Source of the DNA: Acidobacteriota bacterium | Lineage (GTDB): Bacteria > Acidobacteriota > Vicinamibacteria > Marinacidobacterales > Marinacidobacteraceae | DNA: 64,000 nucleotides | NCBI GenBank assembly: GCA_022826825.1 | Contig: JAJDUD010000008.1 | Span: 11,643 to 75,642, forward strand | Reading direction: 5' to 3' | Part shown: positions 1 to 64,000 of the stretch, piece by piece | Position numbering within the stretch: the first letter of the stretch is position 1 | Layout: each line of letters opens with the position of its first letter | Position numbers and translations under genes: made by a program | The notes under the pieces: model-generated | Told to the model about the DNA's origin: nothing | Database searches by the model: none | What the model saw: only the letters and a program-made list of their open reading frames with translations

Positions 1-287
1 CCCGTCCGCCCGCCGCCGTCGTTCCGGCGACCCCGGCGATGGAACGAACGGGGACCTGGGGCCTGCCGGTGGTGCTCCGGCGGCGCCTCTTTCCGGAGGT
101 GCTGGAGCTGTCGGCGACCCGGGCGGCGGAAGATGGGGGCCGCGACCGGGGCGCCGGCCGCGTCCTCGCGCGGCACCGCCCGGACGTGGCGGTCGTCCCG
201 GCCAGCGAGCGGGAGCTGCTCGACCTCGACGACTGGGAGAGCTACGAGCGGGCTCGGCAGCCTCCGCGAGCTGTTGCGGGCGGATGA
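1..287 (+). CDS. 3' fragment of an upstream gene running off the window start. Its stop overlaps the next gene's start as ATGA.
   Basis: Open frame reaches the window edge. The tail ELLDLDDWESYERARQ looks protein-like, and the 4-bp ATGA overlap with the 284 start suggests translational coupling. Confidence 0.25.
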   Translation, partial: RPPAAVVPATPAMERTGTWGLPVVLRRRLFPEVLELSATRAAEDGGRDRGAGRVLARHRPDVAVVPASERELLDLDDWESYERARQPPRAVAGG

Positions 288-991
288 CCCTTCCCCTCCC
301 CCACCCGGCCGCGCTCCTGCTCAGCTACGGCTCGGTGGGTGCGCTGCTGCTGGCCACGGAACTTCTCCGCCGCACCGGCAAGGTAGCGCCCGAAACGGCG
401 CGCAAGGCCGTCCACGTGGGGGTGGGCCTCTGGATTGTTCCCACGGTGTTCGTGTTCGCCGACTGGCGGGTGGCGGTCGTGCCGCCGCTCACCTTCCTGG
501 CGCTGAACTACCTCATCCACCGGTTCCGGCTGTCTCCTCTCGACAGCGACCCGGCGAACCTGGGCACGGTGTTCTTCCCCATCTCGTTCGCGGTGCTCCT
601 CGCCGTCTTCTTCCGGCCGGGGGAACCCGGAAACGAGGCCTTCCTCGCGGTGGCGGGACTCCTGACCATGGCGCTCGGGGACGCCGCCGCCGCGGTGTTC
701 GGGAAGCGCTACGGCACCCGCCGCTACACCATCCTCGGCCACTCGCGGACCATGGAAGGGAGCATGGCGATGTTCCTGGTCACGGGCGTGGTCATCGCCG
801 TGGTGCTCAACACGATGGCGGGCTACTCCTGGCATCCAGCGGTCGCCTTCGGCCTGGTGACCGGGACGGCGGCGGCGGGGATTGAAGCGGTATGCCCCTT
901 CGGCAGCGACAACCTCTTCGTGCCGCTCGGGACCGCGGGAATCCTCTGGGTCCTGGTCGAGGTGAGCGGGGCCGCATTGGGCGTGGGATGA
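284..991 (+). CDS. polytopic membrane protein of the CTP-dependent polyprenol (dolichol/phytol) kinase, CdsA-like superfamily
   Basis: Several hydrophobic segments. GDAAAAVFGKRYG...TMEGSMAMF resembles the conserved motif of the dolichol/phytol kinase family. No database search was run. Confidence 0.5.
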   Translation: MTLPLPHPAALLLSYGSVGALLLATELLRRTGKVAPETARKAVHVGVGLWIVPTVFVFADWRVAVVPPLTFLALNYLIHRFRLSPLDSDPANLGTVFFPISFAVLLAVFFRPGEPGNEAFLAVAGLLTMALGDAAAAVFGKRYGTRRYTILGHSRTMEGSMAMFLVTGVVIAVVLNTMAGYSWHPAVAFGLVTGTAAAGIEAVCPFGSDNLFVPLGTAGILWVLVEVSGAALGVG

Positions 992-1035
992 GCGCGGGGA
1001 CGCGGGGACACGGGACCCGGCGCTGAAGAAAGGGA

Positions 1036-1100
1036 TTTCGCTGCGCTTTGCGCAGCGGTGCCGGTCTGAAGACCGGCGTTCCCGGCCCGGCGGCGCCGTG
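1036..1100. repeat. short fragment of the dispersed palindromic repeat family (interior module)
   Basis: GCGCAGCGGTGCCGGTCTGAAGACCGGCGTTCC...GGCGGCGCC matches the interior GCGCAGCGCGTGCCGACCAGAGGTCGGCGTTCCAAGCCGGCGGCGCC of the copies at 9.3 and 52.2 kb. Confidence 0.4.
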
Positions 1101-1194
1101 CCGCGCCCCGAGCCGGATATGGTTCCCGGCGCGGAAGCGGCCGATGTCCATCATTTCCCTCGACAAAGGGCGCGCCCTCGGAGCGGAGGTGGCC

Positions 1195-2241
1195 CGGATG
1201 GCCTGGCGTTCGCTGCAGGTTGCCGCCGCCATCTCGGTCGTGGTCGTACCGTTCGGGTACAGCATTACCGGAGCGCACTCCGATGTCCTGATGGGCCTGC
1301 TCGCGGGAGTCGCCGTCGGGATCGGGCTCAACCTGCGGATGGGAGCGCAAAACGGCCGCTCCGTCGGCATCCTCATCGGCGTGACGGTGGGCATCGCGGC
1401 CGGACTGATCGCCGGCCTGATTCCGCAAAACCCCTGGGGTCAGCTCATCCCGCCCATCCTCGCCCTCGCCATCGGCCTGACGGACGGACTCGGCGAGACC
1501 CGGATTCGCGGCTACCGCGAAGCGTTCCATGAGGCGGCCCTCGTCTCGGGCCTCCTCGGGGCGGGCCTGTTGTTCGTGCCCGACGGCATCTTTGCGGCGG
1601 TGGGATGCGCCACGATGATTGCGCCGAACACCCTCATCGTCGGGTTCTTCAACCGGGACCACACGGGCAAGCGCTATACGCGGCCTCCGATCCTCCTGGT
1701 CGTCGCCTTCGTGGCCGTCTTCGCGGTGATCACGTACCTCGTCATGCACGAAGGTGGCCGGCACCGGTCCGTCGAGATCGGCCTCTTCTCCGCGTTCTGG
1801 TCTCTCGTGGTACTGCCGGTGCCGGTCTTCCTCGGCGCCCGGACCTTCGCGATCTGGGTGCAGCCGCGGCTGCGCCTCTACGTCCAGCTCGCCGACTACC
1901 TGCGGGTGATGTGGGTGCCGATCGGCGGCTTCGCCGTCGGCTACCTCGCGATCATCGTGATCTTCTCCGGGTTCTTCGGGATGCTCGAGCGCTTCGTCCC
2001 GGGGTCGTTCAGCAGCGCTGCCGGAGCGGGCGTGCTGGACTGGGTCTCGTTCTCCTTCTACTCGGCGATCGCCGACCCCAGTTCGGCGATCCGGGCGGTG
2101 TCGGGATTCGCCCGGTTCCTGGTCGGGATCCAGCTCGTCTTCTCCATCGGCTGGGCGCTCGTGGTGTTCGCAGCGGTCATGTCGGCCATCCAGCCGCAAC
2201 TGGACGCGATCTCACGCCGCCGCGCCAACAACGGCGAATAG
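1195..2241 (+). CDS. integral membrane protein of unknown function. The track start at 1048 lies inside a repeat, so a later start was chosen.
   Basis: Multiple TM helices through the ORF. The N-terminal extension in the track overlaps the repeat fragment at 1036-1100 and reads as low-complexity Arg/Pro. Confidence 0.45.
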   Translation, partial: RMAWRSLQVAAAISVVVVPFGYSITGAHSDVLMGLLAGVAVGIGLNLRMGAQNGRSVGILIGVTVGIAAGLIAGLIPQNPWGQLIPPILALAIGLTDGLGETRIRGYREAFHEAALVSGLLGAGLLFVPDGIFAAVGCATMIAPNTLIVGFFNRDHTGKRYTRPPILLVVAFVAVFAVITYLVMHEGGRHRSVEIGLFSAFWSLVVLPVPVFLGARTFAIWVQPRLRLYVQLADYLRVMWVPIGGFAVGYLAIIVIFSGFFGMLERFVPGSFSSAAGAGVLDWVSFSFYSAIADPSSAIRAVSGFARFLVGIQLVFSIGWALVVFAAVMSAIQPQLDAISRRRANNGE

Positions 2242-2244
2242 GCC

Positions 2245-3582
2245 TCAGCCCAGCGAGCGCGCGATCAGCGAGAGAGCGGTCCCCGCTTCCTCTTCGGTGA
2301 GCGACAGGTTCGGCCGCACCCGCACCGAGCGGGGGCCGCAGCCCAGGATCAGCAGCCGGTTCTCGTAGGCGCGGGCGAGGAACGCGTCCCGCTCCGCGGT
2401 GTCCGGAAGGTCGAACGCGCACATCAGCCCCCGCCCGCGGACGGAGGTCATCCGGCCGCCGGACTCCCGGGCCAGGTCGTGGAGGCCGGCGAGGATCACC
2501 CGGCCCACCCGCGCCGCGTTCCCGACCAGGTCCTCCTCCTCGATGATCTCGAGGTAGCGGCCGAAGCGGACCATGTCCACCAGGTTGCCCCCGAAGGTGG
2601 AGTTGATCCGGGACGGAAGCTGGAAGACGTTGTCGTCCACCTCGTCCACCCGGCGGCTCGCGAGGATGCCGCAGACCTGGGTCTTCTTGCCGAAGACCAA
2701 CACGTCGGGCTCCACGCCGAAGTGCTGGTGGCACCACATCCGGCCGGTCATCCCCACCCCGGTCTGCACCTCGTCGAAGATGAGCAGGAACTCGTGCTCG
2801 TCGGCGAGCCGGCGCAGCGCCTCGAAGAACTCCCGCCGGAAGTGGAGGTCGCCCCCCTCCCCCTGGATGGGCTCGATGATGAGGCCGGCGATGTCGTCGG
2901 GGTGGGCGGCGACCGCGGCTTCGATGGCGGCGATCGCCCGCGCCTCCGCGGCTTCGGTCTCGGCCAGGTGCTCGGCCTCGGGAAACCGGATGTAGGGGTT
3001 CTCGATGCGCGGCCAGTCGAACCTGGGGAAGTAGGCCACCTTCATCGGTTCGGTGTTGGTGAGGGAGAGCGTGTAACCGCTGCGCCCGTGGAAGGCCTGC
3101 CGGAAGTGGATGATCTGGCTACCCCGCTCGCCCTTCCCGGCAGCGAGGTTCTTTCGCACCTTCCAGTCGAACGCGGTCTTGAGCGCGTTCCCGACCGCCA
3201 CCGCTCCGCCCGCGATGAAGAAGGCATGCGGCAGGCTCTCCGGAATGGCGAGCCGGGAGAACGTGTCCACGAACCGCGCCATCTCGACGGTGTAGAAGTC
3301 GGAGTTCGACGGGTTGTGGACCGCCACCCGGCCGAGCCGCTCGACGAAGGCCGGGTCCCGGACCCCCGGGTGGTTGTGGCCGATCGGGTTCGTCGCGAAA
3401 TAGGAGAAGCAGTCGAGGAAGTCCCGTCCGGTGCGGGCGCAGCGCATCCACGCGCCGTGACTTTCTTCGAGATCGAGGACGAGATCGAGTCCGTCGGTGA
3501 TGAGGTGCCGGCGGAGGATGCCGTGGACCTCGGCGGGGCCCGGATCCCGGGTAACGCCAGCGGCAATCGAACTCACGGTCAT
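2245..3582 (-). CDS. lat: class III PLP aminotransferase, L-lysine 6-aminotransferase-like
   Basis: 446 aa from the internal ATG (MTVSS...). Contains DEVQTGVGMTGRMW and FGKKTQVCG, typical of lysine epsilon-aminotransferases. The upstream 102 codons in the track are Arg/Pro-rich and judged not real. Confidence 0.65.
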   Translation of the reverse strand: MTVSSIAAGVTRDPGPAEVHGILRRHLITDGLDLVLDLEESHGAWMRCARTGRDFLDCFSYFATNPIGHNHPGVRDPAFVERLGRVAVHNPSNSDFYTVEMARFVDTFSRLAIPESLPHAFFIAGGAVAVGNALKTAFDWKVRKNLAAGKGERGSQIIHFRQAFHGRSGYTLSLTNTEPMKVAYFPRFDWPRIENPYIRFPEAEHLAETEAAEARAIAAIEAAVAAHPDDIAGLIIEPIQGEGGDLHFRREFFEALRRLADEHEFLLIFDEVQTGVGMTGRMWCHQHFGVEPDVLVFGKKTQVCGILASRRVDEVDDNVFQLPSRINSTFGGNLVDMVRFGRYLEIIEEEDLVGNAARVGRVILAGLHDLARESGGRMTSVRGRGLMCAFDLPDTAERDAFLARAYENRLLILGCGPRSVRVRPNLSLTEEEAGTALSLIARSLG

Positions 3583-3689
3583 GCCGGAAGCGTACCAAGC
3601 GCCGGCCCGGCGTTCTGATCTGGACAGGGTGACGGGAAACCACCCCGGACGAGAGTCAGTCGCCGGTTGAGGTTCGGCCGAATCTGCGA

Positions 3690-4316
3690 CTAAGCCGATT
3701 CCCGCTTCGAGAGGTCGAGATCGTGCTGCTTTCGGGGCAGGGCGAGTTCGTGGCCCTCCCGCGACGGCTCCAGATACGTGATGGACCAGTAGAAGTCGTC
3801 CAGTGGAACGAAGATTCCGTTCTCTTCGGCCCACTCGCGCATTCGTGGATTGCAGGCATGCGCCCAGGAGAGGATTTCGACTCTCCAATCACGCCGATGC
3901 ATCCTCTCGAGCGTACTGTGGAAACCGGAACCTTCGAGGTACCCCGCACCATCCCCCGTGAGCAGCACAACTGTCCCGGGATCGCCGTTGTGATCGAGCG
4001 CATCCTCCAGCATCTTCAATTGAAGATAACGGTCCGGGACTTCCTGCTCTCCGCGCGCCTGCTCCCCCCGATCGAAGAGTGAAACCTCGACACCCAAGCC
4101 CTCAATCCGGTTCCAGAGTTGGCGCAGTTCGGGCGGGACCGAGCCGGCGGCGACTGCCCGGGCGACCTCCCGGTCGGCGTGAGCGAGGCGAAACAGATTC
4201 TCGAAATGGACGCGCACGCGATAGCGCGCATCGGGACCCGCCTCCCGCTCCTCGGCGTGGCGCCGTGCCTCGATGAAGATGTTCGAGTTGTCCCAATAGA
4301 CAAAGACCGAGTTCAT
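3690..4316 (-). CDS. NYN-domain (LabA-like, PIN-related) predicted RNase
   Basis: N-terminal VFVYWDNSNIF and overall length are typical of NYN/LabA-like proteins. Confidence 0.55.
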   Translation of the reverse strand: MNSVFVYWDNSNIFIEARRHAEEREAGPDARYRVRVHFENLFRLAHADREVARAVAAGSVPPELRQLWNRIEGLGVEVSLFDRGEQARGEQEVPDRYLQLKMLEDALDHNGDPGTVVLLTGDGAGYLEGSGFHSTLERMHRRDWRVEILSWAHACNPRMREWAEENGIFVPLDDFYWSITYLEPSREGHELALPRKQHDLDLSKRESA

Positions 4317-4396
4317 CGTCGCGATTCGCCTCCTGCCCCGTGTGGACGGCGCAGCCTAGCGCAGGGTGCACCCATCCCCAATAGACTCCGGTGGAT

Positions 4397-5330
4397 GGAG
4401 GAGCGCGTGGCACGACTGTTCGTCGCCACGGCTTTGCTGTTCGGCGTTCCGGCCGGGGCGGCTGACGACGACGACCTGCCGCTCGTCGTCGAAGTGCGGG
4501 TCTTCGAGGTCCGGCGTCTGAACTCGGACTTCTCCCCGATCGAGGACCTGTCGTTCCTCGTGAACACCGATGGCTCTTCGGTCCAGGTCTCGGAATGGCT
4601 TGCGACCCTCGCCCGCCGGATCCCGGACGCCTACTTCGCCCAGCTTCTGACGTTGGGACCGGCGCCCGCCGAATCGGAAGCAGGCTGGACAGTCCGTCGG
4701 CGGGACGGGAGGCGAGCCATCCGGGCGCGATTCAGGCCGGTGCCTGACGAACCCCCATCAGCGGGTGAGCCGGCGGACGCTCCGGAGACGGGGAGACCGG
4801 AATCCCGCTTCCGGCTGGACTTCGACCTGCTCCGCGGCGGCGCCTCCGCCCAGCAGATCAGCGTGCAGAGCGCCATCGAACCCGGAATGACCCGGATGGT
4901 GAGCGGCCTCGACTTCGAAATCACGCTCAGCCGGTATCTCTCCTGGTTCCGCGAACCGGGCGACCTCCCCGCCCGGGAAGAACTCTACGAGAGCATCCGG
5001 GACCAGAACGTCTACCTGGCCTTCGGAATCACGTTCCGCCGCCAGGACCCCGCCCCGGCCCTCCCCGTGCGCCTCGAGCCACCCGAGGAACCGCGGTTCC
5101 GGGAGCTCCGCTCACCGCTCGTCGGGAACGCGGAGGGAACCCTGCGGCTCCGGGTGCACCTCGACGACCAGGGTCAGGTCGCCCACACCGAGATCCTCGA
5201 AACCACCCTCCCCGAAGTCACGCCGCGGGTCCTCGGCATCGTGTTCGGATGGCGCTTCCCGCACGCCGCGGGACGGGAGGGCCGGCTGTTCTTCCCGGTA
5301 CGGACCGTGCGGTTCGTTCCCTCCGGCTGA
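4397..5330 (+). CDS. secreted hypothetical protein, possibly with a TonB-C-like C-terminal domain
   Basis: Start moved to MEERVARLFVATALLFGVPAGAADDDD, a signal-peptide-like sequence. The upstream track portion is Arg/Gly junk. C-terminus ...LGIVFGWRFPHAA...FFPVRTVRF. Confidence 0.4.
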
Positions 5331-5414
5331 CGCGCTCCGCCCCCTCGCTTGCCGAGCGCGCGAAGGGTCTGGTACAAGGTTCCGTTCCGTTCCGTTCCTC
5401 AAGGAGAGACATTC

Positions 5415-7082
5415 ATGACTTCCCGTACGCGTTGTATCTGTAGGCGGGCTGCGCTGGGCGCGGCCCTCCTCGCTCTCGCAGCCCCCCTAGCCATTGCCCA
5501 GTCGGGCGGTCTCGGCACCATCGACTTCCCGAACTCCGGCAACGAGGCGGCCCAGAAGGACTTCCTCGACGGCGTCCGCCTCCTCCACAGTTTCGAGTGG
5601 GAGGACGCCGCCGAGGCCTTCCAGCGCGCCCAGGCCGCCGACCCGGACTTCGCGCTCGCCTACTGGGGGGAAGCGCTCAGCCATAGCGGTGGTCACCACT
5701 ATCCGCCGGGGCAGGACATGTCGAAGGCCCGGGAAGCGCTGCTGAAGCTCGCCAAGACGCGCGCGGAGCGGGTCGCGAAAGCGCCGACCGACCGTGAGAA
5801 GCAATATCTGGAGTCCGTACACATCCTCTATGGACCCGGCGACGTTCTGGAACGGAGCGAGGGCTACGAGCAGGCGCTCGCGAAGCTCTCGGCCGACTAT
5901 CCCGACGACCTCGAAGCCGCCGCGTTCCACTCGCTGGCCCTGATGCGCACCAAGGTGCGGGGCAAGGAGAGCCTGCGGGTGGACATGCGCGCGGGCGCCA
6001 TCGCCCAGCGGGTGTTCCGCGAGAACCCCGACCATCCGGGCGCCGCGCACTACGTGATCCACGCCTTCGACAACCCGGTGCAGGCCCCGGTGGCGCTCTA
6101 CGCCGCCGAGAAGTACGCGGATATCGCCCCGGCGGCGGTACACGCGCTCCACATGCCCTCGCACATCTTCGTGCAGCACGGGATGTGGGACCAGGTGCGC
6201 AGCCTCAACGACCGCTCCTACCAGGCCTCGGTGGCCCGGGCCGAGCGCAAGGGACTCTCCCCGGCGCGCTACTCGTACCACGCGCTCTACTGGCTCCTCT
6301 ACGCCTACCTCGAGGAAGGCCGCTATGACGACGGCCAGGACCTGCTCGACGAGTTCGAGGAGCTCACCAAGCGCGACGAGATGACCTCCGGAATGAAGGA
6401 GACCTGGATGCGCATGGACGCGCTGAACACCGTCGAGACCCGCCGCTGGAAGCCCCAGCCGGTGGACGACCTGGTGGCGCAACTGGGCAGCGAGGAGCCG
6501 CAGGTCGGCCATCGCACCGCGGGAGCGATGCTCTATGCGCGCGGAGCGAGCGCCGCCGAGACCGGCGACGTGGACACCGCGATGAAGGCGCACGAGGGAC
6601 TGACGAAGATCCACGAGATGCTCGCCAGCGACGAGAACCCGCGCGGCGCCGAACAGGCGCTCGTGATGGCGCACGAGATGGCTGGCCTCATCGCCAAGGC
6701 GAAGGGCGACAAGGACGGAGCGATCGCCGCCTTCCGCAAGGCGGTGATGGTCGCGGAGAGCATGGAACCGCCCTCCGGCCCGCCGGGCGAATCCCCGATC
6801 GACGCGCCCATCCAGCCGGCCCACGAACTCCTGGGTGACATGCTGCTGGACACGGGCAGCGCGGAAGAAGCCCTCGCGGTCTTCGAGACCTCACTGGAGC
6901 GGACCGCCAAGCGGCCCCACTCGCTCTACGGCGCGGCGCGCGCCGCAGCCGCCATCGGTGACGAGGAAGCGGCGGCCGACTACTACGAGCAGCTCCTGGC
7001 GACCCCGGAGCGGGGCCCGGATCTTCCCGGTCTGGAGGCCGCCGAGGCTGCAATCGGCGACACAACGACGGAACAGAACTAG
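5415..7082 (+). CDS. secreted TPR-like repeat protein
   Basis: AAGGAG lies 7 nt upstream of ATG (MTSRTRC...). Signal peptide ALLALAAPLAIAQ. Alpha-helical, Ala/Glu-rich repeats along the whole length. Confidence 0.5.
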   Translation: MTSRTRCICRRAALGAALLALAAPLAIAQSGGLGTIDFPNSGNEAAQKDFLDGVRLLHSFEWEDAAEAFQRAQAADPDFALAYWGEALSHSGGHHYPPGQDMSKAREALLKLAKTRAERVAKAPTDREKQYLESVHILYGPGDVLERSEGYEQALAKLSADYPDDLEAAAFHSLALMRTKVRGKESLRVDMRAGAIAQRVFRENPDHPGAAHYVIHAFDNPVQAPVALYAAEKYADIAPAAVHALHMPSHIFVQHGMWDQVRSLNDRSYQASVARAERKGLSPARYSYHALYWLLYAYLEEGRYDDGQDLLDEFEELTKRDEMTSGMKETWMRMDALNTVETRRWKPQPVDDLVAQLGSEEPQVGHRTAGAMLYARGASAAETGDVDTAMKAHEGLTKIHEMLASDENPRGAEQALVMAHEMAGLIAKAKGDKDGAIAAFRKAVMVAESMEPPSGPPGESPIDAPIQPAHELLGDMLLDTGSAEEALAVFETSLERTAKRPHSLYGAARAAAAIGDEEAAADYYEQLLATPERGPDLPGLEAAEAAIGDTTTEQN

Positions 7083-7097
7083 GACGGATACCGAGAA

Positions 7098-7133
7098 GGG
7101 GGCGGCCGCGCTTCGCGGCCGCCCCTGTTTTCG
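7098..7133 (+). terminator. bidirectional rho-independent terminator between convergent genes
   Basis: GGGGGCGGCCGCGCTTCGCGGCCGCCCC hairpin followed by TGTTTTCGG, sited between the stop of the 5415-7082 gene and the stop of the 7147-7836 gene. Confidence 0.55.
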
Positions 7134-7146
7134 GTGCGGCGGGCGG

Positions 7147-7836
7147 TTATTCGTCGCCGCCGAGCAGGCCCGAGCGAAGCAGGTAGTACAGCAGGGTCAC
7201 GACGCCGGTGAGCGCGGCGGCCACGTAGGTCATCGCGGCGGCGCTCAGGACCCTGGACACCCCGCGGCGTTCGCCGGGGGTGATCAGACCCGTGTCCCAG
7301 ACGAGCGCCTTCGCCCGCCGCGAGGCGTTCAGCTCCACGGGGAGCGTCACCACCTGGAAGAGCACCACCAGCGAGAAGAGCGCGATCCCGAGCTGGACGA
7401 GCCCGAAGGCGCCGAGCAGGAAGCCGCCGAGCAGCAGGATCCAGGAGACGCTGGAAGCGAAGCTCGCCGGCCGGGCGAGCACCTGGCGGAACATCAGCGG
7501 CTGGTAGCCGCTGTGGTGCTGCACGGCGTGCCCCACCTCGTGGGCGGCCACCGCCACCGCTCCCACGGTCCGTCCGCTGTACACCTCGGGCGAGAGCCGG
7601 AGCACCCGGACCCGCGGGTCATAGTGGTCGGAGAGCGCCCCGGGATGCTGTTCCACCGGGATGTGGATTCCCTGCCGCCGAAGCAGCAGCTCGGCGGTTT
7701 CCCGACCGCTGCGCCCGCTCGAGACCGGCACCCGGTTGTAACGGGCGAAGGTGCGCTTGACCTTGAACGTCGCCCACAGGGTGAGGGCGATGGCCGGGGC
7801 CAGCATGATGAAGTAGAGGGGATCGAAGAAGAACAT
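7147..7836 (-). CDS. membrane-associated zinc metallopeptidase, COG2738/YpfJ-like
   Basis: Internal start MFFFDPLYFIM matches the canonical N-terminus of this family. HEXXH present as HEVGHAVQH, with C-terminal TM segments. Confidence 0.65.
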   Translation of the reverse strand: MFFFDPLYFIMLAPAIALTLWATFKVKRTFARYNRVPVSSGRSGRETAELLLRRQGIHIPVEQHPGALSDHYDPRVRVLRLSPEVYSGRTVGAVAVAAHEVGHAVQHHSGYQPLMFRQVLARPASFASSVSWILLLGGFLLGAFGLVQLGIALFSLVVLFQVVTLPVELNASRRAKALVWDTGLITPGERRGVSRVLSAAAMTYVAAALTGVVTLLYYLLRSGLLGGDE

Positions 7837-7874
7837 GGAGAGTTGATCGGGCTCCGCGAGAGAATGAACGCCGT

Positions 7875-9170
7875 ATGGACATAACACTAGACGCCGACAC
7901 GAAGTTCCCCAACCCGGAGGACCCCGGCGTAGCGCCCCTGGCCATCAACGCCGGACGCCTCCGCGATTCGCTCGTCGCGCTCTCCCGCTTCGGCGCGCAC
8001 CCCGGCGGCGGCGCCCACCGGTTCGCCTTTTCGAAGGAAGAACTCGCGGCCCGCGCCTGGATCACCGGCGAGATGGAAGGCGCCGGACTCAGGGTGCGCA
8101 CCGACCCCGCCGGCAACCTCTTCGGCCGGCGCGAGGGCAAGGAGCCCCTGCCCGCCATCCTCTTCGGGTCCCACCTCGACACCGTGCCCCAGGGCGGCCA
8201 CTACGACGGAACCCTCGGCGTCCTGGGAGCGCTCGAGGTGCTGCGGGCCCTCGGCGAGCAACGGATCGAGACCCGCCACCCGCTCGAAATGGTCGTCTGG
8301 TGCGACGAGGAGGGCGCCCATTTCGGGAACGGCCTCTTCGGGAGCCGGGCGGCGACCGGGGCCGTCCACGACGGCGAACTGGACCGGGTGGGCGAAGACG
8401 GACTCAGCCTCCACGAATGGATCGAGCGCTACGGCCTCGATCCCCGAGCGCTGGAGCGCGCCGTCCTCGACCCGCGAAAGATCCGGGCCGCCTTCGAGCT
8501 CCACATCGAGCAGGGCGGGAACCTGGAACGGGAAGGCTGCAGGATCGCGGTGGTGGAAGGCATCGTCGGGATCCACCGTTTCGAAGTGAACGTCGGCGGA
8601 TTCCAGAACCACGCCGGAACCACCCCGATGGCCGAACGGAAGGACGCCATGCTCAGCGCCGCGCACCTGATCGTCGCCGTCCACGAGGAGATCCGCGCCC
8701 TGCCGGGCGACCAGGTCGGCAACGTCGGCCAGCTCGCCGTCTCGCCGGACGCCGCCAACGTGGTGCCGGGCGCCGTCCGGTTCCCGATCGAACTGCGGGA
8801 CCTGAAGGACGAGGTGGTGGACGACATCATCGAGCGGATCGGCGCGCGGGGCGCCCGGCTGGCGAAGGAGACGGGCTGCACCGTCGGGATCCACCGGACG
8901 CTCCGCGAGCCGCCCGCCGACATGGATCCCGGGCTGCGGGCGCTCCTCTACAAGGTCGCGCGGGAGGCGGGACACGAGCCGCTGTCGCTCCCGAGCCGCG
9001 CCGGGCACGACGCCCAGAACACGGCCCGCCACGGCATCCCCACGGCGATGATCTTCGTCCCGAGCCGGGCCGGGATCAGCCACTCCCCCGAGGAATGGAC
9101 GTCCTGGGAAGACTGCGCCCAGGGCGTGGACCTCCTCCGCCGCGCGGTCCTCGCGGTGGATGGGGCGTAG
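7875..9170 (+). CDS. M20-family Zn-dependent amidohydrolase, allantoate amidohydrolase or N-carbamoyl-L-amino-acid hydrolase type
   Basis: GSHLDTVPQGGHYDG and CDEEGAHFG metal-binding motifs. 431 aa is typical of AmaB/HyuC/AllC enzymes. Confidence 0.7.
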   Translation: MDITLDADTKFPNPEDPGVAPLAINAGRLRDSLVALSRFGAHPGGGAHRFAFSKEELAARAWITGEMEGAGLRVRTDPAGNLFGRREGKEPLPAILFGSHLDTVPQGGHYDGTLGVLGALEVLRALGEQRIETRHPLEMVVWCDEEGAHFGNGLFGSRAATGAVHDGELDRVGEDGLSLHEWIERYGLDPRALERAVLDPRKIRAAFELHIEQGGNLEREGCRIAVVEGIVGIHRFEVNVGGFQNHAGTTPMAERKDAMLSAAHLIVAVHEEIRALPGDQVGNVGQLAVSPDAANVVPGAVRFPIELRDLKDEVVDDIIERIGARGARLAKETGCTVGIHRTLREPPADMDPGLRALLYKVAREAGHEPLSLPSRAGHDAQNTARHGIPTAMIFVPSRAGISHSPEEWTSWEDCAQGVDLLRRAVLAVDGA

Positions 9171-9545
9171 GGAGCGCCAGTCTCCAGACTGGCATCGCGG
9201 CCGCAGGCCGCGAAACGCCCATGTCCGCGTCCTGCTGCACACCCCGCCGGGCATGAGAATGGCGGAAACGGCCTGGAACGCCGACCTCCGGTCGGCACAG
9301 CGGGCCGAAGGCCCGCGGGCGACGGGCCGCTATTCCCCTTGGGCGACAGAGATCCGGGAGCATCTCCTCGGCCCAGTTGCACCGCGAGAGAGGAGCATCC
9401 CGCAGGTCAGCGCCCCGCCGTGCGCTGCGCAGTCGCGCAGCGCGTGCCGACCAGAGGTCGGCGTTCCAAGCCGGCGGCGCCACCAGGGCGCGTTGGCCGA
9501 CGCGTCGGACCGCATTTTCACAACAACTGGTGAAGAGCGGCGCTC
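9171..9545. mobile_element. composite MITE-like palindromic repeat (inverted-repeat end plus B-module), a near-duplicate of 51990-52310
   Basis: Begins GGGAGCGCCAGTCTCCAGACTGGCATCGCGGCCGCAGGCCGCGAAAC straight after the TAG stop. The interior ...GCGGAAACGGCCTGGAACGCCGACCTCCGGTCGGCACAGCGGGCCGAAGGCCCGCGG...GCATTTTCACAACAACTGG aligns with 51990-52310. Confidence 0.6.
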
Positions 9546-10601
9546 CTAGGCGTGGAGGAACACTTCCCGCCCCAGCGCAGACGACTCCTGAATCGCCTTC
9601 ACCACCCGCAGCGACCGGAGCGCCTCCTCGCCGGTGAGCACCGGGTCACGCCCCTCGCGCACCGCGTCCGCCATGTCCTGGAGCTGCACCCGGTGGCGCG
9701 TCTGCGGGTAGGCCCAGGGGTCGTCCGTGTCCACCCAGTCGGGCGTCTCTGGCAACCCCTCCGGCCCCGGCACGCCTTCCACGTCCCAGACCAGGAACTG
9801 GTCGTACTGGGCGTTCGCCACCACTGTCCCCCGCTCGCCGTGGATCTCGAGCCGCGAGCGGAGCGCCGGACGGATCGCGGTGGTGCTCTCCACCACCCCC
9901 ATGGCCCCGTTCTCGAAGCGCAGCAGCGCGGTCGCGAGGTCCTCCACTTCGATGCTGTGCCGCCGGGTGGCGGTGCGCCCGGTCACCGATGCCACCGGGC
10001 CCACGAGGTGCTGCAGCAGGTCGATGATGTGGATGGACTGGGTCATCAGGCAGCCGCCACCCTCGAGCGCCGCGGTGCCGCGCCACGCCGCCCTCCGGTA
10101 GTAGGCCGGGGAACGGCTCGCCTTGTCGAAGGCGTCCGCCAGCCAGATCTCGCCCAGCCCGCCGCCGCCGAGCAATTCCCGCAGTTTGTCCGCGACCCGT
10201 CCGAAGCGCATCTGAAAGATGACGCCGAGACTCACTCCCCGCTTCCGGCAGTGCTCGACCATCCGCTCGCCCGCTTCGACGGTGGCTTCGAGGGGCTTCT
10301 CCACCAGCACGTGACGGCCGGCGTCCGCCGCCGCCAGGGTCATCTCGGCGTGGAGGCCCGTAGGGGTGGTCAGGCACACCACCTCCACTTCCGGATCGGC
10401 GATCAGCTCCCGGTAGTCGGTGTAGGCCCGCGGGTTCCCGTGCTCGGCGGCAAACGCGCGCACCCGCTCCGGGTCCCGCGAAGCGACCGCGGCCAGGAAC
10501 CCACCCTCCACGAACGCCAGCTCGCGGGCGTTGAAACCGCCCGCCATCCCGGTCCCGATCAGGCCGAACCCGACCGGCCGGCGCTCCCCGGCGCCCGGCA
10601 T
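9546..10601 (-). CDS. Gfo/Idh/MocA-family NAD(P)-dependent oxidoreductase
   Basis: N-terminal Rossmann GFGLIGTGMAGG, plus the EKP motif (VLVEKPLE) and the characteristic C-terminal domain. Confidence 0.75.
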   Translation of the reverse strand: MPGAGERRPVGFGLIGTGMAGGFNARELAFVEGGFLAAVASRDPERVRAFAAEHGNPRAYTDYRELIADPEVEVVCLTTPTGLHAEMTLAAADAGRHVLVEKPLEATVEAGERMVEHCRKRGVSLGVIFQMRFGRVADKLRELLGGGGLGEIWLADAFDKASRSPAYYRRAAWRGTAALEGGGCLMTQSIHIIDLLQHLVGPVASVTGRTATRRHSIEVEDLATALLRFENGAMGVVESTTAIRPALRSRLEIHGERGTVVANAQYDQFLVWDVEGVPGPEGLPETPDWVDTDDPWAYPQTRHRVQLQDMADAVREGRDPVLTGEEALRSLRVVKAIQESSALGREVFLHA

Positions 10602-10602
10602 C

Positions 10603-10974
10603 TCAGCGCTGGAGTTCGAGGACGATCACCTCGATGGGATCCTCGCCCCGGTTCACGTCGCCGTGCAGTTCGTCCGGGGGATCGGCGTCCAGCCAGTAGG
10701 CCTTCCCGCTCTCCCAGTGCATGGCCTTCTCGTCGCCGGCCTCGGTCACCACGTGAAGCGTCCCGCCGCGAATCGCCACGATGGCGCGGCCGTTCTCGTG
10801 CCGGTGCATGGCGAGCGGCTGGTTCGGGTAGATGAACGTCTTCCAGACCTTCAGGTGTTCGTTCTCGAACTGCGGCTCCCGGCGGGTCCGCTGCTCCTGG
10901 CCGCCGACGAGACGGGACCCGGACACGAAACCGACCAGCAGACCGAGAGACAGGACGAGCAGCAGTCGCAGCAT
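10603..10974 (-). CDS. small secreted cupin-domain protein
   Basis: Signal peptide MLRLLLVLSLGLLVGF. A two-His cupin-like core (HRHENG...HV). Confidence 0.5.
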   Translation of the reverse strand: MLRLLLVLSLGLLVGFVSGSRLVGGQEQRTRREPQFENEHLKVWKTFIYPNQPLAMHRHENGRAIVAIRGGTLHVVTEAGDEKAMHWESGKAYWLDADPPDELHGDVNRGEDPIEVIVLELQR

Positions 10975-11012
10975 GGGAGTTCCTCCGTGCAGACCGTTAG
11001 GCTAATCGCATC

Positions 11013-12092
11013 ATGGTTGAGGCTCCAAAGAACGTACCCCTCGCGATCCCGGCGGCCGCCATCGTCTTCGGCCTGGCGGCCTGCGGCGGAACCAGCGACA
11101 TCACGCTGCCCTCGGAGGAGCCGCGAACGCCCTACCGGCTGGCGACCTACCGGGCGTCCGACGCCGGGGACGGCTCGCCCCGCCCGGCCATCGTCATCGG
11201 GGAGACGATTCTGGACCTGGCCGCGGCCGACGCCCTCTTCGCCACCGAGATCAGCGCCCAACCCTACGGGTTTCCTGGCGACCTGATCGCGATCATCGCC
11301 GCCGGCGACCGGGCGCACAACCGGCTGAACCAGCTCGCGAACCATTTCGCGGGCCGCGAAGACGGGTTCCGGTTCCGGATCGAGCCCCATCGCCTGACCG
11401 CGCCGCTCCTCTACCCCGCGCATCTGCTGGCGGCGGCGGCGAACTACCGCTCCCATGCCGCCGAAATGGACGTGGAGCAGGAGGTGGACCCCGACCGGGA
11501 CGCGCCCTACCTCTTCGCCAAGTCCGCCCGCTCCGGCATCATCGGGCCGGGAGAGCCCTACCGGATCCCGCCCGGCCGTGACCGGATCGACTGGGAGGGC
11601 GAACTCGGGGTGGTCATCGGGAAGACCGCTCTCCGGGTGCCGCTCAAGGACGCGCTCGACTACGTGTTCGGTTACACGGTCGTCTTCGACGTGAGCGACC
11701 GCGGCGGCCGGTTCCGCGAGAACCCCATGCTCCCGGGCCCGGACTGGTTCTCCGGGAAGAGCGGCGACCGCGCCGCCCCGATGGGACCGTACGTCACCCC
11801 GAGCGCCTTCCTGCCCGACCCGCAAGCGCTTCGCCTCACCACGCGGATCGACGACCGGGTCGTCCAGGACGACACCACGGCCGGCATGATCTATTCGGTC
11901 GCGCACCTCGTCGCCTACGCCAGCCAGATCGTGACCCTCCACCCGGGAGACGTGATCGCCACCGGCACCCCGGACGGGGTGGGCTCGGCGCGGGAACCGC
12001 CCGAGTTCCTGAGCCCCGGCCAGACCGTGCATATCGAGATCGAGGGGATCGGCACGCTCTCCACGCCGATTGAGGCCGACGGCGACCCATGA
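11013..12092 (+). CDS. fumarylacetoacetate hydrolase (FAH) family protein, lipoprotein-like N-terminus
   Basis: WEGELGVVIGK...VFGYTVVFDVSDR is typical of FAH-fold hydrolases/isomerases. N-terminal LAACGG lipobox. Confidence 0.7.
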   Translation: MVEAPKNVPLAIPAAAIVFGLAACGGTSDITLPSEEPRTPYRLATYRASDAGDGSPRPAIVIGETILDLAAADALFATEISAQPYGFPGDLIAIIAAGDRAHNRLNQLANHFAGREDGFRFRIEPHRLTAPLLYPAHLLAAAANYRSHAAEMDVEQEVDPDRDAPYLFAKSARSGIIGPGEPYRIPPGRDRIDWEGELGVVIGKTALRVPLKDALDYVFGYTVVFDVSDRGGRFRENPMLPGPDWFSGKSGDRAAPMGPYVTPSAFLPDPQALRLTTRIDDRVVQDDTTAGMIYSVAHLVAYASQIVTLHPGDVIATGTPDGVGSAREPPEFLSPGQTVHIEIEGIGTLSTPIEADGDP

Positions 12093-13129
12093 GGGGCCTG
12101 GGAGTTCTCGCCGCGCTCCTCGCCGTGCTCGTGGCCGTGCCGCCGGCGGACGGCTACCGGCTGCGGAGCAGATACCACTGGATCCCGTCCTCCGCCGACG
12201 CGGAACGCTGGCAGCGATCCGACTTTCCGCTCCGTTTCCGGATGCTGGAAAACGACAACGTCCCCGTCGGCGTGGACCTGAACGCCAGCGCCTGGGCGGC
12301 GCTCGCCCGCCGCAGTTTCACCCACTGGACCGGAATCCCGACAGCGCAGATCGACCTCATCCTGGAAGACGAGACCGTCAAGCGTTCGGCTGCCGACCAG
12401 GACGACGGCATCAACACCATCGGGTTCTCCTCCGACGAGGCCTTCGTGGATTCGTGGTTCACGGCCTACGCCGCCTGGCGCTGGGACGGCGACCAACTGG
12501 TGGGGTGCGACATCGAGGTGAACCCCGACTTCGTGAAGAACTGGGCGCCGCAGGACCCCTACCAGCTCCTGGAGGTCGTCTTGATCCACGAGATGGGCCA
12601 CTGCCTCGGACTCGCGCACACGGAGCCGCACCCGATGCCGCTCTGGACGGATCTCCCGGTCAGGGCGGATCCGTCCTTCCTGCCCGACCCGATCATGTCC
12701 TATTCGAACTCGTACGGGGTGGAGCTCTCCGAAGACGAAATCGTGGCGGTTTCGCTGCTCTACCCGGCGCCCGGGTTCCTGGGGTCCGTTGGCTCCGTAA
12801 GCCTGGCCGTGGGTTGGGAAGAAAGTCGATTCGCCTTCGCTTACGTACAGGCGGTGCGGCCCGGCGAACCGGGCATTCCCGCCCGGCCCGGTCCGGGGAC
12901 GTTCACCGACGAGTCCGGGAACTTCCAACTGGAAGGGCTGAGTCCGGGTCACTGGATGCTCTGGTTCCACCCGATTCTCGTGACCCGCCGGAACGCCCAC
13001 GGACGCATGCTCGAGATCGCGGACGAGTCCGGCACGTCGGGTTTCGACCACTTCTGGACCTGGGTACGGGTGGGCGCGGGGCAGAACCTCCAGATGGCCG
13101 GCCTGCCCGTCCCCGGAATCAGACCGTGA
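12089..13129 (+). CDS. secreted matrixin-like (M10) zinc metalloprotease with a C-terminal beta-sandwich domain
   Basis: HEMGHCLGLAH is the extended HEXXHXXGXXH zincin motif. Signal peptide present. ATGA overlap with the upstream FAH gene. Confidence 0.65.
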   Translation: MRGLGVLAALLAVLVAVPPADGYRLRSRYHWIPSSADAERWQRSDFPLRFRMLENDNVPVGVDLNASAWAALARRSFTHWTGIPTAQIDLILEDETVKRSAADQDDGINTIGFSSDEAFVDSWFTAYAAWRWDGDQLVGCDIEVNPDFVKNWAPQDPYQLLEVVLIHEMGHCLGLAHTEPHPMPLWTDLPVRADPSFLPDPIMSYSNSYGVELSEDEIVAVSLLYPAPGFLGSVGSVSLAVGWEESRFAFAYVQAVRPGEPGIPARPGPGTFTDESGNFQLEGLSPGHWMLWFHPILVTRRNAHGRMLEIADESGTSGFDHFWTWVRVGAGQNLQMAGLPVPGIRP

Positions 13130-13596
13130 ATCCCATTCCGGCCGTTCGCCGCTTCGGGGGAGTGGCCGCCGCCGGACTCTGGTTTCTTCTCGGCTGTGCC
13201 GGGGGCTCCACTCCCCCGGTCGCTCCCAACCTGCCGGCGCCGCCGCCACCCATCTGTACCAGCGTCACCCTGGAGATGGACTTCCTCGGCCGGGGCGACT
13301 CGCCCGGGATCTCACGCGGGAGGCTCACGCTCGAGTCGACCCGGCTGGACACGTCGGTTCACTTCCAGGCGCCCTATGAGGTCCTGGTGCCGGACGGAGG
13401 CGCGAACCTGGACGTTCCCGGACTTCGTCCCACGCTCGGGGTGTTCGTCTCGGATCTCGCCTTCGACGTTCTCGGGAGCGGATACCGGCAGACCATGACC
13501 CTGGAGTGGCTTTCGGAACTGGAGTTCTACGCGCTCGAGCCGAATTGCCCACCGCTGTCCGTCTCCTGCGACGCGTCCGGCTGCACCGGGCCGTAG
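13126..13596 (+). CDS. putative small lipoprotein (GTG start overlapping the protease stop)
   Basis: LLGCAGG lipobox after a hydrophobic segment. In frame within the long track ORF 12070-13596. The start is an inference. Confidence 0.35.
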   Translation: MNPIPAVRRFGGVAAAGLWFLLGCAGGSTPPVAPNLPAPPPPICTSVTLEMDFLGRGDSPGISRGRLTLESTRLDTSVHFQAPYEVLVPDGGANLDVPGLRPTLGVFVSDLAFDVLGSGYRQTMTLEWLSELEFYALEPNCPPLSVSCDASGCTGP

Positions 13597-13783
13597 CCGC
13601 GTCCCGGCAGGCTTTTCGTTGTCGGTCGGGGAGACCTGGCCGCCTTCCCGCACGGTCCCGTTCGCTTCCGGAGCGGGGCGCCAGCCGCGCGGAGACTCCT
13701 TGAGCACGAGGCAAGGAAGTGGGCGCCAGCCGACTTCCGTTCCTCGTAGCTCGGGAATGCCGCGTGACTGTTTCCACAGGCTG

Positions 13784-15448
13784 CTAACGGCGCGGCGTAC
13801 GGGTCGCGGTTCGCGAAGCCACCACCCGCGAGTCGGGAAAAGGAGCCTCGAACCGCTCCTCCGTCCCGTCCGGCCAGCGGACCCGGAGCCCCGTGATCTC
13901 CGCGCCCGCCGGGATCCCGAAGTGGGCTACCGGCTCGCTGCTCGTGAGGTAGCCGGCCTCCGGGTTCAGGGCGCGGACCAGGCTCCGGTCGCCGAGTTCG
14001 AGCGTCACCACCGCGCCCGGGCTGGCCCGCGAGAACTCACGCGGCTCCACGATGAGGAATCCGCCTTCCCTTGAGGAGCGGTTCTCGAAGAGGCGAGCCG
14101 GCCCTCCCACGGCGGTGACCAGGACATCCAGGTCCCCGTCGCGGTCCCAGTCTCCGGTGACGAGTCCCCTGCCCACCGCTGGTGCCCCGGTGAAGCCCTC
14201 GATGGCCACTGCCTCGAAACGTCCGCTCCCGTCGCCCAGGAACGCCTGGGCGGGCTCGGCATAGACGTCGAGTCCGCCGGCGGCCGCCGTCCCTCCCTCC
14301 CGGGCGACCGCGCCGTTCACGAGCAGCAGGTCGAGGTCCCCGTCCATCTCCAGGTCGAGAAAGCGCGTTCCGAAGCCGGTCCAGGGAAGGCTCGGCAGCG
14401 CCAGCCCCAGCGCCGGGGTGTCGTCGAGGTATCCGCCGCCCTGGTTCCGGTAGAGCGTGTTCGTCTGGGCGCGGAGGTGGGTCATGAAGAGGTCGAGATC
14501 CGCGTCCCCGTCCACGTCCCCGAGCAGCACCCCCATGCTCGCTTCGGGGCGTCCCTGGGCATTCAGCGCGACGCCCAGGAAGAGGGCGGCGTCGGAGAAA
14601 GTCCCGTCCTCGCCCTGTTCCCAGAGCAGGTTGGGCTCGCCGTCGTTCGCCACGTAGAAGTCGAGCCGTCCGTCCCCGGTGAAGTCGTGGCACAGGACGC
14701 CGAGCGCCGGACGGCGTTCCGACAGGATCCCCGCCTCGGCGGACACGTCCTCGAAGGTCCCGTCGCCCCGGTTCCGGAAGAGGCCGTCGCGTTCGTAGGG
14801 AAGGCTCTGCGGCGAGCAGAAGTCGGGCTCGCCGGAAGCCGAAACGCAGTCGCGGTCCGGGTCGTTCACGAGATAGCCGCCCACGTAGAGGTCGAGGTCG
14901 GTGTCGCCGTCGTAGTCGCAAAAGGCCGCCGAACTGGACCAGCGTTCGCCGAACACGGCGGAGTCCATCCGGAGGAACGACCCGCCGCCGCCGAAGTAGA
15001 GGGCGTCCTGCCCGTAGTTCGTGACGAAGACGTCGGCGCCGCCGTCTCCGTTCACGTCCCCCACCGCGACGCCGGCGCCGTAGCCCCGGTCGAAGAGCCC
15101 GCGGGCGCCGGCGTCGTCCCGGAACGTGCCGTTCGGCTGCTGCAGAAAGAGGCGGTTGCCGGGGACTTCCGCGGGGAGGATCCCGCCCCGGTCCTCCGGA
15201 AGCGGACCCCCCTGGATCAGGTAGATGTCGAGGTCCCCGTCGCCGTCGGCGTCGAAGAGCGCGGCGCCCGAACCCATGATCGCGGGCAGCGGAAACCGCG
15301 AGAGGTCCCCGGGGTCATGGACGAACGCGACCCCCAACGTCTTCGTCACTTCAACGAGGCGGGGTTCGGTCTGCGCGGCCGCGCCCACCGCCCAGCCCAC
15401 CGCCAAGCCCGTACCGACCGCCCACCGCCGGGCTGCCGGTCCGTGCAA
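13784..15448 (-). CDS. CRTAC1-family protein (FG-GAP/VCBS repeats plus ASPIC/UnbV C-terminal domain)
   Basis: Signal peptide. Repeated DxDGDGxxD calcium-binding-like FG-GAP motifs (DADGDGDLDIY, DVNGDGGADVFV, DYDGDTDLDLY, DWDRDGDLDVL) and a UnbV/ASPIC-like C-terminus. Confidence 0.7.
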   Translation of the reverse strand: MHGPAARRWAVGTGLAVGWAVGAAAQTEPRLVEVTKTLGVAFVHDPGDLSRFPLPAIMGSGAALFDADGDGDLDIYLIQGGPLPEDRGGILPAEVPGNRLFLQQPNGTFRDDAGARGLFDRGYGAGVAVGDVNGDGGADVFVTNYGQDALYFGGGGSFLRMDSAVFGERWSSSAAFCDYDGDTDLDLYVGGYLVNDPDRDCVSASGEPDFCSPQSLPYERDGLFRNRGDGTFEDVSAEAGILSERRPALGVLCHDFTGDGRLDFYVANDGEPNLLWEQGEDGTFSDAALFLGVALNAQGRPEASMGVLLGDVDGDADLDLFMTHLRAQTNTLYRNQGGGYLDDTPALGLALPSLPWTGFGTRFLDLEMDGDLDLLLVNGAVAREGGTAAAGGLDVYAEPAQAFLGDGSGRFEAVAIEGFTGAPAVGRGLVTGDWDRDGDLDVLVTAVGGPARLFENRSSREGGFLIVEPREFSRASPGAVVTLELGDRSLVRALNPEAGYLTSSEPVAHFGIPAGAEITGLRVRWPDGTEERFEAPFPDSRVVASRTATRTPRR

Positions 15449-15450
15449 GG

Positions 15451-16146
15451 TCAGAAGTTGCGAGGCTCGAACCCGGGCGGACTCACGATGCTGGCGCTCG
15501 ATCCCACCACGCGAATCAGGAGCAGACCCCGCCGGAGCGCCATCGCGGGTGCGGATTCCGTCGCCGTCAGGTAGGCCATGGCACCGTGAACCGCCTCTCG
15601 CGAACAGTCCGGGAAGAGATCGCGGAAACGCTCCATCTTGCCGACGAACTGCCGGACGTACTCCGGCCGAAGCGTCGTCTTGACCTCGACTCCCACGGAG
15701 ACAGCGTCTCCGAGGGCCACCAGATCCATCTCGGCGACCGTCATCCCGTTCCGCGATATTCCCCGCCGCCGGACCAGGTCACCGTAAACCGGATAGCCGC
15801 CCTTCTGGAGCAGGGGAACGAGATCTCCCTCGGTCAGCGCCTCCATGAGTCGTCCGAAGCGCGCGTCGCCGTCACCCATCATGCGGTGGACCGCCCGACG
15901 CAACGCTTCCTGCGCGGCGGTTTCTCGTTCGTCGCGTTCCTTCCGCTCCTGCCGCCAGGCCGCTTCCTGCGCCTCGCGTTCCCGACGCCGGGCCGCTTCC
16001 TGCGCCTCGCGTTCCCGACTCCGGGCCGCTTCCTCAACCTCGAACCGACGGCGCCATTCCTCGTGCTCACGGATTTCCTGCGCCATCTGGCGCAGGATGC
16101 GCCATACCGACTCGGGGCTGGAGCGGAGGCGACGTTTTCGGGCCAT
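15451..16146 (-). CDS. hypothetical protein with Glu/Arg-rich coiled-coil repeats and a C-terminal PD-(D/E)xK-nuclease-like region
   Basis: Internal ATG (MARKRRLRSS). The upstream part of the track ORF overlaps the TPR gene in a different frame. Contains the tandem repeat REREAQEAARR/REREAQEAAWR. The nuclease-like call is weak. Confidence 0.4.
   Translation of the reverse strand: MARKRRLRSSPESVWRILRQMAQEIREHEEWRRRFEVEEAARSREREAQEAARRREREAQEAAWRQERKERDERETAAQEALRRAVHRMMGDGDARFGRLMEALTEGDLVPLLQKGGYPVYGDLVRRRGISRNGMTVAEMDLVALGDAVSVGVEVKTTLRPEYVRQFVGKMERFRDLFPDCSREAVHGAMAYLTATESAPAMALRRGLLLIRVVGSSASIVSPPGFEPRNF
15905..16050. repeat. 33-nt tandem direct repeat (about 2.5-3 units) inside a CDS
   Basis: GCCGCTTCCTGCGCCTCGCGTTCCCGAC(G/T)CCGG occurs twice in perfect tandem, flanked by degenerate units. 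It encodes the 11-aa E/R repeats. Confidence 0.55.
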
Positions 16147-16168
16147 GAGCGCGCAGCGAGGATTGTAG

Positions 16169-17506
16169 TCAGCGGCCCGGTTCGGGGTGCTTCGCCCGCA
16201 GCGCGGTGACGAAGCCCTCGGGTACTGCGGCGCCCAGATCCTGCGCCTCGTGGACCGCGCTCCACGCTTCCGCGAACCGGTCGAGTTCGGCGAGCGCAAC
16301 CGCCGCCAGCACCCGTGAGGCCCCGTCCTCCGGATCGAGCCGGCGAGCGCGTTCCAGCGCGGCGAGCGCCGGCTCGAAACGGCGCTGGCGGAGCAGCACG
16401 TCGCCCAGCGCAGCGTGGGTCCGCGGCTCATCGGGCCGCGATTCGAGCGACGTACGGAACTCGTATTCCGCGGCGGGAAGGTCCCCCTCGCGCGCCCGGA
16501 GCACGCCCAGCCCGAAGCGGGCGAGCGCCTGTCCCGGGTCGAGCGCCACCGCGTCGCGGTACCGGGGCTCCGCCTCGCCGGGCCGGCCCCGCTGGTCCAG
16601 CACCGCGCCGAACTCGGCGAGCACGTCGGCGTCCCGGGGACGGATCTGGGCGAGATCCCGATAGAGGATCTCGGCATCCTCCAGGCGGCCCGCGCGCCGC
16701 GCCGCCCGGGCGCGCTCCAGCAGGCGCGGGGAAGAGATGTCCCGCTCGCTCATCCGGAAGTGGATCGGGTCCTCGATCGGAGGGAGACCGGCGTCCGGCC
16801 TCCCCTCTCCGGCGCTGAGGACCTCTTCGGCGCGCTCCCGGTCTCCCGCAGCGTTCCAGGCGCGCACGAGCGCCGCGCGCACGCCGCCGGCATCCGGCGC
16901 CAGCGCCAGCGCCCGCTCGAGGAGGGAGATCGCCTCGCGGGCCTCCCCGGCGGCCAACTCGACCGAGCCGAGCCGAAAGAGCGCGAGCGCGGCGCCGGGA
17001 TCGAGGCTGAGGGCTTCCCGATAGGCCTGCCCGGCGCTCGTCCGGTCGCCGAGTTCCTCGCGCAACTCGCCAAGCAGGATGAGGCTCGGCGGATAGCCCG
17101 GATGTTCCTCGATGCCCGCGGCGAGGACTCGCGCCGCTTCCGCGGGGTCGGCGCCGCGACTGGCGTGAGCCAGCAGGTAACGCGCCGTGAGCCGGGACAC
17201 GTCTCCGGCTGGTAGAAGTTCGAGCGCCGCCCGGTAGCACTCCGCCGCCTCGGTCACGAGCCCGTGGGCCTGGAGAGTTTCGCCGTACTCCAGCCAGCGC
17301 GCCGGGTCTTCGGGCCGGGTCCGCAACGCTTCCACGAGGTCGTCCAGGCGTACGAGGATCTGCGGCTCCATACCGCGGCTGTCCACCAGGGGAGGCACCG
17401 GGGACTGCCCGAACGCCCCGTGGGCGGCGAACACGAGTACGACACCGCCGAGGAGGCCACTGCGTCCGGCCGTCGGGATCACGCCCTGTTCACCGTCGTG
17501 CGGCAC
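16169..17506 (-). CDS. secreted tetratricopeptide-repeat (TPR) protein
   Basis: Signal-like N-terminus. About eight Ala/Leu/Glu/Arg-rich 34-aa TPR-like units (AxxxYRxALxLDP pattern repeated). Confidence 0.6.
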   Translation of the reverse strand: MPHDGEQGVIPTAGRSGLLGGVVLVFAAHGAFGQSPVPPLVDSRGMEPQILVRLDDLVEALRTRPEDPARWLEYGETLQAHGLVTEAAECYRAALELLPAGDVSRLTARYLLAHASRGADPAEAARVLAAGIEEHPGYPPSLILLGELREELGDRTSAGQAYREALSLDPGAALALFRLGSVELAAGEAREAISLLERALALAPDAGGVRAALVRAWNAAGDRERAEEVLSAGEGRPDAGLPPIEDPIHFRMSERDISSPRLLERARAARRAGRLEDAEILYRDLAQIRPRDADVLAEFGAVLDQRGRPGEAEPRYRDAVALDPGQALARFGLGVLRAREGDLPAAEYEFRTSLESRPDEPRTHAALGDVLLRQRRFEPALAALERARRLDPEDGASRVLAAVALAELDRFAEAWSAVHEAQDLGAAVPEGFVTALRAKHPEPGR

Positions 17507-17785
17507 GTAGAACGGCAGAAGCTGACACCGAGGGCTCTAGCTGGTGCCCGAAACGCCATCTCCCCAATTCTGGATCCGTCGGGCATACATGTGAGATCGA
17601 AAATGCACGGTCCGAGCGCTATCTTGCGCCGGCTGCTCACGAAGGCAGGTGTTCATTCTTGCAGCCTACAAGGGCACCCTTTAGGATAGCGGATCAAATG
17701 AGCGGGCAGGTGACGCGTGGACCGGGACACACTCCGGAGCCCGAACGCGGGTCAGGTGTGACCGTAGAACAGACAGCTATGCGGA

Positions 17786-18826
17786 GTGACGGCGGCTAGG
17801 ATGCACCCATTGGACGTCGTTCTCAGCGTCGTGTTTTGTGTCCTTTTCCTTGCCGCAATCGGGCTCAGTTTCCGAAGCGGGTCCCGAGTCACTGTTGGGA
17901 CGCTAGTGGGTGGAGGATTGGTAGTCGTCGCCGTTGTTGTCCTGCCTCTCGAGAGCTTGGAATGGAGTCCTGACGGTGGAATCAGAGTCCAGACGCGGGG
18001 GCCACGAATGCGGAATGTTGAAATCTCTGTGCACAGCGTGGCGGAGGGTATTGACACGGAGCAGCTCCACGTGTTTCTTGTACCAGTTCAACATAAAGCA
18101 GTCACCCAGACTAGAAGCGGTGACACGTTCTTCTCGTTCGAAAATGTGCCAGAGGGAGCGTACAACGTGCTTCTAGCGGACCGCGCAGGGCACTTTCTGT
18201 TGGAACCTCGTACAGTGGCAGGCGACCCTACATTGGATTCAATTGACCGGTTCCCGCGGGGAATCAACGTAAGCGGGGAAGTAAGAGAACTTACAGGGCG
18301 TCCCCTGGCAAATGTCGCAGTTGGTCTGGGAGACAACGTCGCGTGGACCAGGGCCGATGGATCCTCTGGTATCGAGGGAGCCCAATCCGGCGAACGTCAA
18401 CTGCGGATACTAGGTCGTGCACAATCACTAGAGCCGATCGAGCTGGGATCAGAAGATGTGGATGCCGGAGTTCTCTATTGGCCCGACCCCGTGCGAGACG
18501 CCCAGTTTTGCGAAGAGATTCAAGTGACTGAGGATTCGGAAGGCGAGAAGAGGTGGGTATTGGTTGACCCGTCACAGACGTTTTCCCCGGACGTTGAACG
18601 TGTGTACTTCTATACACGTGTAGTGGGTGCTACAGCACCAACACAGATAATACACCGGTGGATTCATGACGACACACCTGTTGACGTCCCTCTTGATATC
18701 GAGAGCAACGATTACCGTACAAATAGTTCTCGTCAAATCGATCGAAAGCAAGGCGAGTGGAAAGTACAGGTATTGTCGAAGTCCGGAGATATTCTCGCAA
18801 CCAGGGCTTTCTGGGTTGGAGAATAG
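17786..18826 (+). CDS. membrane-anchored protein with a DUF2914-like C-terminal domain, inside a lower-GC islet
   Basis: N-terminal TM helix followed by beta-rich domains. The tail (VERVYFYTRVVGA...IIHRWIHDDTPV...GEWKVQVLSKSGDILATRAFWV) resembles the DUF2914 signature. GC is markedly lower than the flanks. Confidence 0.4.
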   Translation: MTAARMHPLDVVLSVVFCVLFLAAIGLSFRSGSRVTVGTLVGGGLVVVAVVVLPLESLEWSPDGGIRVQTRGPRMRNVEISVHSVAEGIDTEQLHVFLVPVQHKAVTQTRSGDTFFSFENVPEGAYNVLLADRAGHFLLEPRTVAGDPTLDSIDRFPRGINVSGEVRELTGRPLANVAVGLGDNVAWTRADGSSGIEGAQSGERQLRILGRAQSLEPIELGSEDVDAGVLYWPDPVRDAQFCEEIQVTEDSEGEKRWVLVDPSQTFSPDVERVYFYTRVVGATAPTQIIHRWIHDDTPVDVPLDIESNDYRTNSSRQIDRKQGEWKVQVLSKSGDILATRAFWVGE

Positions 18827-18919
18827 GTCAATCTATAACACGCACTGCTTGCCCACTAACCTACGAGTAGGCGGACTCCGGCGAACCACAAATGGCACGA
18901 CTCTGACACGGTCGCGCCC

Positions 18920-19333
18920 TTGTTTCCCACGATGAAGAAGCTACCATCGTGGGTGTTACCTACTCTGGTTGTAGGAGTGCTCCTTGTTCTGTCCTCCCTC
19001 TTGCTGGTGCGCCTATGGAGTTCGGTGGTCCTTCGGGCTCCATTTTTCGGTCGTTTGGAACCCGCCACGCTCTCGGCCCTTTCCCTCCAAGTCGTCTTAC
19101 TGTCCGCGTTCATTACGCTGTCGAGCTTCATGGTTGCCATGATCGCGTTTCTTGGCTACCGCCAGATCAAGGAGGCTGCGGTGCAGAAAGCCGTCACCGC
19201 AGCAGTGGATAAGTGCCTGGAGCGAACCGACACTGCCGTAAGTGAACGTCTGAATGAGGTTCTTGGATCCAGGGTAGAAACCGGGCCCTCTCCAGAACCA
19301 GAACTAACCGAAGAGGTCTCCGAGGAGGTCTAG
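18920..19333 (+). CDS. small two-TM membrane protein with an acidic coiled-coil tail; true start may be MKKLPSW at 18932
   Basis: Two hydrophobic helices, then a KEAAVQKAV...EEVSEEV tail. The stop lies 2 nt before the ImmA-like gene start. Confidence 0.4.
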   Translation: MFPTMKKLPSWVLPTLVVGVLLVLSSLLLVRLWSSVVLRAPFFGRLEPATLSALSLQVVLLSAFITLSSFMVAMIAFLGYRQIKEAAVQKAVTAAVDKCLERTDTAVSERLNEVLGSRVETGPSPEPELTEEVSEEV

Positions 19334-19335
19334 GG

Positions 19336-19818
19336 ATGGACAAGGAAGAATTGCTGGAAGTCATCCGGTCCCACCAGAAGGAGGCTCCGGTACCCGTCTT
19401 TAACATTGCGCGAGCGATGGGACTGACGGTACTTCGTGCCCGTTGGCCCGACGAGTGGCAGGACAAGATTTCTGGGCAAATACAACGAATCCCTGAGACA
19501 GATCAATACCGGATTCTTCTGAACGCGGCGCATCCACTAACCCGGCAACGGTTTACCTTGGCCCACGAGATCGCCCACTTCGTTCATCACAAGCATCTGA
19601 TCGGAGATGGCATCACTCACGACGCCCTGTACCGAAGTCCACTGTCCACACCGCTGGAGCGAGAAGCAAACCGGCTCGCCGGGAACATTCTGATGCCTTG
19701 GAGCTTGCTTTGGCCCAAGATGTTTAGAGCAGAAACGGACGTGCGGGAGTTAGCGGCGGAGTTCAAGGTTTCTCCAGTAGCAATGGCCATCCAGACCGGG
19801 ATTCCCTACGAGCCGTGA
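19336..19818 (+). CDS. ImmA/IrrE-family (M78) zinc metallopeptidase
   Basis: HEIAHFVHH HEXXH motif in the ImmA/IrrE context, ...EREANRLAGNILMP..., about 160 aa. Confidence 0.65.
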   Translation: MDKEELLEVIRSHQKEAPVPVFNIARAMGLTVLRARWPDEWQDKISGQIQRIPETDQYRILLNAAHPLTRQRFTLAHEIAHFVHHKHLIGDGITHDALYRSPLSTPLEREANRLAGNILMPWSLLWPKMFRAETDVRELAAEFKVSPVAMAIQTGIPYEP

Positions 19819-20340
19819 CCGCCTGAAGCTAGCCGCGAACTGCCGATTTCGGCACAAAAGCAAATGCGAGACCAGAAGATGTCGGCCTAGAAGGCAGCCT
19901 GCCGGGTTGATGCGATAGGTAGCGAGATCCTCGAACGGAGTCCGCAATGATCCTCTGAAGTCTTGCCCCGACGTCATGCGTGAACTGGCCTGCGGCTACT
20001 TGCTTCGCGCTTTCCACGGTTTGCGGGCTGCCCCTAGTGCCGCATCTAGGACACTTGGCGGATCCGTCGCTGCAGCCGTCAGCAATAACCTGACACCTAG
20101 AGCAAATCAACACTAGTGCTATGCCATCAGCCATTGCGCTCCGCCACCAGAGTCGTCATCACCTACCACCATGGAGAGGATCCCAAGAGAACCCTTCTGA
20201 TTGCGCGTCTCTAGCACGCTGAACGGGAGAAGTCAAACGCGCGACTGTCTAGTCCAGGTGCAGGGCCTCCACAGCGAGGCCTGTATAACGCCAGCGGTAA
20301 ACACCGCACTACGCTTCTTCCGGAAGGCATCAGGATTCTG

Positions 20341-22479
20341 CTATTTCGCTCGGCCGAGAGCGGGCCACAGCGTGACGACGAATCGCTCTTCACGGACCGG
20401 AATGCGCACACGGCCCCGCATTCCGTCGTAAAGCGCGTGTTCCGCGCCGGTGCTGCTCAACAAGACCTCCGGCAGGTCCGCATACACGAGGGCCAGCGCC
20501 CCATCTTCGGTCCCCGTGGGCAGGAGTTGGCCCATAAGCGCTCGCGCCTCTTCCGCGCTGATTACCTCCGGGCTGACCTCGCGGGCCTCGAGATGGAAGC
20601 GGCTTCCCGGGAACTGTTCCAGTTCGGCCACCACCGGGATCCCGGACGCGAGCAGGGGACGGAAGTTGCCCGGCACGGCGGCCACGATCTCGAAACCCGC
20701 ACGGGCGGCCCGCACCGTAGCCACCGTCTGGCCGGGATTCACGAGCGTCCCCGGCCTTACCCGTACGTCCGTCAGCACCCCACCCACCGGCACGATCAAC
20801 TGCCGTTCTTCAAGATCCGTCCTTGCCTGTTCGCTCGCGCCGCGCAGGGCCGCGAGCCCATTCCCCACCGTGGGATCCTCCGGGTTCCGCAACAGCCGCA
20901 CCAATGCATCCTCGTACTCGTGCTCTAGGCGCCGCACCTGTGCGAGTTCCGCGTGGTCGTAGAGCGTGCCGATGACGTCCCCCGGAACGACCTCCGTCTG
21001 GGGAGCGATGTGGATGGCCGCCACCGTGCCCGCCTCATTCGCCACCACAGGCACCCGTCCTTGGCTGTGGACGACCGCCATCCCCTCCGCGTACTCGGTG
21101 GCCGTTCCGAAGATCAGGAACGCCGCAAACGCGAGCAGCAGTGCCGCCATGCCGCCCACGATCCAAGATCCCCACCGCTCGGAAACGTTCAGGATGGCGC
21201 TCGGGCTCTCGGAGCGCCGCTGTTCCGCGATCGCTTCGGCGCGGAACACGGATGAGTCCACTCCGACCTCCCCTTGAAGCCGGTGGTATTCCCGAAGGAC
21301 AGCGAGCGGCGGAGCGAAGTCGCTGGCGAGCCGGCGCGCCGTATCCAACAGTTCCGGTCGGAGATGGTCGTGGGCGTCGGCCGCGTGGCACGCGAGCACC
21401 CCAAACACCGTCCCCGAATGGTCCCGGATGGGAACTGCCATCAGTCCGTGTCCGGCCCCTGGCACGAGATCCAACTCCGGATCGAAGAACACCGCGTCCT
21501 CCACGCGTTCTTCGAGCACCGCCACCCCAGACCGCGCGACGTAGGCGATCATGCCGAGCGCCGCGCTATCCGCGAACTCCTCCTGCTGCACGGCGTGGGG
21601 TCCCAGAAGAACCTCCGCCCAATCGTCGTAGGCGTACACCGTCGCCGTGATGTCCGGCATTCGCCGCTCCGCCTGAGCCGCCAAGTCCCGCAACGCGCTC
21701 TGCGCCGCACGTCTCTGTCCACGACTCGTGGCGTCGTACCACGCGAATGCCGGGAACCCGTCCTCGGTGTCCGGTCTCGGGTGAACGAGTTCGCGAAAGA
21801 CCCGCCGGAAGACAGCATTTTCGAGCGCCGCCACCGCCAGCGGGCCGAGGCGGTCCGGGTCCGGCCACCCACTGCATGCGAAGAAAACCTCGCCGGAACC
21901 GACGATGTCGCTCCAGCGGTCGGACATCACGCCCCCGCTTGCGACGAGAATCGGCCGAAGTCCGGGCAGTCGTCGGACGGTGGACCGCACCGACGCGACA
22001 TCGGGTGCCCGGTCTGGCGCACAGCCCAGCAGCAGGGCTCCCACGCTCTGCGGGTTCTGTACTTCCCGCGCGTGGACGATCTCGATCCCCTGTAGGGCCG
22101 GCGTCGCGCGACAGGGCTCGATCGCCCGTTCGTCATCCACGGCGAGGACCACCGGGACCCGGTTCGCAGCCGCGAGGGGAGAACTCGTCCAATCCTCCAC
22201 CAGCGTGAGAACCAACATCTGCACCGCGTTCTCACCACTGCCGTGCGCTGCACCCAGCCGCAGGTCCGCAACTACGGACCAAGCGCTGCCGTTGCCGGAA
22301 CCGAGACGGGCCGTGATCTCCATTCCTTCCATCGCCCCGTCGCGCACCATCACCGCCTCCGCATCCCGGACACACACCCACACCACGCCGGGACCCAGAC
22401 AACATACCCACGCGGGTAATGAAGCACCACCTGCTACCCGAAGCTGCGCAGGCCCTGAGACCCGGCGCCAGCCCTTCAC
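20341..22479 (-). CDS. fusion protein: N-terminal cytoplasmic region with a pseudo-receiver-like segment and a GAF domain, then a TM helix and a CvaA/LcnD/HlyD-type bacteriocin membrane-fusion domain
   Basis: The C-terminal 320 aa begin SVFRAEAIAEQRR...WIVGGMAALLLAFAAFLIFG, the classic N-terminus of CvaA/LcnD-type membrane fusion proteins, followed by a long periplasmic coiled-coil/beta region. The preceding ~390 aa include a GAF-like block (MIAYVARSGVAVLEERV...GLMAVPIRDHSGTVFGVLACH). 4-bp overlap with the upstream ABC gene. Confidence 0.6.
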   Translation of the reverse strand: MKGWRRVSGPAQLRVAGGASLPAWVCCLGPGVVWVCVRDAEAVMVRDGAMEGMEITARLGSGNGSAWSVVADLRLGAAHGSGENAVQMLVLTLVEDWTSSPLAAANRVPVVLAVDDERAIEPCRATPALQGIEIVHAREVQNPQSVGALLLGCAPDRAPDVASVRSTVRRLPGLRPILVASGGVMSDRWSDIVGSGEVFFACSGWPDPDRLGPLAVAALENAVFRRVFRELVHPRPDTEDGFPAFAWYDATSRGQRRAAQSALRDLAAQAERRMPDITATVYAYDDWAEVLLGPHAVQQEEFADSAALGMIAYVARSGVAVLEERVEDAVFFDPELDLVPGAGHGLMAVPIRDHSGTVFGVLACHAADAHDHLRPELLDTARRLASDFAPPLAVLREYHRLQGEVGVDSSVFRAEAIAEQRRSESPSAILNVSERWGSWIVGGMAALLLAFAAFLIFGTATEYAEGMAVVHSQGRVPVVANEAGTVAAIHIAPQTEVVPGDVIGTLYDHAELAQVRRLEHEYEDALVRLLRNPEDPTVGNGLAALRGASEQARTDLEERQLIVPVGGVLTDVRVRPGTLVNPGQTVATVRAARAGFEIVAAVPGNFRPLLASGIPVVAELEQFPGSRFHLEAREVSPEVISAEEARALMGQLLPTGTEDGALALVYADLPEVLLSSTGAEHALYDGMRGRVRIPVREERFVVTLWPALGRAK

Positions 22480-24710
22480 GAATCGTCTCCTGTAGTTCCG
22501 CCCTGCTCAGGCGCCCGTACGAGCGACGCGTATTCACCGTCCAGACTCAGCAGGTCTCCGTGTCTGCCCTCCTCAACGAGATGTCCCTCCTTCAGGACGA
22601 AGATACGGTCCGCGTTGCGGATTGTGTTCAGCCGCTGGGCGATCACGATCCTCGTGCAAGCCAGCCGCGCCAGCCGCGCCTGGATCTTCGCCTCCAGCTT
22701 CGTGTCCAGATTGCTCGTCGCTTCGTCCAGAATCAACACCGGAGGCCCGGTGGCCACCGCCCGCGCCAGCGCCAGACGCTGCATCTGTCCTCCCGAAAGG
22801 AGGAACCCGCCATCGTAGAGCATCGTGTCGTAACCCAGAGGCAGTTTCGCGATGTCATCGTGTATGGAGGCAAGTCGCGCGGCCTCAATCACCTCCGCGA
22901 GCGACATGTCCGGGTTGCCGAGCGCGATGTTCTCGCGAACAGTATCCGCCGCATACCAGTCAGTCTGTGTCACCGTGCCGATCCTGCGACGCACCTCCCG
23001 AAGGTCCAGGGTGGCGAGATCGGTTCCCGAGTACAACACGTGCCCGTTCGTGGGTTCGTAGAGTCCGAGCAACAGTTTCGCCACCGTGGACTTCCCCGCC
23101 CCCGACGGCCCGACGAACGCAACAAATTCCCCCGGGTGGATCGTGAAGGAAACGTCCTGCAAGATGTCCGGGCCCGAATCGCTGTAGCGAAACGTAACGT
23201 GCTGCATCGAGACCGTCCGTGGGTCCACATCCGTCCCAGACCCACGCACCCGACGCTCCGGTTCTGTCTCGATCACGTCCTCAATCCGGTCCACGTAGCT
23301 ACCGAGCAGGTAGATGGACGAAATCGTTCCCACTAGTTTCGACAGCGGTCCCAGGAACCCCATCGCGAAGGCGTTCATCGCCAACATGACCCCAAGGGTC
23401 ATGTGGCCGTCCAGGACGCGCATTGCCCCAACGATGAGAATCAGCATGCCGCCCACGCCCGAGAGCGCACCAGTGATGGCCCCCACGGTCGCGTTGAGAC
23501 GGTTCTGCTCGATCCCGATGTTCAACTCCTTCACGAACAGGTCCGTCCATTTCCGGGCCACCTCGCGCTCCGCGCCAATGGATTTGAGCGCCTCCATTCC
23601 CGAGAGCATCCGCACTTGGTAGCTCCGTGCCTCGGCCTGCCGTTGTATCGACTCCGAAACGAGTTCGCGCAGACGAATTCGCGTCACCGCGAACACCGTG
23701 ACCCGCAGCACGCCGAGCAGCACCACGAGCCCGGCGACCACCACGTCCGTCAGCAGCATCAGGACCAGGTACGACAGCACGAACAGCCCGTCGAGAACCG
23801 CGGAGAATGCCGTTGAGGTCAGCGCACTGCGGATCTGCACATGGCTGTTCATCCGCAGCATCAGGTCACCCGACGAGCGGTTCTGGAGATATGAGAACGG
23901 CAGGTCCATCAGCCGTTCAACGAACGATACGGTCAGCCGGGCGTCAATTCGCGACATCACCTCCACCGCAAGCCGCGAACGTACGAAGGAGAACAGCGTC
24001 GAGAACCCGGCGATCCCGATCAGCGCAATGGCCACCGTCAGCAGCAGTCCCTGGTCTTCCCGAGGTACGATTCGGTCCACTAGTAACGCCGTGAACAGCG
24101 GAATTGCCGTTCCGAGCACCTGGATCGCTGCCGACATCGCGAGAAGCTGCGGCAGGTGTCCGGAGCGCAGGATGACTCGCGCGTAATCACGCAGGACACC
24201 GCGTCCACCGGCCTTTTGCGTCCGGAACGTGTCCGTCGGCCACAACTCCACCGCCACCCCGGTGAAGTTGCGGCTGACCTCCTCCCAGGTCACGATCCGG
24301 CGGCCCGCCGCCGGATCCATTACCCGGATCCCCCGTTTCACGACCCGGTCCAGCACCACGAAGTGGCTAAACCGCCAGTGCAGGATCGCGCCGCGCTGCA
24401 GGCGGCGCAGATCCTCGATCGCATCCACCCGCAGGCCCCGTCCAGCGAGCCCGTGCTGCTCGGCGAGATGCAGCAGATCCGCGGCGTTTGTCCCATCGCG
24501 GCCCGCGGTCAGGTGGTCGCGGAGCGTATGTACGGGAATGTGTTTGCCGTGGAACGCCAGCACGCTCGCCAGGCCGGCGAGACCGCACTCCGTCGCGCCG
24601 GTCTGCTGGACCACCGGCACGGACCGTGGGCGACGGAGCGACCCGATCCCCGTGACCCGCGGTAGCGAGCCCAGGAACGACGGACGCGAGGGCTCAGCCA
24701 TCGGTGTCAC
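22476..24710 (-). CDS. lanT: peptidase-C39-domain ABC transporter (double-glycine leader-cleaving peptide exporter, LanT/CvaB-like)
   Basis: N-terminal C39 domain with catalytic Cys (QTGATECGLAGLASVLAFHG), a six-TM ABC exporter domain, Walker A GPSGAGKST, signature LSGGQMQR and Walker B ILDEATS. Confidence 0.85.
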   Translation of the reverse strand: MTPMAEPSRPSFLGSLPRVTGIGSLRRPRSVPVVQQTGATECGLAGLASVLAFHGKHIPVHTLRDHLTAGRDGTNAADLLHLAEQHGLAGRGLRVDAIEDLRRLQRGAILHWRFSHFVVLDRVVKRGIRVMDPAAGRRIVTWEEVSRNFTGVAVELWPTDTFRTQKAGGRGVLRDYARVILRSGHLPQLLAMSAAIQVLGTAIPLFTALLVDRIVPREDQGLLLTVAIALIGIAGFSTLFSFVRSRLAVEVMSRIDARLTVSFVERLMDLPFSYLQNRSSGDLMLRMNSHVQIRSALTSTAFSAVLDGLFVLSYLVLMLLTDVVVAGLVVLLGVLRVTVFAVTRIRLRELVSESIQRQAEARSYQVRMLSGMEALKSIGAEREVARKWTDLFVKELNIGIEQNRLNATVGAITGALSGVGGMLILIVGAMRVLDGHMTLGVMLAMNAFAMGFLGPLSKLVGTISSIYLLGSYVDRIEDVIETEPERRVRGSGTDVDPRTVSMQHVTFRYSDSGPDILQDVSFTIHPGEFVAFVGPSGAGKSTVAKLLLGLYEPTNGHVLYSGTDLATLDLREVRRRIGTVTQTDWYAADTVRENIALGNPDMSLAEVIEAARLASIHDDIAKLPLGYDTMLYDGGFLLSGGQMQRLALARAVATGPPVLILDEATSNLDTKLEAKIQARLARLACTRIVIAQRLNTIRNADRIFVLKEGHLVEEGRHGDLLSLDGEYASLVRAPEQGGTTGDDS

Positions 24711-24740
24711 CTGTCGTCTTCCGGATCGGAGCGTCGGCGA

Positions 24741-25688
24741 TCACTCTTCGAGAGATCCGGAACAGTCGAGAGCTAGCTCACCTTCGGCCAGTTGCGGAAC
24801 GGCCAGCACGCGCACCGGAGTTCCGGCCGGGAGTTCGTCCGAGCACAGGAGCGCCTCAAAGGTGTGCAGGAGCGTGCGAGGATCCAGTTCGGGAGAGGCG
24901 TGTATCACGAACCCGAGCACCGGCTCATGGTCCTCGAAGGTCACGGTGATCGGCGCGCCGGCAGAGAGTCCGATGGTCGCCTCGGGCGGCGCCGCGAAGC
25001 GAACGTGCCATTCGCCCGCTTCGATCGCCACCACGGGCGCCCCCCGCGTGTCGTACATCCCAGGCGAGCCGTACACCTGGTCCACCACGCCGCCTAGCGG
25101 TGCGCGCAGCGTCGCCTTGGCCGCTTCGGCGCGCGCCTGTTCCGCAGCCGTTCGCGCAGCCCCAAGTCGCGCCTCGGCGGACTCCAGACGCGCCCGGGAC
25201 ACCTCCACTTCGGCCTCCACTTCCTCGAGTTGTTCCGTAGAGAACAGCTCGGAGCGTCCCTTGCGCCGCGTGTAACGGCTGGCGGCCTGCTCCATCTCCA
25301 CCTGTGCAACCCGCAGCGACGCCTCCACTTCGGCGACTGCTGCCTGCGCCACTGCAAGAGTCCGGTCCACCGATTCAGAGTCGAACCGCGCTACTGGTTG
25401 GCCCTCCTTTACCTCGTCCCCCGGCTGTACGAACCGCTCCAGTAACCGGGCGTCAAACGGCGCCGGCACAACAATCCGCCGCTGCCGTACCACGACCCCG
25501 ACATGACCGTAGTTCGCGGGAAGCAGGCCCGGGACTGGCCTACCCACACTCACTCGTCGCTGCGACCCGGATGGCACCGGACCCGGACGCCGCCGTTCCG
25601 GTTCGCTGCCGTCGCCACAACCGACCCAGGCAGCGAAGGCGACCAATCCCGTCGCCAGAAACGCGCCATGTGCTGCTCTGTAGCTCAC
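24741..25688 (-). CDS. HlyD/RND-type periplasmic adaptor lipoprotein
   Basis: GTG start gives a signal with lipobox AAWVGCG. Coiled-coil hairpin, then ATLRAPLGGVVD, a typical adaptor beta-barrel motif. The start overlaps the lanB stop by 4 bp. Confidence 0.6.
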   Translation of the reverse strand: MSYRAAHGAFLATGLVAFAAWVGCGDGSEPERRRPGPVPSGSQRRVSVGRPVPGLLPANYGHVGVVVRQRRIVVPAPFDARLLERFVQPGDEVKEGQPVARFDSESVDRTLAVAQAAVAEVEASLRVAQVEMEQAASRYTRRKGRSELFSTEQLEEVEAEVEVSRARLESAEARLGAARTAAEQARAEAAKATLRAPLGGVVDQVYGSPGMYDTRGAPVVAIEAGEWHVRFAAPPEATIGLSAGAPITVTFEDHEPVLGFVIHASPELDPRTLLHTFEALLCSDELPAGTPVRVLAVPQLAEGELALDCSGSLEE

Positions 25689-28600
25689 CGTTTCGCGCGC
25701 GCCACCAACGAACGATAGGTCCGGCTCAGGAAATCGTAAAGCACCAACTCGTGCGCTCGCGCCGACATGGGAAACAGCCGGTTCGCGTGCATGTGGGTCA
25801 GGGTTTGCAGCAGTTCTTCGAGTGGGCATTCGAGGTCACCAGACTCCGCCAAGTCCCGGAACTGTCGGACTACCTCCTTGGTGTCTTCGGACCGCTGCTG
25901 CAGGACGGCATCGAATCCGGCGAATCGGGAGTCATCGTCCGGGTATCCGGTAACCGCCGCTTGGATATCCCGGCGCTCCGCCCGCAGCCGTCTCGCTAGG
26001 CGCCGCCGTACACTGGGGCCCACTCCGAACTCCTGTCCGAACGACTCCCGCGCCCCGGCAACAACCTGGTTTCTTTCTCCGTAGTCCAGTCCGAAGTCTG
26101 CAAGCAACCGGTCAAAACCCATCGCCACTGCCTTCCACCGGAGGACTTCATCCTCCACCCCGTCGAGCACTCCGACGACCTGGAGCGCCGCCACACTGTC
26201 CGCCCGAAACCACGCTTCTGCCAGTTCGATCCCCCGCCCCCCGCCATAGCGTTCGACCTCGCGCACGTAGGTGTCGAGGCTCACGCGATGGACGGCACCG
26301 GTGGCCAAGAACGGCTGGAGGAGCGCCGACATCCGTTCTTCCAGCGCCCGACGAGCATCCGGCCCGCCTCGAAACCGGACGCGCAAATGGTGTTCCGGGT
26401 CTCCGTACCGGATGAAAAACCACGGCTCACCCGTCGCAGTGGCTCCGTGGAGCGCTGCCAGCGGCGCGACGACCTCGCGGAGCAGCCGATCCGCCGTGCC
26501 AGCGGCAGCGTAGAGCTTGTAGTAGAGCCACTCGTCTCCCGGGATGAAGGCCCGGGAAGCGATTGGTGCCGTCACGTTCCGCTGCTTTACGCCGTCTTCC
26601 CTGACCGAGGGCGCGGCCCGCTGCCTGCGCACGAGCGGAAGGATGAACTCGTTCCGGTAAGTCCCCTCGGGGCCGCTAACGCAGCCTTCCAGATCCTCAG
26701 CGAGCGTCTCCTCTAGAACCAGGGTGGGTCGGCGCGCCCCATGATCCGCCAGCACCGCCACGCACATCGGGTTGTCCAGATCCAGCAGCAGACGGTTCTC
26801 CCCATCGACGAGACGAACGAAACGCGGAAGCTTCAGCTCCCGAACCAGGGCCAACAGTGCGTCCTCACGGGCGGCGGGCTTCTTCGCCTTCGCAATGGCT
26901 TTGTACTCCGGACGATTGCGTCCCACCATCCAGCGGGCAAGCGCGTAAATGGCACGACCCCGGGTCACTCGCGGCAGGAACGGAAGTCCGTTCAGCACCC
27001 CCCAGTTCCAGCTGAACCCCGGCGCCGTCCCGTCGTTCTGGAGCGCGCATAGAAACCGATACATCCCGGAACTACGTCGATAGTTGTGGGCTGAGGTAAG
27101 GCGTGGGCGCACGATCCTGCCGTCCTGACGCGAGCGCAGCCGAAAACTGCTACCCTCCAGACTCAGCAGCAGATCGTCCACGGTCAGCCGCTTCGGACCG
27201 GTGAGCCGCGAGTTACCGCTACAACTCAACTCGATGTCGCGGACATGAGGTCGTCGCACGACATTGCCGACTCTACCCTCCGGTGTGTGCACGATTTCGG
27301 CATAGACCACCCCGGGTTCCAGCGCCTCCTCATCTCGAAGGTGGCCGCGCACCCGCTCGAGCAACACGGGGTCGAGATCGCAGAACCTTCCCAGCAACCG
27401 GCCACCCGACGGGCCGAAGCCGCCGTGATAGAGGATCCGATATGCGCCGCTCTGCACGGCCTCCTCAGAGGCAGCCACTAGATCAAAGTGGAGTGCCACG
27501 GCCGCTGGCAGAGGGCTCTGAACCGAGGTCGCGAGGCGTGTGAGCAGGTCATCGTCCAGTTCGAGACTCGCTGGGGCTTCACCCCGGAGGTCCAGGAGGC
27601 GCTCCATCAGCGCGTCCGGCACGCCCTGCTGAGGGCTTTTTCCGCGGTTGCCCTCTGCCCCGATGTTGAGGCCGGCAAGGAGCGGCGATCCTGACTGACG
27701 TGGTCGCAGATCCGGACCAGGCACACCGAGTCCCCGTTCCGGATCGAAAACCTCTGCTAGCGGAACCTCGCGTGTCTCGTACCGCTCCCGGAAGCGGCTC
27801 TTGAGGTCACGCAACGGATCCGGTAACCGCGTCATCAGGCGGTGTAACGTGTCGGCACCGCGAAGCACCTCGTCGACGACCTCCTCGGCGAGTTGCAACT
27901 CTTCGGTTTCCTTGAACATGTCCACCTGGAGGAGCCGCTCGGTTTTCTTCTGACCGAGAGGCCCGGTCCACACCGCGTTCACCGCCGCGTACGCCTCGGG
28001 TGGTGCCGCCACTCCATGCTCGTCGAGCTGGTCGAGCGCTTCGCGTAGCTGCCGGACCGGAGTGGCTGACTCGGACAGCGCCTCGCTCGCAGCGAGAGCC
28101 TGAAGGATCTGGTCCAGCGGATCGCTACCTACGACCGCAGGCACCAGCTCCGGCACGAGCACCTGCGACTCGATGAGGTCGTCAAGGTACTCGTCGATGT
28201 CGTCCGAGTTCACATCCGCATCAGTGATGGCGAGCGTCAACGCGGCATGTAATCCAGCCAGCGGCATCGCTTTCGCGGACCGCCGCTCCAAGGCGGCCGA
28301 AAGCGCTTCGTCATTCTCGAGAAACGCCATCTCGTGCCGGTTTTCGGGACCGCGCTGTCGCGCTTCCACATACTGGTACCCGCCCGCAATGGCCGCGATC
28401 GTGTCGTTGGGGCGGTAACGGAGATTCTTCCGGACTCCTTGTTGCCTCAGGAGGCTACCGACCAACTTGGCCACCTGCGCTTGGTCAAGTGCTGAGCGAC
28501 GCCGGTAACGGTCGCGCCCAGCAAGTCTCAGGCGCGTCAGTTCGCCTACGTTCCCCACGGATACACCGGCGAACAGGCCGAATGGCGTGCATCGGTCGCA

Positions 28601-28930
28601 CATCCGCGCGAAGTACTGGACGAGCGCTCGTTCCATCCGCGCCCGCCGCCGCGTAGGTGCTTGGTCGCCCAACCCGGACAGGCGCTCCGCGAGCACTGGA
28701 CTGGCGACCCGCAGCGCATCGGCCGCGTGCGGCAACGCCAGAGCCTCCACGAGAGTTCGCCGCAGCCGGTTCCTCGTGCCTGCTCCGTCACCCGCCGCAG
28801 GGGTTGCAGTTTGGCCACTGGCTCCCCAAACAGCAAAAGTGGCGGTGGGCAGTAAGGGCGTCCGTAGCACGAAAAACCCGGATGGCCGATAGCTGTCGGC
28901 GAAACCCGATGCCCCCGTCTCAGCTGTCAC
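25685..28930 (-). CDS. lanB: class I lanthipeptide dehydratase LanB (glutamylation plus elimination domains)
   Basis: 1081 aa. N-terminal SGFFVLRTPLLP is the canonical LanB opening. The C-terminal WFFIRYGDPEHHLRVRFRG matches the SpaB_C elimination domain. Confidence 0.85.
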   Translation of the reverse strand: MTAETGASGFADSYRPSGFFVLRTPLLPTATFAVWGASGQTATPAAGDGAGTRNRLRRTLVEALALPHAADALRVASPVLAERLSGLGDQAPTRRRARMERALVQYFARMCDRCTPFGLFAGVSVGNVGELTRLRLAGRDRYRRRSALDQAQVAKLVGSLLRQQGVRKNLRYRPNDTIAAIAGGYQYVEARQRGPENRHEMAFLENDEALSAALERRSAKAMPLAGLHAALTLAITDADVNSDDIDEYLDDLIESQVLVPELVPAVVGSDPLDQILQALAASEALSESATPVRQLREALDQLDEHGVAAPPEAYAAVNAVWTGPLGQKKTERLLQVDMFKETEELQLAEEVVDEVLRGADTLHRLMTRLPDPLRDLKSRFRERYETREVPLAEVFDPERGLGVPGPDLRPRQSGSPLLAGLNIGAEGNRGKSPQQGVPDALMERLLDLRGEAPASLELDDDLLTRLATSVQSPLPAAVALHFDLVAASEEAVQSGAYRILYHGGFGPSGGRLLGRFCDLDPVLLERVRGHLRDEEALEPGVVYAEIVHTPEGRVGNVVRRPHVRDIELSCSGNSRLTGPKRLTVDDLLLSLEGSSFRLRSRQDGRIVRPRLTSAHNYRRSSGMYRFLCALQNDGTAPGFSWNWGVLNGLPFLPRVTRGRAIYALARWMVGRNRPEYKAIAKAKKPAAREDALLALVRELKLPRFVRLVDGENRLLLDLDNPMCVAVLADHGARRPTLVLEETLAEDLEGCVSGPEGTYRNEFILPLVRRQRAAPSVREDGVKQRNVTAPIASRAFIPGDEWLYYKLYAAAGTADRLLREVVAPLAALHGATATGEPWFFIRYGDPEHHLRVRFRGGPDARRALEERMSALLQPFLATGAVHRVSLDTYVREVERYGGGRGIELAEAWFRADSVAALQVVGVLDGVEDEVLRWKAVAMGFDRLLADFGLDYGERNQVVAGARESFGQEFGVGPSVRRRLARRLRAERRDIQAAVTGYPDDDSRFAGFDAVLQQRSEDTKEVVRQFRDLAESGDLECPLEELLQTLTHMHANRLFPMSARAHELVLYDFLSRTYRSLVARAKR

Positions 28931-28963
28931 CTTGGCCGCGGTTTCACAAACTCGGAACTAGAC

Positions 28964-30214
28964 TCAGGATAAGAGCAACAGGCGGTCCCACTTCGGCTCG
29001 ATGTCCGTCGTCCCGGTCAGTAGTGCTAGCCCAACGCCCGCCGAGCCAGTGAGAAACGACCCATCATCTACCCAGCCTTGGCGATTCCCGCCTACATCAC
29101 CCCACATGCGGTAACCACCCACTCCCTGGTTTGGTCGCCACCAGTTCAGGGTCGCATCAACCCAACCCCTTGCCGCGTTTGCGAACTCCGGTTCATTGTC
29201 AGTGCGTGCAAGTCGATAGAAGATCTGGGCGTTTCCCGCCGCCCCATGGCAGAGTCCGGCGTCTCGAATCCAGGCCTCGCCGGGTCGGACGCGAGCGCAG
29301 GCAAGAGCCAAGGTCCGCGCCCACTCCACGCCCTCCTGATCCCCAATTGCTTTCGCCGCCTCGAATGCCACCGCTGACGCACCAAGTGGGCCGTAGCACC
29401 ATGCCATTCGGCGACTGACCTCGGGTTCAACGCCCGGCGCAATCCATGATGGCAACGACGCTTCGGTTGGGTCTGACTTGATTGCCCTGAGCCATCGCAA
29501 ACTATCCCGAAGCAAGGGCTCGGCTCGATCCGGCTCGACCCCGAAGGAACATAGCTTCCCCAGAAGCCCACACACCCCTGGCACGCCGTGTGCTACACCC
29601 AAGTTGTAGTAGCCAGCGGGTGCCAGTTTGCGCTGCCAAGCGGGCAGAAAGTCCGCCACCGTGAACCATGTCGTCCCTTCCTTAGTCTCGACCGCCATGC
29701 GCTCAAGCGCCTCAAGAACCAAGCCAAGGCCGCGGACTGCGGAGTCGCGAGGTAGTCGTTCTACGAAATAGACGCCGACACCAACCACGCCGCTGATCAG
29801 GTCGTAGACCCGCTGGTCCGACTGCCGTGCCAAGGCTTCTGCCGCTAACCGGTCCACATGGGTTCCCACGGCATCATCCTCAGCGTCCAAATGAGTCGTA
29901 AGCCAGCCTGGACCCGCCCAGCCACCGTACAGACCCAACTGGGTGGACCTTTGGATTCGATCAAGGTCCGCATCAATCAGCGTTGAGCATGCGTTGGAGT
30001 CATCTTGAAACACCTCCGCCATGTCGGCGTAGGCATGGAAGAGAGCGGCAAGCCCACCGGGGCGACGACGGAATCCGAAGGGTACATTGGATTCTGGTTC
30101 GACCGGTCGCCGCGCCATATTGACAAGCGCTTCCCCTATACCTTTCACAATCAACCTTGCGTTTGCTTTCGATCCAGTGGGCGAGAACGTCTCGCCGGTA
30201 GGCCGTTGGGTCAT
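28964..30214 (-). CDS. lanC: lanthionine cyclase LanC
   Basis: 416 aa carrying the three LanC zinc-ligand motifs GVAHGVPG, WCYGPLG and GLCHGAAGN. Confidence 0.85.
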   Translation of the reverse strand: MTQRPTGETFSPTGSKANARLIVKGIGEALVNMARRPVEPESNVPFGFRRRPGGLAALFHAYADMAEVFQDDSNACSTLIDADLDRIQRSTQLGLYGGWAGPGWLTTHLDAEDDAVGTHVDRLAAEALARQSDQRVYDLISGVVGVGVYFVERLPRDSAVRGLGLVLEALERMAVETKEGTTWFTVADFLPAWQRKLAPAGYYNLGVAHGVPGVCGLLGKLCSFGVEPDRAEPLLRDSLRWLRAIKSDPTEASLPSWIAPGVEPEVSRRMAWCYGPLGASAVAFEAAKAIGDQEGVEWARTLALACARVRPGEAWIRDAGLCHGAAGNAQIFYRLARTDNEPEFANAARGWVDATLNWWRPNQGVGGYRMWGDVGGNRQGWVDDGSFLTGSAGVGLALLTGTTDIEPKWDRLLLLS

Positions 30215-30689
30215 GTTCTTTGACGGCTGTATTGTTCCCGTTAACCTGAAGGACCGGTTTGACTGGCCGCGCTCTCCGGCCGATCAGGCTCAGTCACACG
30301 GCACATCGAATACAAGGTTCAGCTACGCACACCAAGAGAGTCACGAGCGCAGGGTCGGCGACCGCTGCCGGGCCAGCTACGAGCGTAGAACAAACGTAAT
30401 CCCAGCGGTTTATCGGTGTCCGGAGCAAGAGTAGCGATTCAGCGAAGAACACGCACGGTCACTCCGGTTACCGGCGTACGTGTCACCTTAAGGGCGCGCA
30501 CAAGTTCATTCGCGCCTACTACCCGTAGGTAAGTGTGAGCGCACGTGGTGCTTTGCCCGTATCGCTTGTCTCCTCGTAGCCTGCCCGTGGCCTGTTGCTC
30601 TCGGATTCACCTCGTTGACCAGAACTGGATAGTCAAGCGAGCGCCGACAAGACATCAACGCGCTAAACAGCTCTGCCAGGAACCCCCGG

Positions 30690-31028
30690 TCAGCAACCTT
30701 GGTTGTTTTCCGAGTCGCAAAGACCACAGCCAGTGCCACACGAGTAACCGCATGTTGCATCGCATGTGGCATTGCACGACGCTTGACCACAGTTCGTGTC
30801 GCAGGTGGCGGTAGGGCAATCACAAGTACCCTGGCACGCCGAGACGTTGTCACAAGTATCCCCCACGACGGTCTGGGGCTCGACCCTACAGTCACCGATG
30901 CCATAGGTACATCGATCAGTATTTCGTGGTTGAGTTGGGAGGGGGTCATCGCCACCAGCGACACCGGCTAGCCGATCTTGGCTGAGCGATACGAGATTAC
31001 GTTTCTTCAGACGTAGTTTCTTCTTCAT
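30690..31028 (-). CDS. lanA: lanthipeptide precursor LanA: double-glycine leader plus an 86-aa Cys/Thr/Ser-rich core
   Basis: Internal ATG gives MKKKLRLKKRNLVSLSQDRLAGVAGG followed by DDPLPTQPRNTDRCTYGIGDCRV...CGTGCGLCDSENNQGC. The leader fits LSxx(E)LxxVxGG. The core has 15 Cys and 16 Ser/Thr, with recurring TCD/ATC units. Local GC is lower than the genome background. Confidence 0.7.
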   Translation of the reverse strand: MKKKLRLKKRNLVSLSQDRLAGVAGGDDPLPTQPRNTDRCTYGIGDCRVEPQTVVGDTCDNVSACQGTCDCPTATCDTNCGQASCNATCDATCGYSCGTGCGLCDSENNQGC

Positions 31029-31068
31029 GGTGCTGCACCTCAGGCAGCGTGGATGGTCGATTGGAGTG

Positions 31069-31113
31069 TCCCGGAAGGTGGGATCCGAGATGGACCACAC
31101 CTTCCGGGAAGGT
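31069..31113 (-). promoter_or_regulatory. inverted repeat (11-bp arms, 19-nt spacer) plus an overlapping direct copy, in the 100-bp gap upstream of lanA
   Basis: CCCGGAAGGTG...CACCTTCCGGGAAGGTG sits between the TonB-receptor stop (31132) and the lanA start (31028), with no T-run after it on the transcribed strand. Candidate operator or 5'-UTR structure. Confidence 0.35.
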
Positions 31114-31131
31114 GAACTAACAGCCCCGCGA

Positions 31132-34100
31132 TCAGAACGTGAACTTGGTCATGAACTGGAGCGTGCGGGGGAACCCGCTGCTGCACTGGATCTGACCGAA
31201 GTTGCTGTTCCCAACGACGGTGCGGGGGCCGCACCAGTTGGGCGAGTTGAAGAGGTTCAGCATCTCGAAGCGCAGGTTCAGGTTCACATCGCTGAAGATC
31301 GTCGTCGTCTTGTCGAGAGCGACATCCCAAGTGTGGAGCACTGGCGTGCGAACGGTGTCCGTGGTGTGCGGACCGGAGCCAAGCACGAAACCATCCGTCT
31401 GGGCGACATTGCCCGGGCTCAGGTAGTTCAGGTGGCTGCCAGACGGGTTGCCGCCGCCGGACACGCCGCCGCCGCTCGGGCGCTGGTGATCGAAGCCGTA
31501 CGCAGCGAGCGGATTAGAACTCTGCTTCAGAGTCAGCGGGAACCCGCTCCGCAGGATGGTCTGCGTGGAGAGCGACCAGCCGCTGAAGATGGGGTTGTCA
31601 CCTGGTATCCGGTAGTTGAGAGCGATGTTGAACTGGTGCGGAACGTGAATCCGGGATGGACCGTAATCGGCGTCCAACACCGAACACTTCCCGGTAGCAC
31701 AATCATCGGGAGTGTTGAAGATGGTGCTTTCCTCATCCGCGAGTCGGGTATTGCTCTCGTAAATGTTGTCGTTGTGGATCGCCATCGTGTAGTTGATCCG
31801 GGCGCCCCAACTGTCGCGGAACCGCTTTTCGAACTCGATCCGGGCCGAGTTGTACAGCGACTTGCCGGCGCTGACGTGGCGGGCCAGTACGTTCCGGAAG
31901 TGGGGGAACGGCCGGAGCAACTGCCCCAGCGGAAGCGTCTCGGCGCCCGCGAACGAACCGAACCGGGAGTCGCCGTAGAACGGGTTGGGATACTGATCGT
32001 TCAAACGGTCGCCAAGCGCCACGTACTGATCCGCGAGCTGGTTGATGTTGATCACCGAGTTGTTCGTGCCCCCGATCGGGAGGTCTGCGCCGGCACTGCC
32101 TACATAACCGACCTTGAACGCAAGGTCGCGGCCGATGTCGCGCTGGATGTCGAGCGACCACTTGTGGATGTAGGGGGAGGCCCGGTGTTGTTCGTTGAAA
32201 TAGACGTTGCCGCCGATGTTCTGGAACCGGCCTTTCGCGTTGCCGACCGGGTTGTCGATGCCGTTCGGGAACGGGTTCGCAACGGTGGCCTCCGGCGGGG
32301 TCCTTCCGTCGAGGCTGGTAGCGATTGAAGTCACCGCGGTATAGCCGAACGTCCCGACATCGGACGCGCCCACGCCGCTTGGAATCGCGTAGGGCGCCCA
32401 GAAGGTCGCATACCCGCCCCGAATCACTGTCTCCGGGTTCAACGTATAGGCAAAGCCGATCCGGGGACCGATCTTGATTCCAGGGGGGTCCCACTGGTGG
32501 GTTGGGGCGCCGTCGATTCCGGCATACATAAGGCCGCCGCGGAGCGGGAAGCCGGGGAGCGAGCCTTCGATGGCCGGATCGAGCCCAACCTGGATCGGGA
32601 ATGGGTTCGTGCGGTCCCAACCGACGGCGAAACCGTTGTCATCCTCCATCAGGCCGCTCTCGTGCTCAAGGCGAAGCCCCAGGTTCAACACCAGGTTTGC
32701 GCTGGGGCGCCAGTCGTCCTGGACGAAGACGCCGTAGTAGTTGATGAAGACGTCGGCGGGTTCCGCGACGGTCGCCTGTCCGCCGGACGGAATGCCCAGC
32801 AACATGTCGGCGAGCGCATTGCCGGAGGCCGCGTCCGGGGAATCCGGGTTGGGGCCGCGGGTGAAGCTTCGGTCGAAGCTCAACTGGAGCCCATTGTTGA
32901 AGCGGACCGAGTGGAGTCCCATGCGCCGGAACTGAACCCCGTACTTGACGGTGTGGTTCCCGAGGAACTGCGAGAAGGTGCCGTTGACCTCCCGCGAAGT
33001 CCATTGCACATCGGTGTTGGACCACGAACCGTGCGTCGACCCGCCGTCGCCATACTCCTCGATACTGACGCTCGGGAACTGGCCGTCATAGCCTTCCTGG
33101 CCATAGATGGAATTGATGAAGCCGCCCTGGAATCCCAGACCGCTGAACGCGCTCTGGTCGAACACCGGGTTCGAGTTCGAGTCGTTGAAGAAGGTCTGGC
33201 CGTAGCGGAGAGTCAGTACCGACGTGTCGCCGGTGATGAAGGTGTTGTTGAAGGCAACGGCGTGAACATCGCGCCCCAGCGAGGCGGCGCCGATGCCGTA
33301 GGCGGGGTGGGTCTCCGCGTTCAGAAGATCCTTGTAGTGGCCGAACGCCGGCTCCTCCGAGGTGTAGTAAAGGTAGGTCAGGGACGACTGCCAGGCCTCC
33401 GAGAAGGTATGGCTCAGGTTTCCGGTGAGTTGCCGGGCCTGCGTGCGCTGAATCCCGGAGGCTGCGATATCGCCGCCCGGACCCAGTTCGGTGAGGACCC
33501 TCGCCAACGAGGAACCCGCCGGATCGATCATGTGGGCCGGAATGACGTTGCCCGGGAAAGGACGCCGATTGCCGTTCGCGTCGAGATCGAACGGGTTGTA
33601 GATCGTGACTCCGCTCGCGGAGAAGTCGCCAGCAGCTTCAGCAGGAGTCGGCAGCGTGATCGTTACGTTCGAGGCCTGGTCGTCGTTGTAACCCTCGCCA
33701 GAAACCCAGAAGAACGTGCGGTCGCGGAAGATCGGGCCTCCGAATGACCCGCCGAGCAGGATGTAGGGGCGTTCGCTGATGTCCGAATCGGACAGCTTGC
33801 CAGCAGCCACATCCTGGGCTGTGTGGTAGTAGTACTCCCGCAGGAACTGACCGACCTTGCTGGGCCGGAATTGGTGAAGGGCGCTGCCCGCCCAGGCGTT
33901 GGTCCCGGTGCGGTGAATCACGTTGAAGACGCCGCCGCCGGTGCGGCCCATCTCGGCGTCGTAGGTGTTGATCTGGACCTTCATCTCCTGCACCGCCTCG
34001 AACACCGGGATGATGACCGTGCGGTTCCGGAGGTCGGTCGTGGAGACGCCGTCCACGGTGTAGTTGTTGCCGCGGAGCGGCCCACCACCGAGCGAGAGGA

Positions 34101-34644
34101 GGGAGGAGTTCGTCTGGTCGGACTGCTTCACCCAGAACGGGTCGCCGGTGTGGACCACGTTCGGCGTGCCCACCGACATGATGAACACGTTGCGGCCCGG
34201 GGTCGGCAGGACCTCGAGCTCCGCTCGGCTCACCGCCGAGGACACCGAGGCGGTCGCGGTCTCGATCAGCGGCGTCTCGCCGATGACCGTCACCGTTTCC
34301 TCGATGCCACCGATGGCAAGCGAGGCGTCCACCACCAGGAACGAGGCAACACCCACGAGAAGGCCCTCGCTCCGGAACGGGGCGAAGCCGCTCAGTTCAG
34401 CCTGGAGCGTGTAGGTGCCGGGCTGGACGTTGGCAAAGCTGTACTCGCCGACCGCATTCGAAACCGCGGTCCGCGAGACGCCGGTGTCCTCGTTTTCGAT
34501 GGTCACGGTGACGCCGGGAAGGACACCCCCGTCGGGGTCCTGAATCACGCCCCGGACGCCGCCCTGGAACGTCTGGGCGAAGGCGCCCGCAGTGAGTCCC
34601 AGGACGCCGAGCACCGCGGCGGTCCTAAACAAAAGCGATCTCAT
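31132..34644 (-). CDS. TonB-dependent outer-membrane receptor with an N-terminal carboxypeptidase-regulatory-like domain
   Basis: Internal ATG (MRSLLFRTAAVLGVLGLTAGAFAQ) gives a signal peptide. CarbopepD_reg-like Ig domain (GGVLPGVTVTIENEDTGVSRTAVSNAVGEYSF), a plug and a ~1000-aa barrel ending in ...TLQFMTKFTF, with a terminal aromatic residue. Confidence 0.75.
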   Translation of the reverse strand: MRSLLFRTAAVLGVLGLTAGAFAQTFQGGVRGVIQDPDGGVLPGVTVTIENEDTGVSRTAVSNAVGEYSFANVQPGTYTLQAELSGFAPFRSEGLLVGVASFLVVDASLAIGGIEETVTVIGETPLIETATASVSSAVSRAELEVLPTPGRNVFIMSVGTPNVVHTGDPFWVKQSDQTNSSLLSLGGGPLRGNNYTVDGVSTTDLRNRTVIIPVFEAVQEMKVQINTYDAEMGRTGGGVFNVIHRTGTNAWAGSALHQFRPSKVGQFLREYYYHTAQDVAAGKLSDSDISERPYILLGGSFGGPIFRDRTFFWVSGEGYNDDQASNVTITLPTPAEAAGDFSASGVTIYNPFDLDANGNRRPFPGNVIPAHMIDPAGSSLARVLTELGPGGDIAASGIQRTQARQLTGNLSHTFSEAWQSSLTYLYYTSEEPAFGHYKDLLNAETHPAYGIGAASLGRDVHAVAFNNTFITGDTSVLTLRYGQTFFNDSNSNPVFDQSAFSGLGFQGGFINSIYGQEGYDGQFPSVSIEEYGDGGSTHGSWSNTDVQWTSREVNGTFSQFLGNHTVKYGVQFRRMGLHSVRFNNGLQLSFDRSFTRGPNPDSPDAASGNALADMLLGIPSGGQATVAEPADVFINYYGVFVQDDWRPSANLVLNLGLRLEHESGLMEDDNGFAVGWDRTNPFPIQVGLDPAIEGSLPGFPLRGGLMYAGIDGAPTHQWDPPGIKIGPRIGFAYTLNPETVIRGGYATFWAPYAIPSGVGASDVGTFGYTAVTSIATSLDGRTPPEATVANPFPNGIDNPVGNAKGRFQNIGGNVYFNEQHRASPYIHKWSLDIQRDIGRDLAFKVGYVGSAGADLPIGGTNNSVININQLADQYVALGDRLNDQYPNPFYGDSRFGSFAGAETLPLGQLLRPFPHFRNVLARHVSAGKSLYNSARIEFEKRFRDSWGARINYTMAIHNDNIYESNTRLADEESTIFNTPDDCATGKCSVLDADYGPSRIHVPHQFNIALNYRIPGDNPIFSGWSLSTQTILRSGFPLTLKQSSNPLAAYGFDHQRPSGGGVSGGGNPSGSHLNYLSPGNVAQTDGFVLGSGPHTTDTVRTPVLHTWDVALDKTTTIFSDVNLNLRFEMLNLFNSPNWCGPRTVVGNSNFGQIQCSSGFPRTLQFMTKFTF

Positions 34645-35017
34645 GAGTCCCTCCTGAGTTCGTGTGAGTCCATGAGCTTGACGCCCGAGCGTGCGGGCGG
34701 TCCAGAACATTTGGTCTGCGAAGAGCCGAAACGACAAATCCACGCGATATGTCGCGGAACTTTAGGCGGTTCGGACCTGTTTCGCCAGTGCCACGGGTGG
34801 CAAAGGTCGGGCCGCCAACGCAACAACTGCCCCGATGCGTCACAAGTTCCTGTTTTTATTGACTCTTGCGCCCCTCCGCGGCGCCCCTCGGCCCGCGGGC
34901 GGCGGAGCGTGAGAATTCAAGAAATCGGACGGGATACGACGAATCAGATTCCTTCGGCCGCACTCGAAATATGACGGATGTCACAGACCGCGCGGTACGG
35001 ACCCGCGGCCTTCCCGG

Positions 35018-36178
35018 TCAGGCGCCGGCAAGCCTCGCCATCCGGCCGAAGAAATCGGCGTGGCCGGCCAGGATGCGCTCCTCCGCCTCCCGGTTCGGCT
35101 CGAGCGACCACTCCCCCCGCTCCCGGGTTCCTCCCAGCAGGATGCCGTCCGCGCGCGGCATCATGTAGAGCCCCTGGTAGAGCGCGATGTAGCGGATCTC
35201 GGGCTGCGGCAGCAGGACGGTCAACTGGCCCTTGAGCGGAACGAGTTCCTCGTCGCCGACCAGGGCGCGCGCGCCGATGCCGGTGCAGTTCACCACGCGG
35301 CGTTCCGCCAACCCGGCGATCTCGTCGAGGGAGCCGAAGTCGCGGATCCGGATCCGGCCGCCGGCGAGCTGGAAGTCCCGCATGACCGCGCCGAGATACA
35401 CCGGCGGCTCGATCATCATGGTCGTGTACTCGCGGGCGTGGCGCACCGGGAAGGGATGGGTCCCGGGCTCGAGATCGCGCGTCTCCGGAAAGAGGTCGGC
35501 GAGCCGGTCGGGCTGGCCCGGGCCTCCGAAGGCGACGTCGCTGAGCGGGTAGTTCGGGAGCCAGTACACGCCGTAGCGGACGCCCACCATCTCCTGGAAG
35601 ATCCGGTGGGAGATCCGGGCCGCCCGTTCCAGCCGGTCCTGGAACGCGTCGGTGTGCACGCGGGCGTCGGACACCGAGTAGGGGCCCCACTGGGCGCAGG
35701 CCACGTTCGAGGTGGTGTTCGGCGGGAGGTCCTTCGTATAGATGGTGACGTCCACGCCGCGCCGCTGGAGCAGGCGCGCGGTGGCGAGGCCGACGGCGCC
35801 GCAGCCGATCACCGCCGCCCGCGCCGGAGGCGGGCCGTCGCCGATGAGTTCCTCGACGGCCAGCCAGGCGCTGCCCCAGGAGAGGGTCACCCCGGCCCCG
35901 CCGTGGCCGTAGTTGTGAACGAGGATCCGGCCACCTCCCAGATCCTGGCTCTCGACCCGGAACCCGGACGGACGGAAGGGGCGGAGCCCGACCACCGTGC
36001 GGATGACCCGGTCCCGCGAGACGTTGACCGGCGGAAGCCGGAAGGAGGGCTTCGGAAGCGGATCGGGCGCCGTGCGGGCGGCCGGAACCGGCCGGCCGGC
36101 GCAGGCCGCCGCGGCGCCGGCGGCGAGGCCGGAAGCGAGCTTCACGCCGACGCCGAGAACGCGGCGGCGGGACGGCAC
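35018..36178 (-). CDS. Tat-exported FAD-dependent oxidoreductase, D-amino-acid oxidase-like
   Basis: A GTG start gives the Tat-like SRRRVLGVGVKLASGLAAG. Contains GHGGAGVTLSWGSA and the DAO-family dinucleotide-binding motif VIGCGAVG. The remainder of the track ORF is GC-frame junk. Confidence 0.55.
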   Translation of the reverse strand: MPSRRRVLGVGVKLASGLAAGAAAACAGRPVPAARTAPDPLPKPSFRLPPVNVSRDRVIRTVVGLRPFRPSGFRVESQDLGGGRILVHNYGHGGAGVTLSWGSAWLAVEELIGDGPPPARAAVIGCGAVGLATARLLQRRGVDVTIYTKDLPPNTTSNVACAQWGPYSVSDARVHTDAFQDRLERAARISHRIFQEMVGVRYGVYWLPNYPLSDVAFGGPGQPDRLADLFPETRDLEPGTHPFPVRHAREYTTMMIEPPVYLGAVMRDFQLAGGRIRIRDFGSLDEIAGLAERRVVNCTGIGARALVGDEELVPLKGQLTVLLPQPEIRYIALYQGLYMMPRADGILLGGTRERGEWSLEPNREAEERILAGHADFFGRMARLAGA

Positions 36179-36319
36179 GGGAGGCGGCCTGGCGGTCCCC
36201 GGAACGGTGAGCGGTAGCGGCGGCAACGGGTTTCCTATACTAGGCGAGGTACGGCTCGCCGGGCTCCCCGCCGGATGACCGGATCGGATGACGCGCCGGC
36301 CCGCCGGGAGGCGAACGAC

Positions 36320-37045
36320 ATGGATCGCAGACTCTTTCTGAAGGCCGCGGCCACGGTGAGCGGCGCCGGTATCGTGGGCGTGAACGACCGCGCCGAAGCG
36401 CTCGAGCACGAGATGATGCACCTGCTCGAGGCCCCCGAGCGTCCGCCGCTCGCGAAGTCCGAGGACGAGGAACCGCTCTCGGTCATGCCGGCGAAGCCGA
36501 CGCTCCTCGATTTCTTCGAGCACCGCTTCGCGCCGGCCTCCCACGTGCTGCAGAGCGCCACCCGGGCGATGAAGCACGGCATGAGCGAGGAGATCATCCT
36601 CGCCTGCCTGCTCCACGACCTCTCGGTGATGAACCTGGTGCGCGCCGACCACGGCTGGTGGGGCGCCCAGATGCTCGCGCCGTACGTGCCCGAGAAGGTC
36701 TCGTGGGCCATCCGCTACCACCAGGCGCTGCGCTTCTTCCCCGACCCGTCCGTCGGCTACGAGTACCCCGAGATGTACGTGCGGATGTTCGGCGCCGACC
36801 ACGAGCCGGAGCCCTACATCAAGGCCGCCTACGAGTACGCCCGGAACCACAAGTGGTACATGGAAGCGCGGTCCATCACCATGCACGACGACTACAGCTT
36901 CGAGCGAGGTGCCGAGGTCTCGATCGATCCGTTCGTGGACATCATCGGCCGGCACTTCAAGCAGCCGAAGGAGGGGCTCGGCTACGACAACAGCCCCACG
37001 GCGCACATGTGGCGGACGATGATCAACCCGCGGCGGAGGTTGTAG
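36320..37045 (+). CDS. Tat-signal HD-domain phosphohydrolase-like protein
   Basis: MDRRLFLKAAATVSGAGIVG twin-arginine signal. HD motif (LLHDLS) with additional His residues. Confidence 0.55.
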   Translation: MDRRLFLKAAATVSGAGIVGVNDRAEALEHEMMHLLEAPERPPLAKSEDEEPLSVMPAKPTLLDFFEHRFAPASHVLQSATRAMKHGMSEEIILACLLHDLSVMNLVRADHGWWGAQMLAPYVPEKVSWAIRYHQALRFFPDPSVGYEYPEMYVRMFGADHEPEPYIKAAYEYARNHKWYMEARSITMHDDYSFERGAEVSIDPFVDIIGRHFKQPKEGLGYDNSPTAHMWRTMINPRRRL

Positions 37046-37064
37046 GGGGAGCTCAAGGAGCGCA

Positions 37065-37284
37065 GGGAGCGCCGGTCTTCAGACCGGCATCGCCCGCACA
37101 GCGGGCGAAACTCCTGGGCTTCACTTCGCCGCATGGCGCCCCCGTCAAGGCGAGTGGCGCGACGACAACTGCGCGCGCCTACTTCGCTTTCGCCATCTTC
37201 GTTTCGAGTCCCCGCAATGTGGCGCGATGGCGCCGGGAGTTTCGCGGCCTACGGCCGCGATGCCAGTCTGAAGACTGGCGCTCC
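37065..37284. mobile_element. MITE-like palindromic element (about 220 bp) with two-hairpin terminal inverted repeats
   Basis: Left end GGAGCGCCGGTCTTCAGACCGGCATCGCCCGCACAGCGGGCGAAACTCC. Right end GTTTCGCGGCCTACGGCCGCGATGCCAGTCTGAAGACTGGCGCTCC. The ends are reverse complements and each holds two stem-loops. Inserted about 20 nt after a TAG stop. Confidence 0.65.
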
Positions 37285-37340
37285 TTGCTTGTCCTGCGCA
37301 GCACCGTCCCCGTTTGGGGTAGCGCGGTGACCCGGCGCGC

Positions 37341-38660
37341 CTATTCGTTGGAAGAGCGCTTCGCCAGCAGGTACACGACGGCTCCCGCCGCCGCCGTCGC
37401 AAGGCCAAGCATGGACTCTCCGGGCCGCTCCAGCAACGTATAGCCGAGCGTCCAGGCGCTCATCCCCAGGAAGAACAGCGGAACGAACGGGTACAGGGGG
37501 GTCTGGAACCGCCCGGGGACGGCGCCGGGGATCTTCCCGGCGCGGAGGCGGAAGACTCCGGCGACCGCAGCGGCCGTCATCAGGTTGAGGGTGAACCCGG
37601 CGTAGAGCAGGATCTGCTCGAAGGTGCCTGAGTAGAGCAACACCAGCGTGATGCCGAGCTGCAGGAGCAGCGCGCGGTGCGGAACGCCACCCTCGGTGGC
37701 GCGTCCGAGCGGCCTGAGGAAGGGCTCGTCCTCCCCCATGGCGCGGACCACCCGTGGGCCGAGAAAGACCATCGCGCTCACCGTGGAGGCCAGGACCAGA
37801 CCGAGCACCGCGGCCATCACCCGGCCCCCGGTGGCGCCCAGGATCCGCTCGGCCGCCAGGTACCCGATCTCGATCCTTCCGGCGAGGTCCTCCAGCGGGA
37901 CGGCCCGCAGGATGACGAAGTTCACCAGGACGTAGAGGACGGTGACGAGCAGGGTGCCGGCCACCAGCGCGCGGGCGAGCCGCTCGGGACGTCTCAGGTC
38001 CCCGACGATGTACACCGCGGCGTTCCAGCCGGTGTACGCATACGAGACGAACACGAGGGAGACCGCGAACCCCGGGCTCAGCAGCAACCCGAAGTCCCCC
38101 GGTTTCGGGACGAGCGGCGTCGAGACCCCGCCGGCCCAGAACCCCATGCAGCAGAACGCGATGACCAGCAGGATCTTGGCGGCGGTGAGGACGTTGTTGA
38201 CCCCGCTGCTCCACCCGACCGGCAGCGAGTGCACGGCGGTGAACGCGATCACGGTCCCCGCCGCGAAGTGGACCGGCTCGATCCCCGGAAACAGCGGCTG
38301 CAGGTAGGTCGCCATCGCCACCGCCGCGAGCGCGGTGGGCGCGGCGAAACCCATGGTCGCGGAAACGCAGCCGGCGGCGAATCCGGCGGCCGGATGGAAG
38401 CTCCGGCGGAGCAGGTTGTACTCGCCCCCGGAGCGCGGCAGCGCGGCTCCCAGCTCGCCGTAGACGAGCGCCCCCGCGAGGGCGACCAGCCCGCCGACGA
38501 CCCAGAGCAGGAGCGCCGGGAATGCGGAAGGAACCGCCGCGACCTGAAAGCCCAGGCTCGTGAAGACCCCGGTCCCGATCATGTTCGCCACCACGAACAT
38601 GGCGGCGGTCCACAGCGAGAGACCGAGACCCCGATGCGGGCCTCCACTGCCGCTGGTCAC
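37341..38660 (-). CDS. APC-superfamily amino-acid permease
   Basis: 12 TM helices. N-terminal GTGVF and GGEY motifs (ANMIGTGVFTSLG, ALPRSGGEYNLLRR). Confidence 0.75.
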   Translation of the reverse strand: MTSGSGGPHRGLGLSLWTAAMFVVANMIGTGVFTSLGFQVAAVPSAFPALLLWVVGGLVALAGALVYGELGAALPRSGGEYNLLRRSFHPAAGFAAGCVSATMGFAAPTALAAVAMATYLQPLFPGIEPVHFAAGTVIAFTAVHSLPVGWSSGVNNVLTAAKILLVIAFCCMGFWAGGVSTPLVPKPGDFGLLLSPGFAVSLVFVSYAYTGWNAAVYIVGDLRRPERLARALVAGTLLVTVLYVLVNFVILRAVPLEDLAGRIEIGYLAAERILGATGGRVMAAVLGLVLASTVSAMVFLGPRVVRAMGEDEPFLRPLGRATEGGVPHRALLLQLGITLVLLYSGTFEQILLYAGFTLNLMTAAAVAGVFRLRAGKIPGAVPGRFQTPLYPFVPLFFLGMSAWTLGYTLLERPGESMLGLATAAAGAVVYLLAKRSSNE

Positions 38661-38734
38661 TGTCGGGTCGCTCCGTCCGCCTGGGATGAACTACCGATCG
38701 AGCGTCGCCACGACCACTGAATGGACGACGGGAG

Positions 38735-38830
38735 TCTGCCGTGAAAATGCAGCCTCGGCGGTCCGCCGACCGGTGTGATGGCTCACCGGCTGGACTGCAT
38801 TTTCAGAGCAACTGGCCGGCGTTCCTAGCG
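38735..38830. repeat. short palindromic element related to the terminal motif of the composite repeat
   Basis: GTGAAAATGCAG...CTGCATTTTCAGAGCAACTGG: inverted 12-mers flank a GC hairpin. CTGCATTTTCACA(R)CAACTGG also ends the copies at 9.5 and 52.3 kb. Confidence 0.4.
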
Positions 38831-39307
38831 GACCGCGATCATGTCGATCTCGAGGAGCGCGCCGAGCGGGATGTCGGCTACCGCCACCGTGGTGCGCACC
38901 GGCGGGATCGCGTCCTCCGGAAAATAGGACGCGTACACCTCGTTCATCGCCCCGAAGTCGTTCACGTCGGCAAGGAACACTCCGCTTCGGACCACGTTCC
39001 CGAAGCCGAGACCGGCCTCCTCGAGAACCGCCTGGAGGTTCTGCATGACCTGGTGGGTCTGCTCGGCGATGCCGCCCTCGACGAGTCCCCCGCCTTCGTG
39101 GTTGAGCGCGATCTGCCCGGCGAGGAAGACGATGTCCCCGTATTCGATTCCCGCGGAATAGGGACCGACGGGAGGGATGCGGCCGTCGAGGCGCGATTTT
39201 TCGGGCTTCGGGACTTCGACGTCCACGTTCACCGGCCCGGTGCAGGACAGGGCCAGGAGCGACAGCAGGGCGCCGCCGAGAGCGAGACGGGAACAAGAAG
39301 AGCGCAT
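38825..39307 (-). CDS. RidA/YjgF/TdcF-family enamine/imine deaminase with an N-terminal lipoprotein signal
   Basis: Internal ATG gives MRSSCSRLALGGALLSLLALSCTG, a lipobox. The C-terminal ...PVRTTVAVADIPLGALLEIDMIAV fits the RidA fold. Confidence 0.6.
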   Translation of the reverse strand: MRSSCSRLALGGALLSLLALSCTGPVNVDVEVPKPEKSRLDGRIPPVGPYSAGIEYGDIVFLAGQIALNHEGGGLVEGGIAEQTHQVMQNLQAVLEEAGLGFGNVVRSGVFLADVNDFGAMNEVYASYFPEDAIPPVRTTVAVADIPLGALLEIDMIAVR

Positions 39308-39359
39308 GGACAGATCCTCCGGGGATGGCGCCGGATAGTACCGGGGCATCTCGCTTACG

Positions 39360-39890
39360 ATGCCGCGCATGTGGGAGACGCCCCAACCCGGCGAGTGCGC
39401 CGACTACTACCACGGCTATATCCGCCAGGTCCCGGCCGGCGAAGATCTCCCGCAGGCGGCGCTCCAGGAAATGGAGACTCTCCGCTCCCTCCTGGCCGGC
39501 GTTCCCGAAGAGGCGTCGGCGCGGGGATACGCGCCCGGGAAGTGGTCCATCCGCGAGGTCGTGGGCCACGTAGCCGACGTGGAGCGCATCATGTCGGTGC
39601 GGGCGCTCCGCTTCGCCCGGGGCGACGAGTCGGCGCTACCGGGCATGGAACAGGATCCCTACGTGGCCGCGTCCGGCCACGGGGAACGCTCGCTCGAATC
39701 CCTGCTCGACGAGCTGGAGACGATCCGCCACGCCACCGTGAGCCTCATGCGGTCGTTCGACGAGACCGCGCTCGACCGGAGCGGGGAGGCAAGCGGCGCC
39801 CGCGCCACCGTGCGCGCGGTCTGCTATCTCACGGTGGGACACGCCATCCACCACCGGCGCGTCCTGGAAGAGCGGTACCTGGCGGCCTGA
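39360..39890 (+). CDS. DinB/YfiT-like (DinB_2) metal-dependent four-helix-bundle protein
   Basis: HxxxH...H arrangement (VVGHVADVERIMS ... TVGHAIHHRRVLEE) typical of the DinB_2 superfamily. Confidence 0.5.
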   Translation: MPRMWETPQPGECADYYHGYIRQVPAGEDLPQAALQEMETLRSLLAGVPEEASARGYAPGKWSIREVVGHVADVERIMSVRALRFARGDESALPGMEQDPYVAASGHGERSLESLLDELETIRHATVSLMRSFDETALDRSGEASGARATVRAVCYLTVGHAIHHRRVLEERYLAA

Positions 39891-39892
39891 CG

Positions 39893-40579
39893 ATGCCGCC
39901 GGGCCTGTTCGCGGCGCTGGTCGTCGCGGCCCTGACGCTCCTCGGCATCGGGGCGCGCTACCACGTTCACGGAGACCTGCACGCACTTCATTCCCTCCTC
40001 AGCCTCTTCCTCTCGATCAACCTGCTGATCTGCTACTGGGAGATCTGTCTCTTCCTCCGGCGGGACCTCGTCGAGACGCGCACCGCGTACTGGCGCGAGT
40101 GGCGGGAGCGGACGGGCCGGACCCCGGCCGTCCAGTTCCTCCGGACGAAGGTCCCGCTGGCCCGGATGCTGTCGCCGGCGGTATGGGCAGATGTCTGGGC
40201 GGCCTACTCCCAGTACGACAGTTCCTACGCGGACCGCCGCACGTTCGGATTCAACGTGGACATCGTCAACGGGTTTCTCACTCCGGTCCCCACGCTGATC
40301 GTGTACGCGGCCATCACGTTCCACTTCCTCCCCGCCCTCCTGACGGGCATCGTCGGAGTCATCCTGTTCTGGCAGGTGATGTACGGGGCATCGGTCTACC
40401 TGATCAGCTTCTTCGTGGCCGGACGGCAGACGCGGATCAGCCGGCGGGAGCTGTACACCTGGATCGTGGCGCCCAACTCTCCCTGGATGGCAGGCGGACT
40501 GCTCGGGGTGTACGTCTCGATCCGCCTGATCACGGACGGCGACTACGGCGTGCTGGGCTGCTCGCCGCCTCCGCCCTGA
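39893..40579 (+). CDS. integral membrane protein of unknown function
   Basis: ATG 3 nt after the previous stop. 4-5 TM helices, with aromatic-rich loops (YSQYDSSYADRRTFGFNVD). The longer upstream track ORF 38741-40579 is an artefact. Confidence 0.45.
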   Translation: MPPGLFAALVVAALTLLGIGARYHVHGDLHALHSLLSLFLSINLLICYWEICLFLRRDLVETRTAYWREWRERTGRTPAVQFLRTKVPLARMLSPAVWADVWAAYSQYDSSYADRRTFGFNVDIVNGFLTPVPTLIVYAAITFHFLPALLTGIVGVILFWQVMYGASVYLISFFVAGRQTRISRRELYTWIVAPNSPWMAGGLLGVYVSIRLITDGDYGVLGCSPPPP

Positions 40580-41817
40580 TCGGCGGCGCGGGAGTGTCTT
40601 TCCGGGGTCGGATGGCCACGGGCCGCCAGCGCGGCCACCAGCGAGACGGCGCCCATCCCCACACCCGCCAAGGCGACCGCCTGAAATCCGAACTGCGTCA
40701 TCAGGACCCCCGACGCCACGCAGGCGACACCCGCCCCCAGCCAGTTCAGCGAATCGGCGAGCCCCTGCCGGCGTACCTTGGCCGGTGAGTCCGGCCCTTC
40801 GGAAATCAGCGCGCTGGCCGCCACGAAAGCGAGGGACCAGCCGAGACCCACGAGGTAGAGGGCGATCCCCAACTCCAGACCGCGGCCGGGACCGAACGCG
40901 GCCAGCAGGCCCGCCGCCAGCAGCGTCGCGCCGCCGAGCCCGATGATCGGACGCTCCCCGAAGCGGTCGCAGAGAAGGCCGACGACCGGAGACAGGGCAA
41001 ACATGCCCAGATTGTGGGCGCCCATCATGGCTCCGAGCCCGGCCAGGGAACCTCCGCTCCCCATCATCTGGAGCGGTGCCATCGTCATGAGGATCATCAT
41101 CGAGGCCTGCGCCGCGACCAGCGCGACGATGGCGAGCCCGAACGTCCGTCCGAGCGATTCCGCGGCGGCCGGCTGAGCGGCGGGGGCAACCCCCGGTTCG
41201 ACCGGGCGAACCCCAAGCGAAGGCCGCGCCCGGAGTGACCGGCTCCTGAGGAACAGGATCCCGCCGGCGCCGTAGAAGACCGCCGCGCACAGATACGCGA
41301 GCGAAAACGCATCCCCTTCGCCGGCCCCGACGATGCGCTCGATCCATCCGAAGATGAGCGGCGCGATGAAGGCGCCGGCCACCGCCACCCAGACCACCAG
41401 CCCGATCGCCCGCCCGCTCTTGCTGGCCGGGACCAGGAGCGCCGCCGTATAGCGGGTAAGGTGATAGGCGGCGTAGCCGCAGCCGAGCATCAGGCTCGCA
41501 CCGAGGTGGACGGCGAAGCCCGCTTCCCACCACGCCGAGAGCGCGAGGCCCACCGCGGCGCAGGCGGCGAAACTGAGGCCGAGCCCCAGGGAGAACGGCC
41601 GGCCGCGCCTCGAGAAGAGCCAGGTGAGGATGGGGGTGCCGGCCGCCACCCCCAGAATCAGGGCGGCGTTCGGGAGGCCGATCCAGGCGGAGTCCGGAAG
41701 GTATCTCCGGGAAAGGAGCGGTGTGATCGACAGCACCAGCAGATAAGCCGTCGACGCGAACATCGCCCCCGTGAGCAGGACGCCGAAGGCCCGCGCCGGA
41801 CGCTTCCTCGCGGCCAC
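40543..41817 (-). CDS. MFS transporter
   Basis: 12 predicted TM segments in two 6-TM halves. Loop motif GLLCDRFGERP. Confidence 0.7.
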   Translation of the reverse strand: MAARKRPARAFGVLLTGAMFASTAYLLVLSITPLLSRRYLPDSAWIGLPNAALILGVAAGTPILTWLFSRRGRPFSLGLGLSFAACAAVGLALSAWWEAGFAVHLGASLMLGCGYAAYHLTRYTAALLVPASKSGRAIGLVVWVAVAGAFIAPLIFGWIERIVGAGEGDAFSLAYLCAAVFYGAGGILFLRSRSLRARPSLGVRPVEPGVAPAAQPAAAESLGRTFGLAIVALVAAQASMMILMTMAPLQMMGSGGSLAGLGAMMGAHNLGMFALSPVVGLLCDRFGERPIIGLGGATLLAAGLLAAFGPGRGLELGIALYLVGLGWSLAFVAASALISEGPDSPAKVRRQGLADSLNWLGAGVACVASGVLMTQFGFQAVALAGVGMGAVSLVAALAARGHPTPERHSRAADQGGGGEQPSTP

Positions 41818-41823
41818 GGATGG

Positions 41824-42960
41824 CTATCCAGGGGGATCCAGGAGGCGCGCATGCAGGTCCGTCAGGGCCCTTTGGACCTCGGGCGCCAGGCTCCGCCCGG
41901 TGGCGAGCGCCGCGCGGTCCGGATCCGACAGGCCGAGTTCCGCGGCCCAGGCCTGCAGCTCCTCGACCGCGTCGTCCTCCGGGCCGACGCCCCAGGCTCC
42001 CGGCACGAGGCGCAGTTCGTGAAGCCCGGCCATGCCGGCCGCCTGGATGCGGTCCCGGTAGGAGAGCACTTCCGGCAACACGAAATCGTCCAGGGTCCCG
42101 ACGACCTCGATGACCGGGCGCTCCAGGGCGACCGGCGGCGCCGGCAGCACCGGACTCGGCGCCGCGGCCACGGCGTCATGGAAGGGCCAGAACCGGCTGC
42201 CCTCGAGGCCGATCCCGGCAGCCGCGGCGTAGGCGGCGAGACCGGCGTCGGACGTTTCCCGATCCGCGGCGAGGGCGAGGCGGGCGCTGCGCCGGCGGGA
42301 CGCTCCCTCCGGATCACCCAGCGTCGCGGCCACCAGCACCACCCCCGCGAAGGTCTCGTCCGGCGCCGCGGCCCCGTAGCGCGCCAGTCCGCCCCCTTCC
42401 CCGTAGCCGAGAAGGATCGTGCGGTCGGGGTCCATCGCGAGGCGCGGCCGGATCTGGTCGAACATCAGGCGGGCGAACGCCTCGGTGAGCCGGTAGCCGT
42501 CGGGGCCCGCTCCGACCCCGGCCCGGTCGAAACTCGCCCAGGCGAACCCCCGGTCGAGGGCCCACCAGCCGATCAGGTCGTCGAGCTCGGTCTCGCCGCT
42601 CCCGAGGTCGGCGCCCTCGAGCCCGCGCCGGATCCCTCCGAGGCCGCGATGAGCCCCGATGACCAGGGTGCCGTTCCAATCCGGCGGCCGCAGCGGATGC
42701 CGTAGCACGAAGCGGCGCGGCGGCTCACCGGGCGGCAGTCCCCGCCCCGGCGGCACGGACGCCAGAAAACCCTGCGTGACGAGCGCGTCGCCGTAAACGC
42801 GTCCCGGAAGGAGCGTCTCGCGCCCTCCGTGGATGTAGAGGTAGAGGCGGGCGTCGCAGGAGAGGCTGAAGAAGCCCCCCAGCAGAACCGCGAGCGGCAA
42901 GGAAGAGCGGCGGAGTACAGAAAAGAGCCCCGGGGTCCCTCGGAAGGCGCTGGGCCTCAT
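41824..42960 (-). CDS. secreted hypothetical protein, weakly alpha/beta-hydrolase-like
   Basis: Signal peptide. No clear GxSxG nucleophile (only GYGEGGG). Function unassigned. Confidence 0.35.
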   Translation of the reverse strand: MRPSAFRGTPGLFSVLRRSSLPLAVLLGGFFSLSCDARLYLYIHGGRETLLPGRVYGDALVTQGFLASVPPGRGLPPGEPPRRFVLRHPLRPPDWNGTLVIGAHRGLGGIRRGLEGADLGSGETELDDLIGWWALDRGFAWASFDRAGVGAGPDGYRLTEAFARLMFDQIRPRLAMDPDRTILLGYGEGGGLARYGAAAPDETFAGVVLVAATLGDPEGASRRRSARLALAADRETSDAGLAAYAAAAGIGLEGSRFWPFHDAVAAAPSPVLPAPPVALERPVIEVVGTLDDFVLPEVLSYRDRIQAAGMAGLHELRLVPGAWGVGPEDDAVEELQAWAAELGLSDPDRAALATGRSLAPEVQRALTDLHARLLDPPG

Positions 42961-43281
42961 CGCAGTGCGGAGCGGCGGGGGCGGGCGCTGTCTGCGCTCC
43001 TGCCCCTGACCGTCGGCCCCGCTTCTGCCGTCGTCAGTGGTCAGGACCCCGGGAACTCGTCCCGTGAGTGCCGGGCCCCGGTGCGGCTCGGGAAGTCCTC
43101 TTCAGACCCTCCCGGAACCCCGGTTGGGGCCCGGAGCGCAAAGTCGTCCGGCGGTGCGGTCATTTCCGACCCCCTTTCCGAGACTGGGTCATTGCCGTTC
43201 TCTGATTCGCGTTTGTACCGCCGCCCGGACAGCCATGTCAACCCCACCGGAGCCCCGTCCGCGCCGCCCGGAACGGACGAT

Positions 43282-45111
43282 CTACCGCGAAGGGAGCTCG
43301 CCGTGCACGACCTCCCCCTCCACCATGGTGGCCACGATGCGCTCGCGCATGGAGAAGAGGAGTTCGGGGTCGTCCTCGAGCGCATCGAGCCCCGCGAGGT
43401 CGAGCACCACCAGATCCGCCAGCCGGCCCGGTTCCAGGCTCCCGCGGTCCTGCTCGTCGTGGGTCAGAAAGGCGCCGTTCCAGGTGTAGGAGCGGAGCGC
43501 TTCCGCGATGGTCACCGTCTCGTCCTCACCGTGCGCCACGCCCGACTTCTGGTCCTTCCGGGTCAGCAGCGCGTAAAACCCCATCCAGGGGTTGTGGGTG
43601 GTCACCCCGTAGTCGGAGCCGGAGGCCATGATGACGCCGCCCCGCATGTAGCTGCGGAAGGGCTGGAGGCGGGCCATCCGTTCCGGGCCCGAGTTGGCGG
43701 CGAAGGAGAACCCCTGCTGCCAGTTGAAGACCGGGTTGGTGGCGGCGACGATGCCGTAGCGGGCCATGTCGTCGAGGACCCGCGTCTTCGGTTCGATGGG
43801 GAAGTAGGCGTGGATCACGCTCCACCGGAGGTCGGGGAGTTCGCCGCTCTCTTCCTTCATCTCGTCGAGCAGCTTCATGTAGAGATCGACGGTCTGCCGC
43901 ATCGACATGTCCCCGCAACTGTGCGTGTGGAGGTCCCAGCCGTGGCTGCGGATGGCGCGGTACTGCGCCTCCCGCTCGGGGTAGCTCTCGACGACCGGAT
44001 TCCCCAGGTTGCGCTCCCCTTCGAGTTCGTCCCACATGTGGAAGGGTTCGGACATCCAGGCGCTCCGGGTTCCCACGCCCCCGTCGCCGTACACCTTGAC
44101 GCCGCGCCAGCGGAGGAAGCGGTCCCCCAGGTTGTTGACCTTGATCCCGTCGAGATGGGTGGAGATCGCCTCGGGGGCATGGGTGTTGAAGGTCCCCTCG
44201 TACACGGCGGCGATGCGCAGCCGCAGATAGCCGCGGTTGAAGGCCTCCTGGTAGACCCGCATGTTGTGGCCCATCCGGGACGAGGGGTCCACGATGGAGG
44301 TCACGCCGAGCGCGAGCAGTTCCGCGACCCCCAGCCGGACGCTCTCGACGTCGTCCTCGAAGTCGTCCGGCGGCGGCCGCTCCGTCACCAGGCGTGAAGC
44401 CCGCGACCCGAGAAAGACTCCCGTCGGAACCTCCCGGGTGACGGTCTCGCCATCCACCGTGAGCTCGCGCGATTCGCGCAGGATCTGGTCCTCGAAGGTG
44501 AAGTCCGCGGGATCCTCGAGCCACCACGAGGGCCAGGTGGACGAATCGCCGTCCTCGATCCCCATCCGCCCGAACACCTCGGTGTTCACCGCTACCCCCC
44601 GATAGACGCGGTAGAGCGCCACCGGGTTGTCGGGCGCGGCCTCGTCGAGCATCCAGCGGGTGACCATCCGCGGGTACTTGAACTGGTCCCAGCGGCGGCC
44701 CACCACCCAGTCGCCGGGCGGGATGCGGCTCTCGGCGATCCGGTCGCGCACCCCGGCCGCGATGTCTTCGGCCGACTCGGCGTAGCTGAGTTCCACGCCG
44801 CTGGTGATGTCCCGGCCCAGCGAAAGGAAGTGGATGTGCGAGTCCTGGATGCCGGGGATCACCGTCTTCCCGGAGAGGTCCACGGTCCGGGTGTGGGGAC
44901 CGGCAAGGGCGGCGACGTCGGCGGCCGACCCCACCGCCACGATGCGGCCGTCCTTGACGGCGAGGGCCTCGGCGAGCGAGTCCCCGGCGTCCACGGTCCG
45001 CACCTCGGCGCCGGTGAGCACCAGGTCGGGTTCGGGGTACCACTGGGCCGCGGCGATCCCCGGGAGCACCAGGAACAGGCAAGCGATGGGAAGGGCATGG
45101 GACCTGCGCAT
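43282..45111 (-). CDS. secreted Amidohydro_3-family metal-dependent amidohydrolase
   Basis: Signal peptide MRRSHALPIACLFLVLPGIAAA. Metal-binding GIQDSHIHF. 609 aa. Confidence 0.75.
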   Translation of the reverse strand: MRRSHALPIACLFLVLPGIAAAQWYPEPDLVLTGAEVRTVDAGDSLAEALAVKDGRIVAVGSAADVAALAGPHTRTVDLSGKTVIPGIQDSHIHFLSLGRDITSGVELSYAESAEDIAAGVRDRIAESRIPPGDWVVGRRWDQFKYPRMVTRWMLDEAAPDNPVALYRVYRGVAVNTEVFGRMGIEDGDSSTWPSWWLEDPADFTFEDQILRESRELTVDGETVTREVPTGVFLGSRASRLVTERPPPDDFEDDVESVRLGVAELLALGVTSIVDPSSRMGHNMRVYQEAFNRGYLRLRIAAVYEGTFNTHAPEAISTHLDGIKVNNLGDRFLRWRGVKVYGDGGVGTRSAWMSEPFHMWDELEGERNLGNPVVESYPEREAQYRAIRSHGWDLHTHSCGDMSMRQTVDLYMKLLDEMKEESGELPDLRWSVIHAYFPIEPKTRVLDDMARYGIVAATNPVFNWQQGFSFAANSGPERMARLQPFRSYMRGGVIMASGSDYGVTTHNPWMGFYALLTRKDQKSGVAHGEDETVTIAEALRSYTWNGAFLTHDEQDRGSLEPGRLADLVVLDLAGLDALEDDPELLFSMRERIVATMVEGEVVHGELPSR

Positions 45112-45171
45112 AGGGCTGGACTCTAACGGCGGAAAGGCTCGCTACGCTTCCCTCCCCCCCGGAGGAAACCC

Positions 45172-46902
45172 ATGCGCTTCTCGTCTCTTCTCGCGCTTTC
45201 CGCCTCGCTTCTCCTTCCGTTCGGCTGCGGCCCGCAGGCGCCGGACATCGGCGGGCCCGCCGACCTGGTGCTGCTCGGCGGCCGGGTGGTGACGGTGGAT
45301 CCCGGCCAACCGGAGGCAGAGGCCGTGGCGGTGCGGAACGGAAAGATCGCCGCGCTGGGCACCACCGCCGAGATCGAGGCGACCGCCGGCCCGGACACCG
45401 AGGTCATCCAGCTTGACGGCCGCCTCGCGATCCCCGGGTTCATCGAGGGTCACGGCCACTTCATGGGCGTCGGGAACGCCCAGATGATCCTGAGGCTGGG
45501 GGAAGCGGCGAACTGGAACCGGATCGTGGACATGGTGGCCGAGGCGGTCGCGGAGGCCCCGCCGGGCGGCTGGATCGAAGGGCGTGGCTGGCACCAGGAA
45601 AAGTGGGACGAAATCCCGGGAGGCGCGGTCGAGGACCTGCCGCACCACCTGGGCCTCTCGGAGATCTCCCCGGAGAACCCGGTTCTGCTTCGGCACGCGA
45701 GCGGCCACGCCGCCTTCGCGAACGCCCTGGCGATGGAACTGGCCGGCATCGACCGGAATACGCCCGATCCGCCGGGAGGCACCATCGTGCGCGACGCCGG
45801 CGGCAACGCCACCGGCGCGCTGCGGGAGACGGCCCAGCGCCTCGTCGCCAGGGCCCGCGACCGGGCGATGGCGGAGCGGAGCGAAGAAGAGATCCGGGCC
45901 GAGCTGGAGCTGCAGCTCGAGTTGGCCGCGGAGGAGTCGCTGCGAAAGGGTGTGACGTCCTTCCAGGACGCCGGCTCTTCCTTCGAAATGATCGACTTCT
46001 TCCGCGAGATGGCGGAGGAGGGACGGCTTCCGGTCCGCCTCTACGTGATGGTCCGCGGACAGTCCAACGAGGAGATGGACGCCCGGCTCGCGGACTACCT
46101 GATGACGGACCACGCGGACGGGTTCCTCACCGTGCGCTCCATCAAGCGGGTGGTGGACGGGGCGCTCGGGGCGCACGGCGCCTGGCTCCTCGAGCCCTAC
46201 GACGACATGCCGTCGAGCGTCGGGCTGGTCATCGACGAGGTCGCCGACATCGAGGAGACCGCCCGGATCGCGATCGGGCACGGCTTCCAGGTCGCCACCC
46301 ACGCCATCGGCGACCGGGGCAACCGGGAGATCCTCGACGCCTACGAACGGGCCTTCGGAGAGGCCGGAGTGAACGGTGCGGACCTGCGCTTCCGCATCGA
46401 ACACTCGCAGCACATCCACCCGGACGACATTCCACGGTTCGGTGAACTGGGGGTGATCGCCTCGATGCAGGCCGTGCACGCCACCTCGGACGGCCCCTGG
46501 GTGCCGGAGAAGCTCGGCGACGAACGGGCGCGGACCGGGGCCTACGTGTGGCGGTCGCTCCTCGATGCCGGGGCTGTCGTGACCAACGGGACCGACGCCC
46601 CGGTGGAGGATCTCGATCCCATCCCTAGCTACTTCGCCACGGTGACCCGCGAACTGGCGGACGGGACCCGGTTCTACCCCGAAGAAGCCCTCACCCGCGA
46701 GGAAGCGCTCCATTCCTACACGATGGCGAACGCCTGGGCGGCCTTCGAAGAGGACGTGAAGGGAAGCCTGACGCCGGGCAAGTACGCCGACATCGTCGTG
46801 CTCACGAAGGACATCCTCACGGTGCCGGACGAGGAAGTCCGGGACGCGAGGGTGGCGATCACGATCGTCGGGGGCGAGGTCGCCTACCGGGCCGGCGAGT
46901 GA
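45172..46902 (+). CDS. lipoprotein Amidohydro_3-family metal-dependent amidohydrolase, a paralogue divergent from the 43282-45111 gene
   Basis: LLLPFGCG lipobox. GFIEGHGHF metal site and HAIGDRGN in the C-terminal region. Confidence 0.75.
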   Translation: MRFSSLLALSASLLLPFGCGPQAPDIGGPADLVLLGGRVVTVDPGQPEAEAVAVRNGKIAALGTTAEIEATAGPDTEVIQLDGRLAIPGFIEGHGHFMGVGNAQMILRLGEAANWNRIVDMVAEAVAEAPPGGWIEGRGWHQEKWDEIPGGAVEDLPHHLGLSEISPENPVLLRHASGHAAFANALAMELAGIDRNTPDPPGGTIVRDAGGNATGALRETAQRLVARARDRAMAERSEEEIRAELELQLELAAEESLRKGVTSFQDAGSSFEMIDFFREMAEEGRLPVRLYVMVRGQSNEEMDARLADYLMTDHADGFLTVRSIKRVVDGALGAHGAWLLEPYDDMPSSVGLVIDEVADIEETARIAIGHGFQVATHAIGDRGNREILDAYERAFGEAGVNGADLRFRIEHSQHIHPDDIPRFGELGVIASMQAVHATSDGPWVPEKLGDERARTGAYVWRSLLDAGAVVTNGTDAPVEDLDPIPSYFATVTRELADGTRFYPEEALTREEALHSYTMANAWAAFEEDVKGSLTPGKYADIVVLTKDILTVPDEEVRDARVAITIVGGEVAYRAGE

Positions 46903-47318
46903 CGGGTTCGGGGTCAACCCTCGTCGGCGTCTACGGAACGCTGAAGCGCGGCCACGCGAACCACCGGGCGTTCCTCGCCGGCTTCCCCCTCGTCCGCGCC
47001 GGCGCGGTCCGGATCCCCTTCCGGCTCTTCGGCAACGAGGAGTACCCGATGCTGGTCCCCGCCCGGGACGTGAACCCGGTCGTCATCGAGACCTACCGGG
47101 TTGACGCGGCGACGGTCTCGCAACTCGACGCCTTCGAGGGGCAGTTCGGCTACCGGCGGGTGGAAGTCGTCCCGGAGGACGAGACCGAGCCGGTCGCGCT
47201 CTACGTCCACCCGGGGCCGCCGCCGCCCGGTTTCGTCCCCGCCCCCGGCGGCGAATGGAACGGGGAACCGGCGGCCTTCGCGGGCGCCCTGGCCCGGGTT
47301 CGCGCCCGACGGGGGTAG
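46899..47318 (+). CDS. gamma-glutamyl cyclotransferase-like (AIG2/GGCT fold) protein
   Basis: VYGTLKRG motif and the catalytic Glu context (FGNEEYPML). GTG start overlaps the upstream stop. Confidence 0.6.
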   Translation: MTGSGSTLVGVYGTLKRGHANHRAFLAGFPLVRAGAVRIPFRLFGNEEYPMLVPARDVNPVVIETYRVDAATVSQLDAFEGQFGYRRVEVVPEDETEPVALYVHPGPPPPGFVPAPGGEWNGEPAAFAGALARVRARRG

Positions 47319-47331
47319 CATCCGCCGCCCT

Positions 47332-48165
47332 ATGCGCTACGCCACCCTCCTCGTCCCCGGAAGGGGTGAAACCCCCGCCGCCGTCTCTCCGGACGGCGCC
47401 CGCTACCTCCCCCTCGACGGGCCCGGATCCCTGGCCGAGCGGTTGGGAAGCCCCCTGCCCCGGCCGGACACCGGCTGGGAGACCGCGCCCCGCATCGCCG
47501 ATGTCCGGTTCCTGCCCCTCATCCCCCGTCCGGGCGCGCTCTGGTGCGTGGGCCTCAACTACGAGGACCACCGGCTCGAAACGGGGCGGGCCAAGGCCGA
47601 CTATCCGACCCTCTTCACCCGGTTTCCGGCCAGCCTGGCCGGTCACGGGGAGGCGCTGGTGCGTCCGTCGGTCTCGCACCAGCTCGACTACGAAGCCGAG
47701 CTCGCGGTCGTGATCGGCCGAACCGCGCGGCACGTCGCCGAAGAGGCGGCGCTTGAATACGTGGCGGGCTACGCCTGCTTCAACGACGCCTCGGTGCGCG
47801 ACTACCAGGGACACAGCAGCCAGTTCGGCCCGGGGAAGAACTTCTGGCGGACGGGCGGGTTCGGTCCCTTCCTGGTCACTCCGGACGAAGTCCCCGATCC
47901 CCAGGACCTGGCGATCGGAACACGGCTGAACGGCGAGGTCGTCCAGCGGAGCCACACCTCGCAGATGACCTACCCGGTGCGCGAGCTGATCGCCTACCTC
48001 TCCCGGATCCACCCCCTGCATCCCGGGGACGTGATCGCCACCGGCACCCCGTCAGGCGTGGGGGTCGCCCGCGATCCCCAGCTCTTCATGAAGCCGGGCG
48101 ACACCGTTGAAGTGGAGATCGGAAGCGTTGGCGTGCTGCGGAACACGGTCGTTGACGAAGTCTGA
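47332..48165 (+). CDS. fumarylacetoacetate hydrolase (FAH) family protein, second copy in the window
   Basis: DYEAELAVVIGR and ATGTPSGVG, the canonical FAH-fold motifs. The in-frame ATG (MRYATLL) was chosen over the TTG at 47101. Confidence 0.7.
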   Translation: MRYATLLVPGRGETPAAVSPDGARYLPLDGPGSLAERLGSPLPRPDTGWETAPRIADVRFLPLIPRPGALWCVGLNYEDHRLETGRAKADYPTLFTRFPASLAGHGEALVRPSVSHQLDYEAELAVVIGRTARHVAEEAALEYVAGYACFNDASVRDYQGHSSQFGPGKNFWRTGGFGPFLVTPDEVPDPQDLAIGTRLNGEVVQRSHTSQMTYPVRELIAYLSRIHPLHPGDVIATGTPSGVGVARDPQLFMKPGDTVEVEIGSVGVLRNTVVDEV

Positions 48166-48186
48166 AACGGGCCCGGCGACGCTGGG

Positions 48187-48546
48187 TCAGGCGAACGGCA
48201 CGACCCGTGAACGGAGGATTCGCCGGTCGCGGGTGAGCAGGGGCACGCCGTAGGCCACGCTCGTGGCCGCAATCAGCTCGTCCGCAGGGTCGGCCCGGAA
48301 GTCCAGCCGGTTCATGGCGGCCGCCACCCGGAGATCGAGCGGCCAGACGTGGACCCGCTTCAGCCAGGACCGGAACTCCTGATCGTCCAGATCCACGGAA
48401 ATCCGCCCGAGCCGAGCCAGGGAGACGATCTCCCACAACACGATCGCGGCGATGCTCCACGGATGCGCCGCCAAAACGGCCTCTTCACGGGATCGGAGAT
48501 CGCCCGTGAACCCATGCAGCAGGACGTGGGTGTCAAGGTTGATCAT
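48187..48546 (-). CDS. vapC: PIN-domain toxin VapC
   Basis: MINLDTHVLL...: a 119-aa PIN domain with conserved acidic residues. Overlaps the upstream antitoxin gene by 14 nt. Confidence 0.7.
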   Translation of the reverse strand: MINLDTHVLLHGFTGDLRSREEAVLAAHPWSIAAIVLWEIVSLARLGRISVDLDDQEFRSWLKRVHVWPLDLRVAAAMNRLDFRADPADELIAATSVAYGVPLLTRDRRILRSRVVPFA

Positions 48547-48781
48547 CCGACTCCCAGGCGATCCCGGTGGAAAGGAGGTCGCCTTGAACCGTCATCTTCC
48601 CGCGCATGCAGCCAATGAGGGAAGCCGGGCTCGAGGGGTACGGGATCACGTGGGCGATCGGCCGGCCACGCCGGGTCAGGACGACTCCTTCGCTACCCAG
48701 CCGTTTCAACAACGCGAGGCAGTGAGCCTTGAACTCACTCACGGTGACCGTAGGAGGCGCAGTCGGCGTGTCATGGATCAT
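48533..48781 (-). CDS. Phd/YefM-type antitoxin
   Basis: 82 aa. TVTVSEFKAHCLALLKRL...GVVLTRRGRPIAHVIP matches the Phd/YefM fold consensus. Lies immediately upstream of vapC. Confidence 0.6.
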   Translation of the reverse strand: MIHDTPTAPPTVTVSEFKAHCLALLKRLGSEGVVLTRRGRPIAHVIPYPSSPASLIGCMRGKMTVQGDLLSTGIAWESDDQP

Positions 48782-48888
48782 GTTGCAGTCCCCGCGAGAA
48801 CGTCGAGATGGTCATGTATTGTGACCATTTCGGGATACCGGGTCAACGGCGCGGGGTTCGTGGCCGATGCCGAACGGGCGCCGCCCGG

Positions 48889-49887
48889 TCAGTAGCCGCG
48901 GCGCCGGTCCACCACGTTCCGGAGACGCCGCCCCGCAAAGAAGCGGGCCATGTTGTCGAGGGCGATCGAGAACACCAGCGGGATGTAGTTCTCGATGTCG
49001 TCCGCCCCCACGTGCGGCGTGATGAAGAGGTTGGGGGCGTCCCAGAGCGTGCTGTCCGGGGGATGCGGTTCCGGCCACACCACGTCGACAAAGGCGCCCC
49101 CGAGCCGCCCGCTCCGGAGCCCCGCTTCCAGCGCCGCCTGGTTGATCAGCCGGCCCCGGCCCAGGTTCACGATCCCCGCTCCTTCCGGCAGCAGCGCGAG
49201 TTCCTCTTCTCCGAGGATCTCCCGCGTGTCCGAAGTCAGGGGAGCGGCGAGCACCACGTAGTCGGCCCGCGGCAGGGCCGCCGGCAGTTCGCCGGGTCGG
49301 AACAGTTCGTCCACGAACCGATGGGGCCGGGCCGTGCGGCGGACTCCGAGGACCCGCATGCCGAGCGTGCGCGCGGCTTCCGCCGCGCCCGTCCCTACGG
49401 CGCCCAGCCCGATCACGAGCGCGGTCTTGCCGGGAAGGGTCCCGGTCTGGATCTTCTTCCAGGTCCGCGCCCGCTGGTGCTCGGCGAGCCGGGGGAGCCG
49501 CGTGTGGAGGGCGATGAGCCCCATCAGGACGTACTCGAAGGACTTCTTCGTGTGGACACCGCTCGCGGTGATCAGCTTCACGCCGGCCGGGAGCCAGTCC
49601 AGCGGGTACAGGTGGTCCACCCCGGCGCCGATGAGCTGCACCCAGCGGAGCTTCGGGGCGCGGTCGCCGAGACCCGGCCGCGGGAACTTCCAGCCGATGA
49701 GCACATCCGCGTCGCGAACTCCCTGGACGAAGCCGGCCTCGTCATCCGAATAGGTGGGACGGAGGCGGCGGAAGGCGTCCGGAAACGCCCTTCCCGCGTT
49801 CTCGAAGCGCTCCCGGTCCAGCCGGTAGTGGCCGGATTCGCTCGGGTCGGTCGCCAGGTGAACGCGGAGGGTCTCGGGAATGCTCAT
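48889..49887 (-). CDS. D-isomer-specific 2-hydroxyacid dehydrogenase family, NAD-binding
   Basis: GLGAVGTGAA Rossmann motif, catalytic R/E/H arrangement (ITPHVG), 332 aa. Confidence 0.75.
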   Translation of the reverse strand: MSIPETLRVHLATDPSESGHYRLDRERFENAGRAFPDAFRRLRPTYSDDEAGFVQGVRDADVLIGWKFPRPGLGDRAPKLRWVQLIGAGVDHLYPLDWLPAGVKLITASGVHTKKSFEYVLMGLIALHTRLPRLAEHQRARTWKKIQTGTLPGKTALVIGLGAVGTGAAEAARTLGMRVLGVRRTARPHRFVDELFRPGELPAALPRADYVVLAAPLTSDTREILGEEELALLPEGAGIVNLGRGRLINQAALEAGLRSGRLGGAFVDVVWPEPHPPDSTLWDAPNLFITPHVGADDIENYIPLVFSIALDNMARFFAGRRLRNVVDRRRGY

Positions 49888-49961
49888 GAGGGGCGGGGTC
49901 CTTTCGCCGATGGGCCGGCAGCCCGGTAGCGATGGAGAGACTAAGCCAGCACAATGCGCCG

Positions 49962-51728
49962 ATGGCTGACACTCGTTCCTCCTCCTCTTTCGCGCCGCCG
50001 CCGGGACCGGAGCGGCTCGCCTGGAACCGGCGCCGGTTCATGGCCGGGCTCTCCGGGCTGGGGCTCGGCTCCACCCTGCTTCCCGGAGCGCTCACCGCCT
50101 GCGCGGGAGATGCGGACACCGTGTCGGTCGGGATGCTGCGCACCGCCCAGCAACTCGCCGGGCTGGAGTTCTCCGACGACGAACTCTCGTTGGTGGCCGA
50201 GCGGCTGAACGGAGAGCGCAGCCCGCTGGACGCCTACCAGGGCATCCGGGATCCGGAGATCCACAACCACCAGCCGCCGTCGTTCGTGTTCCATCCGCTC
50301 CCCCCGGGCAAGCCGATGCCGGAAACGGCCGGCGGAATGCAGCCGTCCCGGCCGGAGGTGTCCCGTCCCGAGTCCGATACCGACCTCGCCTTCCTTCCGG
50401 TCACCCACCTTGCCCGGCTCGTGGAGACCCGCCAGGTCACCTCCACGGAACTCACGGAGCTCTACCTCGCACGGCTCAAGGAGTTCGACCCGGTCCTGCT
50501 CTGCGTGGTCAACCTGACCGAGGATCTCGCCCGGGAGCAGGCGGCGCGCGCCGACGAGGAGATTGCCGCCGGCAACTACCGCGGGCCGCTCCACGGAATC
50601 CCGTGGGGCGCGAAAGACCTGCTCGCGGTCAAGGGGACGAAGACCACCTGGGGCGCCACTCCGTACCGGGAACAGGCGATCGAGGAGGACGCCACCGTCT
50701 ATACGAAGCTCACGGAAGCAGGCGCCGTGCTCGTCGCCAAGCTGACGATGGGCGCGCTGGCGTCGGGAGACCGCTGGTTCGGCGGCCGGACCCGGAATCC
50801 CTGGAACACCGAACAGGGATCGAGCGGCTCCTCCGCCGGACCGGGATCGGCGACCGCCGCCGGCCTGGTGGGGTTCTCCATCGGCACCGAGACGCGCGGT
50901 TCCATCATCTCGCCCTCGACCCGGAACGGCATCACGGGGCACCGGCCGACCTTCGGCCGGGTGAGCCGGGCGGGCGCCATGGCGCTCTCCTGGACCATGG
51001 ACAAGATCGGGCCCATGTGCCGGAGCGCCGAGGACTGCGCGCTGGTGTTCGAGGCCATCCGCGGCGCCGACGATCTGGACCGCGCGGTCCAGGACCCGCC
51101 CTTCGCGTGGGACGCGTCCGCGGATCCCACGGCGCTCCGGGTGGGGTACGACCGGGCGGCGGTCGAGGACGAGATCGAGGACGATCCGGAAGATCCGGAT
51201 CAGGTGGCGGCCCGCCGCACGGCGCAGGAGAACACGCGGGCGGCGATCGAAGTCCTGCGCGGGGCGGGAATCACCATTACCCCGTTCGACCTCCCCGAAC
51301 TCGACTGGAACGACCTCTCCTTCGTACTGTCCGCCGAGTCCGCCGCCGCCCACGACGCGCTGGCCCGGAGCGGCGCCGACCTCGCCATGAAGGAACCCCC
51401 GGAGGAGAGCCGCTGGCCGGATACGTTCCGCACGTACCGGTTCGTCCCCGCGGTGGAGTACATCCAGGCGATGCGGGTGCGGACCCGGATCATGCGCGAG
51501 TTCGACGCAGCGTTCGGAGACCTGGACCTCTTCATCGGGTCGAACCTGGGCCTTACCAACCTGACCGGACATCCCGAGGTCTGCATGCCGAACGGTTACC
51601 ACGAGGGGTCGCCGACGAGCCTGCGCATGACCGGGAAGCTCTACGGAGACACGGAGATCCTGACGCTCGCGCACGCGTATCAGCAACTGACCGACTTCCA
51701 CCTCAGGAAGCCGCCGGTAGGTGGGTAG
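49962..51728 (+). CDS. Tat-exported amidase-signature (AS) family amidase
   Basis: Twin-arginine signal NRRRFMAGLSGLGLGS. The AS region GGSSGGSAAAV is present as GSSGSSAGPGSAT, and the catalytic Ser-cisSer-Lys context (KDLLAVKG) is present. Confidence 0.75.
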   Translation: MADTRSSSSFAPPPGPERLAWNRRRFMAGLSGLGLGSTLLPGALTACAGDADTVSVGMLRTAQQLAGLEFSDDELSLVAERLNGERSPLDAYQGIRDPEIHNHQPPSFVFHPLPPGKPMPETAGGMQPSRPEVSRPESDTDLAFLPVTHLARLVETRQVTSTELTELYLARLKEFDPVLLCVVNLTEDLAREQAARADEEIAAGNYRGPLHGIPWGAKDLLAVKGTKTTWGATPYREQAIEEDATVYTKLTEAGAVLVAKLTMGALASGDRWFGGRTRNPWNTEQGSSGSSAGPGSATAAGLVGFSIGTETRGSIISPSTRNGITGHRPTFGRVSRAGAMALSWTMDKIGPMCRSAEDCALVFEAIRGADDLDRAVQDPPFAWDASADPTALRVGYDRAAVEDEIEDDPEDPDQVAARRTAQENTRAAIEVLRGAGITITPFDLPELDWNDLSFVLSAESAAAHDALARSGADLAMKEPPEESRWPDTFRTYRFVPAVEYIQAMRVRTRIMREFDAAFGDLDLFIGSNLGLTNLTGHPEVCMPNGYHEGSPTSLRMTGKLYGDTEILTLAHAYQQLTDFHLRKPPVGG

Positions 51729-51746
51729 CAGCGCCAGGGAGCGCGA

Positions 51747-52310
51747 GGAGCGCCGGTGTTCACACCGGCATCGCCCCGCGCCGCGGGGCGAAACTCCCGC
51801 CGCCATTCCTCCGCAGGTCGCGGCGCGCGACTGGGACGGCGCAGCGCCGTCGGGCAACATCCAACGACGTTTCGCCGTCCACGATGGAGCCCACGTGATG
51901 CGGAAGCAGAGCCGGGGGAGTTTCGTGGCCTGCGGCCACGATGCCGCACCCCCACCGGGATAAACACCCATGCGCGCGTCCTCCTACGCACCCCGCTTGT
52001 CATGAAAACAGCGGAAACGGCTGGGAACGCCGACCTCCGGTCGGCACAGCGGGCCGAAGGCCCGCGGACGACGTGCCGCTAATCGTCTCGGGCGACAGAG
52101 GTCCGGGAGCGTCCCCTTCGCCCGGTTGCACCGAGAGAGAACCATCCCGCAGGTCGGCGCCCCGCCGTGCGCTGCGCGGTCGCGCAGCGCGTGCCGACCA
52201 GAGGTCGGCGTTCCAAGCCGGCGGCGCCATCACGGCGGTTCACCGACCCGCCGGACTGCATTTTCACAGCAACTGGGCCTCGCCGCTCTCGGCGCTCACG
52301 TCACTTTCTC
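51747..52310. mobile_element. compound repeat: a right-truncated MITE copy followed by a B-module copy, the latter nearly identical to 9230-9545
   Basis: Starts GGAGCGCCGGTGTTCACACCGGCATCGCCCCGCGCCGCGGGGCGAAACTCCC about 20 nt after the amidase TAG. The second half GCGGAAACGGCTGGGAACGCCGACCTCCGGTCGGCACAGCGGGCCGAAGGCCCGCGG...CTGCATTTTCACAGCAACTGG matches the copy at 9.2-9.5 kb. Confidence 0.6.
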
Positions 52311-52381
52311 CACAGGCTGTTAAGGCTGCTCGTCCGGATGGCGCCGCCCGCCTGCGTCACTCCCGTGAGTACGATTGCCCG

Positions 52382-53449
52382 GTGCCCCGAATCCTCCTCC
52401 TGACGCCGCTCCTTCTCGTGGCGGCCGCGGTTCTCCCGGCCGGCGCCCAGCCAGAACTCCCACCCGAAGAAACCGTCTTCCACACGTTCTCCATCGCGGC
52501 CGTCGACCCCGAGACCGGTGAATCCGGGGTCGCGGTGACGACCCGGAACCCGTGCGTCGCGAACGGGGTCCCCTGGGTGCGGGTCGGCGTGGGCGCCGTC
52601 GCCACCCAGGCGCGGACGCGCACCCAGTACGGCGAGGAACTGCTCAGCCGGCTGGCCGCCGGGATGTCGGCGGAGGAAGCTCTCCGCGAGCGCCTCGCCG
52701 AGGACGAGGGGGCTCCCTATCGGCAGGTCGGCGTGGTGGGCCTTTCCGGCGGGGTGGCCCAGCACACCGGTTCCGAGGCGCGCTACTGGGCGGGACACCG
52801 GTCCGGGCCGGACTACGCGGCGCAGGGGAACCTGCTCGTCGGTCCCGAGGTGGTGGACGCGGTGGCCGAGGACTTCGAGGGCACGCGGGGCAGCGGACTC
52901 TCCCTCGCGGACCGCCTGGTCTCCGCCCTCGAGGCCGGCCAGGCGGCGGGTGGCGACGCCCGGCGCGGCCGCCGCCAGTCGGCGGGAGTCCTGGTGGCGG
53001 ATCCCCGTGAGGGCGGATCGCGGCGCGACGACGGCATCTCCACGCACATCAACGTCTGCGAGCACGCGACGCCGGTCGCCGAACTCCGCCGCATCCACGA
53101 CGCGGTGAGCCAGAAGCTCGGCTACCGGACGCTCACCATGTTCGCCGGCAGCGACGTCGTGCAGCTCCGGGTCCTGATCTCGGAAGGCGGCTGCGCGGCG
53201 GATGCCGACCTGGTCGGGGAGGACGGGGACCTCGGGAGTCCCGCCCTCCGGATCTTCGACGCGGACCTTGCCGGCGCGGTGGACGCCTGCCGGGAGGCGT
53301 TCGGACTTTCGACTCCCGAGAGCGGCGGCTCCCCCGCCGGATTCGCGGACCGCGAGTTCGTGGACCGCCTCTGGGAGCTGGTGGAGTCGAGGGAGCTCGG
53401 CGACGCGGTGCGGCGCCGCCTCGCTCCCCTCCGCCGCATCACCCGCTGA
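52382..53449 (+). CDS. secreted DUF1028-family (Ntn-hydrolase-like) protein
   Basis: A GTG start gives the signal [50 protein letters not shown] matches the DUF1028 N-terminal core. Confidence 0.55.
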
Positions 53450-53478
53450 ACGAATCGCCCGAGCCCGGAGGAAGCCGA

Positions 53479-54555
53479 ATGCCCCAGACCGCCGCCGGAC
53501 GCCCGGTCCGGATCGACCTGCGCAGCGACACCGTCTCGCTCCCGACCCCGGAAATGCGGGCGGCGATGGCCGCCGCCGAGGTCGGCGACGACGTGTACGG
53601 CGACGACCCCTCGGTCCGCCGTCTCGAGGAGCGCACCGCCGAAGTCCTGGGCAAGGACGCCGCGGTCTTCACGCCCACGGGCACGATGAGCAACCAGATC
53701 GCCATCCGCTGCCAGACGGAGCCGGGGGACTTGGTCCTCGCCGAACGGCGGGCCCACGCCTACCTGGTCGAGAGCGGCGGTCCCGCCGCGCTCTCGGGCG
53801 CCACCATCGTGGGGCTGGAAGGGGAACGAGGCGTCTTCTCGGCCGAGCAGGTTCGGGCGGCGGTGCGGACGCCGCACCCGATGGTGCCGGACGCCTGCTA
53901 TCCGGTGGCCCGACTGCTCGCCGCCGAGAACACGCACAACGGGGCCGGCGGCGCGGTCTGGCCGCTCGATGTCCTGCAGGACGTCGCGGACACCGCGCGG
54001 GGCCTCGGCCTCGGCACCCACCTCGACGGAGCGCGCCTCTGGCACGCCACCGCGGCCACCGGCATCCCCGAGAGCCGCTACGCCAGCGGTTTCGACACGG
54101 TGAGCGTCTGTTTCTCCAAGGGGCTCGGTGCGCCGATGGGTTCCTGCCTCGCGGGTCCCGCGCCCCTGATCCGGCGGGCGCGCCGCTTCCGCCAGCTCTT
54201 CGGCGGCGGTTTCCGCCAGGCCGGCATCGTCGCGGCGGGCGCCCTCCATGCCCTCGAACACCACCGGGAACGGCTCCCCGAGGACCACCGCCGGGCGCGC
54301 CGGCTGGCCGAAGGGCTGGGCGAACTGTCCGGGACCTCCGTGGACGTGGACGGGGTGGAGACGAACATCGTCCGTTTCCGGACCCCGGGGATGAACGCCT
54401 TCCGGCTCGCCGAAGGGCTGCTCGACCGCGGTATTGCGGTGCTGCCGGCGACGCCGGACGCCATGCGGGTCATCCCGCACCTGGGCATCTCCGACGAGGA
54501 CGTCGAGGAGGCGCTCGGCGCCTTCGCCGAGGTCCTGAGCGCGGTCCCCGCGTAG
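53479..54555 (+). CDS. ltaE: low-specificity L-threonine aldolase / beta-eliminating lyase family PLP enzyme
   Basis: [14 protein letters not shown] is the canonical LtaE N-terminus. [11 protein letters not shown] holds the PLP-lysine. Confidence 0.7.
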
Positions 54556-54569
54556 GGCTCGCCGAACTC

Positions 54570-54790
54570 CGGCAGCCACCGTGGCGCGCCGGCTTGGAAC
54601 GCCGGCCTCCGGCCGGCACGCGCTGGCCGCAAGGCCAGTGCACGGCGCTCGTTGCTTACCCTCACGGGCCCTCCGAATCCATAGGGAGCGCCGGTTCGGC
54701 CTGGCTCACGCGCACCGGAAGAACGGGCCCGGCCTCCGCCGGTTTGAGGGGCCGAAACGCGCCCGGAACGTGCTACCGTCCGCCGCTCGT
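54570..54790. repeat. degenerate copy of the palindromic repeat family, reverse orientation
   Basis: GCGCCGGCTTGGAACGCCGGCCTCCGGCCGGCAC is the reverse-complement counterpart of GTCGGCGTTCCAAGCCGGCGGCGCC. Also contains GGGAGCGCCGGTTCGGCC. Confidence 0.3.
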
Positions 54791-56799
54791 TGAGCGACTC
54801 CACCGCGTCCCGCCGCCCGTTCGACGAGGTCGATGCGCAGGCGATCGCCGCCATCCGGGGGCTCGGCATCGACGCGGTCGAGAAGGCGAATTCCGGCCAT
54901 CCGGGCCTGCCCATGGGAGCGGCTCCCATGGCCTGGGTGCTCTGGAGCCGCCATCTCAGGACGTGCCCGAGCGATCCCGACTGGCCGGACCGGGACCGCT
55001 TCGTCCTCTCGGCGGGCCACGGCTCGATGCTGCTCTACGCCCTGCTGCATCTCGCGGGCTATCCGGTGAGCCTCGACGACATCCGGGACTTCCGGCAGTG
55101 GGAAAGCCGCACCCCGGGGCATCCGGAGACGTTCGCGACCCCGGGAGTCGAGGCGACCACCGGGCCGCTCGGGCAGGGGGCGGGGAACTCGGTGGGCATG
55201 GCCATTGCCGAGCGGGCGCTCCGCGCGCGGTTCCCGGGGCTCGTGAACCACCGGGTGTTCGCGCTGGTTTCCGATGGCGACCTGATGGAGGGGGTGGCGT
55301 GCGAAGCGGCTTCGCTCGCCGGGCAACTCGGGCTCGGGCGGCTGGTGTGGCTCTACGACCAGAACGACGTCACCCTCGACGGACCGGCCTCGCTCTCCTT
55401 CTCGGTGGAGGACGTGGCGGCCCGCCACCGCGCGCTCGGCTGGCACGTGCAGACCGTTGCCGACGGCAACCACGATCTGGACGGGATCGACGCGGCGATC
55501 GCGGCCGCGGTGGCCGAGAGCGAGCGGCCGTCGCTCGTCGTGGTGAACACGACCATCGGCTACGGCGCCCCCAACAAGGCCGGGACTTCGGCCGCCCACG
55601 GGGCTCCGCTGGGTGTGGGCGAGGCGGCCGCCGCCAAGGCGGCGCTGGGGCTCGACCCGGAGACGGCCTTCGCCGTTCCGGAGGGGGTCCGCGAGCGCTG
55701 CGCGGATCGGGCCGGACAGGGAAGGGCCGCGCGGAACGCGTGGTACGGGAGGCTGGCTCACGCTCGGGCGGAGGCGCCGCAACGGGCCGCCGAACTGGAG
55801 CGTCGCCTCCAGAAGGGGCTGCCGGACGGCTGGGATGAAGGGCTTCCGGCCTTCGGTCCCGAGGACCGGCTCGCCACCCGGGACGCGTCCGGGAAGACCA
55901 TGAACGCCCTGGCGGCGCGGGTCCCGGAGTTCTTCGGCGGCGACGCGGACCTTTCGTGTTCCACGAAGACGGCGCTCGCGGGCCTCGGCTCCCAGTCCGC
56001 CGCCGACGCCGGCGGCCGCAACCTCCACTACGGCGTCCGCGAGCACGCGATGGGCGCCGCGGCGAACGGAATCGCCTATCACGGCGGGTTCCGCACCTTC
56101 GCCTCCACGTTCTTCTGCTTCGCCGACTACATGCGGCCCTCGGTGCGGCTGGCGGCGCTCTCGGGGCTGCCGGTGGTCTACGTCTGGACGCACGACTCGG
56201 TGGGGGTGGGCGAAGACGGCCCGACGCATCAGCCCGTCGAGCACCTCATGTCGCTCCGCGCCATGCCGAACCTCCACGTGGTCCGTCCTGCCGACGCGAA
56301 CGAGACGGTGGAGGCGTGGCGCCACGCGCTGCGCCGCACCGTGGGGCCGACCGCGCTGGTCCTGACCCGGCAGAAGGTGCCGACCCTGACCACCCCGGAA
56401 CGGGCCTCGGGCCTGCAGCGCGGCGGCTACGTGCTCCGGAACCCGGCGTCGGCGCTCCGGGCGGTGGTGATCGCCACCGGCTCCGAGGTGTCGCTCGCGG
56501 TCGCCGCCGCGGAGCGGCTCGATGCCGAGGGTCTCGGGGTCCGGGTGGTGTCCCTGCCGTGCTGGGAGCTGTTCGAGGCGCAGAGTCCGGCGTATCGGGA
56601 GAGCGTGCTGCCGGCCGGGATCCCGCGCGTCGCGGTGGAGGCCGGCGCAACGCTCGGCTGGGAGCGCTACGTGGGGCGCGGCCCGGTCGTCGGCGTGGAC
56701 CGCTTCGGCGCCTCCGCCCCCGGCGCCGAGGTCGCGGCGCGGCTCGGCCTCACCGAAGACGCGGTCGCCGCCGCCGCCCGGTCCGCGGTCGGCAGCTAG
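54790..56799 (+). CDS. tkt: transketolase
   Basis: 669 aa. N-terminal ThDP motif ...[14 protein letters not shown]..., a GDG-x-MEG ThDP-binding stretch ([14 protein letters not shown]) and a transketolase C-terminal domain. Confidence 0.85.
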
Positions 56800-56806
56800 C
56801 GGCAGC

Positions 56807-57420
56807 GGAGCGCCGGTCTCCGACCGGCATCGCCCGCGCAGCGGGCGAAACTCCCGGGCTTCCCTTCGCCGCATGGCGCCCTCGCCCAAGGGAACGGCGC
56901 AGCGACAACTGCGCGCGCGTACATCGCGACAGGACCGAAGTTTCGCGGCCTGCGGCCGCGATGCCGGTCGGAGACCGGCGCTCCACTGCTGCGCGCGCTT
57001 GGTGCGGGGCGGCGTTGTGGTGGTGGGGGGAGTGTGACAAGCGTGAATGGCGGCGTGCGGGTATCGCGGCCCGCGGGGGCCACGAAACCGCGTTCCGACA
57101 ATCCGCCCGAAGTGCGCACGGCAGTGGAGCGCCGGTCTCCGACCGGCATCGCCCGCGCAGCGGGCGAAACTCCCGGGCTTCCTTTTGCCGCATGGCGCCC
57201 TCGCCCAAGGGAACGGCGCAGCGACAACTGCGCGCGCGTACGTCACTTCGTCGTCTTCGTTTCGGGTATCCGCGACGGGGCCGGAGTTTCGCGGCCAGCG
57301 GCCGCGCTGTCGGTCGGAGACCGGCCCACCCCGACCGCGCGCGCTTGGCGCGGGGGAGTGTGGTGGTGGTGGGCGGGGGGTGACGAGCGTGAATGGCGGC
57401 GGGAGGGTGTCCGCCAACTC
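56807..57420. mobile_element. tandem duplication (two units of ~318 bp) of the MITE plus about 140 bp of flank
   Basis: Unit 1 runs 56807-57124 (intact TIRs GGAGCGCCGGTCTCCGACCGGCATCGC...GCGATGCCGGTCGGAGACCGGCGCTCC). Unit 2 runs 57125-57420 (degenerate right TIR). Both are followed by TGCGCGCGCTTGG(T/C)GCGGGG...GTGGTGGTGGG...GTGA(C)AAGCGTGAATGGCGGCG. Starts 8 nt after the tkt TAG. Confidence 0.65.
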
Positions 57421-57432
57421 GACCAGGCAGCC

Positions 57433-58236
57433 TCAGCCCTCCCACACCAGGAAGTGGCTTTGCCAGCGGGATAGCGGGCTCTCCCCCGTCGCCTGGAAGT
57501 GGTTCCACGCCTCGATCGCGGTCATCGGCGTCTCCAGACTCCGGGGATTCCGGAACGTGTAGGTGGGGCCGCCACGCTCTTCCTCGCGGGCGTAGGTCCG
57601 GACGTCGCGCCGCAGGTCCGGGCGCTCCATGTCGAAGGGAACCAGGTCCGTCGTGGCCCCCACCCCGTCGTGCCGGAACCCGGGGGCCGCGCGCAGCAGT
57701 CCGGCCACCCGTTCCTCGCCGTACTGCGCCGAGACGCTCAGCAGCAGCACGCCGCCCGGTTTCAGGTAATCCCGGGCGCCCCGGACGACCACCCGCCGCA
57801 TCTCGAAGCCGTCTCCCACCGGGCTCGACGAGGGAGGGTTCGCAATCATGAAGTCGGTCGTGTCCCGGAACGCCGCGAGCACTCGCCGGCCTTCCGCCGA
57901 GGCCGGTTGGTAGGCGTCCGATTCGACGAACCGGACCCTGTCGTCCACCTGGTTGGCGCGGGCGTTCTCCCGGGCCGCCGCCACGCCGCGGGGGTCGAGT
58001 TCCAGCCCGAGCACCTCCTCCACCCCGGCGAGCCGGGCGGCGGCGATGGCGAGCAGCCCGGAACCGCTGCCCCAGTCGAGCCCGCGTCCCCGAAAGCGGC
58101 CGGTGTCGGCCGCGATCGCCTTCAGGGCGATCCGGCTGGCGGGCGTGGGAACGAAAGCGCCCTCCGGATGGTGGATCCGGAGGGGCTCCGCGCCGAGGGC
58201 GGAAGGGACGGGGATTTCGCTGTGCTCCGGCGCCAT
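57433..58236 (-). CDS. class I SAM-dependent methyltransferase (small MTS/HemK-like)
   Basis: SAM-binding LDWGSGSGLLAIA (motif I) and a substrate-binding IANPP motif. Confidence 0.6.
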   Translation of the reverse strand: MAPEHSEIPVPSALGAEPLRIHHPEGAFVPTPASRIALKAIAADTGRFRGRGLDWGSGSGLLAIAAARLAGVEEVLGLELDPRGVAAARENARANQVDDRVRFVESDAYQPASAEGRRVLAAFRDTTDFMIANPPSSSPVGDGFEMRRVVVRGARDYLKPGGVLLLSVSAQYGEERVAGLLRAAPGFRHDGVGATTDLVPFDMERPDLRRDVRTYAREEERGGPTYTFRNPRSLETPMTAIEAWNHFQATGESPLSRWQSHFLVWEG

Positions 58237-58393
58237 CGGGACGGGAATCTACCTGTTGACGCGCGACTCGCCGGACTGGCCGGGCTACCGCCTGGAGGTC
58301 CCCTTCGGGAGCACCCGCCGACGCTCCCGGCCGGGGGTCCCGGCGGTGCGCGGGCCGCGTCAGCGGCCGGCTCCGCCGGGATGGCTGCCGATC

Positions 58394-61345
58394 CTAGAAC
58401 TCCAGGCGGAAGGCGAACTGCGCCGCCCGCGGACCGTAGGCGGTGGAAGTGATCTGTCTCGGAGCGCCGAAGCTGCTCGAGTCGAGGACCCCGTTGTAGC
58501 GGCCGTAGTTCTCGTGGTTGAGCAGGTTGAAGACCTCGGCGATCGCAGAGACTCTCACCGGTCCGAAGTTGAAGATCTTCGAGAGGCGAACGTCAACCTT
58601 GTGCAGCGCCTCGCCCAGCAGCGCGTTCCTCGGCGCCTCGTTGCCGGGGCCGGTCCCGATCACGTCGGGTCCGTCGAAGCGATGCAGAACATCCGGATTC
58701 ACGATGATCGGATCTCCAAGATTCAGGCGATTCCGGCTGGCACTCTTCCCGTACGGCCGGCCGCCGACGGTCGTATCGAAGCGGTTTCCGGAGCCGTAGA
58801 AGTAGGCGCCCGAGATCGAGAAGTCGTACGGAAGCTGGTAGATCCCGTTGATACGGAACGTGTTCCGCTGAAGGTCGAGGGCGTTGGCCCACTCGGCGTC
58901 GGGGTCGAACGTGTTGTTGGGGAAGTCGAACCAGCCACGGGTGTCGTCACGCTTGAAGAAGATGTAGGTGTGCGTCACGTTGACCTGGAAGTTGTCCCGG
59001 AACCGGCGTCGCAGCCCGCTGGAGAGCCCCAGGTAGTCCTGCTTGCCGGTGCTCTCGATGTAGCGGATCCGGGTGAAGTTGGGATCCAGCCGGCCGGGCA
59101 CGTTGTAGCCCGTCACCGGATCGTAGATCTGGTTCGGGTCGGTGGCGCGCGGGGTGTTGGTTTCCTTCCAGTGGAGCAGATCGGTCTCGAATCCCCACAA
59201 CGTACCGAGCTGCTTCTGGAAACCGATCGAGGTCTGCCACGTGTACGGCAGGGCGAAGTTGTGGGCGATCGTCCGCGGCGCCTGGGGCGGAACCGGCACT
59301 TCACCGTTCAGGATCTGCTGCGGCGTCACTCCCCGGGTGGGATCCTGCAAGAAGCCCGGCATCCCGTCGTTCGGGAAAGAGTTCACCAGAATTCGCTGAC
59401 CGTTGAAGGACTGCTGGCTGAACGTGACGTTCGACGAGCTGATCGTGTGATAGATGCCCGATCCGCCGCGAATGACCAGATCGCCGGTACCGCCGACGTC
59501 ATACGCGAATCCGCCGCGGGGCGCGAAGTTGTTGGTGTCGCGGATGTCCCACTTGAACAGGGAGTCTCCGGCCTGGCGGCCCTCGCTCGGTCCGGCAAAC
59601 GGCGTCATGATGTCGTTGCCCGGCGGCGCCAGAGCACCCCAGTCCAGGTCGTAGCGGACGCCGAAGTTCACGACCAGGTTGTCGTTCACCCGCCAGGTGT
59701 CGGCCAACCAGACGGCCCAGGTCGGACGGGGGATATCAATGATCCAGTTGCCGACGTTCTGGCTGAAGCGGGCCACCGTGTGGTCGAGCCCGCTCACGTC
59801 CCAGCAACTCGGGTTGGTGGCGCACTCGATAGGGAAACGGCGTTCGAGGTCGGCGGGACGCTCGTTGAAGATGAACTCGCCCCTCTCGAGCAGGTGCCAC
59901 TCGCCGCCGTCCTTCCAGCTCAGGAACTCGCCGCCCAGTTTCAGGTCATGTTCCGTCTTGTCCCAGTTCAACTGAAAACGGGCGGAGAACACGTCCTGAG
60001 TGAACAACTGCGGGAAATTCCGCGGTCCACCGAACGTGATCCCCGGAAAGACGTAGTTCGGTTGACAACTGGACTGATCCTGCTGTGGCTGGCCGAAGGT
60101 CTGGTCACAGCCGCCAATCGAAGCATCGGCCAGCTTGTTCGTCCACTCGAAGCCGTTGTAGCCGAGCTTCAACTCGCTGAAGATTTCCGGGCTCCACAGA
60201 TGACTCCACGTCGCGAGCACGTTCGTTGAGTCCTGCGTGCGCGCCCGGGCGTTTGAAGGGTGCGCTGAACTCGACAGGTTGAACGCGGTCTCGAAATCCC
60301 AGTAGGAGACCCGGTAGGAGAGCTGATCGTTGTCGGAAGCGGTGTGATCGACGCGGGCGGTGAAGCTGTTCTGCGTTTCCGGCGTCTCGAACACCCACTC
60401 CTGGTTCGGGAGGCGGGCCGGCTGGACGAAGACGCTGCCCGGCTGTCGCTCGTACTCGTACGAGACGAAGTAGTGGACCTTGTCCTCAACGATGGGGCCA
60501 CCGAGCACCCCACCCACCTGCTGGTTCTCGAACGGCAGCACTTCTTCGGCGATGTGATCCTCGGCGTTGAAGCGGTCGTCACGGAAGTACCCGTAGAGGC
60601 TGCCGGTGAAGTTGTTGGTGCCCGAGCGGGTGATGGCGTTCACCTGCCCTCCGGAGGAGCGGCCCTGGGTAACGTCGAATTGACTCGTGACGATCTGGAA
60701 CTCGGCGATGGCCTCACGGCTGAACTTGGGTTGACCGAAACCGGAACTCGCCACCTGCTGGGTGATCTGCTGGCCATCCAGATTGAGCTGGAAGCTCTCG
60801 TCCCGGGTGATGCCTGGACGATTGTTGTTGGTGTCGTTGGCGGTGATGCCCTTCACGAGCAGGGCGAGCTCCATCCAGTTGCGCCCCTGCACCGGCAGGT
60901 CGTCCATCATGCGGCGATCCACGTTGCCGGCCACTTCCGAGGACACCAGGTCCACGAGGGGCGCCTCCGCGGTGACGGTGATCGTCTCCTCGACGCCCGC
61001 GAGCGCCATCTGGATCGTGATGTCGGCGTTCTGACCCACCAGCAACTCCATCTCCGGCACGACCATGTTGGCGAAGCCGGACAGGGTCGCTTCCACCCGG
61101 TATACGCCGGGTGGCAGCGCGGGCGCCCGGAACGCCCCCGAGTCGTCGGTTACCGCCACGGTCTGCCGCCCGGTGTTGTTTTCGACGACCAGGACCGTGA
61201 CCCCGGGGAGAGCGCCTCCGGAGGTGTCCTCCACCGTTCCGGAGAGCGTCGCGGATTCCTGGGCCACCACGGCGACAGGGAGCAACAGAAGGCCCGCGAA
61301 GGCGAGCACCGACCACCGGCACATCCAATTCTGCATGACAGCCAC
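58394..61345 (-). CDS. TonB-dependent outer-membrane receptor with an N-terminal carboxypeptidase-regulatory-like domain, second copy
   Basis: Signal peptide. Ig-like GGALPGVTVLVVENNTGRQTVAVTDDSGAFR, a plug, and a long barrel ending ...QFAFRLEF. Confidence 0.7.
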   Translation of the reverse strand: MAVMQNWMCRWSVLAFAGLLLLPVAVVAQESATLSGTVEDTSGGALPGVTVLVVENNTGRQTVAVTDDSGAFRAPALPPGVYRVEATLSGFANMVVPEMELLVGQNADITIQMALAGVEETITVTAEAPLVDLVSSEVAGNVDRRMMDDLPVQGRNWMELALLVKGITANDTNNNRPGITRDESFQLNLDGQQITQQVASSGFGQPKFSREAIAEFQIVTSQFDVTQGRSSGGQVNAITRSGTNNFTGSLYGYFRDDRFNAEDHIAEEVLPFENQQVGGVLGGPIVEDKVHYFVSYEYERQPGSVFVQPARLPNQEWVFETPETQNSFTARVDHTASDNDQLSYRVSYWDFETAFNLSSSAHPSNARARTQDSTNVLATWSHLWSPEIFSELKLGYNGFEWTNKLADASIGGCDQTFGQPQQDQSSCQPNYVFPGITFGGPRNFPQLFTQDVFSARFQLNWDKTEHDLKLGGEFLSWKDGGEWHLLERGEFIFNERPADLERRFPIECATNPSCWDVSGLDHTVARFSQNVGNWIIDIPRPTWAVWLADTWRVNDNLVVNFGVRYDLDWGALAPPGNDIMTPFAGPSEGRQAGDSLFKWDIRDTNNFAPRGGFAYDVGGTGDLVIRGGSGIYHTISSSNVTFSQQSFNGQRILVNSFPNDGMPGFLQDPTRGVTPQQILNGEVPVPPQAPRTIAHNFALPYTWQTSIGFQKQLGTLWGFETDLLHWKETNTPRATDPNQIYDPVTGYNVPGRLDPNFTRIRYIESTGKQDYLGLSSGLRRRFRDNFQVNVTHTYIFFKRDDTRGWFDFPNNTFDPDAEWANALDLQRNTFRINGIYQLPYDFSISGAYFYGSGNRFDTTVGGRPYGKSASRNRLNLGDPIIVNPDVLHRFDGPDVIGTGPGNEAPRNALLGEALHKVDVRLSKIFNFGPVRVSAIAEVFNLLNHENYGRYNGVLDSSSFGAPRQITSTAYGPRAAQFAFRLEF

Positions 61346-61672
61346 CTTCCTTATGTCCTACCTAGTTTCCAAGGTACGTTCCAACGTTAGGAGCTTTCGA
61401 TTCGGAAAGTCAAACGTGAAACCGAAGGCGGTAACCCATTGATTTTAGGTTCTCTTTTGCAGTCCTGATTGGCACTCGAACGGCCTCTTGGGTTCGCCGC
61501 GCGCGGCGGCACTCCGGGACTCGAGCCTGTGGGCCGGTCGCCGAATTCCGGTATCCAAAGGCCACCCAAGCGCGCGTCCGCCGCGTCCTTTCCCTCCCGC
61601 GGAACGGGCGCATCGGAGTGGTCCGTTATTTTTGCGGCTCTCGTTCGGCGTCTGCTATGTTGCGGACGGGGT

Positions 61673-63748
61673 ATGCGGAAGAGATCGTGGCGGATGCGTC
61701 ATCCGGCTTTCGTCCTTCTGCTGTGGTCGATCACGGCATCCGCCGCTCCGGCGCAGGAGCTGACTCCCGACCACCGCCGGTGGCTGGAGGAAGAGGTCAC
61801 CTACGTCATCACGGAACGGGAAGCGGACGTCTTCCGGGCGCTGGGCACGGCGGACGAGCGAGACCGATTCATCGAGGCGTTCTGGCGGAAACGGGATCCG
61901 GTCCCGGGCACTCCCGGAAACGAGTTCCGGGAGGAGCATTACCGGCGTCTGGACTACGCCAACCGCGAACTCCGGGGCGCAGCGTTCTCGCCCGGTTGGA
62001 GGACGGACCGGGGCCGGATGCACATCATCCTGGGTCCGCCCCGCAGCATCGAGACGTTCGACAACTACAACCAGCTCTACACGAGCCAACTCTGGTTCTA
62101 CCACGGCGACCCGGAAAGGAACCTGCCATCGTTTTTCTACCTGCTCTTCTTCAAGCGGCAGGACGCGGTCCAGTATCGGCTGTTCATTCCGGGCGCGGAC
62201 GTTCCGGGAGACCTGCTGCGGGGCCCCGCGCGCTCGTTTCCCGAGCGGAACATGGAACAACTCGTTCGGATTTCGCCGGAGCTGGCGCGGGCCGCGCTCG
62301 CCGTGGACGCGTCGGAAGCCATCGACATCATGGGTGGCACCGTCGGCCTCGGATCCGAGGCCGCCATGGCGCGCATCGAGGCGTCGCCGAAGTTCGCGAT
62401 CCGCACCGACTACCTCGACGCCTGGGAACGCTACGGCCGCCGGGTATCGGCGGAGTACTCGTTCAACTTCGTGCCCAGCGAGGACAGTTTCGCGGTGCTG
62501 GTCGGTCCGGACAGCACGTCCTACCTCCACTTCAGCATCGAGCTCGACCTCGAAGACCTGCCGATGGACACGAGCCGCGACGGCTCGCGCTTGTTCACGA
62601 CGATCGACGCCAGCCTCGAGGTACGCGACCGCGAGGGCCGCCTGATACTCACGGACGAGAGGGAGGCCTTCGTCCAATTGTCGAAGGAGCAGTTGGACAC
62701 GATCCGGGGTTCGAGGTTCGCCTACCAGGACGGTGTCCCGCTGGCCCCGGGTGACTACGAGGTGATGCTCATCCTGCGCAATCGCGTGTCCCGTCAGTAC
62801 ACGGTGGCGGAGCGCTCGGTGAGCGTCACCGATCCGCCGCGCGGCCGGCCGGCGCTGAGCGACGTCGTGCTGGGCTTTCGGACCGAGGTGATGCCGGACG
62901 GCTTGGGAACGTTCAAGACGTTTCAGGCTGGCGCGACGCGGGTTCACCCCGCCCCCGGGGGCATCTTCGCGACCGGCGAAACCGTGCACTGCGTCCTTCA
63001 GGTGCTCGCGGCCGACCCCTCGCACGAGCTGCATTTCGCCGTGTTCCGGGGGGACGAGGTGGTGGCGGAACGCGTCCGCGCCGTCCTCGGCACGGAGCCG
63101 CCCTTCATCGAGGAGCAGTTCAGCCTGGAGGGCGCGCCAGCGGATCGCTACGAACTTCGGGTACGGCTTCAGAACGCCGGCGGGAGCGTGTTGGCCGAGA
63201 GGACCGCGCCGCTCTCGATCTCGCCGCGCGGGAGCATTCCGCGGGCGGGCCTGTTCGCCCGCCGGAGCTTCAACGCCGCGCGGCGCGCCCTGGTGGCGGT
63301 CGTCCTCGGCGACCAGCACTGGGCGATGGAGGATTTCGCCGCGGCCGAGCGGCTCTTCGAGCGGGCTGCCGCGGAAGCGGATCCGGAAGTCCCGCAGGCG
63401 CAGTGGAAGCTCGCCGCTTCCTACCTTCGCTCCGGCAGGGCCGAATCGGCCCTGCGTCTTCTCCTGCCCTTACAGTTCGAGCACGCTGATCGCTACGAGG
63501 TGGTCGTCGGCCTCGGACTTGGCTTCTATCTGAGGGGCAACCTCGAGGCGGCCGTCCCGCACCTGGCGAAGGCCGTCTCGCTGAGGCCGCCGCAACCCGG
63601 CATTCTCAACGCGCTGGGCGACGCCTATGTGCGGTTGGGAGACAAGGCGAGGGCTCGCGAAGTCTTCGAACGCTCGGTCGCCATCGACCCCGAACAGCAC
63701 GACATTCAGGAGCGTCTCGCCGAACTCGAACTCGGCAATCCGCCCTGA
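61673..63748 (+). CDS. GWxTD-domain protein with C-terminal TPR repeats
   Basis: Signal peptide. PGWRTDRG is the family-defining GWxTD motif, and the surrounding RLDYANRELRGAAF...WRTDRGRMHIILGPP context matches. The C-terminal ~180 aa hold TPR-like repeats. An alternative start is 61694 (MRHPAFV). Confidence 0.65.
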   Translation: MRKRSWRMRHPAFVLLLWSITASAAPAQELTPDHRRWLEEEVTYVITEREADVFRALGTADERDRFIEAFWRKRDPVPGTPGNEFREEHYRRLDYANRELRGAAFSPGWRTDRGRMHIILGPPRSIETFDNYNQLYTSQLWFYHGDPERNLPSFFYLLFFKRQDAVQYRLFIPGADVPGDLLRGPARSFPERNMEQLVRISPELARAALAVDASEAIDIMGGTVGLGSEAAMARIEASPKFAIRTDYLDAWERYGRRVSAEYSFNFVPSEDSFAVLVGPDSTSYLHFSIELDLEDLPMDTSRDGSRLFTTIDASLEVRDREGRLILTDEREAFVQLSKEQLDTIRGSRFAYQDGVPLAPGDYEVMLILRNRVSRQYTVAERSVSVTDPPRGRPALSDVVLGFRTEVMPDGLGTFKTFQAGATRVHPAPGGIFATGETVHCVLQVLAADPSHELHFAVFRGDEVVAERVRAVLGTEPPFIEEQFSLEGAPADRYELRVRLQNAGGSVLAERTAPLSISPRGSIPRAGLFARRSFNAARRALVAVVLGDQHWAMEDFAAAERLFERAAAEADPEVPQAQWKLAASYLRSGRAESALRLLLPLQFEHADRYEVVVGLGLGFYLRGNLEAAVPHLAKAVSLRPPQPGILNALGDAYVRLGDKARAREVFERSVAIDPEQHDIQERLAELELGNPP

Positions 63749-63770
63749 CCCGACCGTGGAGTAACGCCCT

Positions 63771-64000
63771 ATGCATCGAAATCCTGACAGGCGCCTGTCG
63801 CTGATTCTCGCCGGCGCGATGGTTCTGGCTTCCGGAGCGCTGGCGCAACCGCGACGCGGAGCCACGTACCCGGCGTCACGGCACGGCGGGAACTACATGC
63901 ACAACTTCTACTTCCCGCCGGCGCCGAGCTCGACTCCCTGGGCCCCGGACTGGTCGCCCGATGGGGAGTGGATCGCGGTCGCGATGAGCGGGTCGATCTG
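63771..64000 (+). CDS. 5' fragment of a secreted protein, possibly TolB-like beta-propeller; runs off the window
   Basis: Signal peptide LSLILAGAMVLASGALAQ. WSPDGEWIAV resembles a TolB/PD40 repeat. Confidence 0.3.
   Translation, partial: MHRNPDRRLSLILAGAMVLASGALAQPRRGATYPASRHGGNYMHNFYFPPAPSSTPWAPDWSPDGEWIAVAMSGSI

Follow-up and report, generated by a model that had tools for sequence, protein, structure and literature searches.

Two intergenic composites in a marine Acidobacteria genome are probably nested mobile repeats of the MITE and REP type

Two look-alike composites, copies A and B, lie between genes in the window, i.e. the whole stretch of 64,000 nucleotides that was analyzed. They are probably layered, nested, non-autonomous and non-coding selfish mobile repeats of the MITE/REP-BIME type. 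The nested-repeat system is previously undescribed in this marine Acidobacteria lineage; our literature search returned no paper on Ca. Marinacidobacterium and none on MITEs in the lineage. There are three layers. The first is a REP-like unit of two hairpins that occurs singly, in tandem or as the inverted pairs forming the ends of an element named MITE1. The second is a core with its own ends, OL and OR, inserting into other repeats, and the third a T-MITE of about 200 bp residing in YTAR sites with TA on each side. Copy A represents a core within a MITE1 shell and copy B a core in a T-MITE arm that adjoins another MITE1.

The starting point was an earlier note, according to which 9171-9545 and 51747-52310 both consist of a MITE terminus followed by the same module. 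The common module is real: with blastn, 9213-9530 and 51962-52276 are 87.1% identical over 318 columns (E = 8e-109), far over the limit of about 70% below which the claim was to be given up. The same block was recovered by MAFFT and by a repeat search of the window, and the boundaries of the aligned 318 nt are sharp in both copies. A and B are the only full core copies in the window, have diverged by 13% and are both intergenic, with flanks that are unrelated to each other. The 375-nt gap between a peptidase M20/M28 gene and a GFO/IDH/MocA oxidoreductase gene is entirely occupied by copy A. The flanking genes have 95% identity to their counterparts in the MAG "Acidobacteria bacterium p16x43bins.1" and in KELL22 metagenome contigs, and about 90% to those in a Vicinamibacteria MAG. 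One public contig with the peptidase gene terminates within copy A. The genes of the window are housekeeping genes. The modules of the window and the neighbours of both copies are as follows.

Stop TAG at 9168-9170, forward strand: peptidase M20/M28 gene, left neighbour of copy A.
9171-9216, forward strand: U1 double-hairpin unit, a MITE1-type left terminus (GGAGCGCCAGTCTCCAGACTGGC-ATC-GCGGCCGCAGGCCGC-GAAAC), abutting the TAG stop at 9168-9170.
9213-9530, forward strand: core copy A, 87% identical to 51962-52276 and matched by the end profiles.
About 9213-9269, forward strand: OL end-module of copy A.
9270-9318, forward strand: left arm unit U2 of copy A, with hairpin 1 within 9275-9298 and hairpin 2 at 9299-9318.
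About 9319-9415, forward strand: variable centre of copy A.
About 9416-9482, forward strand: inverted right arm unit U2' of copy A, with hairpin 1 within 9444-9467.
Up to 9530, forward strand: OR end-module of copy A, ending in ...CATTTTCACAACAACTGG.
9531-9546 within 9531-9549, forward strand: remnant of a MITE1 right terminus, TGAAGAGC-GGCGCTCC, then TAG at 9547-9549.
Stop CTA at 9546-9548, reverse strand: GFO/IDH/MocA oxidoreductase gene, convergent right neighbour of copy A.
End at 51728, forward strand: amidase gene, left neighbour of copy B.
51747-51945, forward strand: near-complete MITE1 with its last hairpin absent, U1 ... inverted U1', directly 5' of core copy B.
51946-52276, forward strand: core copy B with tip, OL, U2 (52024-52047), centre, U2' (52191-52214) and OR.
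52277-52322, forward strand: right arm of a T-MITE, GCCTCGCCGCTCTCGGCGCTCACgtcactttctCCACAGGCTGT, then TA at 52321-52322.
GTG start at 52382, forward strand: DUF1028 gene, right neighbour of copy B.
38733-38825, forward strand: short core relative, with tips GGGAG ... AACTGG around two inverted OR ends of about 75 nt.
1032-1100, reverse strand: solo U-type double-hairpin unit, GCTGCGCTTTGCGCAGC and GTGCCGGTCTGAAGACCGGCGTTCC, plus the first OR bases GGCGGCGCC.
54581-54647, forward strand: solo U2 unit, GGCTTGGAACGCCGGCCTCCGGCCGGCAC plus hairpin 2.
37062-37285, forward strand: complete MITE1 of about 224 bp, the reference copy, with TIRs of about 50 nt that are each a U1 unit.
56807-56985 and 57126-57331, forward strand: two more MITE1 copies in the convergent gap between a transketolase and a methyltransferase gene.

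The arm unit is GC-rich and REP-like, with the order GGA[AG]C, hairpin 1, hairpin 2 and G[AG]AAC. Its motif GGAACGCCGRCCNNNGGYCGGCAC occurs five times in the window against 0.10 expected occurrences, and about 14 U units are found there. Hairpin 1 has a stem of 7 bp. When units were anchored on invariant bases only, Watson-Crick pairs occupied all three variable stem positions in 247 of 280, whereas shuffling of the partners left 62 such units on average and at most 83; the pairs fall into five co-varying classes (ACC/GGT, GCC/GGC, GCT/AGC, GTC/GAC and GTG/CAC). Hairpin 2 occurs with 47 different stems and is perfect in 170 of 199 units (29 in the shuffled control). The units are arranged as solo copies, as inverted pairs with a spacing of 135-495 nt and in tandem arrays with a period of 84 bp. 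MITE1, an element of about 220-224 bp, ends in an inverted pair of U1 units of about 50 nt each, and these termini are arm-type units that bear GGAGC where core arms have GGAAC. The 84-bp arrays in relatives were also considered as CRISPR arrays, a reading rejected because the full 84-nt period is repeated at 95% identity, leaving no unique spacers. A DNA-uptake sequence was considered for the U1 hairpin ATGCCGGTCTGAA on account of its similarity to the Neisseria DUS and dismissed because loop and stem vary together freely.

Free-standing copies of these modules were in part foreshadowed by the earlier note. It had placed the interior of the module alone at 1036-1100 and 54570-54790. Both repeats exist, but as solo arm units: the first spans 1032-1086 (77-84% over about 51 nt, blastn) and the second only 54581-54647 (67-68 nt, 82%). 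The terminal palindrome reported alone at 38735-38830 is equally real and somewhat narrower. It consists of two inverted copies of the right end at 38737-38815 (31 nt at 90%, 57 nt at 77%), matched by the right-end profile on both strands, and the OR pair is followed by CCGGCGTTCC, the end portion of a U-type unit, with TAG directly behind it.

The flanks outside OL and OR are themselves conserved across genomes and belong to a T-MITE family, very abundant in relatives, of 180-215 bp with a TIR of about 30 nt (RCAGCCTGTGGTGRAACCC..., also written RCAGCCTGTGGTG...). The window contains only one degenerate half-element of it. This third family, the source of the right flank of copy B, had been missed before. 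Like MITE1 (about 224 bp) and the core (219-500 bp), the T-MITE is non-coding. Its ends form inverted pairs with a spacing of 117-250 bp, and at 44 of 64 ends the two bases at -3 and -2 are TA, compared to a background TA frequency of 1.2%. The tetranucleotides at the ends are mostly TTAA (14), CTAA (9), CTAG (8) and TTAG (5), i.e. a YTAR context. TA in such a context is the signature of IS630/Tc1-mariner insertion. The duplication of TA is read from these flank statistics; since no empty T-MITE site was recovered, the TA could instead belong to the TIR.

MITE1 ends frame copy A, with GGAGCGCC... at 9171 on the left and ...GGCGCTCC at 9539-9546 on the right, and TAG stands on both sides; the TAG at 9547-9549 repeats that at 9168-9170, possibly as a target-site duplication. 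The stretch 9171-9220 is 94% complementary to the right terminus of the reference MITE1 (37235-37284). At the left junction, GAAAC is common to the U1 unit and OL. The same U1-to-OL junction recurs in three loci of relatives (L032, L071 and L003), and since L032 is non-orthologous, this junction variant was propagated and is not a one-off rearrangement.

The proposed MITE terminus in front of the module thus applies to copy A, which has one such terminus; copy B instead follows a near-complete MITE1, for which blastn against the reference (37062-37285) gives 5-53 at 88% and 174-203 at 90%. This truncated MITE1 adjoins the tip of the core, GCACCCCCACCGGGAT (51946-61), which is absent from copy A and matches core tips in other genomes, and the left half of the T-MITE is absent. 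On the right side, OR terminates in CAACTGG (52270-52276), and the junction reads CAACTGG/GCCTCGCCGCTCTCGGCGCTCAC...CCACAGGCTGT/TA, ending at 52320/52322, with the terminal sequence ...CAGGCTGT/TAAGG (slashes mark boundaries). The right limit given previously, 52310, is therefore about 10-12 nt too short, as the arm runs to 52320 and is followed by TA at 52321-52322. Over 45 nt, 52277-52322 is 82-84% identical to basic T-MITEs (blastn), and a fuzzy TIR search located the end at 52319. In loci L078 and L114 a core lies within a T-MITE at a defined position, with a junction identical to that on the right side of copy B. A separate core with its own ends, different host repeats and a free-standing arm unit all support the earlier proposal of a modular, nested repeat system instead of a single element.

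The distribution in relatives was investigated by scanning GTDB species-representative genomes with the arm motif. Among the matches listed, at least 81 tiles were found, with Ca. Marinacidobacterium, Vicinamibacteria and related Acidobacteria MAGs as the source of almost all; as these tiles were selected by the arm motif, the sampling is biased. They contain near-complete copies of the module with 68-76% identity, and no fewer than five genomes have a core with conserved ends and a variable centre at loci that are not orthologous. Viral contigs are almost devoid of the modules, with one isolated match for each of two motifs and zero for a third.

The orthologous site of copy A is filled by different sets of modules. 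In comparison to the 375 nt of the window, the gap measures 359 nt in L085 and L086 (peptidase 87% identical) and is built from one end of a T-MITE plus the right end of a MITE1 whose boundary, GGCGCTCC/TA, is that of the window. It measures 649 nt in L084 (89%), including tandem arm units. In L083 (a TARA contig, 91%) the gap is 0 nt, and because the convergent genes abut, the element is dispensable at this site. The gap 3' of the amidase gene varies from 6 to 1449 nt among relatives, with several MITE1 units in L090 and L091. For copy B, the nearest relatives offer no clean empty site because their downstream gene order differs. With gene calls based on a crude GC3 measure, 37 of 70 repeat clusters lie in convergent gaps, which make up 27% of all gaps, and divergent gaps are depleted.

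A possible though clearly less probable explanation is a classical REP/BIME system, in which the units are spread by a single-copy RAYT (a Y1 HUH enzyme) and the mosaics benefit the host as bidirectional terminators or mRNA stabilisers. Much of the above would fit: short extragenic palindromes kept by compensatory change, singles, inverted doublets and tandem arrays at about 14 units per 64 kb, the bias towards 3' ends and convergent gaps, and mosaic combinations that vary between strains. However, a tblastn search with E. coli RayT in 1.25 Mb of sequence gave only chance matches, and the conserved 5' box of the units is GGAAC/GGAGC instead of GTAG, the GT[AG]G tetranucleotide of REPs being not present. 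The search for promoter or terminator consensus sequences, including T-tract terminators, was negative, which speaks against this model, as does the empty gap in L083. Further, the OL and OR ends and the TA-flanked T-MITE are left unexplained by such a system.

The core itself is a discrete element with conserved asymmetric ends, one or two REP-like double-hairpin units and a variable centre. In an alignment of six copies the left end consists of OL (...GAAACGCCCATGATCGGGTCCTCCTGCACACCCCGCCGGGCATGAAAATGGCGG) and an arm unit and the right end of an inverted arm unit and OR (GGCGGCGCCATC...GGACTGCATTTTCACAGCAACTGG); both ends are conserved, and the centre is unalignable between genera. The left tip of about 13 nt, CCCCCACCGGGAG, is followed by AAACGCCCATG in OL. 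The right end reads OR ...GCATTTTCACAGCAACTGG, with AACTGG as the 6-nt right tip. The tips, CCCCCACCGGGAG... and ...CAGCAACTGG, do not form an inverted repeat, and inverted repetition is confined to the internal arms, which in copy A (9260-9298 and 9444-9482) show 85% complementarity. By profile searches, no fewer than 20 OL and 23 OR ends were identified, co-oriented without exception, and complete cores of 199-499 nt. With nhmmer, the end profiles match copy A at E = 2.8e-29 (left) and 1.9e-28 (right) and copy B at 1.8e-29 and 1.1e-30. The core has no coding capacity, as indels interrupt all reading frames and Pfam domains are absent. A small conserved ORF in OL (ATG...TGA, 11 codons) was rejected by eye because its frame is broken by a 1-nt indel in L078, and integron attC sites were likewise discarded by eye, the tips matching neither RYYYAAC nor GTTRRRY.

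When metagenomes were scanned without bias for the OR signature, 65 contigs were obtained, and the distance from the match to an end of the contig is mostly no more than about 200 nt. Twelve complete cores were found in these contigs, with 205-207 nt from the start of the OL profile to the end of OR and about 219 nt with full tips. They form a compact subfamily that has one arm unit only, the left arm being absent. In an alignment of nine compact cores, identity is about 95% from CCCCCACCGGGAG to CAGCAACTGG, and beyond these limits the flanks are unrelated; the nine reside in different places within T-MITEs. The last four bases of the left flank are GGCC, CGCC or CCCC (SSCC) in 9 of 10 compact copies. 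At some core insertion sites short direct repeats were observed (CGC...CGC, GCCG...GCCG), at others these are ambiguous. With tips that are not inverted repeats and with short direct repeats at some sites only, the core is unlike a canonical DDE MITE.

The extreme case is a mini-insert of 17-20 nt, (G)CCCCCACCGGGAGAACTGG, in which the left tip of the core is joined straight to the right tip. It has 110 matches in related loci and zero in the window. The mini-insert is present or absent, in both orientations, at no fewer than six T-MITE positions, which compact cores occupy too, and also occurs within or beside the hairpins of arm units. The cargo from tip to tip accordingly ranges from 0 nt (mini-insert) to about 75 (38733-38825), 200 (compact cores) and 300 nt (A and B). 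Tip-bounded insertions are found at numerous different GC-rich sites and without exception within other repeats, with at least seven T-MITE positions and another three that lie inside the hairpins of REP-like units or next to them. Several times a 20-mer seemingly replaces an AC dinucleotide in a GAAC context. The mini-insert could be a still-mobile extreme deletion derivative, a landing site or a scar. That core and mini-insert together represent an undescribed kind of mobile DNA, defined by two short non-inverted tips alone, appears unlikely. If independently mobile, the mini-insert would be smaller than any known mobile DNA unit, and an unusual enzyme that recognises the tips would have to exist.

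It is also quite improbable that the core is an IS200/IS605-type palindrome-associated element or another HUH or rolling-circle element that moves as single-stranded DNA. This would account for asymmetric ends without TIRs, for subterminal hairpins and for insertion at SSCC flanks, and the observed ends are indeed asymmetric and conserved as sequence, hairpin units lie inside the element, SSCC precedes nearly all compact copies, and other repeats carry the insertions within or next to their hairpin loops. However, neither a TnpA/TnpB gene nor an omega-RNA-like match in Rfam was found, direct repeats such as CGC and GCCG are not made by Y1 transposition, and the 17-nt mini-insert is devoid of a hairpin for Y1 recognition.

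The strong folding of the module (z = -6.0 and -7.3 on the two strands compared to shuffled sequences), together with the compensatory changes in the hairpins, might suggest that about 320 nt constitute a structured ncRNA gene or a cis-regulatory RNA beside MITEs, with the paired arms as its stem. We regard this as very unlikely. Both strands fold equally well because any inverted repeat does so. Rfam 15 gave no match at the gathering threshold in the whole window and only chance-level matches in both composites at E <= 1. OL and OR are conserved as primary sequence, with an alifold energy of 0 to -1.8 kcal/mol and thus essentially no conserved structure, and are without clear strand bias. A long RNA stem is not conserved, since the hairpin-2 sequences of the two arms of one copy differ, which makes full-length pairing impossible, and the compact subfamily is devoid of one arm. 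Further, the centre is unalignable between genera although the ends are conserved, and presence/absence polymorphism and the location within other repeats do not fit an RNA gene. A local segmental duplication or gene conversion without any mobile element, for which only the two diverged full copies in 64 kb speak, is practically excluded and already contradicted by an element with the same ends at unrelated loci of many genomes, by its homogeneous multi-copy subfamily and by the unrelated flanks of A and B.

For the preferred reading of nested mobile repeats, a source of transposition activity was sought. A transposase with matching ends was not found in about 1.25 Mb of sequence, which speaks against this reading but is a weak negative. 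The only recurrent transposase is a DDE_Tnp_1 IS close to repeats in L009 and L078, which was discarded as an autonomous partner, its ends being unrelated and AT-rich; other recurrent protein clusters in the tiles are housekeeping paralogues. Open reading frames bracketed by hairpin units encode ordinary enzymes or domain-free products, without a transposase or Y1_Tnp domain. No far-spaced pair of T-MITE ends encloses a gene, and a DDE_3-type (IS630) transposase with this TIR was not found.

Mobilization in trans is proposed for all three layers. The T-MITE would be moved by an IS630/Tc1-type DDE transposase encoded elsewhere in the genome, the hairpin units possibly by a RAYT-like HUH enzyme, and the core by some further enzyme, also encoded elsewhere. 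In copy A the core would have entered hairpin 1 of the right terminus of MITE1, and the shell may later have been shortened via recombination at the common GAAAC. The T-MITE of copy B would have lost its left half. Under selection, the elements would be tolerated chiefly at the 3' ends of genes, where effects on transcript termination or stability are probably incidental.

Such repeats break short-read assemblies of widespread uncultured marine and sponge-associated Acidobacteria and generate strain-level differences at the 3' ends of genes. As spurious ORFs get called across them, their recognition aids binning, scaffolding and annotation. The system is a clear case of several non-autonomous families nested in each other, and in this phylum mobile repeats have received very little study. 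The double-hairpin units with their compensatory changes invite a search for the responsible enzyme. One feature is possibly new in mechanistic terms: the insert of tips only, which would pose a real mechanistic puzzle if it proved to be independently mobile.

In comparison to known systems, the units resemble the REP/BIME/REPIN sequences of gamma-proteobacteria as GC-rich extragenic palindromes with compensatory change and high copy number, in their occurrence as singles, inverted doublets and tandem clusters, in forming mosaics with other short motifs, and in their preference for gene 3' ends. In contrast to those, they consist of two consecutive hairpins, carry a GGAAC/GGAGC box instead of GTAG, come without a RAYT in the sequence examined, belong to Acidobacteriota (Vicinamibacteria), and double as termini of a 220-bp element and as cargo of the core. 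The T-MITE, with its length of about 180-215 bp, lack of coding sequence, TIRs of about 30 nt and TA/YTAR ends, is similar to MITEs of the IS630/Tc1-mariner group (TA duplication, NTAN/CTAG), although a parent transposase with its TIRs was not found and the duplication is deduced from flank statistics. TIRs as in generic MITEs are present in MITE1 (about 50 nt) and the T-MITE, but not in the core. With the pneumococcal BOX (boxA-B-C) and the neisserial Correia/NIME elements the repeats share interchangeable intergenic modules, a variable number of units and combinations that differ between strains; they are unrelated to these in sequence, and their modules are demonstrably nested insertions of separate families instead of a single element whose module number varies. 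Compared to IS200/IS605-type elements and to REP-targeting IS such as IS1397/ISKpn1, the core is without a transposase gene and a recognisable guide-plus-hairpin and possibly has short direct repeats at some insertion sites. It has in common with these its asymmetric ends without TIRs, its internal hairpins and, like its mini version, the insertion into or next to hairpin loops of other palindromic repeats.

Copy A of the core, the non-coding repeat module with conserved asymmetric ends, belongs to an element that both convergent genes touch with their stop codons (window 9168-9170 and 9546-9548). The TAG at the former position directly adjoins the first base of the element, and the oxidoreductase stop at the latter (CTA on the plus strand) is composed of the last base of the element and the flanking TA. 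Since this stop is partly made of an element base, the C-terminus of the oxidoreductase may have been reshaped by the insertion, relative to the orthologue at the empty site in the related locus L083.

The tips of the core are also encountered in fused form. In related loci, a mini-insert of 17-20 nt, (G)CCCCCACCGGGAGAACTGG, with the sequence of the core's two tips joined, was found at many distinct positions within T-MITEs and REP-like hairpins, at some sites as tandem doublets or triplets; none was found in the window. The T-MITEs, 180-215 bp in length with the terminal inverted repeat RCAGCCTGTGGTGRAACCC and TA/YTAR flanks, are an abundant family in Ca. Marinacidobacterium and Vicinamibacteria genomes, and their sole trace in the window is a single degenerate arm (52277-52320).

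Repeats and associated features in loci (L numbers) from related genomes and metagenome contigs
L068 4477; L041 7119 and 7217; L046 2007 (reverse complement); L063 3574; L059 3217: mini-insert, examples
L013 1942-2120; L025 2587-2783; L041 7045-7259; about 25 further pairs: T-MITE end pairs
L009 1419-1906; L077 about 4690-4990; L084 about 4010-4180: 84-nt tandem arrays
L009 1-1379; L078 6884-8000: IS coding for a DDE_Tnp_1 transposase
L085 1427-1534; L086 733-840, 1080-1187 and 1427-1534: 35-aa gene fragments

The arrays of the 84-nt unit, which bears the double-hairpin arm, are genuinely tandem (5.8 copies at 95% identity), and a stop codon immediately precedes their start. Their spacing is CRISPR-like, but unique spacers are lacking, and a CRISPR identity was rejected. 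Both copies of the DDE_Tnp_1 IS (99.9% identical, Ca. Marinacidobacterium OZ244986.1) adjoin repeat clusters, and the AT-rich IS termini bear no relation to the neighbouring repeats. The 35-aa fragments, weakly matching Zn_peptidase_2, recur at a 347-nt period upstream of an intact Zn_peptidase_2 gene, suggesting tandem duplication of the gene end plus adjoining repeats.

Further features of the window
15939-16042: 33-nt unit (CCTCGCGTTCCCGACGCCGGGCCGCTTCCTGCG...) present three times in tandem, probably within coding sequence
about 17500-20300: low-GC island (GC 0.55 vs about 0.70 elsewhere) containing no high-GC3 ORFs
19336-19818: 160-aa ORF with HEIAH motif, inside the island
20341-24740, minus strand: large genes neighbouring the LanB gene
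25688-28957, minus strand: class I lanthipeptide dehydratase (LanB: Lant_dehydr_N and Lant_dehydr_C)

The low-GC island may have been acquired horizontally; by its motif, the 160-aa ORF looks like an ImmA/IrrE-type metallopeptidase. The stretch that holds the LanB gene has lowered GC and negative GC skew, and may constitute a lanthipeptide biosynthetic cluster.

In U1, the double-hairpin REP-like unit at the MITE1 termini, the hairpin at window 37261-37284, like that of other U1 units, reads ATGCC(A/G)GTCTGAAGAC... and is similar to the Neisseria DNA-uptake sequence AT-GCCGTCTGAA. Because stem and loop of U1 vary freely among copies, this likeness is probably a coincidence.

Follow-up and report, generated by a model that had tools for sequence, protein, structure and literature searches.

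The small membrane protein encoded immediately upstream of an ImmA/IrrE-type (M78) peptidase in the window (the whole 64,000-nucleotide stretch analysed here) stands in place of an XRE repressor, and this exchange is an evolutionarily conserved partner swap rather than a local oddity. Peptidases of this class are understood almost entirely as cutters of XRE repressors that switch genes on. When loci were sampled through the peptidase (81 genome loci and 78 viral contigs), the gene immediately preceding the M78 homologue in the same orientation encoded the membrane protein in 49 of the former and 37 of the latter, bearing out the remark in the first-pass annotation of this DNA that a membrane protein occupies the repressor's position. 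Of the 38 loci with the peptidases nearest to that of the window, 36 have this partner. Sampling from the membrane protein gave the reciprocal picture, with a Peptidase_M78 gene directly downstream in 6/6 assessable contigs and, in a seventh, a truncated ORF that matches the N-terminal part of M78, so that 7/7 assessable contigs carry the peptidase; we read the pairing as obligate. In all, the family was recovered with conserved architecture and synteny in more than 90 loci, and the pair, for which a search elsewhere had been proposed, occurs in many bacteria of several phyla, on plasmids and in prophages or viral contigs.

The type of partner differs with distance from the window's peptidase: close M78 relatives have the membrane protein, and a CapH-like XRE partner is seen only in more remote ones. 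Membrane and XRE partners are mutually exclusive, never being found together as adjacent partners. Within the close clade, the position of the membrane protein is taken in one case by an upstream GIY-YIG ORF and in another by an unknown protein of 372 aa. In L003 and L029, two loci of this clade, the HExxH peptidase is intact and the membrane partner is missing. The possibility that an XRE-type gene lies just beyond the recognizable ORFs of the window finds no support, since no ORF of at least 40 aa in the low-GC island around the pair has a Pfam HTH match and a CapH-like HMM has no match over the whole 64 kb; among 129 neighbours of related pairs, HTH_31 occurs in only two. HigX, a membrane-bound XRE regulator (PMC13384398), was checked as an analogue and is unrelated.

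Table 1. Features of the gene pair and its surroundings (nucleotide positions in the window)
Feature	Position (nt)	Strand	Remarks
Low-GC island with the pair and a DUF2914 gene	17500–20350		Context; no demonstrated part of the module
DUF2914 membrane protein gene	17786–18826		In the low-GC island
Small membrane protein gene	18932–19333	+	133 aa from ATG 18932; ORF and sequence
TM1 (predicted)	18953–19018	+	aa 8–29
TM2 (predicted)	19073–19159	+	aa 48–76; short outside loop between TM1 and TM2
Cytoplasmic helix (predicted)	19160–19276	+	aa 77–115
Acidic disordered tail (predicted)	19277–19330	+	aa 116–133
GAGGAGG Shine-Dalgarno sequence of the peptidase gene	19321–19327	+	Within the 3' end of the small gene
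Stand-alone ImmA/IrrE-type (M78, COG2856) zinc peptidase gene	19336–19818	+	160 aa; Pfam PF06114
HEIAH zinc-binding/catalytic motif	19564–19578	+	His77, Glu78, His81
Strongly conserved loop joining the HExxH and Glu108 helices	19600–19638	+	G90, G92, D96-A-L-Y-R-S101
Glu108, predicted third zinc ligand	19657–19659	+	E-x2-A-N motif

The small ORF is genuine, not a chance ORF, both because its family holds the same position beside M78 homologues in the genome and viral loci counted above and because its codon-position GC (0.63/0.42/0.62) is of the coding type and the same as in the M78 gene (0.63/0.40/0.64); together, these two observations exclude the non-coding ORF that the first-pass annotation had named as its own possible undoing. 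The length of 137 aa given there counts from TTG 18920, the mechanical start of the ORF. Alignment with the relatives begins at the MKKL of ATG 18932, which yields 133 aa. The two transmembrane segments and acidic tail of the original description stand; its length does not. A metagenome gene caller instead starts the gene at GTG 19025 (102 aa), a choice that would delete the conserved TM1. No sigma-70-like promoter was found, and a hairpin within the small ORF that resembles a terminator was rejected as no better than shuffled sequences (z −1.66).

Recovery of the family required a full HMMER scan and profile searches, a word-indexed search being insufficient: even with a 39-sequence family profile, the latter returned almost nothing. 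The relatives obtained by the exhaustive HMMER scan (P0122–P0131) are weak but consistent, and the family HMM matches the window protein at E 2.6e-24. Models for the protein or its family are missing from Pfam, NCBIfam and PADLOC (where no family matches the window protein at E ≤1, or the relative L011 at ≤0.01), and members in RefSeq are named 'hypothetical protein'; the pairing gives a reason to name the family. These missing models, a word-indexed search that retrieved only the ORF itself among 5.8 billion proteins, and the failure to find a Shine-Dalgarno sequence before ATG 18932 could be read as signs of a non-functional ORF next to a peptidase orphaned from a former repressor–protease pair; that reading has next to no probability, being refuted by the synteny in more than 90 loci and opposed by the coding-like codon positions shared with the peptidase gene.

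The sequence of the protein bears out the pair of hydrophobic helices and the acidic tail, the last 18 residues including seven acidic and no basic ones, and its topology, by inference, is N-in/C-in. An AlphaFold2 model (mean pLDDT 82.5) has helices at residues 8–34 and 44–115 followed by a disordered tail, and its comparison with the PDB and BFVD by Foldseek gave no match with E <3. Across the family, TM2 keeps a small-residue motif (A/G69, A/G72, G75) and the cytoplasmic helix an alanine stripe (83/87/91), patterns typical of helix–helix packing that would fit oligomerization. The best-conserved parts are the juxtamembrane segment (G75, an aromatic residue at 76, I79 and K/R80) and a C-terminal G118...D125 motif, which are plausible candidates for docking or cleavage sites. 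The small protein may well be a membrane-tethered substrate of the peptidase, one of the roles first suggested for it.

Profile, motif and fold all place the downstream protein in the ImmA/IrrE M78 family, confirming the original assignment from its HEIAH sequence. The match to PF06114 spans residues 50–151 (E 8.7e-21; 74.4 bits, cut-off 22), and the AlphaFold2 model (pLDDT 90.2), in which a catalytic domain is combined with a small helical subdomain, has as its best Foldseek matches in the PDB CapP (7t5t, E 5e-6), IrrE (3dti) and PprI (8sln), with TM-scores of ~0.6 normalized by the query and 0.37–0.43 normalized by the targets, which are 240–278 aa long. Among PADLOC models, capP ranks best (E 1.5e-23), albeit over profile positions 11–149 of 242 only; 13 RmrA models match through their peptidase part alone, starting at profile positions ~140–215 (best E 8.1e-12, positions 146–286 of 380), and PD-Lambda-2_B matches at E 6e-8. 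Pfam detects no N-terminal XRE HTH and, as the length of 160 aa and the partial capP match indicate, the C-terminal GAF sensor domain is absent.

H77, E78, H81, E108, A111 and N112 are invariant among 41 aligned family members, and HExxH is kept in 85 of the 86 peptidases with a membrane partner. The active site of CapP is formed by H96/E97/H100/E129 (10.1101/2022.04.27.489752), and Glu108 corresponds to Glu129 of the Thauera enzyme; judged from sequence, the catalytic residues are intact. The columns of the G90–S101 loop are invariant or nearly so, with pLDDT <50 for residues 93–101. By comparison with the description of CapP, this element occupies the place of its 'cysteine switch' loop, without the cysteine, and it may act as a lid or substrate-binding loop.

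The two genes are tightly coupled, with the 2-nt spacer reported initially (stop at 19333, start at 19336), and the location of the GAGGAGG element within the small gene points to a single operon with coupled translation. Among relatives, the stop-to-start gap is mostly between −30 and +25 and usually −4 to +2, with a mode of −4 (11 loci).

Around the pair, the island has a GC content of 0.50–0.59, against 0.68–0.76 on both sides, and a GC3 of 0.62–0.64 against 0.78–0.86 in host genes; no direct repeats, tRNA or integrase were found flanking it. The same depression accompanies the pair elsewhere, its GC being below that of the flanks in 45 of 48 loci by a mean of 9.4 points. In the closest clade, the pair stands alone among genes for TGT, a symporter, transketolase, Lnt, a type III restriction enzyme or an IS1595 transposase, and Beta_protein is the only recurrent family among the 129 neighbours of 47 loci. 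Two further ORFs near the pair were considered as components and rejected: a DUF2914 partner does not recur as a neighbour elsewhere, and a minus-strand 101-aa CxxC...CxxC ORF (19829–20134) has flat codon-position GC, was not called by the metagenome pipeline, has no Pfam match above threshold and is likewise non-recurrent in other loci.

The pair lies ~500 nt from a HlyD/C39-ABC/LanB/LanC cluster, and the first-pass annotation had suggested that it could be an anti-sigma-like switch and, from its position beside this peptide-antibiotic cluster, that it has a role in immunity or regulation. Under such a scheme, cleavage would free or inactivate an anti-sigma-like tail of the membrane protein acting in trans, possibly to control the lanthipeptide cluster or to guard against it; the proximity, a cytoplasmic tail that could bind another protein and the cleavage of regulators as the classical mode of M78 enzymes speak for it. 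The scheme nevertheless appears very improbable: Pfam finds no DNA- or sigma-binding domain in either protein, Foldseek finds no relative of the small one, a sharp composition boundary separates the pair from the cluster, the closest relatives sit among housekeeping genes, and the adjacency is not conserved, a related ABC transporter being present in only 4 of 81 loci.

The reading that we prefer, with about an even chance of being right, is that the pair constitutes an autonomous, horizontally mobile toxin–antitoxin or abortive-infection module, with a logic like that of RosmerTA and P4 gop-beta-cII. A foreign composition, with GC below that of the flanks, variable neighbours and occurrence on plasmids and viral contigs show it behaving as selfish, mobile DNA, and the swapping of partners (GIY-YIG ORF, 372-aa ORF, XRE) corresponds to the pattern of promiscuous antitoxins. 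In such a module, the small protein would insert a helical hairpin into the inner membrane, exposing its long helix and acidic tail to the cytoplasm, and would act as the effector or toxin, oligomerizing and perturbing or depolarizing the membrane by analogy with known small membrane toxins. The co-translated cytoplasmic peptidase would keep it harmless, most likely by cleaving the cytoplasmic juxtamembrane helix or tail and possibly by binding; if the peptidase disappeared, was blocked or could not keep pace, as might happen in a phage infection, the membrane protein would act and growth would stop. That the membrane protein is toxic, that the peptidase cleaves it, that control runs in this direction and that the pair acts against phages are what we infer. 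If the membrane protein is cleaved, the substrate range of the M78 family widens and the pair offers a simple two-gene model of protease control over a membrane toxin.

Among the closest known systems is RosmerTA, likewise a two-gene mobile module that combines an M78-domain protein with very diverse partners and often has the partner gene first; grouped with it is node D25, the ImmA hub in the NetFlax toxin–antitoxin network. ImmA-domain RmrA antitoxins pair with diverse toxins, frequently in toxin-first order (PMC10440598; 10.1101/2022.05.11.491447), and the RmrT of Gordonia phage Kita is a validated membrane-depolarizing partner with TM segments (PMC10440598). Several points count against the module reading. 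The small protein has no relative by Foldseek, its profile comparison with Gop (below) is not significant, and it is matched by neither the RmrT nor the gop models of PADLOC; the window peptidase, at 160 aa versus ~360–400 aa for RmrA, is devoid of the N-terminal HTH that is usual in these antitoxins, a domain that in RmrA is frequent and not universal (PMC10440598). By comparison, the CapH/CapP, ImmR/ImmA and DdrO/IrrE(PprI) switches share the peptidase fold and active site, but the window pair has no HTH substrate gene, GAF sensor or cysteine switch, its partner is a membrane protein and a regulated operon is not evident.

A point against the preferred direction of control comes from PD-lambda-2, whose toxic component is the M78-containing protein, so that control could be reversed (PMC9519451). 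One form of reversal, which we regard as unlikely, is that an infection cue makes the otherwise latent peptidase cut off the acidic tail that, with the cytoplasmic helix, had kept the membrane protein inactive, leading to pore formation. The strict conservation of the catalytic residues suggests that proteolysis, beyond mere binding, is under selection; the juxtamembrane segment and the G118...D125 motif would be plausible docking or cleavage sites; and the highly conserved loop, flexible in the model, takes the place of the autoinhibitory switch loop of CapP. Protease-activated bacterial gasdermins follow a comparable logic. The peptidase has no recognizable sensor, however, as it lacks the ssDNA-sensing GAF domain of CapP/IrrE, and the GIY-YIG partner swap and the Rosmer precedent fit an antitoxin role better.

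Alternatively, the peptidase itself could be the harmful component, with the membrane protein as its inhibitor or as an anchor that sequesters it at the membrane until a signal arrives. Early comparative genomics reportedly predicted COG2856 proteins to be toxins. Small hydrophobic hairpin proteins, by contrast, are typically toxins and not antitoxins, and the intact peptidases of L003 and L029, which are without the membrane partner, would be hard to tolerate if toxic alone. Despite the precedent of PD-lambda-2, in which Xre-M78 is toxic alone and rescued by its upstream partner (PMC9519451), this arrangement is improbable.

Returning to the module with the membrane protein as effector, a further parallel is provided by P4 gop-beta-cII, which protects against lambda and P1 and in which Gop is toxic without beta (PMC9122126). 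Gop has the architecture of the window protein (a charged coiled coil and a tail besides two TM helices), the shared length of 133 aa being a coincidence, and the order seen in many relatives, with the pair followed by Beta_protein and a convergent sce7726/cII-like gene, reproduces the P4 layout. P4 is different in having no peptidase gene, as is the window in having neither beta nor cII: Beta_protein and sce7726/cII-like genes were found nowhere in its 64 kb. Homology between Gop and the small protein could not be demonstrated, with hmmsearch giving 4 bits and hhalign a probability of 0.8–1.4% over 14–16 columns at the juxtamembrane motif, using a Gop profile of three sequences; a single-protein query for further Gop sequences through beta-protein loci returned only near-identical P4 copies, and tblastn few records. 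The likeness is architectural and positional.

A Beta_protein gene (PF14350) follows the pair in 30 of 81 genome loci and 28 of 78 viral loci, often itself followed by the convergent sce7726/cII-like gene, and cII-like genes occur in 13 of the 81 genome loci. Sphingomonas and the Persicobacter plasmid CP012855 are examples of carriers of the four-gene version with beta and cII. PD-lambda-2, an abortive-infection system with an M78 peptidase and a Beta_protein-family component (PMC9519451), consists of a HigB-like protein, an Xre-M78 fusion and a P4 beta-like protein; the peptidase domain alone is common to it and the window, which has no HigB-like gene, Xre fusion or beta. Tentatively, and with a probability well short of even, the pair could be an uncatalogued protease-gated membrane effector. 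Its sensor-less M78 peptidase and Gop-like two-TM protein, the latter replacing the classical XRE repressor substrate, would then be the smallest unit of a broader, combinatorial family of defence systems able to recruit P4 beta and cII. Should P4 Gop prove to be a divergent member, gop-beta-cII, PD-lambda-2 and RosmerTA would be joined in one evolutionary network, in which the real substrate of the peptidase would be a membrane toxin and no transcription factor; the recurrent linkage of the pair with beta and cII offers a concrete starting point for explaining P4 gop-beta-cII and PD-lambda-2. The flanks of the pair in the window contain no defence genes, a point against the module reading. 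The beta proteins of relatives match PD-Lambda-2_C weakly, and some of the distant peptidase relatives with a CapH-like XRE partner adjoin E1/E2-like defence genes.

The two genes lie on the same strand, and only 2 nt separate the end of the small membrane-protein ORF from the start of the gene for an M78 (ImmA/IrrE-type) peptidase, which matches its Pfam family with E 8.7e-21 and 74.4 bits (threshold 22). The first-pass annotation of a HEIAH-bearing peptidase next to a small two-transmembrane (TM) partner with an acidic tail proved correct except for the start codon: its 137-aa ORF is real when counted mechanically from TTG 18920, but a 133-aa product is more likely because relatives align from the MKKL encoded at ATG 18932. 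The metagenome pipeline calls a 102-aa gene from GTG 19025, which would lose a conserved helix. The ribosome-binding site of the peptidase, GAGGAGG, is contained in the final codons of the small gene, and the codon-position GC of the small ORF (0.63/0.42/0.62) is close to that of the peptidase gene (0.63/0.40/0.64), both being unlike host genes, whose GC3 is 0.78–0.86. A coding operon is supported by this match and by a stop-to-start distance that peaks at −4 across loci. A terminator-like hairpin followed by TTTTT, of unremarkable folding energy (z −1.66), falls within the small gene, in the stretch linking its two TM helices, and overlaps a GGAG and the gene caller's GTG.

Coordinates of features in the window and in comparison loci (L-numbers)
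Feature	Sequence	Position	Strand	Remark
ORF with internal repeat	window	15451-16677	-	408 aa
DUF2914 membrane protein gene	window	17786-18826		in same low-GC island as pair
Small membrane-protein gene	window	18932 (ATG)-19333	+	most likely 133 aa; MKKL start shared with relatives
First TM helix	small protein	aa 8-34		AlphaFold2 model
Continuous helix	small protein	aa 44-115		AlphaFold2 model; second TM helix running into ~40-residue cytoplasmic helix
Terminator-like hairpin	window	19015-19043	+
M78 peptidase gene	window	19336-19818	+	160 aa; Pfam PF06114
HEIAH motif	peptidase	residues 77-81	+
CxxC...CxxC ORF	window	19829-20134	-	101 aa
Class I lanthipeptide-type cluster	window	20341-25829 and beyond	-	two HlyD-family proteins, C39-peptidase ABC exporter; LanB and LanC homologues farther
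372-aa protein gene	L003	2834-3952	+	upstream of peptidase
GIY-YIG nuclease-like ORF	L029	3491-3907	+	upstream of peptidase
Truncated membrane-protein ORF	L004	3675-3860		61 aa
Peptidase gene	L004	4001-4558
Truncated membrane-protein ORF	L005	3668-3901		77 aa
DUF6471 gene	L174	1073-1279	-
DUF6471 gene	L176	296-502	+
DUF6471 gene	L011	5525-5821	+
gop	L163 (P4, NC_001609)	247-648
beta	L163	651-1718
cII	L163	1746-2540		opposite strand
Gop-like protein gene	L167 (Pmp11)	2101-2496
Protein upstream of beta/sce7726	L168	1186-2244		neither Gop nor membrane-peptidase pair there
Protein upstream of beta/sce7726	L169	1345-2370		neither Gop nor membrane-peptidase pair there
Large upstream ORF	L015	442-3513	+	pooled Pfam summary
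Large upstream ORF	L022	77-3484	+	pooled Pfam summary
Large upstream ORF	L030	271-3459	+	pooled Pfam summary
Large upstream ORF	L024	213-3056	+	pooled Pfam summary

Synteny is the decisive evidence that the small ORF is a gene. All ORFs of the collected loci, as called by our own ORF-based procedure, were searched with a small-protein profile that was then iterated. A family member immediately precedes the peptidase gene on its strand in 49 of 81 genome loci (the window's own contig and the best 80 of 452 confirmed peptidase homologues) and in 37 of 78 sampled IMG/VR viral contigs, many of them predicted prophages; because conserved peptide patterns were used to sample the loci, with at most 80 kept per collection, such proportions are not a census. 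Sampling from the small-protein side, a Peptidase_M78 gene follows directly in 6/6 assessable contigs (gaps −4 to +11 nt), and a seventh carries a cut ORF resembling the peptidase N-terminus. The proposed search for the pair elsewhere thus returned it repeatedly, and the possibility that the small ORF is non-coding fails on synteny and on its coding-like codon-position GC. Among the hosts are Acidobacteriota, Alpha- and Gammaproteobacteria and Spirochaetia; on one RefSeq plasmid the two genes are labelled 'hypothetical protein' and 'ImmA/IrrE family metallo-endopeptidase', and a Bacteroidota (Persicobacter) plasmid bears a related two-TM/M78/beta/cII-like cluster. In two loci the membrane-protein ORF is truncated, for which decay, a frameshift or a binning problem could be responsible; one of them (L004), on a contig in a MAG labelled Nitrosopumilaceae archaeon, encodes the peptidase with the top profile score after the window's.

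The small protein matches no family in Pfam, NCBIfam, PHROG or PADLOC, and a word-indexed search of 5.8 billion proteins retrieves it alone; scanning 1.8 billion representatives exhaustively with HMMER adds nine weak relatives (E 8e-7 to 8e-4) of 121–168 aa and the same layout. Its AlphaFold2 model (mean pLDDT 82.5) consists of three elements, two helical and the third a disordered tail with seven acidic and no basic residues. Both termini are probably cytoplasmic, judging from the N-terminal KK, the RQIK after helix 2 and a peptidase devoid of export signal. Conservation is highest in the second TM helix at 69, 72 and 75, where the residues are small, at an aromatic position 76, and at I79 and K/R80 where the chain leaves the membrane; also among the best-conserved columns are alanines 83, 87 and 91 of the cytoplasmic helix and, in the tail, G118 and an acidic residue at 125. 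Such small-residue motifs and alanine stripes typify helix–helix packing, so oligomerisation is plausible.

The peptidase model (pLDDT 90.2) most closely matches the structures of CapP, IrrE and PprI. H77, E78, H81 and the conserved E108 are invariant in the alignment, and 85 of the 86 peptidases with a membrane partner carry HExxH. The best PADLOC model, capP, is covered only at profile positions 11–149 of 242, so the protein is a catalytic domain without the GAF domain; in CapP and PprI, ssDNA in the peptidase/GAF groove activates the enzyme (10.64898/2026.05.16.725639; 10.1101/2022.04.27.489752). A strongly conserved but low-confidence loop (G90, G92, D96-ALYRS-101) occupies the place of the CapP cysteine-switch loop and could act as a lid or substrate-binding element.

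Obligate conserved pairing, coupled translation and an intact catalytic site argue for a module of the toxin–antitoxin or abortive-infection type, a reading to which we give an even chance. The membrane protein would be the effector, held in check by the co-translated peptidase, probably through proteolysis of its cytoplasmic part, for which the juxtamembrane segment and tail motif are the obvious candidates as sites of contact or cleavage; toxicity of the membrane protein, its cleavage, the direction of control and a role in phage defence are what we infer. In the main rival, control runs the other way and the peptidase triggers the effector by removing an inhibitory tail; we consider this unlikely.

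When the 81 loci are ranked by how closely their peptidase resembles that of the window, 36 of the top 38 have a membrane partner. CapH-like XRE HTH partners occur in 17 loci, all with distant peptidases and some adjoining E1/E2-like defence genes, and the two kinds of adjacent partner are never found together. In the window, Pfam detects no HTH in any ORF neighbouring the pair and the CapH-like profile has no match over 64 kb, so the suggestion that a membrane protein replaces the HTH repressor is borne out, and an XRE gene just beyond the recognisable ORFs was sought and not found. The two close-clade exceptions have a 372-aa protein without family (L003) and a GIY-YIG nuclease-like ORF (L029) upstream, which suggests partner exchange. 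Since both retain intact peptidases without the membrane partner, they speak against a second rival, that the peptidase is the harmful component as in PD-lambda-2B, which appears quite improbable; in PD-lambda-2 an Xre-M78 fusion occurs together with a P4 beta-like protein (PMC9519451). The preferred reading, an effector restrained by its peptidase, resembles a known general kind, RosmerTA, in which an ImmA-domain antitoxin is paired with diverse toxins, one of them membrane-depolarising with TM segments, and the toxin gene often comes first (PMC10440598; 10.1101/2022.05.11.491447). A 68-aa HTH-like DUF6471 protein, absent from the window, is encoded beside the pair in only three loci, which are close relatives of one another, and in one of them abuts the membrane-protein gene start; it may have a regulatory role in this subclade.

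The next gene after that of the peptidase, at most a few nt away, encodes a Beta_protein (PF14350) in 30/81 genome and 28/78 viral loci, and a convergent sce7726-type gene comes after it in 13 and 18, respectively; the two match the PADLOC models 'beta' and 'cll', and their arrangement is that of phage P4 gop-beta-cII. The P4 locus protects against lambda and P1, with Gop toxic without beta (PMC9122126), and is a cell-death system triggered by a phage accessory gene (10.1101/2023.04.06.535777). P4 Gop (133 aa) combines a pair of hydrophobic helices with a juxtamembrane 'GWFTHRTIK', a charged coiled-coil stretch and a tail, a layout shared by a Gop-like protein of Pasteurella phage Pmp11; both directly precede beta, with cII convergent, and no two-TM plus coiled-coil description of either was found in the accessible text of literature mentioning gop. 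Gop shares architecture and equivalent position with the window's small protein but homology is not established: the PADLOC gop model gives no match, hmmsearch 4 bits and hhalign about 1% probability over 14–16 juxtamembrane columns, and Foldseek with the small-protein model finds nothing. Plasmid and prophage occurrence, partner swapping and beta/cII linkage add to the case for the module. Plasmids of Pseudomonas putida and Sinorhizobium fredii show another variant of the beta/cII system: there an unrelated protein of ~340–350 aa without TM helices precedes the beta/sce7726 pair. In searchable sources, the membrane-protein family, its consistent association with a minimal peptidase that has neither HTH nor GAF domain, the mutual exclusion of membrane and XRE partners and the recurrent joining of the pair to P4 beta and cII genes all appear undescribed.

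The pair resides in a low-GC island (~17500–20350; GC 0.50–0.59 versus 0.68–0.76 on both sides) between a TPR gene and a class I lanthipeptide cluster (HlyD, C39-ABC transporter, LanB, LanC); a search for repeats, tRNA or integrase flanking the island gave nothing. Low GC belongs to the module itself, the pair being below its flanks in 45 of 48 loci by a mean of 9.4 points. Among 129 genes neighbouring 47 loci, Beta_protein is the sole recurrent family (in 22); the remainder comprises transposases, a few restriction or ATPase genes, and housekeeping genes. A beta gene is missing from the 12 loci whose peptidases most resemble that of the window, and the pair's neighbours there include TGT, a dicarboxylate symporter, transketolase, Lnt, a type III restriction enzyme and an IS1595 transposase. 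The pair behaves as a self-contained mobile unit. Its adjacency to the peptide-antibiotic cluster, from which a role in immunity or regulation had been proposed, is incidental because low GC is intrinsic to the module and neighbours vary among loci; a regulatory link to the lanthipeptide genes is accordingly very unlikely. Foreign composition, variable neighbourhoods and the lack of DNA-binding or sensor domains argue further for a toxin–antitoxin or abortive-infection type module.

Convergent with the peptidase gene, a 101-aa CxxC...CxxC ORF is probably no gene: its codon-position GC is flat (0.58/0.59/0.54), the metagenome pipeline does not call it, its Pfam matches are sub-threshold and it does not recur in related loci. 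At 15451-16677, the longest mechanical ORF (408 aa), with an internal REREAQEAA-type repeat, matches no significant Pfam family, and the pipeline calls only a 231-aa gene there. The 712-aa HlyD-family protein of the lanthipeptide cluster has a long N-terminal region without Pfam domain. In several loci, a same-strand ORF of ~950–1135 aa ends just before the membrane-protein gene.

What the first reader, a model, noticed from the sequence alone, without database searches (positions are those of the whole stretch)
20341..31028. Class I lanthipeptide biosynthetic gene cluster in a high-GC diderm-like genome
On the minus strand, close-packed or overlapping (ATGA/GTGA junctions), lie lanA, lanC, lanB, a periplasmic-adaptor lipoprotein, a C39-peptidase ABC exporter and a GAF/HlyD fusion. 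The LanB call rests on the SGFFVLRTPLLP N-terminus and the C-terminal WFFIRYGDPEHHLRVRF elimination domain. The LanC call rests on the GxAHG, WCYG and CHG zinc motifs. No LanP subtilisin, LanFEG/LanI immunity genes or LanKR regulators are recognisable, so leader removal is presumably by the C39 domain and regulation or immunity may use novel components. The host appears to be a Gemmatimonadota- or Acidobacteriota-like organism (inferred from TonB-dependent receptors with a CarbopepD_reg domain, a GWxTD protein and 70% GC). In the annotator's reading, lanthipeptide chemistry from such hosts is largely uncharted.
Basis: partly seen in the sequence, partly recalled or inferred. Interest (0 to 1): 0.9.

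Follow-up and report, generated by a model that had tools for sequence, protein, structure and literature searches.

The report
Acidobacterial class I lanthipeptide cluster, Cys-rich precursor
This is a real and intact gene cluster for a lanthipeptide (a ribosomal peptide stapled by sulfur bridges); the enzymes are ordinary, but the very long, acidic precursor built from repeated x-x-Thr-Cys units and the clade-specific export and outer-membrane genes beside it match no characterised lanthipeptide system I could find.

Summary
On the minus strand, 20341-31028 holds lanA (112 aa), lanC, a full-length lanB, a lipoprotein membrane-fusion protein (MFP), a C39-peptidase ABC exporter (PCAT), and a 712-aa protein that is a GAF/HlyD fusion with a receiver-like domain as well.

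The leader is the Bacteroidota-type class I leader (LxLxKx5L...GG). The 86-aa core is acidic, with 15 Cys and 16 Ser/Thr, largely as xx(T/S)C tetrads.

About 40 related precursors exist, all from metagenomes or MAGs. The named ones are marine or sponge Acidobacteriota. Cys and Ser+Thr counts match within one in 29 of 34, which suggests up to about 15 thioether rings.

The six-gene order is conserved in five related loci (one of them truncated before the 712-aa gene), and all genes are under purifying selection. An Oar-type outer-membrane barrel gene sits directly upstream of lanA in most of them. The MFP pair and this barrel are absent from about 75 Bacteroidota LanB loci.

In this window the cluster lies in a 65% GC island within a 70% GC genome, so it was probably acquired horizontally.

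Verdict: a genuine class I lanthipeptide cluster and a new variant of a known kind. The chemistry, ring topology and role of the accessory genes are inferred, not shown.

The parts
30690..31028 (-). lanA precursor gene (112 aa; stop codon included)
   Evidence: Translation. An SD-like GAGGT lies 7-8 nt before the ATG. Weak match to NCBIfam lant_leader_L1a (17.7 bits, cut-off 22). About 40 homologous precursors were found with a profile. It is the only such ORF in the window.
30951..31028 (-). Leader peptide, 26 aa, MKKKLRLKKRNLVSLSQDRLAGVAGG, predicted to be cleaved after Gly26
   Evidence: It fits the LxLxKx5L...GG motif described for Bacteroidetes class I LanAs (PMC7268733). Hydrophobic residues sit at -4, -7, -12 and -15, read from the sequence. 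24 of 34 family members hit NF038153.
30693..30950 (-). Core peptide, 86 aa, with 15 Cys and 16 Ser/Thr; pI 4.05, net charge about -9
   Evidence: Monoisotopic mass is 8797.37 Da unmodified and 8509.20 Da after 16 dehydrations. The C-terminal CGTGCGLCxSENNxxC motif is shared with P0051 and P0059.
28964..30214 (-). lanC cyclase (416 aa)
   Evidence: PF05147, E 4.6e-31. His209, Cys273 and Cys322/His323 are present. Best solved relative is 8BYK, E 4e-14, with these motifs aligned.
25685..28930 (-). lanB dehydratase (1081 aa from the GTG), with both glutamylation and elimination domains
   Evidence: PF04738 3.3e-144, PF14028 3.8e-61 and TIGR03891 2.9e-59. Solved relatives are MadB (9G04, 4.8e-47), MibB (5EHK, 9.6e-46) and NisB (1e-24). 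Homology in relatives begins at residues 2-12, which supports the long start.
24741..25688 (-). Lipoprotein membrane-fusion protein (about 315 aa from a GTG overlapping the lanB stop)
   Evidence: HlyD_3 4.4e-8 and RND_mfp 2e-19. A hydrophobic stretch followed by Cys is conserved in five orthologues. In L005 a stop codon closes the upstream frame.
22476..24710 (-). Peptidase-containing ABC exporter (PCAT, 744 aa)
   Evidence: C39, ABC_membrane and ABC_tran domains. Full-length match to PCAT1 (4RY2, E 5e-101) and ComA. QQTGATEC42G and SH116FVV are present. 84-93% identical to orthologues; dN/dS 0.07 against L003-L005.
20341..22479 (-). Sensor-type MFP (712 aa). Domains: N-terminal beta domain (1-100), receiver-like domain (110-230), GAF (250-400), TM helix (436-458), periplasmic HlyD/MFP (460-700).
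31132..34743 (-). Oar-type outer-membrane barrel gene directly upstream of lanA (1203-aa ORF; called as 1170 aa from 34644). Probable but unproven member of the unit.
   Evidence: CarboxypepD_reg 6e-18 and OMP_b-brl_4 1e-137. No Plug match. A gene of the same architecture lies directly upstream of lanA in L003, L004, L006 and L084/85.
31073..31114 (.). 17-nt perfect palindrome CACCTTCCCGGAAGGTG (31098-31114) plus one extra half-site (31073-31080), between the OMP stop and the lanA start
   Evidence: Read. It could be the OMP terminator hairpin or an operator. It is not conserved upstream of lanA in L003-L006.
17300..35000 (.). Low-GC tract (0.52-0.68) in a 0.70 GC background. It holds the cluster, the OMP gene, a DUF2914 gene and a small-ORF/Peptidase_M78 pair.
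   Evidence: Cluster GC is 0.646, matching the 0.64-0.67 of relatives' genomes, where the cluster and its flanks do not differ. No tRNA gene is present in the window.

Best explanation
This is a functional class I lanthipeptide operon of the Bacteroidota-type lineage, carried by marine Acidobacteriota and probably acquired here by horizontal transfer.

Proposed mechanism:
1. LanA is made with a 26-aa basic leader and an 86-aa acidic core.
2. LanB, guided by the leader, glutamylates Ser/Thr using Glu-tRNA(Glu) and eliminates glutamate to give Dha/Dhb.
3. The zinc enzyme LanC adds Cys thiols to these residues. Because Cys (15) and Ser/Thr (16) are nearly equimolar and mostly arranged as xx(T/S)C tetrads, the product is predicted to be densely cross-linked, with up to about 15 (methyl)lanthionine rings.
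4. The C39 domain of the ABC exporter cuts after Gly-Gly26 during export.
5. Two different membrane-fusion proteins (one lipoprotein, one TM-anchored) are proposed to couple the exporter to an outer-membrane exit. The TM-anchored one carries a cytoplasmic receiver-like plus GAF module that could gate export in response to a small ligand.

Shown here: the gene identities, motifs, folds, synteny, purifying selection and the precursor family.

Inferred: the extent of dehydration and cyclisation, the ring topology, hetero-MFP assembly, GAF gating, the role of the adjacent Oar-type barrel, and the bioactivity.
For: - Enzyme HMM hits far above cut-offs, and the catalytic and zinc motifs are present.
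- The leader fits the published LxLxKx5L-GG class I motif. 24 of 34 relatives hit lant_leader_L1a.
- The PCAT is full length, resembles PCAT1, and has Cys42/His116.
- The order lanA-lanC-lanB-MFP-PCAT-sensor MFP is identical in L003, L004, L005 and L083. L006 shows it up to the PCAT, where its contig ends.
- dN/dS is 0.07-0.21 for the genes where dS could be estimated.
- Start and stop codons overlap as GTGA at two junctions.
- In 34 precursors, Cys (9-17) and Ser+Thr counts agree within 1 in 29 cases (r = 0.89), and a Cys spacing of 4 dominates.
- The MFP, GAF and receiver folds are supported.
Against: - There is no experimental product.
- The 1:1 Cys:Ser/Thr ratio follows partly from the (T/S)C repeat unit itself, so it is weaker evidence for full cyclisation than it looks.
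- A Thr immediately followed by Cys cannot make a ring with that Cys, so the topology is unknown. LanB and LanC may not process all sites.
- The window's LanA scores below the NCBIfam leader cut-off (17.7 against 22 bits).
- No sigma-70-like promoter was found.
- No TolC-type gene lies in the cluster.
- LanB catalytic residues were not checked one by one.
Confidence: 0.8

Rival explanations
1. The mature peptide keeps many free or disulfide-bonded Cys and acts as a metal-binding or signalling peptide rather than a fully thioether-bridged antibiotic. It is exported by the PCAT and MFPs and taken up again (or sensed) through the adjacent TonB-dependent-type barrel, much as chalkophore clusters pair a peptide with a TonB-dependent receptor.
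For: - The core is strongly acidic (pI 4.05, charge about -9) and nearly free of Lys/Arg across the family, unlike cationic lantibiotics.
- It has a regular CxxxC spacing. Three relatives weakly hit the Cxxx-repeat rSAM-target model.
- An Oar-type barrel gene is directly upstream of lanA in five contexts.
- Many relatives start the core with HPH.
Against: - Full LanB and LanC genes are conserved under purifying selection next to every visible precursor except the orphan in L086.
- Cys and Ser/Thr are equimolar, as expected if each thiol has a dehydro partner.
- No metal-handling gene is present in the cluster.
- The Plug domain and TonB box needed for TonB-dependent uptake were not detected in the window's barrel.
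Confidence: 0.13
2. The cluster is a silent or decaying passenger on a horizontally acquired island and makes nothing in this host.
For: - It lies in a low-GC island beside a Peptidase_M78 module.
- One public assembly of the same contig has a 1-nt indel in the lipoprotein MFP gene.
- The lanA-lanC spacer is unusually long at 475 bp, against about 200 bp in L083.
- No promoter match was found.
Against: - All six ORFs are intact in the window and in the identical Logan contig.
- The window's MFP is colinear with its orthologues.
- All catalytic motifs are present.
- The promoter scan only covers sigma-70 consensus sites.
Confidence: 0.05
3. The Oar-type barrel next to lanA is there by coincidence, because these genomes carry many such genes. 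Outer-membrane passage uses a TolC-type channel encoded elsewhere.
For: - The window's and L004's barrels are only about 29% identical to the orthologous group, and to each other.
- L083 shows no barrel gene end within 0.4 kb upstream of lanA.
- MFP-ABC systems normally use TolC, which is established knowledge of tripartite pumps.
Against: - Same-strand adjacency to lanA is seen in the window, L003, L004, L006 and L084/85. The L003, L005, L006 and L084 barrels are 73-80% identical, as conserved as the other cluster genes.
- None was found at about 75 Bacteroidota LanB loci.
Confidence: 0.4

Closest known systems
Bacteroidota-type class I lanthipeptide clusters (pinensin group; LanAs with LxLxKx5L...GG leaders and a C39 exporter; Walker et al. 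2020, PMC7268733)
   Same: The leader motif, the GG cleavage site, a clustered C39 ABC exporter, and stand-alone LanB plus LanC. Outside the acidobacterial clade (and one lone 58% LanB in an alphaproteobacterial MAG), the nearest LanB relatives are mostly Bacteroidota, at 24-33% identity.
   Different: LanB is only about 30% identical. The core is much longer (86 aa) and built from xx(T/S)C tetrads with 15 Cys. The lipoprotein MFP, the GAF-bearing MFP and the Oar-type barrel are absent from all about 75 Bacteroidota-type loci fetched. The host clade is Acidobacteriota.
Nisin (NisBC), NAI-107 (MibB) and maddinglicin (MadB) class I systems
   Same: A two-domain Glu-tRNA-dependent dehydratase fold family and a zinc LanC. 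Solved relatives are MadB 4.8e-47, MibB 9.6e-46 and NisB 1e-24.
   Different: There is no FNLD-type leader box, and no LanP, LanFEG, LanI or LanRK genes. The core is anionic rather than cationic, with roughly three times as many potential rings as nisin's five (nisin figure from established knowledge).
PCAT/AMS exporters (PCAT1 4RY2, ComA 8HF4)
   Same: Full-length colinear match with the catalytic Cys/His of the C39 domain.
   Different: It works in a diderm host with two dedicated MFPs. NHLP-type equivalog models score below their cut-offs (TIGR03796: 542 against 853 bits).
Oar, the TonB-dependent transporter needed for PopC secretion in Myxococcus xanthus (PMC6434023)
   Same: A CarboxypepD_reg N-terminal extension followed by a large TBDT-type barrel. 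It is a precedent for outward transport through such a barrel.
   Different: No Plug domain or TonB box was detected here. The cargo would be a peptide of about 8.5 kDa. The functional link rests on gene adjacency only.
Acidobacterial aci (class III) and tha/the (class II plus GMC-oxidase thiazole) RiPP clusters (PMC13083261, 2026)
   Same: Lanthipeptide-type RiPPs from uncultivated marine Acidobacteriota. ThaA also has a Cys-rich core.
   Different: A different synthetase class (LanKC or LanM against LanB plus LanC), different leaders, and no GMC oxidase here.
Cys-Xaa-Xaa-Xaa repeat radical-SAM target peptides (TIGR04117 / PF27846)
   Same: CxxxC periodicity. Weak hits for some relatives.
   Different: No radical SAM enzyme is in the cluster. 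The hits reflect the repeat only, and the window's LanA does not hit.

Membership tests
Class I lanthipeptide biosynthetic gene cluster | Full-length LanB with an N-terminal glutamylation domain and a C-terminal elimination domain | tested here: met
   PF04738 E 3.3e-144 (profile positions 3-649 of 649) and PF14028 E 3.8e-61 (1-255 of 255). TIGR03891. MadB, MibB and NisB matches.
Class I lanthipeptide biosynthetic gene cluster | Stand-alone LanC with Cys-Cys-His zinc ligands and the active-site His | tested here: met
   PF05147 E 4.6e-31. GVAH209G, WC273YG and C322H323G, aligned to the same motifs in 8BYK.
Class I lanthipeptide biosynthetic gene cluster | An adjacent precursor with a leader and a Ser/Thr- plus Cys-containing core | tested here: met
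   lanA lies 475 bp upstream of lanC. The core has 15 Cys and 16 Ser/Thr. Homologous precursors sit next to LanC and LanB in L003-L006, L083 and L084.
Class I lanthipeptide biosynthetic gene cluster | Dehydrated residues and (methyl)lanthionine bridges in the product | not testable with these tools
   Needs expression and mass spectrometry or NMR.
Class I lanthipeptide biosynthetic gene cluster | Individual LanB catalytic residues, as mapped in NisB | not tested
   Only domain-level HMM matches and the conserved R-x-TPFGLF and WFFIRY...HLR(V/L)RF blocks were seen in the alignments.
NCBIfam NF038153 lant_leader_L1a (class I lanthipeptide leader) | Score at or above the curated cut-off of 22 bits | tested here: not met
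   The window's LanA scores 17.7 bits, E 0.0029. 24 of 34 relatives match at E <= 0.01, best 8.7e-7. The published LxLxKx5L...GG motif is matched exactly by eye.
Peptidase-containing ABC transporter (PCAT/AMS) | An N-terminal C39 domain with catalytic Cys and His, a six-helix ABC exporter TMD, and an NBD with Walker A, signature and Walker B motifs | tested here: met
   PF03412, PF00664 and PF00005. Cys42, His116, GPSGAGKST534, LSGGQ638 and ILDEAT660. PCAT1 full-length match at 5e-101.
NHLP/NHLM bacteriocin export system (TIGR03794/03796/03797) | Equivalog scores above cut-off, and two ABC subunits plus one HlyD | tested here: not met
   541.8 against 853.3 bits, 448.8 against 709.4 bits, and 25.8 against 156.2 bits. 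Here there is one ABC protein and two MFPs.
Membrane-fusion (HlyD/periplasmic adaptor) proteins | Lipoyl/barrel-sandwich and alpha-hairpin adaptor fold with an N-terminal membrane anchor | tested here: met
   Both proteins hit HlyD_3 and HlyD_D23. The 712-aa model matches EmrA, MacA and MexA at E 1e-13. There is a TM helix at 436-458 in one protein and a lipobox Cys in the other.
GAF domain | GAF fold | tested here: met
Oar-subclass TonB-dependent transporter | CarboxypepD_reg N-terminal extension plus a 22-strand TBDT barrel | tested here: met
   PF13620 6e-18, PF25183 1e-137 and PF00593 2e-4. The architecture is as described in PMC6434023.
Oar-subclass TonB-dependent transporter | [quoted passage not shown] | tested here: inconclusive
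   No PF07715 match in residues 1-310 even at E <= 10. No structure model was made.
Cxxx-repeat radical SAM target (TIGR04117 / PF27846) | Model match and an associated radical SAM maturase | tested here: not met
   The window's LanA has no hit. Three relatives hit weakly. No rSAM gene is in any of the clusters.

The most novel reading that the evidence does not exclude
The cluster makes a new lanthipeptide scaffold. It would be an anionic peptide of about 8.5 kDa in which a run of xx(T/S)C tetrads is converted into a continuous ladder of a dozen or more overlapping or abutting methyllanthionine rings, far more than in any characterised lanthipeptide. Release from a diderm cell would use a dedicated machine: a PCAT, a hetero-pair of MFPs (one gated by a cytoplasmic receiver-like/GAF sensor) and an Oar-type barrel acting as the outer-membrane exit or re-uptake gate.
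Probability: 0.3. Interest if true: 0.75.

Novelty: new variant of a known kind. Interest (0 to 1): 0.55.

Why it matters
In the held paper library I found no characterised class I lanthipeptide from Acidobacteriota. The first acidobacterial RiPP modifications of any class were reported only in 2026.

This family has at least 40 precursors with 9-17 Cys in a four-residue register. It offers a directly testable case of how far LanB and LanC can go in iterative dehydration and cyclisation. It could also yield an unusually rigid, protease-resistant, acidic scaffold.

The conserved accessory set gives concrete candidates for an open question: how diderm bacteria regulate lanthipeptide export and move the peptide across the outer membrane.

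Tried and rejected
- A search of the 5.8-billion-protein set with the single LanA sequence found nothing. An exhaustive phmmer search found one hit, P0088. Only a profile of six precursors opened up the family.
- The 475-nt lanA-lanC spacer has no significant RNA structure (z -0.79). It holds no second precursor and no Rfam family.
- No sigma-70-type promoter was found in 19800-31400. The terminator-like sites found are not more frequent than in shuffled sequence.
- No tRNA gene marks the island.
- PF27846 and PF28317, which appear as precomputed hits on relatives, are not in the local Pfam copy. PF27846 turned out to be the Cxxx-repeat rSAM-target family, hit weakly through the repeat alone.
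- A Pfam scan of the 712-aa protein's N-terminus gave nothing even at E 10. The domains were resolved only by structure prediction and fold search.
- The afdb50 fold library was unavailable.
- The MadB paper did not list NisB catalytic residue numbers, so a residue-by-residue LanB check was dropped.
- The FAD oxidoreductase (DAO) gene beyond the OMP, and the M78/small-ORF pair, were considered as tailoring or regulatory genes. They were rejected as core members because they are absent from all related loci.
- The host phylum could not be fixed independently of the cluster.
Full report
OBSERVATION

Pfam and NCBIfam scans gave the following:
- The 1081-aa ORF (25685-28930) hits Lant_dehydr_N at E 3.3e-144 and Lant_dehydr_C at E 3.8e-61.
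- The 416-aa ORF (28964-30214) hits LANC_like at E 4.6e-31.
- The 744-aa ORF (22476-24710) hits Peptidase_C39, ABC_membrane and ABC_tran.
- Both the 24741-25829 ORF and the 712-aa ORF (20341-22479) carry HlyD-type adaptor domains.

In LanB, SGFFVLRTPLLP starts at residue 17 and WFFIRYGDPEHHLRVRF at residue 837. In LanC, GVAHG (His209), WCYG (Cys273) and CHG (Cys322/His323) are present.

lanA is the ATG-initiated 112-codon ORF 30690-31028. Two junctions are GTGA start/stop overlaps, lanB/MFP and PCAT/712-aa gene.

The window is identical to a Logan contig. It differs by one 1-nt indel, inside the lipoprotein MFP gene, from an ENA metagenome scaffold (KELL22-1, SAMN22237336).

THE ENZYMES AND EXPORTER

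LanB's nearest solved relatives are MadB (E 4.8e-47), MibB (9.6e-46) and NisB (1e-24). LanC aligns to the LanC-like structure 8BYK with the His and Cys/Cys-His motifs in register.

The exporter matches PCAT1 and ComA over its full length. It has the Gln-Cys42 and His116 motifs of an active C39 peptidase, plus intact Walker A, signature and Walker B motifs.

The lipoprotein MFP most likely starts at the GTG at 25688. Five orthologues conserve a hydrophobic stretch ending in Cys. In L005 a stop codon closes the frame just upstream.

THE PRECURSOR AND ITS FAMILY

The leader MKKKLRLKKRNLVSLSQDRLAGVAGG fits exactly the LxLxKx5L...GG motif that Walker et al. described for Bacteroidetes class I LanAs with clustered C39 exporters (PMC7268733). 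It has hydrophobic residues at -4, -7, -12 and -15 from the GG site. It scores just under the NCBIfam lant_leader_L1a cut-off (17.7 against 22 bits).

The 86-aa core has 15 Cys and 16 Ser/Thr, pI 4.05 and a net charge of about -9.

Related precursors sit beside the LanB relatives in L003-L006. A profile of six of them recovered 42 protein clusters from metagenomes. Among 34 aligned members:
- 24 hit lant_leader_L1a.
- Cores carry 9-17 Cys, mostly as xx(T/S)C tetrads with a Cys spacing of 4.
- Lys and Arg are almost absent.
- Cys and Ser+Thr counts agree within one in 29 of 34 (r = 0.89).

The window's closest relatives (P0051, P0059) share its C-terminal CGTGCGLCxSENNxxC motif. Many others begin the core with HPH(P)(P)TC. 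Weak hits of some members to the Cxxx-repeat rSAM-target family reflect only the repeat.

The window holds a single precursor gene.

SYNTENY AND SELECTION

LanB relatives fall into two tiers:
- Four Acidobacteriota MAGs at 62-72% identity, including Ca. Marinacidobacterium (Vicinamibacteria), plus one lone LanB in a Thalassobaculaceae MAG at 58%.
- Then a drop to 33% or less, mostly Bacteroidota.

The order lanA-lanC-lanB-lipoprotein MFP-PCAT-712-aa MFP is identical in L003, L004, L005 and L083. L006 shows it as far as the PCAT, where its contig ends.

Identity to the window over L003-L006:

| Gene | Identity |
|---|---|
| LanC | 54-64% |
| LanB | 62-72% |
| Lipoprotein MFP | 54-79% |
| 712-aa MFP | 69-80% |
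| PCAT | 88-93% |

Against L003-L005, dN/dS is 0.07 for the PCAT and 0.11-0.21 for the other genes where dS could be estimated. Divergence rises towards lanA. This fits an export machine that reads a conserved leader and enzymes that track hypervariable cores.

THE 712-aa PROTEIN

Only 41 homologue clusters exist, all at least 51% identical and about 710 aa long. The named ones are from Acidobacteria MAGs, including sponge-derived bins.

AF2 models (pTM 0.57 full length, 0.84 for residues 1-432) and fold searches show five parts:
- a beta-rich N-terminal domain of unassigned family;
- one TM helix;
- a periplasmic adaptor like EmrA, MacA and MexA (E 1e-13).

By my reading of the sequence, the receiver-like domain lacks the usual phospho-acceptor Asp after strand 3 (LLLGC). 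That point is an inference.

THE OUTER-MEMBRANE GENE

Directly upstream of lanA, on the same strand, lies a CarboxypepD_reg plus OMP_b-brl_4 protein (E 1e-137). This is the architecture of the Oar subclass of TonB-dependent transporters (PMC6434023).

A gene of this architecture also ends 120-350 bp upstream of lanA in L003, L004, L006 and L084/85, and 2.2 kb upstream in L005. The L003, L005, L006 and L084 copies are orthologues (73-80% identical). The window's and L004's are different paralogues at about 29%.

This barrel, the lipoprotein MFP and the 712-aa MFP were found at none of the roughly 75 Bacteroidota-type LanB loci fetched.

Oar is required for outward secretion of PopC in Myxococcus. 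That gives a precedent for an export role, but I detected no Plug domain here. The link therefore remains an adjacency argument.

GENOMIC SETTING

GC falls from 0.70 to 0.52-0.68 between about 17.3 and 35 kb. The cluster's GC of 0.646 equals that of the relatives' genomes, where the cluster and its flanks do not differ. This suggests acquisition from a donor of about 65% GC.

The lowest-GC part holds a DUF2914 gene and a small-ORF/Peptidase_M78 pair, both absent from relatives. No tRNA gene, Rfam family or sigma-70-type promoter was found.

A perfect 17-nt palindrome lies between the OMP stop and lanA. It is not conserved in relatives.

INTERPRETATION

The best-supported reading is a functional class I lanthipeptide operon of the Bacteroidota-type lineage, adapted in marine Acidobacteriota. 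LanB dehydrates, LanC cyclises, and the PCAT cleaves after GG26 and exports with two MFPs.

The near-equimolar Cys and Ser/Thr counts argue that most thiols end up in thioether rings, giving up to about 15. That ratio is partly built into the (T/S)C repeat unit, so it is weaker evidence than it looks. The ring topology cannot be predicted from sequence.

The main rival reading is that the acidic CxxxC peptide keeps free thiols and works with the TonB-type barrel as a metal-binding or signalling molecule.

COMPARISON AND NOVELTY

The kind of system, a class I lanthipeptide cluster with a GG leader and a PCAT, is known. Any BGC finder would flag it. Three things are not described in the papers I could search:
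- the xx(T/S)C-repeat precursor family;
- the paired MFPs with a cytoplasmic receiver-like/GAF module;
- the recurrent Oar-type barrel.

A 2026 paper describes its class III and class II examples as the first experimentally characterised RiPP modifications from Acidobacteriota (PMC13083261). I rate this a new variant of a known kind, with interest 0.55.

Noticed in passing
L007:10001-13195 (OY729512.2, Thalassobaculaceae MAG): A lone full-length LanB, 58% identical to the window's. No LanC, PCAT, MFP or Cys-rich precursor lies within 10 kb on either side. It may be a transferred fragment or part of a different pathway.
   Followed up: partly
L084:6954-20309 and L085:5679-19034: A related cluster of the HPH-type core. 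Gene order is Oar-type barrel, lanA (102 aa), an IS481-family transposase, further small ORFs of 97 and 101 aa that look like extra precursors, two LanC paralogues, then a 1114-aa LanB.
   Followed up: partly
window 24741-25688 compared with L001: The ENA assembly of the same contig carries a single 1-nt indel inside the lipoprotein MFP gene. The Logan assembly is identical to the window. The window version is colinear with its orthologues, so it is the intact one.
   Followed up: yes
window 22476-24710: The PCAT is 88-93% identical to its orthologues in L003-L006, while the neighbouring cluster genes are 54-80% identical. Against L003-L005 it has both the lowest dN/dS (0.07) and the lowest dS (0.55-0.87). 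Divergence rises steadily towards lanA.
   Followed up: partly
window 31073-31114: A perfect 17-nt palindrome, CACCTTCCCGGAAGGTG, plus a third half-site 18 nt away. It lies between the barrel gene stop and the lanA start. It could be a terminator hairpin or an operator, and it is absent upstream of lanA in relatives.
   Followed up: partly
window 17786-19818: This is the lowest-GC stretch of the window (0.52-0.58). It holds a DUF2914 protein gene and a small ORF followed by a Peptidase_M78 (ImmA/IrrE-type) gene. That pairing is typical of mobile elements, and both are missing from all related loci.
   Followed up: partly
L086:10001-10285 (3.98-Mb contig): An orphan precursor of the same family with no LanB or LanC within 10 kb. 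It sits next to an IS21 IstB fragment and, on the opposite strand, an Oar-type barrel and a GWxTD/TPR protein.
   Followed up: no
window 30215-30689: The lanA-lanC spacer is 475 bp, against about 130-200 bp in L003 and L083. It contains no recognisable ORF, precursor remnant, significant RNA structure or Rfam match.
   Followed up: yes
P0046-P0086 (relatives' cores): Many relatives' cores start with His-Pro-His immediately after the GG cleavage site (GG|HPH(P)(P)TCEPTC...). The window's core instead has a 31-residue, Cys-poor N-terminal stretch before the xx(T/S)C tetrads begin.
   Followed up: no
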